A stretch of DNA of 32,000 bases from Methanococcus maripaludis (GCF_002945325.1 NZ_CP026606.1:1500001-1532000); one strand, 5' to 3'. Positions 1 to 32,000 are shown, counted from the stretch's first letter. A program made the numbers and translations. Notes: a model not told the origin generated them from the sequence alone.

Positions 1-164
1 GGGTGGATATAATGTTAAGATACGACTTAAAGGCAGAATATAAAATAATATCTCTTTTATTATTATCTACGGTTTTTTGTACGATATTATGTATCGTTGG
101 CTAGTTTATTTTATTTTTCAGGCATTTCTATTATTTTTTTAAAAAAGTTTAAAAATAATTTAAT

Positions 165-1475
165 TTACAAAAGATGGTTTGGAACGATATCTTTTGAAAT
201 CAAATCCGCAAGGGTTTCTCTTGCTCTGATTAATGAAACTTCTTTTTCACTTGTAAGAATCATTGCAGGTTTTCCTCTCGAATTGTAGTTGTTTGCCATA
301 CTGATTCCGTATGCTCCAACATCCAAAATTGCAACAGTATCTTTTACTTCCATTTTTGGAAGTTCTCTATCTTTTCCAAATACGTCAGAACTCTCACAAA
401 GTCCTCCTGCAACGCTTACGACTTCTTTTTCAGCCCTTATTGTACAAGGTGTAATTTCGTGGTATGCTTCATAGATTGCAGGTCTCATCATGTCGTTCAT
501 TCCAGCATCAATCATCACCCATTTTGCAACAGGTGTTTCTTTAACGTGTTCGACAGTTCCAAGTAAAACTCCTGCGGTTGCAACTAAACTTCTTCCAGGT
601 TCTAAAATAAGGTTTGGAAGTTCGATTTTTCCTTCATATTCATAAATTACATCGAGAATTGCTTTTGAGAGGTCTTTTTGAACAGGAATTTTTGTATTTT
701 TATCATATGGAATTCCAAGGCCTCCACCTAAGTTTACATCTCTTATTTTAATTCCTTCGTTTTTAAGTAAAACTACGAAATCCATGATTTTCCTTGCTTC
801 TTCAACGAATGGGCTGATGTACGTTAATTGTGAACCAATGTGGCAGTGAATTCCAACAATTTTCACGTTTTCCATTTTTTCTGCCATTTTAATAGTTTCA
901 AGTGCAATTCCACTTTCAATGTCGAGCCCGAATTTGTTCTTTTTCATTCCTGTTGAAATTTTAGGGTGTGTTTTTGCATCAACGTTTGGATTTACTCTAA
1001 ATGCAACATTTGCAATTTTTCCCATTTCTTTTGCAGTTTCATTAATTAAAACGAGTTCGCTGATGCTGTCAACGTTAAATGCTCTTATTTCAGCTTCAAT
1101 TCCCATTTTAATTTCTTCTTTTAATTTACAGTTTCCGTTAAATACAATTTTTTCGGAAGGAACGTCTGAAAGTTTTGCAATGTACAATTCCCCTGCACTC
1201 ACAATGTCTGCACCGCATCCAAGTTTCGAGAGGAGTCTTGTTACAGCAAGGTTCGTGTTTGCTTTGTATGCAAATGAGATTATGAATTCTTTTCCGGTTT
1301 TTTCAGAGTATTCTTTAAATGATTCCACGTATCTTGTAAAGTTTTTAACTGTTTGGGTTTCACTCATAACGTAGAGTGGCGTTCCGTAAGTACTGGCAAG
1401 TTTGCTTGCATCGTGCCCGTCAATTTTTAAGTTTCCGCCGTCAACGGTAATCATTTCGTTCCCCAAGAATTCCAT
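165..1475 (-). CDS. lysA: Diaminopimelate decarboxylase (PLP-dependent, Orn/DAP/Arg decarboxylase family 2)
   Basis: 436-aa ORF with family hallmarks read directly: AYKANTN (PLP-Lys region), HCHIGSQ, GGGLGIPY, EPGRSLVA, CESSD. Confidence 0.93.
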   Translation of the reverse strand: MEFLGNEMITVDGGNLKIDGHDASKLASTYGTPLYVMSETQTVKNFTRYVESFKEYSEKTGKEFIISFAYKANTNLAVTRLLSKLGCGADIVSAGELYIAKLSDVPSEKIVFNGNCKLKEEIKMGIEAEIRAFNVDSISELVLINETAKEMGKIANVAFRVNPNVDAKTHPKISTGMKKNKFGLDIESGIALETIKMAEKMENVKIVGIHCHIGSQLTYISPFVEEARKIMDFVVLLKNEGIKIRDVNLGGGLGIPYDKNTKIPVQKDLSKAILDVIYEYEGKIELPNLILEPGRSLVATAGVLLGTVEHVKETPVAKWVMIDAGMNDMMRPAIYEAYHEITPCTIRAEKEVVSVAGGLCESSDVFGKDRELPKMEVKDTVAILDVGAYGISMANNYNSRGKPAMILTSEKEVSLIRARETLADLISKDIVPNHLL

Positions 1476-1611
1476 GGTTTCACCATAAGTTGTTTTTTCA
1501 TCATAAGCAGTAATATTATTTAAATATGTCGATAAAATAAGATATATAACTCATCCTTTAATTAATATCTCGTTAAAAAAAGCTCTATCAAAAAAGATTT
1601 TTATAAAGTAA

Positions 1612-2466
1612 TTATTTTAAATTTCTAACGTATTCTGGAGTTGTAACATTTTTTGGAATATTGTGGTGGAATTCACGTCCCAGTTCAAATATTTTGAGGC
1701 ATCTATCTCCAAACCTTTCAACATCTTTTAAAAACATTCCAAATTGTATAAACTGGTTAATATCTTTCAAATTTTCATCAGGATGTTCTGCAATTTTTTC
1801 CATCATCGTATCCAGTTTTTTATGGAGGTTACCTTCTAACTCGTAAATTTCTGTTTCAATCGTTTTACTTTTGACCATATTCATTGCATGAGCAAACATT
1901 TTTGAAATTATCTCTTTTATTTCAAAAACTTCCTTTTTTATTGCAGGGTCAACCAAAAGTCCATTTACGACTTCTTCTGCAATATTTGACAGGTAATCCC
2001 CGCATCTTTCAATATTTGCAGCAATATTTGATACCTGCATTAAACTGTTCATATCCATGTATTTTGAAGCTTTCATTTTAATTACAAGGTTTACTTCATC
2101 TTCCATCCTGTTTAATGCGTAGTCTTCAAGTATAATACTTTTAGCAATATCTAAGTCATGCGTTTTTAAAGAATCAAACACCTTATCTATATTTTGAATA
2201 ACGTTAGTTCCCATTCTATCGAAAGTTTCGTAAATTTCTTTAAAATACCGGTCAGTTTCGATATATTCTTCAAATTCTTTCAATTTTTCAAGATTTACAA
2301 CATAAGGGTGCATTATTGCACCCCCATCAACAAGTGGTTTTAGCAATTTTGCAACATACCGTCTGCTCACGCCTAATCTGTCTGCAATATCGTCTTGAGT
2401 TTCTGGCTCTTCGTCAAGAATAATATTTATTATTGCAGCAAGGGTTGCATCTTTTCCCCTCAGCAT
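1612..2466 (-). CDS. PhoU-domain regulator with N-terminal winged-helix DNA-binding domain
   Basis: 284 aa. The N-terminus (DDIADRLGVSRRYVAKLLKPLVDGG) looks like an HTH. Two helical PhoU-like repeats follow (E..DY..N.ME, ERCGDYLSNIAE, ERFGDRC). It lies next to an ABC transporter. Confidence 0.72.
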   Translation of the reverse strand: MLRGKDATLAAIINIILDEEPETQDDIADRLGVSRRYVAKLLKPLVDGGAIMHPYVVNLEKLKEFEEYIETDRYFKEIYETFDRMGTNVIQNIDKVFDSLKTHDLDIAKSIILEDYALNRMEDEVNLVIKMKASKYMDMNSLMQVSNIAANIERCGDYLSNIAEEVVNGLLVDPAIKKEVFEIKEIISKMFAHAMNMVKSKTIETEIYELEGNLHKKLDTMMEKIAEHPDENLKDINQFIQFGMFLKDVERFGDRCLKIFELGREFHHNIPKNVTTPEYVRNLK

Positions 2467-2569
2467 AGTATCCCCTTTGATGAATTAAATTTCATATAAT
2501 TTGAATAATAGTTCATTAAAAAAGAATATGTTTTAAAAATATATAAATTTAGAGGTTAATATGTGATAA

Positions 2570-3334
2570 TTAGACGTAAGACTTTAAAACTTCTGATTTT
2601 AATTCATCAATTATCATTTTTTTGTATTTTGTGAACTCCGGGCTGGTTCTTTTTCTTGGCCTGTCTAAATCTATATCAATAATGCTTTTTATTTTTCCAG
2701 GTCTTGCAGTCATGACAACAACACGGTCTGACAAATAAACTGCTTCATCAACGCTGTGTGTTACAAAAACGACTGTCTTTTTTTCAGTCTGCCATATTTT
2801 TAAGAGGTGGTCTTGTAAAACTGCTCTTGTCTGTGTATCGAGGGCTCCAAATGGTTCATCCATTAATACAATTTTTGGGTTATTTGCAAGAGTTCTTGCA
2901 ATTGCAACTCTTTGTTGCATTCCACCACTTAATTCATAGGGGTATGAATCACAAAATTCTTCAAGTCCAACCATTTTTATAAATTTTTTGGCAATTTCAA
3001 TTCTTTGTTCTTTCGGGATCTTTTTAATTTCAAGTCCAAAAGTAACGTTTTGTAAAACTGTTTTCCAGGGTAAAAGGGTGTACTGTTGAAATACCATTCC
3101 CCTATCTGCATCAGGGCCCAAAACTTCCTTTTCATCTAAATAAATTCCTCCAGAGCTTGGAGTTTCAAGTCCTGCGATCATTCTTAAAATTGTGGATTTT
3201 CCGCAACCGCTTGGGCCAACGATTGACACAAATTCGTTGTGATTTACTGATAAATCTACATTATCAACTGCAACGAGGTCTTTTTTACCATTTCCAAATT
3301 TTTTGATAAGATTTTTAAGTTCTAAAACTGACAT
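2570..3334 (-). CDS. ABC transporter ATP-binding protein, NitT/TauT (nitrate/sulfonate/taurine-like) family
   Basis: Walker A GPSGCGKST, signature LSGGMQQRV, Walker B VLMDEPF, H-loop THS. VFQQYTLLPWKTV is typical of SsuB/TauB-type ATPases. Confidence 0.9.
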   Translation of the reverse strand: MSVLELKNLIKKFGNGKKDLVAVDNVDLSVNHNEFVSIVGPSGCGKSTILRMIAGLETPSSGGIYLDEKEVLGPDADRGMVFQQYTLLPWKTVLQNVTFGLEIKKIPKEQRIEIAKKFIKMVGLEEFCDSYPYELSGGMQQRVAIARTLANNPKIVLMDEPFGALDTQTRAVLQDHLLKIWQTEKKTVVFVTHSVDEAVYLSDRVVVMTARPGKIKSIIDIDLDRPRKRTSPEFTKYKKMIIDELKSEVLKSYV

Positions 3335-3376
3335 ATTATCTTTTCCGGTTTTAAGTTATTATATTCGAGTTATAAT

Positions 3377-4138
3377 CTATTTCATCATTTTTTTCCAGCA
3401 GAAATATTTCTTTTCAATATATCTTAATCCTTTGTCTAAAATTATTCCAATTATTCCTATAATTATCATCGAAGCTACAACAATGTTCATTTTGCTTAAA
3501 GAATATGCATACATTATCAGGTATCCAAGTCCAGCATCACTTCCGGGAAGCATTTCAGCTGCAACAACACACATCCATGCAATCCCTGCTCCAACTCTAA
3601 GGCCTGTTAAAATGTCAGGGGATGATGCAGGAACTACTACACTTTTTAAAATATCTTTTGTGGAGCCTCCAAGAGTTTTTGCAGCTTCAATCATAATTAC
3701 AGGTACGCTTTTAACTCCTGAAATTGTATTTATCAAAATTGGGAAAAATGCACCAATGAGTATAATAAAGTGCATTGAGGACTCGCCTATTCCAAACCAT
3801 GCAAGAGCAAGTGGAACCCATGCAAGAGGGGGGATGGGCCTCAAAAGTTCCACTGTTGTATCAAATAAATCATTTATAAGTGAATAGTAGCCCATGAGAA
3901 GTCCTAATGGTATTGCAAAAGCACCAGCAATAAAAAATCCAATTAAAACCCTTTTAATGCTTACAATAGTGTTTTCAATTAAATTTCCTGTTCCAAGGAT
4001 TCCAACTCCTGGATTTAAAAGGATTGAAATTACACTTTCAACTTTTGGAAGGATTACTGGATTATTTAAATAAATTGCAAGAGCTTCCCATGCTAAAATT
4101 CCAATAATCGGTAAAGTAAGGTTTTTTAGTATTTTCAT
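3377..4138 (-). CDS. ABC transporter permease, NitT/TauT (SsuC/TauC-like) family
   Basis: 253 aa and polytopic. The BPD_transp_1-like loop EAAKTLGGS and the conserved RPIPPLAWVPLALAWFG segment are present. It sits 42 nt upstream of the ATPase on the same strand. Confidence 0.88.
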   Translation of the reverse strand: MKILKNLTLPIIGILAWEALAIYLNNPVILPKVESVISILLNPGVGILGTGNLIENTIVSIKRVLIGFFIAGAFAIPLGLLMGYYSLINDLFDTTVELLRPIPPLAWVPLALAWFGIGESSMHFIILIGAFFPILINTISGVKSVPVIMIEAAKTLGGSTKDILKSVVVPASSPDILTGLRVGAGIAWMCVVAAEMLPGSDAGLGYLIMYAYSLSKMNIVVASMIIIGIIGIILDKGLRYIEKKYFCWKKMMK

Positions 4139-4320
4139 TTAAATTCACCATATTAAAAAACTAAATGACGAGGTTGTTGTTATTAGAATATAAAAAAGTT
4201 TAACTATTTAAATGTAAAACATCCAAAGCAAAATTTTATAGATAATTCGATAAAAAAACGATAATTAATTTCGATTAAGAAAATAAGGCATAAATAAAAA
4301 CTAAAAAATATTAAATAAAT

Positions 4321-4869
4321 TTAAGAAAGCATTGCAATTACAAATCTGGATTCTGCTTTATCAAGTTCTTCAAGCGAGTTTCCTTCGATTACGTAGGTGT
4401 TGTTGTATTTTTCAATAGTTGCAGACTTGTTTGTCCTTTCAATCTGAATGACAAGTGTGTTATTGCTATTTTTAACCTTTTCAATGTCTTGTGTATTGTT
4501 AAACAAAGTTTGGTCAGCAATTGCGTAAGGGTATACATTATTAAAGAAGCTAACTTTTGAAACAAGGTCTGTAATTACGATACCGCCTTCTTCATTTGAA
4601 ATGTTGGAATCATATTCAAAGTATATTATCTTGTATTTTCCACTCGTGTAGTCACTTTTTATCTCTGAATCATTCGTATTTATTAAAGTTGTAGTCATTG
4701 AATCGTTTATCACTGCTCTTAGGGGTACATTTACAGTAGTGTCTCCAAACTGGACTACAAGCGTACTGCCAAAGTCGCTTAAGTCGTCACTTCCGCTGTC
4801 AGGTTTTTCAGTACAGAGGCAAAAACTGCTTAATAAAACGAGCGACAAAATCAAAACAATTTTTTTCAT
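4321..4869 (-). CDS. Hypothetical secreted or lipoprotein-like protein
   Basis: 182 aa. Signal peptide MKKIVLILSLVLLSSFCLC with a Cys-containing lipobox-like end. Many N-x-S/T sequons. No family recognised. Confidence 0.6.
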   Translation of the reverse strand: MKKIVLILSLVLLSSFCLCTEKPDSGSDDLSDFGSTLVVQFGDTTVNVPLRAVINDSMTTTLINTNDSEIKSDYTSGKYKIIYFEYDSNISNEEGGIVITDLVSKVSFFNNVYPYAIADQTLFNNTQDIEKVKNSNNTLVIQIERTNKSATIEKYNNTYVIEGNSLEELDKAESRFVIAMLS

Positions 4870-4946
4870 GTTTTCACCACATCATAGATTGTTATTGTAT
4901 AACGATTTTAACTTTTTAAATGTATCGAAATCGTTCGTAAAACCTG

Positions 4947-5318
4947 TTAATCCATCATCTGAATGTTTATCCAAAACATGACCAGTCCAACGAGATATTC
5001 AACTTCTTCGTCAGTTAATTCCTTATTTTTTGGAAATTTATGCCATTTTTGGATACATCCTCTACAGCAAGTTGCTGTTGCATGCTGTGCGATAAATACA
5101 GGATGTCCCTTCATTGGAGTCTGTTTTCCATCATTTTTTATGAATCCTGGTTTAATTCTCGTATTTAAAAACTCAAATGCATGGTTTTGGATTTTATTTA
5201 TTCCTTTATTTTTAATATATTCTTTATCTTGATTATTCAATTGAAATTTAGCCCTAAATTCTGATTTCATAAGTTTTTTATAAATTTCTTTGTATTTTTT
5301 GTAATCTGAAATATCCAT
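4947..5318 (-). CDS. DUF4186-family protein
   Basis: 123 aa carrying HPVFIAQHATATCCRGCIQKWH, which I recognise as the conserved DUF4186 core. Confidence 0.7.
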   Translation of the reverse strand: MDISDYKKYKEIYKKLMKSEFRAKFQLNNQDKEYIKNKGINKIQNHAFEFLNTRIKPGFIKNDGKQTPMKGHPVFIAQHATATCCRGCIQKWHKFPKNKELTDEEVEYLVGLVMFWINIQMMD

Positions 5319-5421
5319 AACTATCCCGAAAATAATATAAAAATTTCAAAAACGAAACCCATAGTCTTGTTTCAATTACTGTTTTAAAAAACTTTCACAA
5401 AAAAAGTAAAATATAAAGAAG

Positions 5422-7425
<2,004 letters not shown>

Positions 7426-7446
7426 TTTTACACCCCAAAGAAGAGG

Positions 7447-7472
7447 ATGGCTGAATTTTAATTTTCAGCCAT
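7447..7472 (-). other. Intercistronic hairpin (9-bp stem, 8-nt loop) between the two surface-protein genes
   Basis: atggctgaa (7447-7455) pairs perfectly with ttcagccat (7464-7472). It lies in the 56-nt gap between the stop at 7482 and the start at 7425. Confidence 0.4.
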
Positions 7473-7481
7473 TATTAGTAT

Positions 7482-10400
7482 TTACTGTCCTGCAAAGTTG
7501 CATTCTGAGTCTGAATATGCCCAGTATGCGTAGGTTGGTATAACTTGACTGCCACCATTAAGTTTTATCCATCCACTAGGACTAAATTCAAGTACTTTAG
7601 TAATGGATGGGTATCCTCCAGTGAAGTCACTGCATAACACAGGATCAAGTGATCCACCGTATGTATTTACACCTACAAGGTTCCATCCACAGCAAAGTTG
7701 TATTTCAGGTGGTGTATCTGTAGCTGTTAATGGTACGGTGTATATCGGCATACTTCCTTCGCAGGTACCGATGTATACATAACCTTCAAGTGGTTCGAAT
7801 CCACTTGCTAATTCCCACTGTCCGTCGGTGAATTTCACAAATGAACCGCTTGTAATTCCTGAGTCAGCAACCATTTGTGCTGTATCTACTTTTCCAGGTA
7901 CTGAAAACATTTTCAAGTTTTCAATTTCAATTGAACCTGTACTTTCTGCAGCTTCCGAAATTCCTTTCAGTTCTGCACTGCAATCAACTATTGGGAATCC
8001 ATGTGGGCCAAGTATTGCAGTCTGATTTATTTTAATGCTTATTTCTGTAGTATTGGTAATTATATTACTACTAGATCCAAGGGTAATTATTATCATATGG
8101 TCATTTATTGCACTTTCAGCCATTGTAGCTCCAGTTCCGAAGCTTCCACCGATGATATCAAATCCATCCAATGGGCTTGCAGGATCATAGGAGTCATTAA
8201 TGCTTACTGTGTCATTAAATGTTACTTTTAATGTATTGCATGGTTCGTAGCATGCATTGAGTATTTTTACACATTCTCTATCTACTGTAGTGTTTGTATC
8301 ATTAATTACTGGTATTCCACCATTTTCGATACATATGGCTCTTGTATCAGTCGCTTCCATGTTGTTGCAATCTTCATCGAATGCATAAGCGACAAGACAG
8401 TAGCATCCGTCTTCTAGGATTGTAGTGTCAAACATGTAGCTCCAGAGTCCATCACTACACGTAATTTCATCTGTAATCATGCCTGGAACCCCTTCATCAA
8501 CATACCATAATTCGATAGTGTCGATTACAGGGCAGTTTTCTACAGTTCCTCCAACTTCAATTGTACCGGATTTAACTCCTGAATTTACTGCTGGAGTTAT
8601 TAATGTAATTCCAAAGTTGTTGTCCACATCGATCATGTCTGTATCTGATGCGATTGCGCCTTGACATGGCCAGCCGTATGCTGAAACTCTTATTTCATAG
8701 AGGCCATCCATTGTGCACGTATTAAGATCGATTGTCCATTCCATACCTTCACAGTCACATGTTGTAGGAAGGTATATTACAGATACGCCAGGGAAATTAG
8801 TCCAGTCTCCCATAGGTTCTCCTGTAGGTTCACATATTTTTCTGTATTCAAATTCTAAGTAATCTAAGCACGCGCATTCCGCAGTACCTTCTATTGTAGT
8901 GGTTCCTGCAACTTTAGGTTCAGCTCCAGGTCCTGTAATGTCCACCATTACAAGATTGGAGTCGTATTGTATGCACTCGTATCCTGTTGTTATTGTAGTG
9001 TATGTATTTCCACATGAGTATTCTGCTTCAGCATAAATCTGTGTTGATGCTCCATTCAATATACATGGGTTAAAGCACAGTCCCCACTCCCAGGTACCGT
9101 CGCCAATGTATCTGAAATCTTCAGCAGGTACTTCTCCGAGAAGTCCAAGACTTGCGGAGTATACTTTTACGCTTTCTACTCTTTCATCTACTAAGCATCC
9201 AGTTAGAGTTCCTCTAATAGGTGCTTTATCTCCTGTTACATAGTATACGCAACAGTCAGGGCAGGTTAGATCAATTTCGACAGCGTTATTTACATTAACC
9301 ATTACATTGCTTTCGCTCTGGTCACATGGGCCAGTAACAACTGCTTTTAAGTATAATGGTCCATCTTCAAAGCAGCACGTGTTAAGTGGTGCTTTCCATC
9401 TTCCATCTTCTACATTTACATCAATATCTTCTTTGTATAATGTCCAAGATGTGTTATCTTCTGATACATAGAAGTCTACGTTTGAAACTCCCGCACCGAC
9501 CGCTGTACCGTATACCCAGAAGTTATCGCACACGGTCTGTCCGTCGATTGGTTTTGAGATCGAAACACCTGATGTGTCATCTACATAGACATCCATAACG
9601 TATTCTGCACGTTCAAAGTCTCCGCATTCGTCATTTTCACATGGTTCTACTACTGCTTTTATTTCGTAGTGTCCATTATCAATGCAGTTTACCATGCATG
9701 AAGACCAGGTTACATCCCAGTATGCATAATGGTCCCACCAGTTGAAATTCGGTAAGTTTGGATATAATGGATCTATTCCGTAATCTGTAAAGTCAATGTA
9801 CTGTTCGCTGTTTTTCCAGTTAAGGAATGCGCTGTCCATTGGCAACCAGTTTTCGCTTCCATATTCCCTCCAGTAGAGATCTACATGGTCAGGCAGGCAA
9901 ACGTCGTCAGTATCTGGCCAACACCACCAGCCGCAACAGTCTGCATCTACCCATACGAATCCTCTTATAACTTTACCGTTGTATATTGTGTTTCCTTCGC
10001 AAGGATCAATTATTTCAATGTCAAAATCATTGTATATGCTCGTTCCAATAGGTTCAGATTCAAATTCTCCGCAACCTCCTTCTGCAACACCCCTTATTCT
10101 TACATATCTTCCTTCTTCATCCTGAATATCTTCTGGTGTACACCAGTCAGTTTCCCAGGTTCCTGATTTGAGGCATGCTCCTTCATAAGTCCATGTAATT
10201 GAACTTTCAGTACAGCTTGCATCTTTCCAGCAGTTGTCCCATTCGATATACCATTGGCATCTATCTACCCGTACCATATGTCCAAAGTCGTATTCTAAGT
10301 CTACGTAGTCAGGATAATCTATCCAGCAGGTTGGAACTGAGATATTACCAAATGCAGTAACTGTTCCACTTTGTATGTCGTATACTCTGTAGCAATCATT

Positions 10401-11972
10401 ACCCATCCAGCATTCTTCGTATACGCAGTCTTCAAGTTCAATTGTCAAATTTCTTTCGTTGCAGTATGCAAATTCAACGGTGTCATATCTAAATTCATCG
10501 TAGCATTCGCATTTATCATCAACTACAGCGTATACTTCGTAGCATCCTGAGTCGAAATCACAGAATTTGTTTGTTGTAAAGGTCCAATCAGGCATTGTAG
10601 CAGATGTGGATCCTAAGTATACCATATCGCTTAAATTTTTTTCATTGATGTAATTATCGTGGTCTTCAGGGACTCCACAGATACATTCTGAAACTCCGTC
10701 TCCAAGATCTTCATTTGATGGATATCCGCAGTCTGGACAGAAGTATCCTGTAACTATTCCACCACAGCTACCACATACGATTGGATCCATTTCTGCACCG
10801 CAGTTTGGACAGATATTTTCAGCTAACTCTCGAGGTTCTTCTGCATCGAGTGTTATGATTTCTCCATCGCACACATTGCATGCAGGACAGCAAGCTCCAT
10901 CACAAAGTGTGAAGTTTCCTGTTTTTACTGCATAAAAGTCAATTTTTTGTGCAGCATTGCATGGATCGTTTAATTTACCTGAAAAGGTAATTGGCCCGCA
11001 AAGTGTCATACCACATTCTGGTGAAAGTGGTGCAGGGCATTCTATTTCAAAGCATACCTCTTCCCTTATAATTTCGAGGCATCCTACGTATTCGTCTCCA
11101 ATTTGTACACCATTGTATGTACAGTCATCGGTACAGTCTGCGTAAGGTGTAGCCGTTATTACATAGACTCCTCCGCAGTATAAGTTGTTAAATAATACGT
11201 CAAAAGTGTAGTTGCAGCACATTGCACTTTCGAAGTCTTCTCTATCTACGATGTATGTCATAGTAGGCATACATTCATCTACAGGGCATCTTGGAGTACA
11301 AGTGCCTTCTCCCATATATTCTGCAGTTATTATTATGTAATCAACGCATTCGCAGGATTCATTTAAACATCCTCCGATAACCCCTCCACAGGAAAGTGAT
11401 TCTGGAAGGTCTAAGTTTACAGCAACCCCTTTATCGAAGCATACGTAAACAGGCTCTGAAGGGCAGCCTACCTGTAAATCACATGCATCATAGAGTACTG
11501 TTCTTAATACATAACAGCCATCTGGTTCACAACAGATAGGCCAATCTAAACTCCATTCAGCAGGACAATATCCTTCTAAAGTGCTATCAACACCTGCAAG
11601 GCTCCATCCTTCTCCGTTATCTGCTGCAGGATTACCGCATTCGCAGTAAAGTTCGCAGTCACAGCAGTAAGGGCTTAATTGTTTATAATATACTTTTACG
11701 TAGTCCGCACATCCCAAATCATCATTATAGCATGGTACGATTGTCCCGGTAATTGGAACTTCATCACACCACGTGGATGCGCATTCTGGTGAAGTAATAC
11801 TAACGTTAAAACATCTATCGTCAGTGCAGTTACAGTCTATAATTATGGTACCTGAACCACCGTTACATGTGCAATCACTTAAAGTGGTAGTATCAGATGC
11901 CATAACACCCCCCATATTTGAGAGAACCATAACAAGTACTAAAAATAGTGCCTGTCCTGATTTTTTATTCAC
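7482..11972 (-). CDS. Giant secreted cysteine-rich multi-Ig-like-domain protein
   Basis: 1496 aa. GTG start preceded by AGGGGTG. Signal peptide MNKKSGQALFLVLVMVLSNMGGVMA. About 110 Cys by hand count. The recurring module ending G.Y.h.A.h.D.C resembles the bacterial Ig (Big_7-like) signature dG.Y.l.a.A.D..GN. Many N-x-S/T sequons. No C-terminal TM segment. Confidence 0.85.
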   Translation of the reverse strand: MNKKSGQALFLVLVMVLSNMGGVMASDTTTLSDCTCNGGSGTIIIDCNCTDDRCFNVSITSPECASTWCDEVPITGTIVPCYNDDLGCADYVKVYYKQLSPYCCDCELYCECGNPAADNGEGWSLAGVDSTLEGYCPAEWSLDWPICCEPDGCYVLRTVLYDACDLQVGCPSEPVYVCFDKGVAVNLDLPESLSCGGVIGGCLNESCECVDYIIITAEYMGEGTCTPRCPVDECMPTMTYIVDREDFESAMCCNYTFDVLFNNLYCGGVYVITATPYADCTDDCTYNGVQIGDEYVGCLEIIREEVCFEIECPAPLSPECGMTLCGPITFSGKLNDPCNAAQKIDFYAVKTGNFTLCDGACCPACNVCDGEIITLDAEEPRELAENICPNCGAEMDPIVCGSCGGIVTGYFCPDCGYPSNEDLGDGVSECICGVPEDHDNYINEKNLSDMVYLGSTSATMPDWTFTTNKFCDFDSGCYEVYAVVDDKCECYDEFRYDTVEFAYCNERNLTIELEDCVYEECWMGNDCYRVYDIQSGTVTAFGNISVPTCWIDYPDYVDLEYDFGHMVRVDRCQWYIEWDNCWKDASCTESSITWTYEGACLKSGTWETDWCTPEDIQDEEGRYVRIRGVAEGGCGEFESEPIGTSIYNDFDIEIIDPCEGNTIYNGKVIRGFVWVDADCCGWWCWPDTDDVCLPDHVDLYWREYGSENWLPMDSAFLNWKNSEQYIDFTDYGIDPLYPNLPNFNWWDHYAYWDVTWSSCMVNCIDNGHYEIKAVVEPCENDECGDFERAEYVMDVYVDDTSGVSISKPIDGQTVCDNFWVYGTAVGAGVSNVDFYVSEDNTSWTLYKEDIDVNVEDGRWKAPLNTCCFEDGPLYLKAVVTGPCDQSESNVMVNVNNAVEIDLTCPDCCVYYVTGDKAPIRGTLTGCLVDERVESVKVYSASLGLLGEVPAEDFRYIGDGTWEWGLCFNPCILNGASTQIYAEAEYSCGNTYTTITTGYECIQYDSNLVMVDITGPGAEPKVAGTTTIEGTAECACLDYLEFEYRKICEPTGEPMGDWTNFPGVSVIYLPTTCDCEGMEWTIDLNTCTMDGLYEIRVSAYGWPCQGAIASDTDMIDVDNNFGITLITPAVNSGVKSGTIEVGGTVENCPVIDTIELWYVDEGVPGMITDEITCSDGLWSYMFDTTILEDGCYCLVAYAFDEDCNNMEATDTRAICIENGGIPVINDTNTTVDRECVKILNACYEPCNTLKVTFNDTVSINDSYDPASPLDGFDIIGGSFGTGATMAESAINDHMIIITLGSSSNIITNTTEISIKINQTAILGPHGFPIVDCSAELKGISEAAESTGSIEIENLKMFSVPGKVDTAQMVADSGITSGSFVKFTDGQWELASGFEPLEGYVYIGTCEGSMPIYTVPLTATDTPPEIQLCCGWNLVGVNTYGGSLDPVLCSDFTGGYPSITKVLEFSPSGWIKLNGGSQVIPTYAYWAYSDSECNFAGQ

Positions 11973-12498
11973 AAAAACACCCCTGTTTTCATATTAAATA
12001 TATCTAAATGACCAATATATGGAGTAACCTCTAAGCAAGTTTTGATATACTATCGAAAACTAAAAATTCCCCCGAATTTTAATATGTTTTCAAAATACTC
12101 CAATATCCATAACTGGTCACAAAATTCTAGTTAAATACTTTCGTATTTATCCCAAACAATGTTCTAAATTTTATTTCGTCTTATTATGACCTTTACGATG
12201 AAATGTTTACGGCATTTTACGCGCCCCTCTTCTTATTCCCCGAACAAAACTATGTTAAATAAACTTTTTAAACCTTTCGAAATTATAATTTTTAAAATAA
12301 AGGTCTAAAAAATGTTAATTAAAAGATTAAACTTAAAATTTAGATTTAAAGTTAAATTAAATTTATAAAAAATTATAATTTAATTATTAAATGTATAAAA
12401 ATAGATTAAACATAATATTCCCAATTATAAAGTTTATGATATATAATTAATCTTAAATAATCGGGATTTAACTGTTTTTAAGCACTTAAAATAGTTTT

Positions 12499-12547
12499 TG
12501 AAAAACAAAATTTTTTCGAAAAAACAACCTAAAAAAGAATAAAATCG
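12499..12547 (-). terminator. Cluster of oligo-T tracts (archaeal intrinsic termination signals) downstream of the radical SAM gene
   Basis: The minus strand reads ...GATTTTATTCTTTTTTAGGTTGTTTTTTCGAAAAAATTTTGTTTTTC..., 50-100 nt after the stop at 12599. T5 or longer runs are the known archaeal terminator signal. Confidence 0.35.
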
Positions 12548-12598
12548 GGTTTTTTAGAAATTTACATATTAATTAGTTATTATTAACAAAATAAATGA

Positions 12599-13714
12599 TT
12601 ATTTTTTCTTTAATTTTAAATTAGGCTTTTTTGTAACAAGCGGGATTCTTTCAACTTCTAATTTATCAGATGTTGGGTAATATTCTGATATATACGCACT
12701 GAATTTAAAATCAAAGTTATTTTCTTTCAACTGATCTATTAAATCTTCTAAAATTTCTGGATTTAATAATATCCTATCATTTAAAAGCTCAAATTCTACA
12801 TCATTTTCTTTTAATATCTCAAGTACTTCTGAAACGTTTTCGATATCTTTAAAATTAATAGTTCCTTTTAATAAAAGGCCTTCTTCCGTAATTTCTTCGT
12901 AAGGCTTTGCAACGTTTCTCGCACGATTTATAAGCCGGTTTTTCATCTGAACACTGTCTTTTAATGAAGAAGGGCAGAAATGAATTATCATATTTCCTGT
13001 AAAATTGTCAATCACATATTTTGCAGTTTCAAAACTTCCTGAAATTCTGGATGTTGTATCATCTTTTTCAGAAAATCCTCTATCAATTAAAGCTTGATAG
13101 TTGGTTTCAGAATATTCGAGTTCATTGATATTTAAGAATTTTACGCCGATTTTATCGATTTCAAGGGCTAAATCTAAAATTTCTTTTTCAAAATTTGGAA
13201 TTCCTGGAATTTCAACTCCAACATCTTTAATATATTTTTTACAGAGTTTCAATTTTTTTAAAAAGTCCAATTTATCAAAATTTTCAAAATCATTGAATAG
13301 TTTTGATGAATGAAGCCTGATTTCATCAAGGTTTGCATCTTTTAAAAGCTTTAAATTTTCTTCATTGACAAATTTTGGTGTTGTGTAAAGATGTGCATGG
13401 AAATCCTTTCCAAAGTGTTCTTTCAAAGCTTTTAAATATTCAACAGTTCTTTCAATTCTTAAAAGCGGATTTCCACCTGTTATTCCAACACCTTTACTTC
13501 CGCAAAGATATGCTTCTTCAATCGCTTCTTCAATCGAATTGATTTGTTTTTCATTTGCAAAAATTACATCCTTTTTTTTCCTTTTTTCCGAAAGCGGGCA
13601 GTAGTAACAGGATTCTTCACAGAGTCCTGTAATATATAAAACCAGCTTTTCTCCTTTTATGCAGTATTTACAGCCCAATGCCATATTTTTTTCGTTTAAA
13701 TTTGATAAATCCAT
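12599..13714 (-). CDS. Radical SAM protein, PflA-related (COG2108-like), function unknown
   Basis: 371 aa. CxxxCxxC motif CEESCYYC near the N-terminus, GGNPLL (SAM-binding GGE-like) motif and TIM-barrel-like periodicity. Confidence 0.82.
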   Translation of the reverse strand: MDLSNLNEKNMALGCKYCIKGEKLVLYITGLCEESCYYCPLSEKRKKKDVIFANEKQINSIEEAIEEAYLCGSKGVGITGGNPLLRIERTVEYLKALKEHFGKDFHAHLYTTPKFVNEENLKLLKDANLDEIRLHSSKLFNDFENFDKLDFLKKLKLCKKYIKDVGVEIPGIPNFEKEILDLALEIDKIGVKFLNINELEYSETNYQALIDRGFSEKDDTTSRISGSFETAKYVIDNFTGNMIIHFCPSSLKDSVQMKNRLINRARNVAKPYEEITEEGLLLKGTINFKDIENVSEVLEILKENDVEFELLNDRILLNPEILEDLIDQLKENNFDFKFSAYISEYYPTSDKLEVERIPLVTKKPNLKLKKK

Positions 13715-13834
13715 GAAAGCACCTTAAAAAACGGTAATTTTAATTTTGAAAATTTTAACAAAACACGAAATAATATTTTAAAAAATAGATATTAAAATTT
13801 AGTATTTATATTTATAGTTATAATTTATGTTAAT

Positions 13835-14806
13835 TTATAATTGGCTGAATTTTAATGATTTTTTGAGTACATCAACGTTTGTTTCACCGTATGACATTAA
13901 TTTTCCGGTTCTAAGATCGTTTATTGTAACAATTGCTGGAGCAAACATTCCTTTGTCAATTTTGTAGAAATCGTAGTTTGCTTCTTTGAATACATCTAAG
14001 AATGGTTTTCCGTAAGTTTCAGCGGAACAGGATGGTAGTGATTTGCATAAGTTTTCGATGTCGTCTCCTTCATCGCTTTTAACGTAGTAGAATGTTCTAC
14101 CGCCGTATAAAACCATGTCGTTTGTAGCGCCCATCATTTTCAAGTCGTCTCCGATTACTGGAGCAACTGGAGCAATACCTGCTGCAAATTTAACTTTTCT
14201 TACATCAAAGTGAAGAGCTTCTAACATTTTGTAGGTTCCGTTTTCTACAACTCTACCGCTGATTTGAACTGCTCCTACCATTGAAGCTGTTGGAGCAACG
14301 AGTAAATAAACTTTTGAAACATCTACGCCACATTTTTCAGCAACGTGGTCAGCAACGTTTTCATCTGGAAGTTGTGAAGATTCTAAACAAAGGATTGCAA
14401 CATCTGCTTCGTCTCTGTAGTCAATTTCTTCGTAGGTTGCTTTTGGCATCATTGCTAATGCTCTTGCAGGTCCTGAACCCATTGCGAAGTATTTTCCAAC
14501 ACTTACGCTCCATCCAGCTTTTTGTGAACCGAGTGTTGCGATTGCAGGGTGTGATGTTTTAATTTTTACGCATGGTAAAACGAGTTTGTTGTCAAGGGAT
14601 CCTGAAATGCTTATTCCAACGTGTGCAAGTCCACCAAGACAGATTTTTGTAAATAATTTACCTGCTTCAAAGCTTCCCATTACGTTTACACCACAGTCAA
14701 GTACTGTAGCTCCGTTTTCTAATTTAATTACTTCAATGTTTAAGTCTTCTTTTCTGCTGATCATTTCTTCAACAATTGGTAATGAAGCTAAATTTACACT
14801 AAGCAC
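13835..14806 (-). CDS. mch: Methenyltetrahydromethanopterin cyclohydrolase
   Basis: 323 aa. The N-terminus MLSVN...[14 protein letters not shown] and the overall sequence are recognisable as Mch, a core methanogenesis enzyme. Confidence 0.94.
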
Positions 14807-14987
14807 TGTTCCACCTTTTTTATATTCTATGTTTTTTAGACATTTTTTAATTTTTATAACTTTTGATTTGATTTAAAAAAATGCCCTTAAAAAGGCCAAT
14901 TTACAAAGTTAGTGTATAAACTGGGCCGATAATAAGATATATATATTATATCGATTATTTGATTGATAGTCACAGATGAAGTAGGAG

Positions 14988-15449
14988 TTGATTTTTTTGA
15001 TTACCAAAGGAGATACAATAAAAGTAGATTACACCGGCAGATTTGAAGAAGGGGAAGTTTTCGATACTTCCGTAGAAACAGTAGCAAAAGAAGAAGGAAT
15101 TTTTGAAGAAGGAAGACCATACATGCCTTTAGAGTTTACTGTTGGCGAAGGTCAGTTAATCCAAGGCTTTGAAGAAGCAGTTTTAGGCCTTAAAATTGGA
15201 GAAGAAGTAACTGTTACAATCCCTCCAGAAAAAGGATACGGATTTAGGGATGAATCATTAATCGAAAGAGTTCCAATTGAAGCATTCGATCAAGCAGACT
15301 TTGAACCTGAAGAAGGAATGGTAATTGTTGCTGGTGAAGAACCTGCGGTAATTTTAGAAGTTACTGATGAAGATGTCGCTCTTGACTTCAACCACGAATT
15401 AGCGGGAGAAACACTACAATTTACAATAAAAATTATAGAAAAACTTTAA
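14988..15449 (+). CDS. FKBP-type peptidyl-prolyl cis-trans isomerase (short archaeal SlyD-like, with IF insert)
   Basis: [22 protein letters not shown] and [23 protein letters not shown] are classic FKBP motifs. The real start is probably the in-frame TTG at 14997, because AGGAG at 14983-14987 abuts the 14988 TTG. Confidence 0.87.
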
Positions 15450-15517
15450 TTTTGCTATCTTAACAAAATTATGTCTTTTTTTAATATTTAGATTTTTAGA
15501 TACTTTTGGTGATTTTT

Positions 15518-16237
15518 ATGGCTAGGACTAAAAAAGCTAATGACGAAGTAGCCACAGATTCTGATTCTTTGAAGTTAAAAGTTGCAAAACAAGCGGCAAA
15601 ACTTGTAAAAGATGAAATGGTCGTGGGAATTGGCTCAGGTTCAACTGCAAATCTTTTCATTCAGGAACTTGGAAAAAGGGTTGTTGAAGAAGAATTATAT
15701 ATCTACGGGGTACCTACATCTTTTGATTCAAGAATGATGGCAAGTAATTCTGGAATTCCTTTAATTTCACTTGATCAGTGTGGGGAAATTGACATTGCAA
15801 TAGATGGTGCAGATGAAGTCTGTAAAAAGACTCTTTCACTTATAAAAGGTGGCGGTGGATGCCACACAATGGAAAAAATTGTAGATTACCATGCAAAAGA
15901 GTTCGTTGTACTGGCTGATGAAGGAAAATTAGTTGAGTCATTAGGGGACAAAACAGCGGTACCTTTAGAAGTAATTCCTTTTGCATATTCTACAGTTTTA
16001 AACAAACTTTTGGATATGAACACTGCACCTGCAATTAGGTCAGGTTCTGGAAAAATGGGTCCTGTAATTACAGACAATGGAAACATGATTATTGATGTAT
16101 TCATCAATATTGAGGATGCAGAAGAAACTGAAACCATGTTAAACAATATTCCTGGTGTTTTAGAAAATGGAATATTTAGTAAATGTGATAAAGTGCTTGT
16201 TGGAACTTCTAAAAAAGTAGAAATACTCAAAAAATAA
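15518..16237 (+). CDS. rpiA: Ribose-5-phosphate isomerase A
   Basis: GIGSGSTA, DGADEV and KGGGG motifs. I chose the ATG at 15518 (GGTGA lies 5 nt upstream) over the ORF-track TTG at 15506. Confidence 0.92.
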   Translation: MARTKKANDEVATDSDSLKLKVAKQAAKLVKDEMVVGIGSGSTANLFIQELGKRVVEEELYIYGVPTSFDSRMMASNSGIPLISLDQCGEIDIAIDGADEVCKKTLSLIKGGGGCHTMEKIVDYHAKEFVVLADEGKLVESLGDKTAVPLEVIPFAYSTVLNKLLDMNTAPAIRSGSGKMGPVITDNGNMIIDVFINIEDAEETETMLNNIPGVLENGIFSKCDKVLVGTSKKVEILKK

Positions 16238-16379
16238 CGGAATTTCTGATAAATACTTTTTTTATTTCAATTTTTGAAGTAATACCTTAATCTTTAAATA
16301 GGATATCACTAAATCATATTATGCAATAGTTGAATTTACAGTTCTTTTTTATTTAAAACACGGCCAATGAGGTGAACCC

Positions 16380-16655
16380 ATGTTTAGCGCCAAAAAATTA
16401 TCTCCAGCAGATAAACTTAAAAATATTTCATCAATGCTCGAAGAAATCGTTGAAGATACAACAGTTCCTAGAAATATTCGTGCAGCAGCAGACAATGCAA
16501 AAAACGCACTACACAATGAAGAACAGGAATTAATTGTGAGAAGTGCAACTGCAATCCAATATCTTGATGACATCAGTGAAGATCCAAATATGCCAATTCA
16601 TACGAGAACCCAAATCTGGGGAATTGTAAGTGAACTTGAGACTATTAAAAATTAA
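16380..16655 (+). CDS. UPF0147-family small protein
   Basis: 91 aa. AGGTGA lies 4 nt before the ATG. The sequence (VPRNIRAAADNAKNAL...DPNMPIHTRTQIW) matches my memory of the archaeal UPF0147 family. Confidence 0.72.
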   Translation: MFSAKKLSPADKLKNISSMLEEIVEDTTVPRNIRAAADNAKNALHNEEQELIVRSATAIQYLDDISEDPNMPIHTRTQIWGIVSELETIKN

Positions 16656-16735
16656 TTAGAAAAAATGAATTTAAATAAATTTTAAATTTAAACTTTTTTT
16701 AAAATTTTTAGAATAGAGATTTATTTTATTTTATT

Positions 16736-17278
16736 TTATTTTAAATTGTTCATAATATAATTTAACTGTGCAACTTCTTCTAAAACTTCAGTTTTTATGT
16801 ATGCTTCAGTTATATCTTTACCCAATGTAACAATTCCATGGTTTTTTAATATAATTGAGTCTTCAAGGCATTTTGAAACATTTTCTGCAAGTTCTAAACT
16901 TCCGCATGGGAAATAGTCAACGTATGCTATTTTTTTAACAACCATTTCAGCTTCAGGAGTCACTAATTTTAGTTTTTTATCAAGTGTGGAAAATGCGGTG
17001 CAGTACATCGAGTGCGTGTGGACTACAGCATTTATCAAATCTTTATTTTGGTATATTTTTAAATGCATGTTTAATTCTGAAGTAGGTTTTCCTTTTATGA
17101 TATTTCCATTTAAATCAGCAATGCAGATGTCTTCTTTTGTTAAGAATCCTAAACTTAAACCCGTTGGTGTAATATATATTAAATTTCCATCCCGAATACT
17201 TACATTTCCCCCGGAACCAACAACGTATTTTCGATCGTATAATAAGCGGCATATTTTTATAAATTCAGTTAAATCCAT
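16736..17278 (-). CDS. Class II aldolase/adducin-family protein (L-fuculose-1-phosphate aldolase-like)
   Basis: 180 aa with GGNVS, the metal-ligand motif VVHTHS, and ILKNHG. Confidence 0.8.
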
Positions 17279-17306
17279 AAAATCACCAAAAAAGAAAATT
17301 ATTATG

Positions 17307-19385
17307 TTATAAATTATTTAATTCAAAAGCTAAAGGAATTATTTCTTCAAGACGGGTAACTGGAATTACTTCGATTCCTTCTGGGTCGATAACGTCTTCA
17401 AAGTTAGATTGTGGAATGATTACTCTTTTAAATCCGTATTCTTTAGCAGCATTTATTTTTTCATTAACTCCACCAATTGCAAGAATTTCCCCGTTCAAAT
17501 CAAGACTTCCAGTAATACAGAAATCCTGTTTTAATGGTATATTTAGGAGTGATGAAATAATGCTTAAACATGCAGCGGCAGTTGCAGAGTCTCCATCAAT
17601 TTTCGAGTAAGATTGGCTGAACTGGATGTAGATTTCATGTTCTGCTAAATCGAGATCTTCTTTTGCAACTTCTCCTTTTGCTTTTGCAATGCTTAATGTT
17701 CCATCTGAAACAAGTTTTTTAGACAGTGCAGATGCTAAAGTGATGCTGTGTTTTGCAAGGTCTCCGCTAATGTTTAACAGGTTTGTTCGTGGATGTTTTG
17801 ATTTTACGATTTTAGTAATAATTTTTGTAACGTCTCCAAGTCCATCTGCACCTAAAACTGCAAGTCCGTGGATTACTCCTATTTTTGGTTTATCATTTGA
17901 TACGATATTTTTGTATCTTTTGAAGTTTTTCAGGTAATCGATTGCTACCTGTTTTGACATGCTGTATATTCCAGTGCTTATAATTTCATTGATGTGATCG
18001 AGTTCAATTACCCTATCGTCTTTTTCAAGAACTGGTGCTTTTGAAACAGGTTTTACTTCTTTTATAACTTCTTCACTTTTTTTAGGTTTTAATTTTCCAA
18101 CAACAGCCCTGATTTTTCGAGTATTTTTCTTTTCAGTAGGTTTAACTGCTTTCACAGTTACTTCAGGTTTTACTTCTTTTTCAGACATTTCTTCAATGCT
18201 TTCAGAAAGTTCTTTTCCTGTTGCAATATCGTTTGCCATTTTTATAATATTTGAGAGCTGTCTTAATCTTAAAGTGAGCTTATTTTTAGATCCTGATAAT
18301 AATTGTGCCATTCTGACAATTTCACAGCATGCTTCATAACTCATAGGTCTTAAATTATTATTTTCAAGCTCTTGAACGATAAACTGGAGTAATTTATCCC
18401 TATTTTCTTGATTATTGTCCATTTTATTTTTTAAAACAACTTTATAATCAATCCTGTCAAGTAGCGGTGCTCTTAAGTTGCTAGCATCGTCCATGTTTCC
18501 AGACATTATTAATGTAAGGTCGCAAGGTATCGGGTTGGTTTCAACTGAAGCACCGCTTGAATTAGGATTTCTACCGCTAATTGCAAGCTGTTTGTCCTGA
18601 AGTGCAGTTAATATATAATCCTGAACATCGACAGGCATGGTCTTAATTTCATCAACGTAAAGTATTCCCTTGTGTGCTTCGTGTATTGCACCAATAATTA
18701 CCCTTTTGTGTGGGGGCGTTCCAATTGGAGGTTTTCCACCAAGTGGACAGTGTTTAATGTCTCCAAGTAGTTTTGTAGTGTTGTAAGCGCTTGCTCTTAC
18801 AAGCGGTCTTTTTTTGCATTCGTAAAGTACTAATGGTTTTACGTCCGCAGGACTTACTGAATTTGGCATTGATGCTTTCGTAGCTCCAAATATATTCAGG
18901 AATAATATTAAAAATACCAATAATGACCCAATTACGGATATTGCTGCAATTACTGCAAATTTAGATGATGGATCAGACAATCCATTTAATATGTAGCTTA
19001 ATACAAGTGACGAGACAATGATTCCAAGTAAAAGTGTAAATATGCTTGGAGGCTGTCTCATTAATTTTGGACTTTCAATCTGGGCTGTTTCTTCTATCAT
19101 TCGCCCTTCTATTAAGTCAACTATTGGTTTTTCTGAATTTTTTATATTTGGTCTTGCAATCAAAGAGTATGGCTTAAAATCACTCGAATGTTCTAAAAGC
19201 TGACCGAAAGCTTTTACCATCATTGATTTACCAACACCTGGGTCTCCAAGTAGTAATGCATGTCTTTTATTTTTTACAGCACTCAATACTATTTTGACCG
19301 CTTCATCTTGTCCGATAACCTGATTTATTAGATTAGGGGATGGTTTTGGTAATTCGTCAGTCGTTTTAAATTGTACTGAAAACAT
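17307..19385 (-). CDS. lon: Archaeal membrane-bound ATP-dependent Lon protease (LonB)
   Basis: Walker A GDPGVGKS. Two TM helices (aa ~113-165) are inserted in the AAA+ module. Walker B ILYVDE. The C-terminal Lon protease domain carries DGDSATAA (catalytic Ser) and a downstream Lys. Confidence 0.93.
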
Positions 19386-19397
19386 AATTCACCTGTT

Positions 19398-19949
19398 TTA
19401 TAATAAAAAAGAATCAATCTCTTCAATTAATATTTTTGAAAATTCATCTGCTTTTTCTTTGATTAATCCTGATAATGGTTCACCAAATTCAAGGTCTGTA
19501 GGTTCAATGCCTATAATTAATATTTCGGTATCAATATGGGCATTAATATATTTAATTATTATTGATAGCGGAAGCGAATGGGTTGAAAATCCAGTTTCGG
19601 AAATTTCATCGCTTTTTACAACCCTTAGTGTTCCAGGTTCCTGATGCATTAATGCAGCATCAACCATTATAATTTTGTCTGGATTTTCTCTTTTAATTAC
19701 ATCCGTGAAATTTTCTGGAACTACACCACAATTCATCAGTATTAATCTATTATTTACAGAATTTATTTCCTTTTCCAATGATAAATTCTCATGAGTTTTA
19801 GAATAATTTTTAACTAATGATTCGACGACATAAACGCCAAATCCGTCATCGCTTTTTAAATAGTTTCCAATACCAAGTATTGCAATTTTGTTGCTGTTAT
19901 TAATAAACGATTTAATAGTACCTTGGACACTTTCCAAAAATCTCACCAA
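19398..19949 (-). CDS. Hydrogenase maturation endopeptidase (HycI/HybD family)
   Basis: ILGIGNYLKSDDGFGVYV, then IIMVDAA and a downstream His. This is the typical [NiFe]-hydrogenase large-subunit C-terminal protease signature. Confidence 0.85.
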   Translation of the reverse strand: MVRFLESVQGTIKSFINNSNKIAILGIGNYLKSDDGFGVYVVESLVKNYSKTHENLSLEKEINSVNNRLILMNCGVVPENFTDVIKRENPDKIIMVDAALMHQEPGTLRVVKSDEISETGFSTHSLPLSIIIKYINAHIDTEILIIGIEPTDLEFGEPLSGLIKEKADEFSKILIEEIDSFLL

Positions 19950-20055
19950 GTTTTATTCGAGGGGTTTATCTCTTCTATATATACTAGATAATTGATTACA
20001 GTACTATATATAAACTGCGTTTTATTTTAAAAATAATCTGATTAAGGGTGTTTTT

Positions 20056-20583
20056 TTGGAAAAAATGGTTATCAGAAACGCTAGAAAAACCGATATCGAT
20101 GAAATAATGAACATAGAATATGATTCATTTATAACCGGTATTTCTGAAAACAGGAATGTTTTTTTAGATAGGATAGCTACTTTTCAAAATGGGTTTTTAG
20201 TATTGGAAGTTGATTCAGAAGTTTTAGGATATATTTCTTCTGAAATCTGGGAATATTCTGAAAATATCGATGAAAAAATGTTTGATTTAAATCACGATAT
20301 TAAAAAAGTGCATAAATGTAATGGATCAGAACTATATATTTCATCAATCGGAATTTTGAAAAAACACAGGAAAAAAGGATACGGAAATTTACTTTTTAAA
20401 GAATTAATTGAAAAGATTTCAAAAAACTACAAAATTTCGAGTATGATTTTAACGGTTTCAGTAAATTGGAAACCTGCAATTAAACTTTATGAAAAAAATG
20501 GTTTTAAAGAAATATGTAGAATAAAAGAATTCTTTGAAGATGAGGATAGTTCAGATGGAATTGTAATGAGAAAATATATTTAA
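20056..20583 (+). CDS. GNAT-family N-acetyltransferase
   Basis: 175 aa. Acetyl-CoA motif ILKKHRKKGYGNLLFKELIE. The start is uncertain: TTG at 20056 lies 5 nt after AGGGTG, with an alternative ATG at 20065. Confidence 0.84.
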   Translation: MEKMVIRNARKTDIDEIMNIEYDSFITGISENRNVFLDRIATFQNGFLVLEVDSEVLGYISSEIWEYSENIDEKMFDLNHDIKKVHKCNGSELYISSIGILKKHRKKGYGNLLFKELIEKISKNYKISSMILTVSVNWKPAIKLYEKNGFKEICRIKEFFEDEDSSDGIVMRKYI

Positions 20584-21366
20584 TTAATAACCTTCTTCGG
20601 GAACTATGGTTAAATGGCCGTTTAAGTTGTGTACGTACGTATTTACCCCATATACTTCCATAATGTTTTGTGAATTGATTATCTCTTTTCCGCCTTCAGC
20701 AAAGATTTTTCCGTCTTTTAACATCAAAAATTTGTCCGAATATCTAAGTGCAAGATTTATGTCGTGCATTACAATTATCGAAGTAATATTTTGTGAAACT
20801 GAAACGTCTTTTAGTATTCTCATAACTTCAAGCTGGTTTTTCAGGTCAAGATTATTTGTCGGTTCATCAAGAAGTATTAATTTTGGTTCCTGAACAAGGG
20901 CCCTTCCAATAATTACCTTTTGAAGTTCCCCACCACTTAATTCATTAGTATTTCTAAGGGCATATTTTTCAAGATCAAGAAGTTTTAACACATTTTCAGT
21001 AATTTCAATATCTTTTTTTGAAATTTCCCACTTTATATGTGGTTTTCTTCCCAAAAGCAATGCATCAAATACCGTCATATAATTTCCATTGGACCTCTGC
21101 GGAACGTAACCTACTTTTTTTGCTAGATCAAGTCTATCCATCTTGTTTACGTCGAGATTTTCAACAGTTATGGTTCCTTTTTTTGGAGGTAATATTTTAT
21201 TTATGCATTTTATAAGAGTTGACTTTCCAGCCCCGTTTATTCCGAGAATTGAAACAACTTCTCCTTTTTCTACTTCAAATTTAACGTCTTTTAATATTTC
21301 AGTACTTTTATATTTGAATTCAACTCCCTCTACTGAAACTATCATATTTTCACCCGAACCTATCAT
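20584..21366 (-). CDS. ABC importer ATP-binding protein (FepC/FecE/BtuD-like)
   Basis: Walker [10 protein letters not shown], signature LSGGELQKV, Walker [12 protein letters not shown]-loop MHD. The ATG at 21366 overlaps the permease stop (ATGA). An alternative ATG at 21345 has GGGTGA 4 nt upstream. Confidence 0.9.
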
Positions 21367-22433
21367 TTATACATCTTCGTTAGTAAATAAAGGAACATCG
21401 GCGCCCCTAAAAATGAGGTAAGTATTCCTACAGGCAGAATTATTGGGGAAATTATTGTTCTTGCAATTGTATCTGCTAATAGTACCAAAACTGCACCAAA
21501 AATACTGCAAAGTGGAATTAAGTACCTGTAATCTCCCCCAACAGTTATTCTTATTATGTGTGGGCAGATTAAGCCTACAAATCCAATAATTCCTAAGAAT
21601 GCAACACAAACAGATGTTACAAGGGATGCAACAAGCATTCCTGACAGTCTTATTTTATCCGTGTTAACGCCAAGAGATTTTGCAGTTTCTTCACCGCTTT
21701 CAAGAGCGTTATAGTCCCATCGTTTATGTATAAAGTAAATAAGTGAAACAAATGCTACTAATGCCATAATTTTTACTTCTGGCCATAGCGGTCTTCCAAG
21801 GTCACCAAATGACCAGTAAACCATTGCAGCTAATTGCATATCGTCTGCAAAATACTGTATGAGTGTAGTTGCAGCAGTAAATAGCGAAGATATTGCAACC
21901 CCTGCAAGAACCATTGCTTCAGGACTTAATCCTTTTAATTTGGCTAGGACCAATACTGCACAAACGCCAAGCAGTGATCCTAAAAATGCAAATATCGTTA
22001 TGGAATAAGGATTGTTTATTGCAATATGTCCGGTACTTTCAGCACCGCCGATTCCAAGCGTAATTATTGCAACACATGCTCCAAACATGGCTCCATGAGA
22101 AATTCCCATGGTATATGGGGATGCGAGCGGGTTTCTTAAAACACACTGCATCACTGCACCTGAAACAGATAATCCAATTCCACAGAGTATTGCCGCAAAG
22201 ATTCTTGGAAGTCTGATATTCCATATAACAAGGTTTGAAGAAGCGTCTCCAGAACCTAACAATGAATTTATAATCTGGCTGATTGATAACTGGAAATCTC
22301 CAGTACACAATGCATAAATAGAGATTATTATTAGTGCTATAATCAGTACAAATCCAAATATTAGTTTTTTTAAAGTATATTTTTTGTAAGTATTAACAGA
22401 ATTTTCCACGTTATCCCTGTTTTGGTAATACAC
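21363..22433 (-). CDS. FecCD/BtuC-family ABC importer permease
   Basis: 356 aa and polytopic. NIRLPRI, the [25 protein letters not shown] core and C-terminal GAPMFLYLL are typical of FecCD. GTG start with no visible SD. Confidence 0.9.
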
Positions 22434-22438
22434 TTATC

Positions 22439-22452
22439 AAATAAGTATTATT
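22439..22452 (-). promoter_or_regulatory. Candidate shared cis-element (plus-strand AAATAAGTATTATT), copy upstream of the permease gene
   Basis: Exact 14-mer also present at 23677-23690. A related 11-mer AAATAAGTATT lies at 22462-22472. Confidence 0.3.
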
Positions 22453-22517
22453 TTAACCTATAAATAAGTATTTAATATTATGAAAAAATAAATTTTTTAA
22501 AAAAATAGTATGGGGTA

Positions 22518-23645
22518 TTAGTTGAGGTTTAATTTGGTATATCCTCCAAACTGCCCCTCCATAACTGAATAAACTGGTTTTCCAAGGAATTTTTCATATA
22601 TTTCATCTGCTTTTTCTTCTACATTTATGTCAGAAAACTGTTCTGGGTATATGGTTTTACCAACGAAATAGGCGTTTGCAATTCCTGTACCTTTATTGAA
22701 TGAATACCAGCAGTATGGTGGAACCCCGTAGATATTTCCATTTTTAAATGCGTTCAATCCCCGATATGCAGGGTCATTTAAGTCTTCATTTATTAAGTTT
22801 ATCGAAGCTTCACTAACAAATATATATTCTGGATCCCATTCAAGAACCTGTTCTTTATTTATTGTAATCCCTTCGCTAACGTCGGATACTTCTGATGCTA
22901 CGTTATTGGCATTTAAGAGTTCGAAAGAAGGCCAGTGTGGGTCAGTTCCATCAAGACCGTGAACTCCACAGTATGGCCTTCCTGCAACGTAAACAGTAGG
23001 TTTTTCATCTTCTGGAATATTTTCAGTTCTCGAGGCAAGGTCGTTTTCATATTCATTAATTATTGAAATTAACTCTTCGGTCCTTTCTTCTTTTCCTAAA
23101 ACTTCACCCATTATTCGTAAAGTTTCATAGTATTTTTCGTTTTGAACATCAGTTCCGACAGTAGCCACGTAAACTACAACGACTGGAATTCCTGATTTTG
23201 TTTGAATATTGTCTGCATTTGCAGCACCTGATGTTCCAACGAATATTACATCAGGATTTAATATTGCAATTTCTTCAAAGTTAACAGAATTACCTGAGTT
23301 AACAACTGGTAAATCCATTAATTCAGGATATGCAGCAAGATATGGGAGTTCTAAACCTGAGGGAAAAGTTCCATCAATTTCTTTTGAAGCTTCCCTATAT
23401 TCGATACCTACAACTTTTTCCTGTGACTGGAGATAAACAACCTCCCTTAAGGCACAACTTAATGCAATTATTTTTCCTGGATTTTTTGGAACCTCAACGG
23501 TTCTTCCAGCAGCATCAACAACTGTAATTGTAGTTATTTCTTCATTAGATTCTGTAGTGCCACCTGTGGATTCAGTACAACCGCAGATTGCGACTGTTAA
23601 AATCATCAAAGAAGCAATAATTAAAGTACATATTTTTTTATACAA
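22518..23645 (-). CDS. Class-III (FecB/FhuD/BtuF-type) substrate-binding lipoprotein, paralogue 1 (most divergent)
   Basis: TTG start 4 nt after GGTGG. Signal plus lipobox-like LTVAICGC. GRTVEVPKNPGKII N-lobe motif. The C-lobe ends YPEQFSDINVEEKADEIYEKFLG. Confidence 0.85.
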   Translation of the reverse strand: MYKKICTLIIASLMILTVAICGCTESTGGTTESNEEITTITVVDAAGRTVEVPKNPGKIIALSCALREVVYLQSQEKVVGIEYREASKEIDGTFPSGLELPYLAAYPELMDLPVVNSGNSVNFEEIAILNPDVIFVGTSGAANADNIQTKSGIPVVVVYVATVGTDVQNEKYYETLRIMGEVLGKEERTEELISIINEYENDLASRTENIPEDEKPTVYVAGRPYCGVHGLDGTDPHWPSFELLNANNVASEVSDVSEGITINKEQVLEWDPEYIFVSEASINLINEDLNDPAYRGLNAFKNGNIYGVPPYCWYSFNKGTGIANAYFVGKTIYPEQFSDINVEEKADEIYEKFLGKPVYSVMEGQFGGYTKLNLN

Positions 23646-23676
23646 TATACCACCTGAGTTAAATAATATTTTTTAA

Positions 23677-23690
23677 AAATAAGTATTATT
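23677..23690 (-). promoter_or_regulatory. Candidate shared cis-element (AAATAAGTATTATT), copy upstream of binding-protein paralogue 1
   Basis: Exact 14-mer match to 22439-22452. It lies 32-45 nt upstream of the TTG start at 23645. Confidence 0.3.
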
Positions 23691-23781
23691 AATAGATATA
23701 ATTTTCTATTTTTATTAGAAAATATCATAAAAATTAAAAATAAATATTAATAAAAAATACTACCTAAATCTTGAGGAATAT

Positions 23782-24924
23782 TTACTGATTTGATATGTCT
23801 AATTTTTTAAAACCTTCAAAATTTTCAGCCATTTTATCATAAACGGCTTCACCAACTAAAAATTCATATATTTCATCAGCTTTAGCTTCTGGATCAATAT
23901 CTGAAAATTCTTCGGGGTATAATACGGTACCAATATAATAAGTATTTGCGAGTACAGTTCCGTAGTCCACCATGTATGATTTGTACCTATATATTAAGTA
24001 AACATCACCGTTTTTGAATGCACTGAGTGATTCATAGTATTCTGGGTTTTTTTCATAGTCTTCATTTATCACGGAAGTATATCCTGCAATATCAATAAAG
24101 ATTATATCAGGATTCCATTCTATAAGCTGTTCTTTGTTAATATATACCTGTTTTTTTGCTTCAAGGGATTCAGCAACATTTTTAGCTTTTAAAACTTCAA
24201 ATGGTGCAAATACACTTGATGTACTTTCTATACCATGGGATCCTTTGGCAGCGTTAAGTCCGCCGACATATACTGATGGTTTTTCGCTATCTGAAACATC
24301 TGAAATTCTATCTGATATATCATTTTCAGCATCTGCAAAGAAATCAATTACTGCTTGCGCTCTTTCTTCTTTATTTAACACGTTACCAAGTAGTGTAAGT
24401 GGATCTGCAAGATCTTTATCAGTAAATGATTCAAATTCATCATAATTTAAAACTACGACAGGAATTCCTGTTTTTGTCTGAATATTGTCTGCAACTTCTG
24501 CTGTTGACATTGAAATTATTATAACATCGGGATTCACGTTAACTATATTTTCACAGTTTAATCCATCGACAAATTGAGTACCAATTGTAGGTAAGGTTTT
24601 AAAATAATCAACATTTGCAATGGTGTAAGGTTTAGCCAGGGCATATTGTTTACCTGCACCTGTAATGTCTGCCTGTTCGCAAGATTCAACCCCCACTAAC
24701 ATATCATCTGCCTGAAGATAAGTAACAAGTCTTAGTGCGCCTGGGCCCGAACAAACAATTTTTTCAACATTTTCTGGAACTTCAACAGTTCTTCCAACCA
24801 AGTCTACAATTTCAACGGTTTTTACCGTTTCGCCTGAAGTTTGGGCCGTATTATCGACACAGCCTGAAAAACTGAGTGCAATCATCAGCGACAAAATAAT
24901 GGCCAAAATCCCATTTTTATACAT
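23782..24924 (-). CDS. Class-III substrate-binding lipoprotein, paralogue 2
   Basis: AGGTGA lies 4 nt before the ATG. Lipobox ALSFSGC. VGRTVEVPENVEKIVCSGPGALRL. C-terminus SDIDPEAKADEIYEFLVGEAVYDKMAENFEGFKKLD. Confidence 0.86.
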   Translation of the reverse strand: MYKNGILAIILSLMIALSFSGCVDNTAQTSGETVKTVEIVDLVGRTVEVPENVEKIVCSGPGALRLVTYLQADDMLVGVESCEQADITGAGKQYALAKPYTIANVDYFKTLPTIGTQFVDGLNCENIVNVNPDVIIISMSTAEVADNIQTKTGIPVVVLNYDEFESFTDKDLADPLTLLGNVLNKEERAQAVIDFFADAENDISDRISDVSDSEKPSVYVGGLNAAKGSHGIESTSSVFAPFEVLKAKNVAESLEAKKQVYINKEQLIEWNPDIIFIDIAGYTSVINEDYEKNPEYYESLSAFKNGDVYLIYRYKSYMVDYGTVLANTYYIGTVLYPEEFSDIDPEAKADEIYEFLVGEAVYDKMAENFEGFKKLDISNQ

Positions 24925-25114
24925 TTTTTCACCTGTATCTATTGATATAAATATATAATTTTTTTATTATCTTTTTAAAGATACATCCCTAAGTAATATA
25001 AATACATTAATTAAACTATAAAAAAGTAACTAATATTAATTACACATTAAAACATGCAGAGAATTATAACTGTTTTAAAAAATCAAAATTAAAAAAAGTG
25101 ATTCAAAGGTATAG

Positions 25115-26872
25115 TTATTTATTTGTAGGTATTGCAGGTCTTGAAAAGTCACGGTTTGTAACAACGTTCTCTACATCAATACCATAAAAACGTTTATAAA
25201 ACTCTTTTTGTTCATTTTCTAAGTCGAAAGAGTATATTTCTGGATGAATTGTATTTGCAAGGAACATGAATCCGAGAATCCAGCGGGGGCTGCCAAAATC
25301 CCATCCTGTGGGTACATTACATATGTTACCCATCCGAACGGCTTTATTGTCAATTCCATGTTTTTTACAGTATTGAACGTAGTCTGAAGCTGGTGAGGAT
25401 AGGAATCCTGATATAAACATCATTTCAGGGCTGAGTTTATTTATCTCATTTACCGATATATTAACACCCGGTTTACCTTTGCGGGTAAGGCTTTTGTTAA
25501 CACAAATACCGCCTGCAGCTTCTACAAGATTTGTTTCGAACCGCTCGGCATTCAGGGCAAATAACGGATAACCCATCGAATAATAAACGGTAGGGTATGA
25601 CTTGATGAGTTTACTGCCCTTATTTATTTTATCAACCCGTTCTTGAATAAATGCGATAAGTTCATTACCTTCTTTTTCCCGCCCAGTTCGCATGGCGAGA
25701 TCTTTGATAAGTTCAAGCCATGAATCGATCTGTTGAATACGGTCATGTAATCCTCGAATGAAGTCTTCTTTAATGATATCTCCAAGAATATCTCCAAGCT
25801 CTTCATTATCGCGGATTCCAAGTGTGACTAAAATGGCATGGGCCATTTCAATGGCACGAGTGGTCCGGTATCCTCCAAGCATGCCGTATTCAGTAAACTG
25901 TTCATTATTGATTGGTCCTTTTAGTGGCACCTGCCATCCACAGGGACACTTACCTTCTTCAAGAGATTCTATGGTTCTGCATCCCATGGGCCCATAAAAT
26001 TCCCGTTTGATGATTTCATTCCTGCAAATCGGGCATTTAGTTGTTAAATATTCAGTTCCCGGTGAATTAAACAGGTAGACGTGGTTGAGAATGGAGCGTA
26101 GCTGATCTACAATATTTTCTGATTTATTTATTGTAGGTTCCAATTCTGGTTTTGCTTCCCCAAACGGTACAAAACGCATTACCTGTAAGGGTATATCTTT
26201 CGAAACAGATGCTACTTCCTCTGCGGCTTTTAATATCTCTTCATCACCAGTATTTATGTACATCGCAGAGGTTTCCACGTGTACGCCTGCTTCGTGCAGG
26301 ATACGGATATTTCTAAACACAGGAGCTGCAGACTTTGCACCGCATTCTTTATAACGTGCATTCGATGAACCTTTCAGGCCAATATTAACAAAATCAAGAT
26401 AAGGTATAAGAGATTTTAAGGCTGTTTCAGTGAAATAACCGTTTGTTGAGCATCCAACCCAAAGATTAGCTTTTTTTGCTTCTTTTGCTAGATTTAGAAA
26501 TGTATAATATGATGCAGCAGGATCATTAAGACAAAAAACAATACCGCTACATTCTTCAGTTTTTGCACGGGATATGATATCTGAGGGTGAAGCTTTAGTG
26601 AGAGCGCCAGATAATGCATCAGCATTTGAGGTTAAGGTCTCTGAAATACAGCCCTGACAGTTAAAGTTACATCCAACAGTACTCACCTGTAGGAACTTAT
26701 TTTTTGGTGCAAAGTGGACCATAGGCATTGTTTCAATTGTGATTGGGAGTACTGTAAGATACGAATTAGGAAACCTCTCGATGAGTTTACTGTTTTGATT
26801 TGTATACATATTGCACCGACCGTAATTTCCTTCTGAAATATCACAACCGATTTCACATACTGTACATTTCAT
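25115..26872 (-). CDS. Cytoplasmic radical SAM enzyme fused to a substrate-binding-protein C-lobe homologue
   Basis: 585 aa with no signal peptide. N-terminal Cys cluster C3/C6/C10/C20 (PflA/AmmeMemoRadiSam-like). Radical SAM motif C68-x3-C72-x2-C75 (CNFNCQGC, 26648-26671). CPIC...CPCG motif at aa 280-311. Residues ~395-585 align by eye with the C-lobes of the neighbouring binding proteins. The ATG overlaps the upstream stop (TAATG). Confidence 0.85.
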   Translation of the reverse strand: MKCTVCEIGCDISEGNYGRCNMYTNQNSKLIERFPNSYLTVLPITIETMPMVHFAPKNKFLQVSTVGCNFNCQGCISETLTSNADALSGALTKASPSDIISRAKTEECSGIVFCLNDPAASYYTFLNLAKEAKKANLWVGCSTNGYFTETALKSLIPYLDFVNIGLKGSSNARYKECGAKSAAPVFRNIRILHEAGVHVETSAMYINTGDEEILKAAEEVASVSKDIPLQVMRFVPFGEAKPELEPTINKSENIVDQLRSILNHVYLFNSPGTEYLTTKCPICRNEIIKREFYGPMGCRTIESLEEGKCPCGWQVPLKGPINNEQFTEYGMLGGYRTTRAIEMAHAILVTLGIRDNEELGDILGDIIKEDFIRGLHDRIQQIDSWLELIKDLAMRTGREKEGNELIAFIQERVDKINKGSKLIKSYPTVYYSMGYPLFALNAERFETNLVEAAGGICVNKSLTRKGKPGVNISVNEINKLSPEMMFISGFLSSPASDYVQYCKKHGIDNKAVRMGNICNVPTGWDFGSPRWILGFMFLANTIHPEIYSFDLENEQKEFYKRFYGIDVENVVTNRDFSRPAIPTNK

Positions 26873-27528
26873 TAGATCGCCTCTTGGTCGGTTTTTGAGA
26901 TTATAATCCAGAATCCTTCGTCTCCAAGGATAATTTCGTAAGATGAGATACCTATTTCATCAAGTACATTTTGGAACCGTTCAACATTCTCTTGAGATAT
27001 ATTTTTTCGGTTGAATTCTTTCCAATCCGGGTTTTTGCGTATCATCTCGGCTGAAATTGAATCACGTAATTCTTTGTTGCCAAATCCACCACCAATATAT
27101 GTTTTTCCACCAGATTTGAGAATTCGATAAATTTCTCGAAATGCAGTGGCGACATCTTCCCAGAAGAATACTGAACCTCTGCTAACAATTAAATCTGCAT
27201 AGTTATCCTCGATTGGGATATTGTGTACGTCTCCCTGAACAATTTGGATTCGATCGTTTAGGTTAGCATCTGCAATATTTTTTAATGCTATTTCGTTCAT
27301 ATGTTTGGAAAAGTCCAAAGCCCGTATTGAAAAATCGGACTGTTTTGCTAAAGCAATTGATAGCGCTCCTGGACCACTTCCAATGTCTATACAAGTGCCG
27401 GCGGTTATTCCAAAACGATTGATAATATTTTCTGCGATTATAGGATATATCGGTGCGAATAGTGTTTTTGAAATCTCGTCCATATTCTTAGCACCTTTTT
27501 TGTCGAATTTTTTCTTGTTTTCAGACAT
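26872..27528 (-). CDS. Class I SAM-dependent methyltransferase (Methyltransf_11/25-like)
   Basis: 218 aa. Motif I CIDIGSGPGALS, acidic post-I LDFS, and motif-III-like ILKSGGKTYIGG. GGAGG lies 6 nt before the ATG. Confidence 0.85.
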   Translation of the reverse strand: MSENKKKFDKKGAKNMDEISKTLFAPIYPIIAENIINRFGITAGTCIDIGSGPGALSIALAKQSDFSIRALDFSKHMNEIALKNIADANLNDRIQIVQGDVHNIPIEDNYADLIVSRGSVFFWEDVATAFREIYRILKSGGKTYIGGGFGNKELRDSISAEMIRKNPDWKEFNRKNISQENVERFQNVLDEIGISSYEIILGDEGFWIIISKTDQEAI

Positions 27529-27883
27529 AACGTGCCTCCGATTGATTTTAATATTTCTAAAAAGTTAATATTTTAAAAGATCTGAGAATATTGGTATGAT
27601 TCCCGCAATTGTGACTATTATATAATATCTCTTTAAAATTAAATAATATATAATAGTTACTTTTTTTATAAATTGCAATCTAAATGGATTACTATTGCAT
27701 ATTAATTTTATTTTTGAATTAATGCAACGTTAAAAAAATGTAAATGGGGCGGTATTTTTTTAGTGATCTGTCTTAAAATGATAATCACAGGTTAAAATTT
27801 AAAAATAGTTTTACGAAGAATTGGGCTAACTATGTTGAATTTAAATACTCTTTAAAAAAATTTTAAAAAAGAAAAAAAAGAAA

Positions 27884-29008
27884 TTACTGGTTTGAAAAGT
27901 CTAAATTTTCAAATCCCTCAAACATTTCATTCATTTCAGAATATACTCCTTTTCCTACTAAAAATTCGTATATTTCATCAGCTTTAGCTTCTGGATCAAT
28001 ATCTGAAAATGTTTCAGGGTAAAGAATCGTTCCAATGTAATATGAATCTGCCATTGCAGTGTCAATGTTTGTTGTATAATAGTTAAATGGTAAAATGCCG
28101 TAAACATTTCCATTTTTAAATGCATCGAGCGAATTGTAATAATCGGGATTTTTTTCGTAGTCCTCATACACAATTGAGATTCCTCCTTCATCAATAAAGA
28201 TGAATTCCGGATTCCATTCAATTAATTGCTCTTTACTTGTGAAAATATGTTCATTAGATGCAGTTTTTGCAATATTTTCTGTATTTAATGCTTCAAATGG
28301 CGGGTATAAACCTTCAGTACTGTCGATTCCGTGAATACCTTTGTTACCAATTGCTCCAACATAAATACTTGGTTTATTTTCATCAGGAATTTCAGAAGTT
28401 CTTTTATCTAAATCGTCCTGAATTTCGGTTATAAAAGAAATTACTTTTTCTGCTCTTTCTTCTTTTCCAAGGATTTTTCCAGAAAGTATCAGTGAGTCAA
28501 ATATTGCATCATTTTTGAAGTTTCCAAGTGCACCGTAACTCAATACTACGACAGGAATTCCTGTTTTTTTCTGGAGTTCATCAGCATTACTTGCGTCCAT
28601 GTAAGTTATGAATATTACTTCAGGCATTACATTTAGTACCTTTTCAGGATCCGGTCCAACGTTAATGTCTTGTGGGCCGCCATTTCCAATTACCGTAAGT
28701 TCTGAAAATTCATCATGTGCAAGCCTGTAAGGTCTTCCAATTAAATTTGTATTTTCAAAATTTTCAATTCCAACTAAATATTCAGTTGCGTTTAGATAAG
28801 AAATCAATCTTAAACATCCTGGGCCAGAACAGACGATTTTTTCAACGTCCGCAGGAACTTCAACAGTTCTTCCAACCATATCTATAATTTCGATAGTATC
28901 AGCAACTTCAGAAGTGTTTGATGAGTTATTTTCAACACATCCTGAAAATGCAACAACAATTGACATCATGAGTGCCATTACTATGGATATTATTTTTTTA
29001 TTCAACAT
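27884..29008 (-). CDS. Class-III substrate-binding lipoprotein, paralogue 3
   Basis: The ORF track starts at TTG 29032. However, AGGTGGT immediately precedes ATG 29008 / TTG 29005, which gives a canonical signal M(L)NKKIISIVMALMMSIVVAFSGC. VGRTVEVPADVEKIVCSGPGCLRL. C-terminus SDIDPEAKADEIYEFLVGKGVY. Confidence 0.84.
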   Translation of the reverse strand: MLNKKIISIVMALMMSIVVAFSGCVENNSSNTSEVADTIEIIDMVGRTVEVPADVEKIVCSGPGCLRLISYLNATEYLVGIENFENTNLIGRPYRLAHDEFSELTVIGNGGPQDINVGPDPEKVLNVMPEVIFITYMDASNADELQKKTGIPVVVLSYGALGNFKNDAIFDSLILSGKILGKEERAEKVISFITEIQDDLDKRTSEIPDENKPSIYVGAIGNKGIHGIDSTEGLYPPFEALNTENIAKTASNEHIFTSKEQLIEWNPEFIFIDEGGISIVYEDYEKNPDYYNSLDAFKNGNVYGILPFNYYTTNIDTAMADSYYIGTILYPETFSDIDPEAKADEIYEFLVGKGVYSEMNEMFEGFENLDFSNQ

Positions 29009-29124
29009 ACCACCTGAATTAATATCTTTCAAAAAATGTAGTATTATTGTTACATATATTTTTCGATATAGTATTACTAAAAAATAATAAAATTTAATTA
29101 ATGAATAAAAAAGAAAAAAAGAAA

Positions 29125-30249
29125 TTATTGGCTTGAAAAGTCGATGTTTTCAAATCCACAGTAGCCTTCAGCCATTTTATCGTAAACAGCTTCGCCAACT
29201 AAGAATTCATATATTTCATCAGCTTTTTCTTCTATATCGATATCAGCAAACTGTTCAGGGTATACTATTTTTCCAATATAGTAAGCATCAGCTAATGCAG
29301 TACCGTAGTTTGTAGTGTAGTAGTTGTATGGGAACTGCGTGTAAACGTTTCCATTTTCAAATGCACCAAGGGATTCATAGTATTCCGAACTTTTATCGTA
29401 GTCTTCTTTTATGAGTTCATAGCTTCCGGTATCAATGAATATGATATCAGGATTCCATTCTAAAAGCTGTTCTTTACTTATGAATACTGATTTTTCTGTT
29501 CCTATGGAACTAGCAACGTTATTAGCATTTAATGCAGCAAAAGGAGCGTAGTTACTTGATGTACTGTCAATTCCGTGAGCACCTTTGTTACAGAGTCCTC
29601 CTATGTATACTGAAGGTTTATCTTCGTCTGAAATATTTTCAGTTCTTGTTAAAAGGTCGTTTTCAGCATCTGCAAAGAAATCGATTACTTCTTGAGCTCT
29701 TTCTTCTTTTTGGAAGAGTGATCCAAGTAAATTCAAACAACCAACGAAATTTTCATCATGGAATGACTTAACATCCCCATACTGTAATACTACAACAGGA
29801 ATTCCGTACTGTTCTTGAAGTTCGTCAGCTCTATCTGCATCCATGTATGTAATTAATATAACGTCTGGAGCTGCACTTATAACCTTTTCAGGGTATGGTC
29901 CAACGCCTATTTCTTTTCCACCGCCAAGTCCTGTCATAGGTAGAGTTTGGAAAAAATCCATGTTTGCGAGTTGATATGGCCTTCCAGAGATATTTTCTTG
30001 TTCTATGGATTCAACACCCACAACTTTGTCCTGTGCTTGAAGGTAAGTTACAAGTCTAAGACATCCTGGTCCCGAACACACGATTCTTTGAATATTTGCG
30101 GGAACTTCAACAGTTCTTCCAACCATATCTACAATTTCAACAGTTTTAGCAACTTCGCCTGAAGATTCGGCAGTATTATCAACACAGCCTGAAAAGCTGA
30201 GTGCAATCATCAATGAAATCAAGGCTGATAAAACCCCTATTTTTTTCAA
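29125..30249 (-). CDS. Class-III substrate-binding lipoprotein, paralogue 4
   Basis: AGGTGA lies inside the track ORF, 4 nt before TTG 30249. That start gives MKKIGVLSALISLMIALSFSGC. VGRTVEVPANIQRIVCSGPGCLRL. C-terminus ADIDIEEKADEIYEFLVGEAVYDKMAEGY. Confidence 0.84.
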   Translation of the reverse strand: MKKIGVLSALISLMIALSFSGCVDNTAESSGEVAKTVEIVDMVGRTVEVPANIQRIVCSGPGCLRLVTYLQAQDKVVGVESIEQENISGRPYQLANMDFFQTLPMTGLGGGKEIGVGPYPEKVISAAPDVILITYMDADRADELQEQYGIPVVVLQYGDVKSFHDENFVGCLNLLGSLFQKEERAQEVIDFFADAENDLLTRTENISDEDKPSVYIGGLCNKGAHGIDSTSSNYAPFAALNANNVASSIGTEKSVFISKEQLLEWNPDIIFIDTGSYELIKEDYDKSSEYYESLGAFENGNVYTQFPYNYYTTNYGTALADAYYIGKIVYPEQFADIDIEEKADEIYEFLVGEAVYDKMAEGYCGFENIDFSSQ

Positions 30250-30379
30250 AATTTCACCTGATATTATCAATGTTTTAAAAATATGATATTTATCATACTT
30301 TTAAATTAAATGTAATAATTGATACATAAAATTTTCTATATAATATTAAAAAAATAAGATTCTAAAAAAGATAATAAAT

Positions 30380-31462
30380 TTAATTAATTTTTTTAGCAAC
30401 GATAATAATGTTTGGAAACATTTCTTCCTTAAATTCAGTTAATTCATAAACAGGTTTTGTTTCGAGTACTTCAAACCCTAATTTCTCAAGATATGAAACA
30501 TATTCTTCAAAAGTAAGATCCGTTTCAAAAGTATATCTTATACTTCCCTTTCCAGTGCTGTTAAAGCTGTTAAAGTTCCATTCCATGTTATTTAATGTAT
30601 CAGGCATATTTTTCGTTAATTTTGGAAATGCCTGTTTTGTAATAAATAATCCTCCCGTATTTAGCGAATTGTATACTTTTTTAGCAACTTTTGGATTTTT
30701 TCCGCCAGGGTTGTACGAACTAAAAATTATATCAAAATCTTCTCCGAAATCGTCTTTAAAAAAATTTCCTGCAATTGTATCAACGTTTTTCGCATCGTAT
30801 TTTTCTATGAATTTTTTAGTTTCAATTGTAACGTCGGGTAAATCAAAAACAAAAGCATTTAAATTTTCATTCAGCATACCAAGGCTTATTGCGTAGAGCC
30901 CGTGGCCTCCTGCAACGTCGAGAAGTTTTTTTGCAGATTTAAATTCCGAAAATTTAGAGATATATTCGACAGTTTTTTGAAGTTCCCAACATTTGCAGTC
31001 GTTTGCCATTCTTTTAATTATTTCTGGGAAAAATGCATTTTCCATGACTTCATTTTTGGAACCGTTCATTATTTCAGACAAATTTGCCCATTTATCAATA
31101 TTTTCAAATGAAGCGGAGATTGAAGGGCTTTTTGAATATACTGAATCCATTTTTAAGTAATTATCACTTGCAAATGTGTTGATGTAATGGGTTTCGCCAT
31201 TTTTTGATGCTATTGAAATAATTCCAAGTTCATAGAGTGCTTTTAACATTAATTCAGTTAAAACAGGATCCAAGTCCAAAATCGATGATAAATCTTTGGA
31301 AGTTTTTGAATCAGAAAGGTAATCAAATATTTTTAATTCAATTGCAGTTTTTAGTAAATAAAATTTTTGGGCTCCAAAATAAGTTTCAAGCATTATTTTA
31401 TCAATTTTTTCAGGACTTTCGGCAGGAAGTGGAAATGAATTTTGGTATTTTTTGGCATTCAA
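30380..31462 (-). CDS. Family-2 O-methyltransferase-like SAM methyltransferase (N-terminal dimerisation/winged-helix domain plus Methyltransf_2)
   Basis: LLKTAIELKIFDYL is a dimerisation-domain motif and LLDVAGGHGLYAISL is SAM motif I. The probable start is TTG 31462 (GGGTGA 4 nt upstream), not the track GTG at 31471, which lies inside that SD. Confidence 0.78.
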   Translation of the reverse strand: MNAKKYQNSFPLPAESPEKIDKIMLETYFGAQKFYLLKTAIELKIFDYLSDSKTSKDLSSILDLDPVLTELMLKALYELGIISIASKNGETHYINTFASDNYLKMDSVYSKSPSISASFENIDKWANLSEIMNGSKNEVMENAFFPEIIKRMANDCKCWELQKTVEYISKFSEFKSAKKLLDVAGGHGLYAISLGMLNENLNAFVFDLPDVTIETKKFIEKYDAKNVDTIAGNFFKDDFGEDFDIIFSSYNPGGKNPKVAKKVYNSLNTGGLFITKQAFPKLTKNMPDTLNNMEWNFNSFNSTGKGSIRYTFETDLTFEEYVSYLEKLGFEVLETKPVYELTEFKEEMFPNIIIVAKKIN

Positions 31463-31602
31463 AATAATCACCCGTTTTGAAAATATTTTTTAAAACTAAT
31501 TTAAAACAACTTATATAAATATTCATATTATTTTTATAAAAATCATACTTAACAATATATTTAAATTATTAAATATATGTTTAGTTAAAAAATAAAAAAG
31601 AA

Positions 31603-32000
31603 TTATTCTTTTAAATCAGTATAACAGAACCACCAGTCGTAACCTTCAAGTTCTCCACTTTTACGGGCTTCAAGTCGTTTTTTTCGAGATTCCATGTCTT
31701 TTGCAGGAGGTACAATTACTTTTTCATTTAAAAAGTCATTATTTGGCCAGTTTGCAGGTGTTGCATAGCCTTTATCTGCAGTTTGAAGTGCTTTTACAAG
31801 CCTTACAATTTCATCCATATTTCTACCAACTTCCTGAGGGTAGTAAATTATTGCACGGATTGTTCCCGTAGCATCAACTACAAATACGGCCCTAACCGTA
31901 TTATTTCCTTTATAAGGGCTTATCATTCCAAGTTTTACTGCTAACTCTCCCCTATCATCAGCAATTATTGGAAATTCTATGTCAACATCTAATTTTTCTT
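31603..32000 (-). CDS. Peroxiredoxin (AhpC/TSA family), N-terminus truncated by the window edge
   Basis: The reading frame stays open to position 32000 (…[31 protein letters not shown]…TVRAVFVVD…). The C-terminal PANWP…VIVPP region is typical of archaeal Prx. The peroxidatic Cys lies outside the window. Confidence 0.85.

Follow-up and report, generated by a model that had tools for sequence, protein, structure and literature searches.

The window analysed here is a stretch of 32,000 nucleotides from Methanococcus maripaludis (NZ_CP026606.1:1500001-1532000), in which an open reading frame with a GTG start (7482..11972, minus strand, like the other features mapped below) encodes a predicted exported protein of 1496 residues, including 110 cysteines. 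It is the orthologue of MMP1193 of strain S2 and is referred to here by that name. The sequence is identical to the NCBI records AVB77023.1 / WP_104838400.1, and all matching M. maripaludis records, S2 MMP1193 included, are annotated 'hypothetical protein'. The host is a methanogen, as originally proposed, and exact protein matches identify it as M. maripaludis. The protein has a size of about 160 kDa, is very acidic (247 D+E vs 59 K+R), and contains 7 His. The original prediction, with a hand count of about 110 cysteines (about 7%, and about 12% in the first 440 residues), agrees with the exact figures of 110/1496 (7.35%) and 52 in residues 1–440 (11.8%), and all the peptides it quoted were located (residues 102, 152, 267, 358, 476, 676, 767, 871, 977, 1090, and 1189). 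The 24 other open reading frames of the window have 0–3.25% Cys, typically about 1%.

Support for the GTG start comes from a Shine-Dalgarno-like GGGGTG located 5 nt ahead of it (11978..11983), conserved at loci L001, L002, and L003, and from a class I (Sec) signal peptide comprising residues 1–25 (MNKKSGQALFLVLVMVLSNMGGVMA|S, 11898..11972), conserved at the protein level in orthologues of 80% and 66% identity. A shorter start at Met24 was excluded, as orthologue P0002 has Ile at this position. The only hydrophobic segment of the whole chain spans residues 5–27, so that, as originally proposed, the protein is predicted to be exported without a membrane anchor. The N terminus, MNKKSGQALFLVL..., superficially resembles prepilin signals, and M. 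maripaludis attaches by pili. It is nevertheless very improbable that MMP1193 is pilin-like or associated with type IV pili, with a class III signal peptide (KKSG|Q) and retention by its N-terminal hydrophobic helix, since position −2 carries Ser rather than a charged residue, the M. vannielii sequence (KKSA|R) has Arg at +1, a misfit for prepilin peptidase sites, and in all orthologues the hydrophobic region is followed by a well-formed class I site (V-M/I-A|S/L).

Transcription unit and genomic context

MMP1193 is followed, after a gap of 56 nt with a GGGGTG Shine-Dalgarno site at 7431-7436, by the orthologue of MMP1194 (5422..7425), a 667-residue protein that consists of a signal peptide, (GDT)n collagen-like linkers, three repeats of ~115–127 residues, a Ser-rich stalk, and a C-terminal transmembrane anchor (Pfam DUF4183/F-ENA, 29.9 bits; Collagen, 20.5 bits). 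Its homologues are found only in Methanococcus, and a gene of this type adjoins the MMP1193-type giant in L001–L003 and L084. In a published operon atlas 'MMP1193 MMP1194' is one operon, with 32.6 and 18.4 FPKM in the wild type, and MMP1192 is a separate transcription unit; MMP1193 is thus weakly transcribed. The sequence anatomy (spacers, Shine-Dalgarno sites, oligo-T tracts) agrees with this assignment. The spacer upstream of MMP1193 (626 bp, 24% G+C) lies beyond the oligo-T terminators that close the radical SAM gene, and its AT-rich, TATA-box-like stretches at 11991..12020 are candidates for a promoter of the operon. A hairpin, TGGCTGAA-N8-TTCAGCCA (7448..7471), lies directly past the MMP1193 stop codon without a strong oligo-T run after it, and oligo-T tracts past the partner gene (5385..5420) are the likely terminator of the two-gene unit; U-tract terminators are described as the norm in M. 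maripaludis (PMC8716108).

Neither MMP1193 nor MMP1194 is found in a high-coverage cell proteome (Xia et al. 2009) that lists MMP1191, MMP1192, and MMP1195. The original prediction had named missing transcript or peptide evidence as the mark of a non-expressed relic; a transcript exists (about 33 FPKM), and peptides are absent from this one proteome. That absence, the low FPKM, and the lack of a characterised homologue would suit a non-functional relic or a spurious, unexpressed long reading frame. Such a reading is hardly credible and already contradicted: dN/dS is 0.217 and 0.213 (0.14–0.27 across all regions, at dS of up to 1.17), reading frames some 1500 codons long are unbroken in three diverged lineages, conservation extends to the start, the Shine-Dalgarno site, and the signal peptide, and transcripts have been measured within an experimentally defined operon. 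The gene is genuine and under purifying selection.

A search for the family and its phyletic spread, proposed along with the original prediction, confines it to M. maripaludis and its sister species M. vannielii: among 1.84 billion representatives only its own cluster and, as distant matches, seven Big_7 repeat proteins were returned, and in 5.8 billion, three clusters at 90% identity. The family always sits between mch/radical-SAM and the collagen-like, membrane-anchored partner, and the locus is collinear with that of M. vannielii over 13 genes. The G+C content, originally noted as higher than in neighbouring genes and ascribed to either amino-acid bias or foreign origin, is indeed raised (40.8% vs 34.1% for the window). 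Together with the narrow phyletic range this could indicate a recently acquired foreign gene, a very remote prospect that is already contradicted by the 13-gene collinearity, by the failure to find donor-like homologues in either search, and by the codons themselves: the excess lies at positions 1–2 (GC2 0.44 vs about 0.32), and GC3 (0.306) falls inside the range of the neighbours (0.20–0.34). The excess reflects amino-acid bias, that is, a composition rich in Gly, Asp, Cys, Ala, and Pro.

The adjacent radical SAM enzyme, MMP1192, might be thought to modify the Cys-rich protein, for example by installing thioether links of the sactipeptide or ranthipeptide kind. In both species its gene is the next one upstream, and none was found near mch in other Methanococcales. 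The enzyme has weak NCBIfam matches to peptide-maturase families, although these are far under the cut-off (35 bits vs 268). A SPASM-type auxiliary-cluster domain would need more than the roughly 8 Cys of the enzyme, its gene is a separate transcription unit set apart by terminators and spacer, it is present in the proteome that lacks MMP1193, and a Sec substrate of 1496 residues is unlike known RiPP precursors, which makes the modification highly unlikely.

Modular architecture

The proposal that the chain is built of Ig-like modules, with a motif G.Y.h.A.h.D.C recurring at least eight times and resembling a Big_7-like ending, is borne out. A strict regular expression matches 4 times, with 0.155 expected and a maximum of 3 in 5000 shuffles, and in-register alignment yields nine modules with a common consensus, the previously unlisted ninth motif copy being GRYVRIRGVAEGGC at residue 621. 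The Cys-dense, Ig-like M1 (residues 55–181, 11430..11810) was delimited by its in-register A/B-strand start and G.Y...C end motif, and in-register alignment likewise places M2 (183–303, 11064..11426), M3 (306–506, 10455..11057), which carries the insert described below, M4 (508–650, 10023..10451), which carries the ninth motif copy, the Trp-rich M5 with DADCCGWWCW (651–799, 9576..10022), and M7 (897–1007, 8952..9284). In comparison by hhalign with a profile built from Big_7 proteins, M9 (1120–1219, 8316..8615) is the most canonical Big_7-type Ig domain (probability 97.5%, E 5.8e-12), and every distant database match falls on its region. M8 (1008–1119, 8616..8951) is related to M9 (74.7%, E 2.6e-5), and M6 (801–896, 9285..9572) reaches 91.8% and, with an iterated HMM, E 1e-12 to 1e-13. 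The similarity of M1–M5 and M7 to Big_7 is not significant by hhalign. In Pfam, M6 scores 21.5 bits (E 3.6e-4), under the Big_7 cut-off of 24.1 bits, which the M. vannielii orthologue clears with 34.7 bits. Two or three of the nine modules can be assigned demonstrably to the Big_7 type. The Cys-poor C-terminal domains M10 and M11 (1220–1496, 7485..8315) are lineage-specific, with no Pfam hit and AF2 pLDDT below 40, and a search of 5.8 billion clusters gave no relatives beyond the family.

Two AlphaFold models are poor (pLDDT 40.9 and 40.7), so that the geometry of their cysteines lends no support to any pairing. Foldseek searches with these low-confidence models returned tandem Ig arrays only, each time with the adhesin extender 6xi3 as the best match. 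The original prediction had allowed that the family might turn out to be a well-characterised adhesin class; the protein fits none that is characterised.

The insert in M3 (residues 357–432, 10677..10904) resembles a four-knuckle zinc ribbon (C365xxC368, C388PNC391G, C400GSC403G, C412PDC415G). It provides the only sequence similarity of the whole protein to the PDB, with all four knuckles aligned to an archaeal Zn-ribbon RNA-binding protein (9fny, E 0.027–0.035; 6sw9, E 0.46), and gives weak Pfam Zn-ribbon matches. That protein shares the four CxxC knuckles, including CPxCG, at similar spacing (aligned to residues 363–415), but is cytosolic, ribosome-associated, and of 60 residues, whereas the motif of MMP1193 is an insert in an exported Ig-like module; the similarity is marginal and driven by Cys, Pro, and Gly. 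All 8 knuckle cysteines are invariant in four lineages, although their clustering alone is not significant, as at least four clustered CxxC occur in 10.5% of shuffles. The insert is the sole candidate for a metal site in the protein, on marginal E-values, and would probably hold two metal ions.

Placement and proposed role of the cysteines

The cysteines recur at four loop positions, namely the end of strand B, the C–C' region, the E–F loop, and just after strand F, and roughly four per module share these positions. The column after strand F is occupied in 9/9 modules and three further columns in 5/9 each, two of them with 3 more Cys in adjacent columns. The flanking residues are those of loops (P, D, E, N, G). 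Conservation equals that of Trp, Pro, and Gly, with 76–77% of Cys invariant vs 60% overall and 85 Cys columns invariant across four lineages. Changes occur mostly in twos: 443 and 445 were gained together, and 112+298, 225+298, 153+178, and 1427+1428 were lost together. Cys totals are even in 11/13 orthologues and odd in 2/13; counts per module are not all even. In Ig and FN3 sandwiches the BC loop lies next to the FG loop at one pole, and the CD loop next to the EF loop at the other, so cysteines in loops of these types would most likely form paired staples at both poles of each module; we infer this pairwise bonding from canonical Ig topology only. The staples may be disulfides or metal-thiolate bridges, and either type would yield a rigid extracellular rod resistant to denaturation and proteases. 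The many CC, CxC, and CxxC pairs of the original prediction are present (8, 10, and 7) but not enriched: gaps of 1–4 residues number 32 vs 31.6 +/- 3.8 in block shuffles (p = 0.52), and thus follow from local Cys density alone.

The original prediction favoured metal or thiol chemistry over cross-bracing. Most cysteines would then be free or metal-liganded thiolates binding Fe, Ni, Zn, aqueous FeS clusters, or mineral and Fe(0) surfaces, in the service of attachment to, or metal uptake from, iron sulfides or metallic iron. The extreme Cys density in a sulfidic habitat with no known disulfide-forming catalyst, the invariant four-knuckle insert, and the strong net negative charge are in keeping with such an exoprotein, and low expression in standard medium would suit conditional induction. 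In addition, pyrite reduction by Methanococcus needs contact or an extracellular factor of >100 kDa, and in M. voltae grown on FeS2 another Cys-rich protein is enriched extracellularly (PMC9431491); however, the pyrite-reducing M. voltae yielded no homologue of MMP1193 among the 1.84 billion representatives or 5.8 billion clusters. The recurrent positions in framework loops rather than surface patches, the loop-type flanks, the Trp-like conservation, and the paired gains and losses all speak against this reading, as do the unenriched short spacings, the absence of CxxCH heme and ferredoxin motifs, and the mere 7 His. Where a Cys has been lost, the substitutes are Y, W, G, S, N, D, E, P, V, L, I, K, F, and A; His never appears among them and Asp just three times, so that alternative metal ligands are not favoured. 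We therefore consider a mainly thiol- or metal-sulfide-binding protein unlikely.

The explanation preferred here, with moderate confidence, is a rigid, cross-braced surface rod, tethered by MMP1194 and probably adhesive. Its chain would comprise nine diverged Big_7-type Ig-like β-sandwich modules followed by the two lineage-specific C-terminal domains. MMP1194 may be the tether or partner that keeps the anchorless MMP1193 at the cell surface, and the pair probably serves adhesion or surface spacing; we infer tethering and the adhesive role from operon linkage and architecture only. Structural staples would raise the question by what means a strict anaerobe introduces cross-links into an extracellular protein. 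Methanococcus is not known to have a system of the DsbA/DsbB/VKOR type, and its cultures are sulfidic, which leaves a disulfide-forming oxidant unexplained. There is a precedent in the putative extracellular disulfides of the methanogen sheath of Methanospirillum hungatei (PMC10593813).

Comparison with known systems

The only detectable distant relatives are bacterial giant repeat proteins (Big_7 PF17957, Big_13, Big_3_3; P0004–P0010; E 2e-39 to 7e-4), which share the Ig-like module with its dG.Y.h.A.h.D ending and the tandem, beads-on-a-string build. The similarity is limited to residues ~1046–1219 (M8–M9) and M6. The bacterial proteins have 0–0.9% Cys vs 7.35% in MMP1193, and its Cys-dense N-terminal modules, knuckle insert, and C-terminal domains are without counterpart in them.

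The extender of the RTX 'large adhesion proteins' (6xi3, a tetra-tandem Ig-like repeat) is the top Foldseek match for both halves of the protein (E 3.8e-9 and 1.1e-5), although the query models are of low confidence and TM-scores are 0.13–0.23. Like this extender, MMP1193 would be a long, acidic, tandem β-sandwich rod projecting a distal domain from the cell surface. Unlike the RTX adhesins, MMP1193 has neither RTX repeats nor a type I secretion signal (no Pfam hits), and it belongs to an archaeal host and Sec export. In RTX extenders, stiffness comes from Ca2+ rather than from cysteines.

The sheath protein SH of M. hungatei likewise has a structural role outside the cells of a strict methanogen, and inter-subunit disulfides were proposed for it even though sulfide and cysteine are used to reduce the cultures (PMC10593813). 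SH has two Cys per monomer in an amyloid-like sheath, whereas MMP1193 has 110 in an apparently monomeric rod, and the two are not related in sequence. The VARTIG module of Thermococcales (hypervariable Ig-domain protein arCOG07710 with downstream genes) shows no detectable sequence similarity to MMP1193 in the searches of 1.84 billion representatives and 5.8 billion clusters. VARTIG proteins have just two conserved Cys, in the distal Ig domain, carry a C-terminal DNNxxxGG sorting motif, and lie in hypervariable islands (PMC8416519). Like MMP1193, they are large, exported, fast-evolving proteins of archaea, have several Ig domains with conserved Cys, and are encoded upstream of small partner genes; unlike the VARTIG islands, the MMP1193 locus is stable and collinear between species.

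Identity, transcription, and surroundings of MMP1193

The giant protein of the window, the orthologue of MMP1193, is encoded by an open reading frame that extends over 7482..11972 on the minus strand, starts with GTG, and comprises 1496 residues (AVB77023.1 / WP_104838400.1; CAF30749.1, Q6LY00 in strain S2). Every source annotates it as a 'hypothetical protein'. Since Mch (CAF30747) corresponds to MMP1191 (PMC3475374) and the radical SAM gene to MMP1192 (1174250:1175365; Xia et al. 2009 supplement), the number MMP1193 falls to the giant and MMP1194 to the gene downstream of it, as an operon table confirms (PMC10450193). Neither MMP1193 nor MMP1194 is mentioned in the main texts of the literature searched.

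The signal peptide region (11898-11972, minus strand) includes the conserved GTG start, preceded at a distance of five bases by a GGGGTG site that three diverged orthologous loci share. Conservation at the protein level extends over the 23 codons before "Met24", and position 24 is occupied by Ile in the orthologue with 80% identity. The long form is therefore correct, and the Met24 start annotated in strain KA1 and M. vannielii is wrong. Such an internal start (MALDTT...), with the consequent loss of the signal peptide, is found in entries P0021 (strain KA1), P0014, P0022, and P0003 (M. vannielii), so that the start-codon annotations of some strains are hereby corrected. The original prediction of a signal peptide without a membrane anchor holds, with residues 5-27 being the sole hydrophobic stretch and the C terminus anchorless. 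A pilin-type, class III signal was also considered, at KKSG/Q in M. maripaludis and KKSA/R in M. vannielii; it is contradicted, on inspection, by Ser at position -2 and by the class I V-x-A site that follows.

The ratio dN/dS of the giant (Nei-Gojobori) is 0.217 against the 80% orthologue (locus L002) and 0.213 against that of M. vannielii, at a dS of 1.17, and lies between 0.14 and 0.27 in every region of the protein. In the operon atlas of strain S2, based on PacBio, dRNA-seq, Term-seq, and RNA-seq, "MMP1193 MMP1194" form one operon with wild-type FPKM of 32.6 and 18.4, while MMP1192 is a separate unit with 38.7 FPKM and mch reaches 1724 (PMC10450193 Dataset S1). MMP1193 is a real, selected, and transcribed gene whose expression is low under standard conditions, and its reading as an unexpressed relic is contradicted by the dN/dS values, the intact conserved start, and the operon transcripts. 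In a high-coverage cell proteome (Xia et al. 2009), MMP1191, MMP1192, and MMP1195 are present and MMP1193 and MMP1194 are absent. This absence could result from low expression, from release to the medium, or from Cys-rich, glycosylated peptides that are hard to detect; the giant carries 15 N-x-S/T sequons vs 9.9 +/- 2.9 expected.

The anatomy of the spacers agrees with an operon MMP1193-MMP1194. The gap between the giant and its partner measures 56 nt and contains a second GGGGTG, as well as a hairpin (7448-7471, minus strand) with a perfect 8-bp stem (TGGCTGAA / TTCAGCCA), which is located between the stop codon of the giant and the ribosome-binding site of the partner and is followed by no strong T-run. 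Oligo-T tracts are positioned solely 3' of the partner gene and 3' of the radical SAM gene. The hairpin may affect read-through or mRNA stability, and FPKM in S2 drops from 33 to 18 across it. The unusually long spacer between the radical SAM gene and the giant (11973-12598; 626 bp, about 24% G+C) includes degenerate AT-rich tandem repeats (12292-12407) and, at ~12195-12250, a short G+C-rich island (GGGGAATAAGAAGAGGGGCGCG...), which could be regulatory elements for the weakly expressed operon. A scan of the window with Rfam, this spacer included, matched no RNA element.

The radical SAM gene itself (MMP1192; 12599-13714, minus strand), with a CX3CX2C motif and a precomputed match to DUF8061, adjoins mch in M. 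maripaludis and M. vannielii; in 80 other methanogen loci, no copy was found at a distance of up to 10 kb from mch. Its participation in cross-linking of the SCIFF, sactipeptide, or ranthipeptide type was examined and is contradicted by its being a separate transcription unit. As a maturase, the product, with ~8 Cys, scores far below every maturase cut-off, and the 'precursor' would be a 1496-residue Sec substrate. On the other side of the operon, a gene of 123 codons matching DUF4186 (4947-5318, minus strand; E 1e-49) is located between the partner and the pst operon in M. maripaludis; it has no tblastn match in the collinear locus of M. vannielii (L084) and thus represents a small lineage-specific insertion or loss.

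Modular architecture of the giant and its anchored partner

No Pfam or NCBIfam family matches the giant as a whole. A search of 5.8 billion clusters with the full-length protein gives only three, with 97%, 80%, and 66% identity, and an exhaustive HMMER search with residues 25-1224 (1.84 billion representatives) adds only seven giant repeat proteins, which match residues ~1046-1194. These seven distant matches are Big_7, Big_13, and Big_3_3 repeat proteins. The C-terminal 276 residues, searched separately for a shared anchoring domain, have no match outside the family.

Nine modules (M1-M9) of the giant align in register, starting with h-x-h-x-x-P...G-x-h-x-h-x-G, ending with W...C...dG-x-Y-x-h-x-A-x-h...C, and sharing the consensus v.v.I..P...G...i.GT...C...DyV..Yy...W...NtC...dG.Y.I.AVa...C. 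The recurring G.Y motif, for which at least eight copies had been claimed, has a ninth copy at residue 621. Isolated M6 scores 21.5 bits (E 3.6e-4) against Pfam Big_7 (PF17957), below the gathering threshold of 24.1 bits, and the giant of M. vannielii scores 34.7 bits, above it. An HMM iterated from M9 over the distant matches recovers both M6 (E about 1e-13) and M9. With a Big_7 profile built from 112 domains of Big_7-annotated distant proteins alone, hhalign yields probabilities of 91.8% for M6 and 97.5% for M9, and M8 aligns with M9 at 74.7%; M1-M5 and M7 remain below 5% against this profile and share only the common consensus pattern, and the C-terminal domains M10 and M11 have no significant hhalign similarity. 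The proposed Ig-like, Big_7-type modularity is thus borne out by homology for M6 and M9, with M8 linked through M9.

AlphaFold2 models of both halves have pLDDT of 40.9 and 40.7 (alignments of four sequences), with secondary structure that is almost purely β-strand. Foldseek searches with these low-confidence models return tandem Ig/FN3 arrays only, with low TM-scores, which is a weak indication of the fold class. The top match to both halves is 6xi3, an extender of an RTX large adhesion protein. Of the hallmarks of such adhesins, neither C-terminal RTX nonapeptide repeats nor a type I secretion signal was detected with Pfam and NCBIfam in the C-terminal 276 residues or elsewhere; the giant has an N-terminal Sec signal instead. 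It falls into no characterised adhesin class, and the concern that the family might turn out to be a well-characterised one has not materialised.

The partner, the MMP1194 orthologue (5422-7425, minus strand; 667 residues), is collagen-like and membrane-anchored. It starts with a class I signal peptide, contains a Gly-X-Y run, (GDT)13, as well as shorter runs of this type, and has a Ser-rich stalk and a transmembrane anchor at the C terminus. It includes three near-identical repeats of ~115-127 residues, whose DNA copies are 91-98% identical with 345/381-bp periods, and matches Pfam DUF4183 (also named F-ENAs) with 29.9 bits, above the cut-off. Real homologues, annotated as 'surface protein, anchor region' or 'collagen triple helix repeat', are found in Methanococcus only; their lengths vary from 395 to 717 residues among strains, suggesting changes in the number of repeats. 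In every locus examined, the partner follows directly after the giant. The co-transcription of an anchorless rod with an anchored and probably trimeric stalk suggests that the two proteins form a tethered surface complex.

Placement and possible chemistry of the cysteines

The composition reported in the original prediction was reproduced: the giant contains 110 Cys (7.35%), of which 52 (11.8%) are located in the first 440 residues, and all eleven quoted peptides are found at the expected places. In the 24 other open reading frames of the window, Cys accounts for 0-3.25% of residues, typically about 1%. The protein is also extremely acidic (247 D+E vs 59 K+R). Related Big_7 proteins contain only 0-0.9% Cys, so that the high Cys content is a novelty that this lineage has added to an Ig scaffold.

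In the alignment of the nine modules, the column after strand F is Cys in all nine. Three other positions, in the C-C' region, in the E-F loop, and at the end of strand B, carry Cys in five of nine modules each, and for the latter two, three further modules have Cys in adjacent columns. An Ig/FN3 sandwich of canonical topology brings the BC loop next to the FG loop at one of its poles, and the CD loop next to the EF loop at the opposite one. By analogy with these loop neighbours, the four recurrent positions would fit two cross-linking staples per module. The residues next to Cys are loop residues (Pro, Asp, Glu, Asn, and Gly). Among orthologues, Cys is invariant at 76-77% vs 60% for residues overall, ranking with Trp, Pro, and Gly as structural residues do, and in four lineages 85 columns hold Cys throughout. 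Changes tend to be paired: C443 and C445 were gained together in three sequences, joint losses involve C112+C298, C225+C298, C153+C178, and C1427+C1428, and several changes are shifts of Cys by one to three residues. Of 13 orthologues, 11 have an even total of Cys, although these sequences are not independent and parity in individual modules is mixed.

An enrichment in CC, CxC, and CxxC pairs is rejected. The giant contains 8 CC, 10 CxC, and 7 CxxC pairs, and gaps of one to four residues occur 32 times vs 31.6 +/- 3.8 in block shuffles that preserve local Cys density (p = 0.52). The CxxCH haem motif is absent from the giant and its M. vannielii orthologue, which have only 7-8 His, and the giant has no ferredoxin-type CxxCxxCxxxC(P) motif.

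The sole candidate metal site is an insert in M3 (residues 357-432), with four CxxC knuckles (C365/368, C388/391, C400/403, and C412/415), three of them of the form C(P/G)xCG. All eight Cys are invariant across the four lineages, from M. maripaludis to M. vannielii, and all four knuckles align with those of an archaeal two-zinc ribbon protein (9fny/6sw9), which is also the sole sequence similarity of the family profile in the PDB (E 0.027-0.035 and 0.46). Matches to several Zn-ribbon families of Pfam are weak (E 0.018 or weaker, all below the cut-offs). Since clustering of CxxC alone is not significant, with at least four clustered in 10.5% of shuffles, a metal site is plausible from the sequence of the insert, but not established.

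We consider the chances about even that the giant is a rigid, cross-braced rod of Ig modules that would be displayed on the cell via MMP1194 and would serve adhesion or surface spacing; the staples may be disulfides or metal-thiolate bridges. Its main rival, a protein in the reduced state whose thiolates would bind metals or sulfide minerals, appears rather unlikely to us; it finds support in the reduction of pyrite by Methanococcus, which needs contact or a factor >100 kDa (PMC9431491), but both the statistics of the Cys motifs and the framework positions of Cys point the other way, contrary to the proposal that Cys may serve metal binding or thiol chemistry rather than cross-bracing, and no homologue of the giant was found in M. 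voltae. The accompanying premise that extracellular disulfides are implausible in methanogens is too strong, since they have been proposed for the sheath of M. hungatei in sulfide/cysteine-reduced medium (PMC10593813).

We can also speculate about a more far-reaching role, which we regard as unlikely, in one of two versions. The giant could be an extracellular reduced-state thiolate scaffold that binds iron-sulfur species, sulfide minerals, or Fe(0), mediating the contact-dependent mineral interactions reported for Methanococcus, or its ~50 staples, whether disulfide, metal-thiolate, or persulfide, could be made extracellularly, by a strict anaerobe, through an unknown cross-linking process that does not depend on Dsb. 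We know of no extracytoplasmic thiol oxidase in Methanococcus. Combined with the few Cys usual in exported prokaryotic proteins (bacterial means about 0.5-2.2; PMC2823432), this makes the giant a clean test case.

Lineage specificity and comparison with known systems

The cluster with 66% identity corresponds to a protein of M. vannielii SB with 1494 residues and 92 Cys in the same locus position. The window and the M. vannielii locus (CP000742.1 551083-573050) are collinear over 13 genes (LonB, aldolase, RpiA, FKBP, mch, rSAM, giant, partner, orf182, PstA, PstB, PhoU, and decarboxylase), with identities of 74-89% for housekeeping products, 65% for the giant, and 51% for the partner. No relative of the giant is present in 80 other mch loci, those of Methanothermococcus and Methanocaldococcus included. 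On the basis of these searches and of the collinear locus, the family evolves fast, is inherited vertically, and is peculiar to M. maripaludis and M. vannielii. The M. vannielii orthologue is represented by a 'Logan' entry (P0003) alone, and its identity emerged from the locus of the partner. With Mch as the query, the GTDB-based scan yielded no genome of Methanococcus and had Methanothermococcus as its best match (80%), and a profile scan of genome contigs with the family alignment gave no match in a collection where the source genus seems to be hidden. The phyletic range taken from the cluster search and the GTDB genome scans alone would have been too narrow.

The elevated G+C content of the giant (40.8%) had tentatively been attributed to either amino-acid bias or a foreign origin. 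The excess resides at codon positions 1 and 2 (0.478 and 0.440, with GC2 of the neighbours about 0.24-0.41), as expected for the former, and follows from the high share of Gly, Asp, Cys, Ala, and Pro, together with a preference for TGC over TGT (65:45, with third positions of the genome at about 20-30% G+C) that partly raises GC3. A foreign origin is contradicted by GC3, which at 0.306 is in the range of the neighbours (0.20-0.34), and by the conserved synteny with M. vannielii.

A domain map now exists for a protein annotated merely as hypothetical. Besides the giant and its partner, no large surface protein is obvious that is specific to the lineage of M. maripaludis and M. vannielii. This makes the two candidate attachment proteins, with partner cells, minerals, or metal surfaces as possible targets, relevant to syntrophy, pyrite reduction, and biocorrosion. 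A conserved, selected, and transcribed exoprotein with 110 Cys in a model methanogen amenable to genetics offers a test of whether and how strict anaerobes cross-link proteins outside the cell, be it by disulfides, metal-thiolate bridges, or something else, and makes the long-standing question of their extracytoplasmic thiol chemistry directly testable.

At the domain level, the giant is of a known kind, a Big_7-type tandem Ig surface protein. It departs from the usual proteins of this type, however, in its roughly 50 potential staples, in the zinc-ribbon-like insert carried by one of its exported modules, in C-terminal domains that are orphans, in an anchored partner of the collagen-like type, and in having a strictly anaerobic archaeon as its host. 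The sheath of M. hungatei provides the example of a methanogen with proposed extracellular disulfides, which represent one option for the giant as well.

Follow-up and report, generated by a model that had tools for sequence, protein, structure and literature searches.

A FecCD/BtuCD-type importer locus of Methanococcus maripaludis is a composite, in which a mobile two-gene module (module B), formed by the methyltransferase MT1 and a radical SAM (rSAM)/half-receptor fusion enzyme, has joined a module A that comprises a second methyltransferase (OMT), four substrate-binding lipoproteins (SBP1 to SBP4), a FecCD permease and an ATPase. That the pair is functionally coupled to this type of importer is well supported by its neighbourhoods in other archaea and in bacteria. 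The best explanation of the whole, advanced here tentatively, is that the two modules act on the same imported cargo, a metal chelate.

Composition and history of the locus

Nine minus-strand ORFs occupy positions 20584-31471 of the window (the whole stretch of 32,000 nucleotides that was analysed), in the order OMT, SBP4, SBP3, MT1, fusion, SBP2, SBP1, permease, ATPase, which confirms the coordinates and the gene order given by the first-pass annotation. Its domain calls were also borne out by Pfam, except that what it had called an rSAM-SBP fusion carries the C-lobe of an SBP alone, and not the whole protein. Some genes probably start a few codons within these mechanical ORFs; the database proteins of SBP4 and OMT have 374 and 361 aa.

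30380..31471 (-): OMT, a family-2 'O-methyltransferase'-like enzyme (MJ0086 family); Pfam Dimerisation 4.6e-11 and Methyltransf_2 4.2e-9; module A
29125..30270 (-): SBP4, class III lipoprotein, TM0189 family; Peripla_BP_2 1.9e-18
27884..29032 (-): SBP3, class III substrate-binding lipoprotein; Peripla_BP_2 2.2e-20
27611..27660 (no strand): inverted repeat, 18-nt arms and 14-nt spacer, over TATA-like boxes 5′ of MT1 (repeat search)
26872..27528 (-): MT1, class I SAM methyltransferase; Methyltransf_11 7.7e-22, Ubie_methyltran 3e-11; first gene of module B
25115..26872 (-): rSAM/half-SBP fusion; Pfam Radical_SAM at residues 64-218 and Peripla_BP_2 at residues 340-489
26648..26671 (-): codons of the fusion rSAM motif C68-x3-C72-x2-C75 (VGCNFNCQGC)
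25118..25867 (-): predicted helical bundle and SBP-derived C-lobe of the fusion (residues 336-585)
23782..24924 (-): SBP2, class III substrate-binding lipoprotein; Peripla_BP_2 5.1e-20
23677..23690 (-): AATAATACTTATTT, directly 3′ of the SBP1 TATA-like box
22518..23645 (-): SBP1, class III lipoprotein, the most divergent paralogue; Peripla_BP_2 1.3e-26
21363..22433 (-): FecCD/BtuC-type permease; FecCD 6.8e-95
20584..21366 (-): ABC ATPase; ABC_tran 1.1e-32

Module A is native to the Methanococcales, and old in them. In M. vannielii and Methanococcus sp. CF the syntenic site carries OMT, SBPs, FecCD and ATPase without the pair, SBP-OMT-FecCD-ATPase operons occur in M. jannaschii and in Methanobacterium (the latter with three SBP-OMT pairs), and in all of these, as in the SBP-OMT-DUF364 arrangement of the Methanomicrobiales, OMT accompanies receptors or importer with no need of the pair. 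The OMT shares 65% identity with its syntenic counterpart in M. vannielii and 55% with MJ0086, which sits within the M. jannaschii operon, and nearly all the named members of its family come from methanogens. The permease and ATPase genes of M. jannaschii and M. vannielii are 73-84% identical to those found here (74% for both permease orthologues, 84% for the M. vannielii ATPase), and M. vannielii also holds counterparts of SBP3 (SBPc, 64.5%) and SBP2 (SBPb, 64.5%).

Module B is a horizontally mobile pair: it is 70-75% identical to copies in Methanoculleus and Methanogenium (Methanomicrobiales) and 51% to that of Methanotorris, its GC3 is 0.31 against 0.21-0.26 in the other seven genes, and Methanococcus sp. 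CF keeps it about 570 kb from the importer locus, by an HNH endonuclease gene. That distance, together with the syntenic loci that lack the pair, shows that the nine genes are not one ancestral unit. Since so foreign-like a pair, by identity and GC3, nevertheless landed within a FecCD locus, its insertion looks non-random, and the interleaving of receptors and enzymes arises because a two-gene module was inserted into an older SBP array.

Nor is a single nine-gene operon likely, since an oligo-T run and a TATA-like box stand in every intergenic gap. The ATPase and permease genes overlap by 4 nt; the MT1 stop codon and the fusion start also overlap (TAATG), and these two genes are predicted to be translationally coupled. 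The inverted repeat upstream of MT1 is a candidate operator, whose sequence has a third copy at 25026-25042, upstream of SBP2; the GTRACTAWTATWWWWTA pattern, drawn from those very sites, has no occurrence beyond these 3, with 0.06 expected. An identical copy of AATAATACTTATTT lies at 22439-22452, upstream of the permease gene, and a similar sequence is present at the orthologous M. vannielii promoters, mismatch-tolerant counts alone not being significant.

The enzymes, the receptors and their linkage across genomes

The first 320 residues of the fusion comprise a 4-Cys N-terminal domain, a CxxxCxxC barrel and a second 4-Cys knuckle, in which C3/C6/C10/C20 are invariant, as are C68/C72/C75 among 72 homologues, and C280/C283/C309/C311 are at least 90% conserved. 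By sequence and by model, the rSAM part is PFL-activase/AmmeMemoRadiSam-like and not HemN-like, as its AF2 model (pLDDT 92, pTM 0.90) was matched by Foldseek to PFL-AE (3c8f), and residues 1-316 align end to end, N-terminal Cys-rich part included, with AmmeMemoRadiSam (TIGR04337; 2.7e-33, with a score of 115 under the 220 cut-off). That family is itself uncharacterised. The AMMECR1/Memo partner genes of that system are absent here, and the fusion adds a C-terminal half-SBP. Pfam found no B12-binding domain in the fusion, and because its N-terminus has no signal or lipobox in the sequence, the protein would be cytoplasmic.

What is fused to the rSAM part amounts, in the model, to a helical bundle (residues 336-420) and the C-lobe alone (428-582) of a class III SBP. 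Foldseek aligned the lobe with 4hn9, YiuA, HpCeuE and MolA over some 190-207 columns, against SBPs about 320 residues long, and hhalign placed residues 396-570 on SBP positions 183-360 of 375 (E 1e-32, probability 99.9%). The lobe descends from the cassette's own receptor family; at E476 it retains the glutamate that aligns with Glu265, the residue with which the SBPs dock to the permease and which is invariant in them, and MGYPLFALN, RKGKPGVN and WDFGSPRW, all stretches of receptor origin, show little variation across archaea and bacteria. Among 1.84 billion representatives, the complete module of bundle and C-lobe was confined to proteins about 570-604 aa long, that is, to the fusion.

Its partner MT1 (MMP1179; PDB 3dlc, E 1e-142) is UbiE/Coq5-like, and has been likened to aromatic C-methyltransferases, the structure holding SAM and having a large substrate cavity like that of the C-methyltransferase CouO (PMC5289526).

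All four SBPs begin with a hydrophobic signal followed by an SGC/CGC lipobox-like motif in the sequence (FSGC in SBP4). SBP2, SBP3 and SBP4 share 50-59% pairwise identity (SBP4 has 59% with SBP2 and 56% with SBP3), and SBP1 about 40% with each of them. The best matches of the SBPs and of the fused lobe are TM0189, YiuA, H. pylori CeuE and MolA (PDB 2etv, the TM0189 structure, at 8e-107 for SBP4 and 3.5e-76 for SBP1; MolA at 1.7e-20 and YiuA at 1e-18 for SBP1), to whose clade the receptors belong. The nearest relatives of SBP2-4, at about 50-60% identity, are the TM0189 / MJ0085-MJ0089-type 'iron(III)' ABC transporters of thermophiles and methanogens, whose operons likewise include an OMT in M. 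jannaschii and in Methanobacterium; that family is uncharacterised beyond a structural-genomics structure, most of its members lack the MT1 and rSAM pair, and the four receptor paralogues are a feature of the present locus. The closest characterised receptors to SBP1-4 and the lobe, by sequence and fold, are those of YiuABC, CeuE/NiuBDE and MolABC, which bind Fe-catecholate fragments, Ni-(His)2 and molybdate, although their identity is merely 18-25% and none is tied to cytoplasmic SAM enzymes. To judge from the transporter family, the direction of transport would be import.

The association of the pair with such importers goes far beyond chance. Among 80 loci with a fusion homologue in archaea and bacteria (16 of them bacterial), MT1 adjoins the fusion in 78, and of the 38 with a flank of at least 6 kb on both sides, 33 have SBP, FecCD and ATPase genes no more than 8 kb away; it is these two counts that sustain the functional coupling. 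The full set is found in Methanomicrobiales, Methanosarcinales, ANME-1 and Methanolliviera, and in Desulfobacterales, Desulfatiglandales, Spirochaetota and Pelotomaculum, often, in both domains, as one tightly packed same-strand array, and it is reduced in M. burtonii to a five-gene cassette (SBP-MT1-fusion-permease-ATPase). The enzyme is about 50% identical across domains, against 25-40% for the SBPs. Since the pair neighbours an importer of this kind in numerous further strict anaerobes, it probably processes imported cargo in the cell. The tie between cytoplasmic SAM enzymes and this importer, proposed in the first-pass annotation, thus holds in relatives, where the tailoring genes are syntenic with the transporter, and literature searches agreed with it in finding no description of such a system. 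Among 115 neighbouring ORFs, additional methyltransferases and DUF364/DUF4213 alone recur as accessory families; genes like FmdE and MinD/ParA are also found, and DUF364 and FmdE have been described in the genome context of metal transporters (PMC2954201, PMC2954224).

Alternative cargoes and roles

One alternative is corrinoid or tetrapyrrole salvage, in which imported cobamides or porphyrinoids would be methylated by OMT and MT1 on the macrocycle or lower ligand and remodelled by the rSAM with its BtuF-like lobe. Class III SBPs include BtuF and the haem receptors, the lobe weakly matches BtuF, ShuT and IsdE by fold (E ~1e-6), one UniRef name of SBP4 reads 'Corrinoid ABC...', the sole notable NCBIfam match of OMT, far under cut-off, is BchU, a C-20 tetrapyrrole methyltransferase (3.9e-8), MT1 weakly matches CbiT and CpaM, and a conserved universal substrate would suit a near-invariant enzyme. 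There are also parallels in known archaeal and bacterial corrinoid salvage (BtuFCD with CbiZ, CobT and others), with its importer of the same superfamily and cytoplasmic tailoring, and in the anaerobic bza pathway (BzaC OMT, BzaD/E B12-rSAM), with its family-2 OMT and radical SAM chemistry. However, the Rfam cobalamin riboswitch was found neither in 144 kb of seven bacterial loci nor in the window, no cob/cbi, haem or F430 genes appear among the recurrent families listed for the neighbouring ORFs, the B12-binding domain is missing, the rSAM is of a different class, the methyltransferase matches are all generic and far under family cut-offs, and the PDB sequence matches listed for SBP1 and SBP4 are siderophore-, Ni- and Mo-type (up to 1e-107), with no BtuF or haem-receptor chain. 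Salvage of this kind is improbable, and the cobamide and bza analogy drawn at first finds no support.

Siderophore clusters commonly join synthesis and uptake genes, and MT1, OMT and the rSAM (with DUF364 in relatives) could make or complete a SAM-derived chelator whose metal complex is re-imported. All the enzymes of the extended cluster use SAM, DUF364 accompanies SBP-OMT in 10 related loci, type-A pairs (the subfamily of the present pair) exist without an adjoining importer, and the first characterised DUF364 enzyme converts a SAM derivative to azetidine carboxylate, in nicotianamine-like chemistry (PMC12930334). We nevertheless regard this as unlikely, given that neither the window nor the recurrent genes of related loci include an exporter or a scaffold-forming enzyme (NAS, NRPS, NIS, opine dehydrogenase), that DUF364 is absent from the window, and that a receptor-derived lobe on the enzyme suggests recognition of the finished receptor ligand. 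With about the same low probability, adjacency in M. maripaludis could be incidental, the pair acting on an endogenous protein, cofactor or RNA with the lobe as a recruited binding domain, while module A alone transports: the pair is mobile and in sp. CF lies elsewhere, the Methanoculleus type-A pairs have no transporter nearby, promoters are separate with no shared upstream motif, and the rSAM domain is activase-like. Yet the 33 of 38 loci with a full importer belong to other subfamilies in both domains, the lobe shows a specific relationship to the receptors encoded alongside it, and a chance landing in a FecCD locus would be improbable when a genome of some 1,700 genes has so few of them. 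Least probable of these is an inorganic or organometallic cargo. A (thio)molybdate or tungstate, an oxyanion of a metalloid or a cluster of metal and sulfide would in that case be alkylated once inside the cell, on the model of ArsL/ArsS with ArsM or of NifB. One of the best PDB matches to SBP1 is MolA, the DUF364 and FmdE contexts are Mo/W-linked, mod/TOBE/mobA/fmd genes flank one cassette (locus L086) and mobA/moaA the sp. CF pair, MT1 weakly matches the ArsM family, and the fold matches found for the rSAM barrel include NifB; but the Mo-related neighbours occur in 2-3 loci only, outside the recurrent families, all the ArsM matches are far under cut-off, and the large MT1 cavity (PMC5289526) suggests an organic substrate.

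Proposed processing of a metal chelate

The absence of a cobalamin riboswitch and of cob or haem neighbours, the YiuA/CeuE/MolA/TM0189 clade of the SBPs, the metal-transporter context of DUF364 and FmdE, and the likeness of MT1, cavity included, to aromatic C-methyltransferases make a metal chelate the likelier cargo than a corrinoid or tetrapyrrole. The four class III receptors would bring a metal-bearing organic chelate, possibly of Fe, Ni, Co or Mo/W, to the type II (BtuCD/FecCD-like) permease and ATPase, with the OMT of module A acting on the cargo; the receptor-derived lobe of the fusion would catch the chelate in the cytoplasm and present it to the rSAM barrel, where H-atom abstraction by a 5′-deoxyadenosyl radical and methylation by MT1 (and OMT) would alter or break the ligand, freeing the metal and leaving a ligand unable to bind it again. 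That methylation and radical chemistry alter the chelate in this way, with metal release, is a step held somewhat more tentatively than the shared cargo itself.

The nearest precedent is the ChuW/HutW haem operons (chu/hut/hmu), where a type II importer and a class III receptor lie beside a cytoplasmic rSAM enzyme, and rSAM chemistry with SAM methyl transfer destroys an imported metal chelate without oxygen, freeing the metal. The analogy, already proposed in the first-pass annotation, stands as logic and fails on enzyme class, since ChuW is HemN-like (class C) and performs both steps in one enzyme, whereas here the activase-like rSAM bears a receptor lobe and the class I methyltransferase is separate; moreover, the SBPs lie outside the haem-receptor clade and the hosts include haem-free methanogens.

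Some observations run against the chelate reading. A near-invariant enzyme beside divergent SBPs is easier to reconcile with a single universal substrate than with a range of chelators, and PFL-AE-like enzymes often have protein substrates. Fur/DtxR boxes were found neither upstream of the bacterial cassettes nor in the window, no metal-regulator gene is conserved beside those cassettes, the motifs common to the SBP and permease promoters were not found upstream of MT1, and type A pairs are mostly without an adjoining transporter (Methanoculleus L001/L002/L007, L059, sp. CF). If cytoplasmic processing of a metal chelate is nevertheless what these modules perform, the system would be an oxygen-independent counterpart of the siderophore esterases and of haem oxygenase/ChuW.

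The enzyme pair and its half-receptor architecture

The part of the locus that deserves most interest is not the nine-gene layout but the conserved pair within it, formed by MT1 (26872..27528), a class I methyltransferase, and by a radical SAM (rSAM) fusion protein (25115..26872), whose start codon is overlapped in the window by the MT1 stop codon (TAATG). In the AlphaFold2 model of the fusion, built from 72 homologues (pLDDT 92, pTM 0.90), a small β-domain with invariant C3, C6, C10 and C20 is followed by a partial TIM barrel carrying C68-x3-C72-x2-C75, by a second four-cysteine knuckle (C280, C283, C309, C311), by a helical bundle (336-420), and finally by one Rossmann-like lobe (428-582). 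The protein belongs to the radical SAM superfamily, with C68, C72 and C75 invariant, PF04055 scoring 53.4 against a cut-off of 29.5, and the partial barrel, of which the best Foldseek matches are the PFL-activating enzyme (3c8f, TM 0.70), QueE and NifB. Residues 1-316 align end to end with the AmmeMemoRadiSam rSAM family (TIGR04337); an AmmeMemoRadiSam enzyme proper was rejected, since the score of 115 bits falls well short of the cut-off (220) and AMMECR1/Memo partner genes were found neither in the window nor among the recurrent families of neighbouring ORFs at related loci.

The first-pass annotation had called this protein a fusion of an rSAM enzyme with a binding protein (SBP), and this stands for the rSAM domain and for the receptor-derived part (Radical_SAM and Peripla_BP_2 in Pfam), though not for a whole receptor. 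A full class III SBP has two Rossmann-like lobes and a long backbone helix, and the fusion C-terminus contains the C-lobe and helices only: Foldseek alignments to class III SBPs, which have about 320 residues, span only about 190-207 columns, and the sequence matches reach only the C-terminal 165-205 residues or so of SBP chains. In profile-profile comparison with 70 cassette SBPs, which are those encoded beside the pair, fusion residues 396-570 match only positions 183-360 of 375 (probability 99.9%, E 1e-32), and thus the captured part is the C-lobe of the same receptor family as the SBPs encoded next to it. The lobe retains a glutamate, E476, at the position of the invariant C-lobe glutamate of these SBPs, the residue that by analogy with BtuF docks on the permease. 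The fusion has no N-terminal signal, and in the absence of a hydrophobic segment or lipobox it must, judging by sequence, be cytoplasmic.

When residues 321-585 were scanned against 1.84 billion representatives, 16 clusters were found at E < 1e-30, below which came ordinary SBPs matched by their C-lobe alone; as there are only 16 and their full-length proteins are all of 570-604 aa, the architecture is a compact and distinct family. Neither NCBIfam nor Pfam nor Rfam was found to have a curated model for it, and no description of the family or of the cassette was met with in the literature searched. In Desulfobacula toluolica (locus L081, 6210-9085), three genes stand between a FecCD transporter and the pair: one for a stand-alone 348-aa rSAM that is a homologue of the fusion's N-terminal half, then a 387-aa ORF without Pfam match and a cytidine-deaminase-like gene; a weak DUF364 gene comes after the fusion. 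The 387-aa ORF was rejected as a split-off receptor lobe, the similarity being undetectable.

MT1 matches PDB 3dlc (MMP1179 of M. maripaludis) at E 1e-142, the structure of which is similar to those of aromatic C-methyltransferases (CouO, Coq5), with a large cavity (PMC5289526). Organoarsenical synthesis by ArsL/ArsS and ArsM was rejected, as ArsM-type models reach 29-52 bits against cut-offs of 240-575 and the rSAM is of another class. Literature searches on the architecture, MMP1178-1183, MJ0085-0089 and AmmeMemoRadiSam yielded no functional description, and nothing beyond a comparison involving the 3dlc structure and a table of resequencing results; the locus is unmentioned in the M. voltae pyrite proteomics paper, in the M. 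maripaludis Mo-source paper and in the RB-TnSeq preprint, including its supplement.

A survey of 80 loci with fusion homologues (45-75% identity) covered Methanomicrobiales, Methanosarcinales, ANME-1, Methanolliviera and Methanothrix among the archaea, and 16 bacterial loci from Desulfobacula and other Desulfobacterales, Desulfatiglandales, Spirochaetota and Pelotomaculum, the cassette being about 50% identical between archaea and bacteria. An MT1 homologue lies directly upstream of the fusion in 78 of the 80, and MT1 is present in all 38 with at least 6 kb on each side; the full importer set (SBP, FecCD permease, ATPase) is found within 8 kb in 33 of these 38, which upholds the proposed co-occurrence of the fusion with FecCD importers in relatives. 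The cassette is minimal in M. burtonii (SBP-MT1-fusion-permease-ATPase), and carries duplicated transporters and extra methyltransferases in Desulfobacula, Methanotorris, a 3.5-Mb metagenome contig and a Methanomicrobiales contig. Among 115 other neighbouring ORFs of 20 diverse loci surveyed with Pfam, only two families recur, class I methyltransferases (6) and DUF4213/DUF364 (4).

A composite locus

The window's best database proteins are M. maripaludis entries, 98-100% identical, and its ORF map gives exactly the nine minus-strand genes at 20584-31471, in the order first proposed (OMT, SBP4, SBP3, MT1, fusion, SBP2, SBP1, permease, ATPase), with the domain content likewise confirmed by Pfam and NCBIfam. 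The importer is of type II (BtuCD/FecCD), with a FecCD permease (FecCD 6.8e-95) and an ABC ATPase (ABC_tran 1.1e-32) whose genes overlap by 4 nt, and the OMT (30380..31471) is a family-2 methyltransferase (Dimerisation and Methyltransf_2). All four SBPs contain Peripla_BP_2 and an N-terminal hydrophobic segment closing in an SGC/CGC lipobox-like motif, and are paralogues, SBP2, SBP3 and SBP4 being mutually 50-59% identical and SBP1 about 40% identical to them. They are class III receptors, lipid-anchored and with a docking glutamate on each lobe (E124 and E265 in SBP1 numbering, invariant in 70 of 70 cassette SBPs), docking of these residues on the permease being assigned by analogy with BtuF.

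SBP4 (29125-30270, minus strand) is an intact ORF in the window. The annotation of strain S2 splits an iron-transport SBP into an N-terminal half (MMP1176) and a C-terminal half (MMP1177), for which low-frequency variants are reported from resequencing (PMC8479958); if this split gene is, as we assume, the counterpart of SBP4, the receptor array differs among strains.

The nine genes are a recent mosaic, a lineage-specific union of an OMT-receptor-importer module with the mobile pair. At the syntenic site M. vannielii has peroxiredoxin-OMT-four SBPs-FecCD-ATPase-GNAT-HycI-Lon, with MT1 and the fusion absent, and Methanococcus sp. CF, the nearest other Methanococcus, has OMT-five SBPs-FecCD-ATPase (L093), its pair (81% identical) lying about 570 kb away (L092, 5391-11285) beside an HNH endonuclease gene, mobA, an FKBP gene and moaA. 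The pair thus behaves as a mobile two-gene module. Its transfer is indicated by the M. maripaludis fusion being 70-75% identical to that of Methanoculleus/Methanogenium and 51% to that of Methanotorris, of its own order (68-70% versus 48% for MT1), by a GC3 of 0.31 versus 0.21-0.26 in the other seven genes, and by an SBP order around the insertion unlike that of M. vannielii. As insertion scars around the pair, only AT-rich inverted repeats of uncertain meaning were seen.

The OMT-receptor-importer module is an enzyme-transporter association too. Apart from some of Archaeoglobales, nearly all OMT family members that carry an organism name come from methanogens. In M. jannaschii (L088, 2170-12676) the module reads SBP (MJ0085)-OMT-FecCD-180-aa ORF-ATPase (MJ0085-MJ0089); the mcrII operon and a MinD/ParA-like gene immediately precede it, and nikR lies 5 kb upstream. 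In Methanobacterium (L089, 3969-15050), MinD/ParA-like, FmdE-like and zinc-finger genes precede SBP-OMT-OMT-FecCD-ATPase and another SBP-OMT pair, so that one FecCD/ATPase pair stands amid three SBP-OMT gene pairs, and in Methanomicrobiales SBP-OMT-DUF364 triplets occur in the same clusters as the MT1-fusion pair. Receptor and methyltransferase appear to duplicate together in L089, which suggests that each methyltransferase is matched to the ligand of one receptor.

Every intergenic gap of the nine-gene locus has an oligo-T run at its start and a TATA-like box, suggesting about seven transcription units instead of one operon. The repeats found at the promoters are the following.

22439-22452, minus strand: exact copy of the 14-mer AATAATACTTATTT (inverted repeat AATAA-N3-TTATT), just downstream of the permease TATA-like box
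23677-23690, minus strand: exact copy of the same 14-mer, just downstream of the SBP1 TATA-like box
27611-27660: 18-nt inverted repeat with the motif GTRACTAWTATWWWWTA, spanning the TATA-like boxes upstream of MT1
25026-25042: third copy of GTRACTAWTATWWWWTA, upstream of SBP2

Sequence related to the 14-mer recurs at the promoters of SBP3 and SBP4 and, in M. vannielii, at the orthologous ones, with none upstream of MT1 or OMT; no further copies of GTRACTAWTATWWWWTA occur in the 32 kb. The inverted repeat at the MT1 promoter may be a candidate operator or an insertion scar, and both motifs are to be taken as leads only.

Elsewhere in the window, two very large minus-strand ORFs of 667 and 1496 aa (5422-11972) are essentially without Pfam match and have a G+C of about 0.40, compared with 0.34 for the whole window; they may encode acquired surface proteins. 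A second, unrelated rSAM gene (371 aa; 12599-13714, minus strand) lies by mch in the most AT-rich part (G+C 0.24-0.29), and a PhoU + HTH regulator gene with, after it, genes for an ABC ATPase and a BPD_transp_1 permease (1612-4138, minus strand) belongs to a transporter of oxyanion type that is unrelated to the nine-gene locus and 16 kb distant from it.

The cargo of the importer

One of the two readings offered in the first-pass annotation, salvage of cobamides or tetrapyrroles, is argued against by several results, and corrinoid or tetrapyrrole remodelling is in our view improbable. Rfam at gathering threshold gave neither a cobalamin riboswitch nor any other family in the window or in seven bacterial loci (144 kb), and a corrinoid system under riboswitch control was therefore dropped; cob/cbi and haem genes are absent nearby, with no cobalamin, haem or F430 genes among the 115 neighbouring ORFs in Pfam, and no B12-binding domain was found in the nine genes. 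Among the listed sequence matches of the SBPs are TM0189 (up to 1e-107), YiuA, FepB of V. parvula, MolA and CeuE of C. jejuni, and no BtuF or haem-receptor chain; Foldseek ranks the fused lobe in the same way. The analogy drawn with the bza pathway also falls, as only a generic family-2 OMT fold is in common, whereas the B12-dependent rSAM methylases, the corrinoid context and the bacterial cobalamin riboswitch of that pathway are all missing here. Neither is the rSAM of the suggested ChuW type, with no HemN/HemN_C match in Pfam or NCBIfam: ChuW/HutW are HemN-like class C enzymes with HemN_C, in contrast to the fold matches of the fusion.

The 70 cassette SBPs have no conserved Cys or His as metal ligands, and beyond the two glutamates their conserved positions are mostly Pro, Gly, hydrophobic and aromatic, so that the ligand is not readable from the receptor pocket. 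We favour a metal complex as cargo, because the ligands of the closest characterised SBP relatives are Fe-catecholate fragments, Ni-(His)2 or molybdate, because the accessory families DUF364 and FmdE have metal transporters as their published genome context (PMC2954201, PMC2954224), because the first characterised DUF364 enzyme uses a SAM derivative as substrate in nicotianamine-like chemistry (PMC12930334), and because of the likeness of MT1 to aromatic C-methyltransferases and its cavity. A SAM-derived metallophore that is made and then taken back up has a poor chance of being the explanation. A classical iron-siderophore system is argued against by the enzyme being far more conserved than the receptors, by the metal not being indicated, and by the lack of detected operators: with a Fur/DtxR consensus that may not be that of the archaeal host, and at most five mismatches, no promoter-located match was found in the 16 bacterial loci or the window, the weak matches being within coding regions only.

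As to the metal, there are hints from few loci: of nickel, in the mcrII/nikR surroundings in M. jannaschii and the similarity to HpCeuE, and of Mo/W, in MolA, DUF364, FmdE and the mod/mobA/moaA neighbours in L086 and L092. The cassette of L086, a Methanomicrobiales contig (1-21794), is flanked by DUF4213/DUF364 and ModA-like transporter genes, a TOBE protein, a second Mod-type transporter, mobA and formylmethanofuran dehydrogenase subunit genes, which could be a Mo/W "metal island" or coincidence. That the cargo is inorganic or a thiometallate, and is alkylated, seems very improbable. The closest relatives of the pair (Methanoculleus L001, L002 and L007, L059 and sp. CF) are usually without an adjacent transporter; in every other subfamily a transporter stands beside it. 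We would give only a slight chance to the pair acting on an endogenous substrate and being only incidentally adjacent to the importer here.

A possible route of metal release and its significance

The linkage of the pair to the importer and the half-receptor architecture are observed, and from them the chemistry would be as follows. The receptors would hand a metal-bearing organic ligand to the importer; in the cytoplasm, the rSAM enzyme would hold it on the receptor-derived lobe, facing the barrel; and hydrogen abstraction by a radical, together with methylation by MT1 and OMT, would change or cleave the ligand, so that the metal is freed and not re-chelated. This reading, of an imported chelate altered by radical chemistry and methylation with release of the metal, is advanced tentatively, as somewhat less than an even chance. 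The logic would be that of ChuW with haem and of Fes with enterobactin, although the enzymes here are unrelated to these. More doubtful is the general proposition that the pair is a new mobile system of strict anaerobes, which takes the cargo of FecCD importers, possibly by docking through the kept receptor lobe, and breaks down or neutralises the chelator through methylation combined with radical chemistry. If true, it would give methanogens and sulfate reducers a general, oxygen-independent means of freeing Fe, Ni, Co or Mo from tight chelates in their cytoplasm.

Operons that couple an importer to cytoplasmic enzymes acting on its ligand are already known; what is new is this enzyme pair and the half-receptor architecture, in which an rSAM barrel is joined to half of the receptor of its own transporter. 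How methanogens and other sulfidic-habitat anaerobes acquire trace metals, and how they free them from strong ligands, is poorly understood, and both steps matter to methane production and anaerobic digestion. The cassette is found in a genetically tractable model organism, with a crystal structure for one of its components (3dlc). If the proposed role is true, the pair would represent a new class of uptake-coupled ligand-processing enzymes, and would provide a function for the methanogen-wide OMT-receptor-importer operon of the MJ0085-MJ0089 type.
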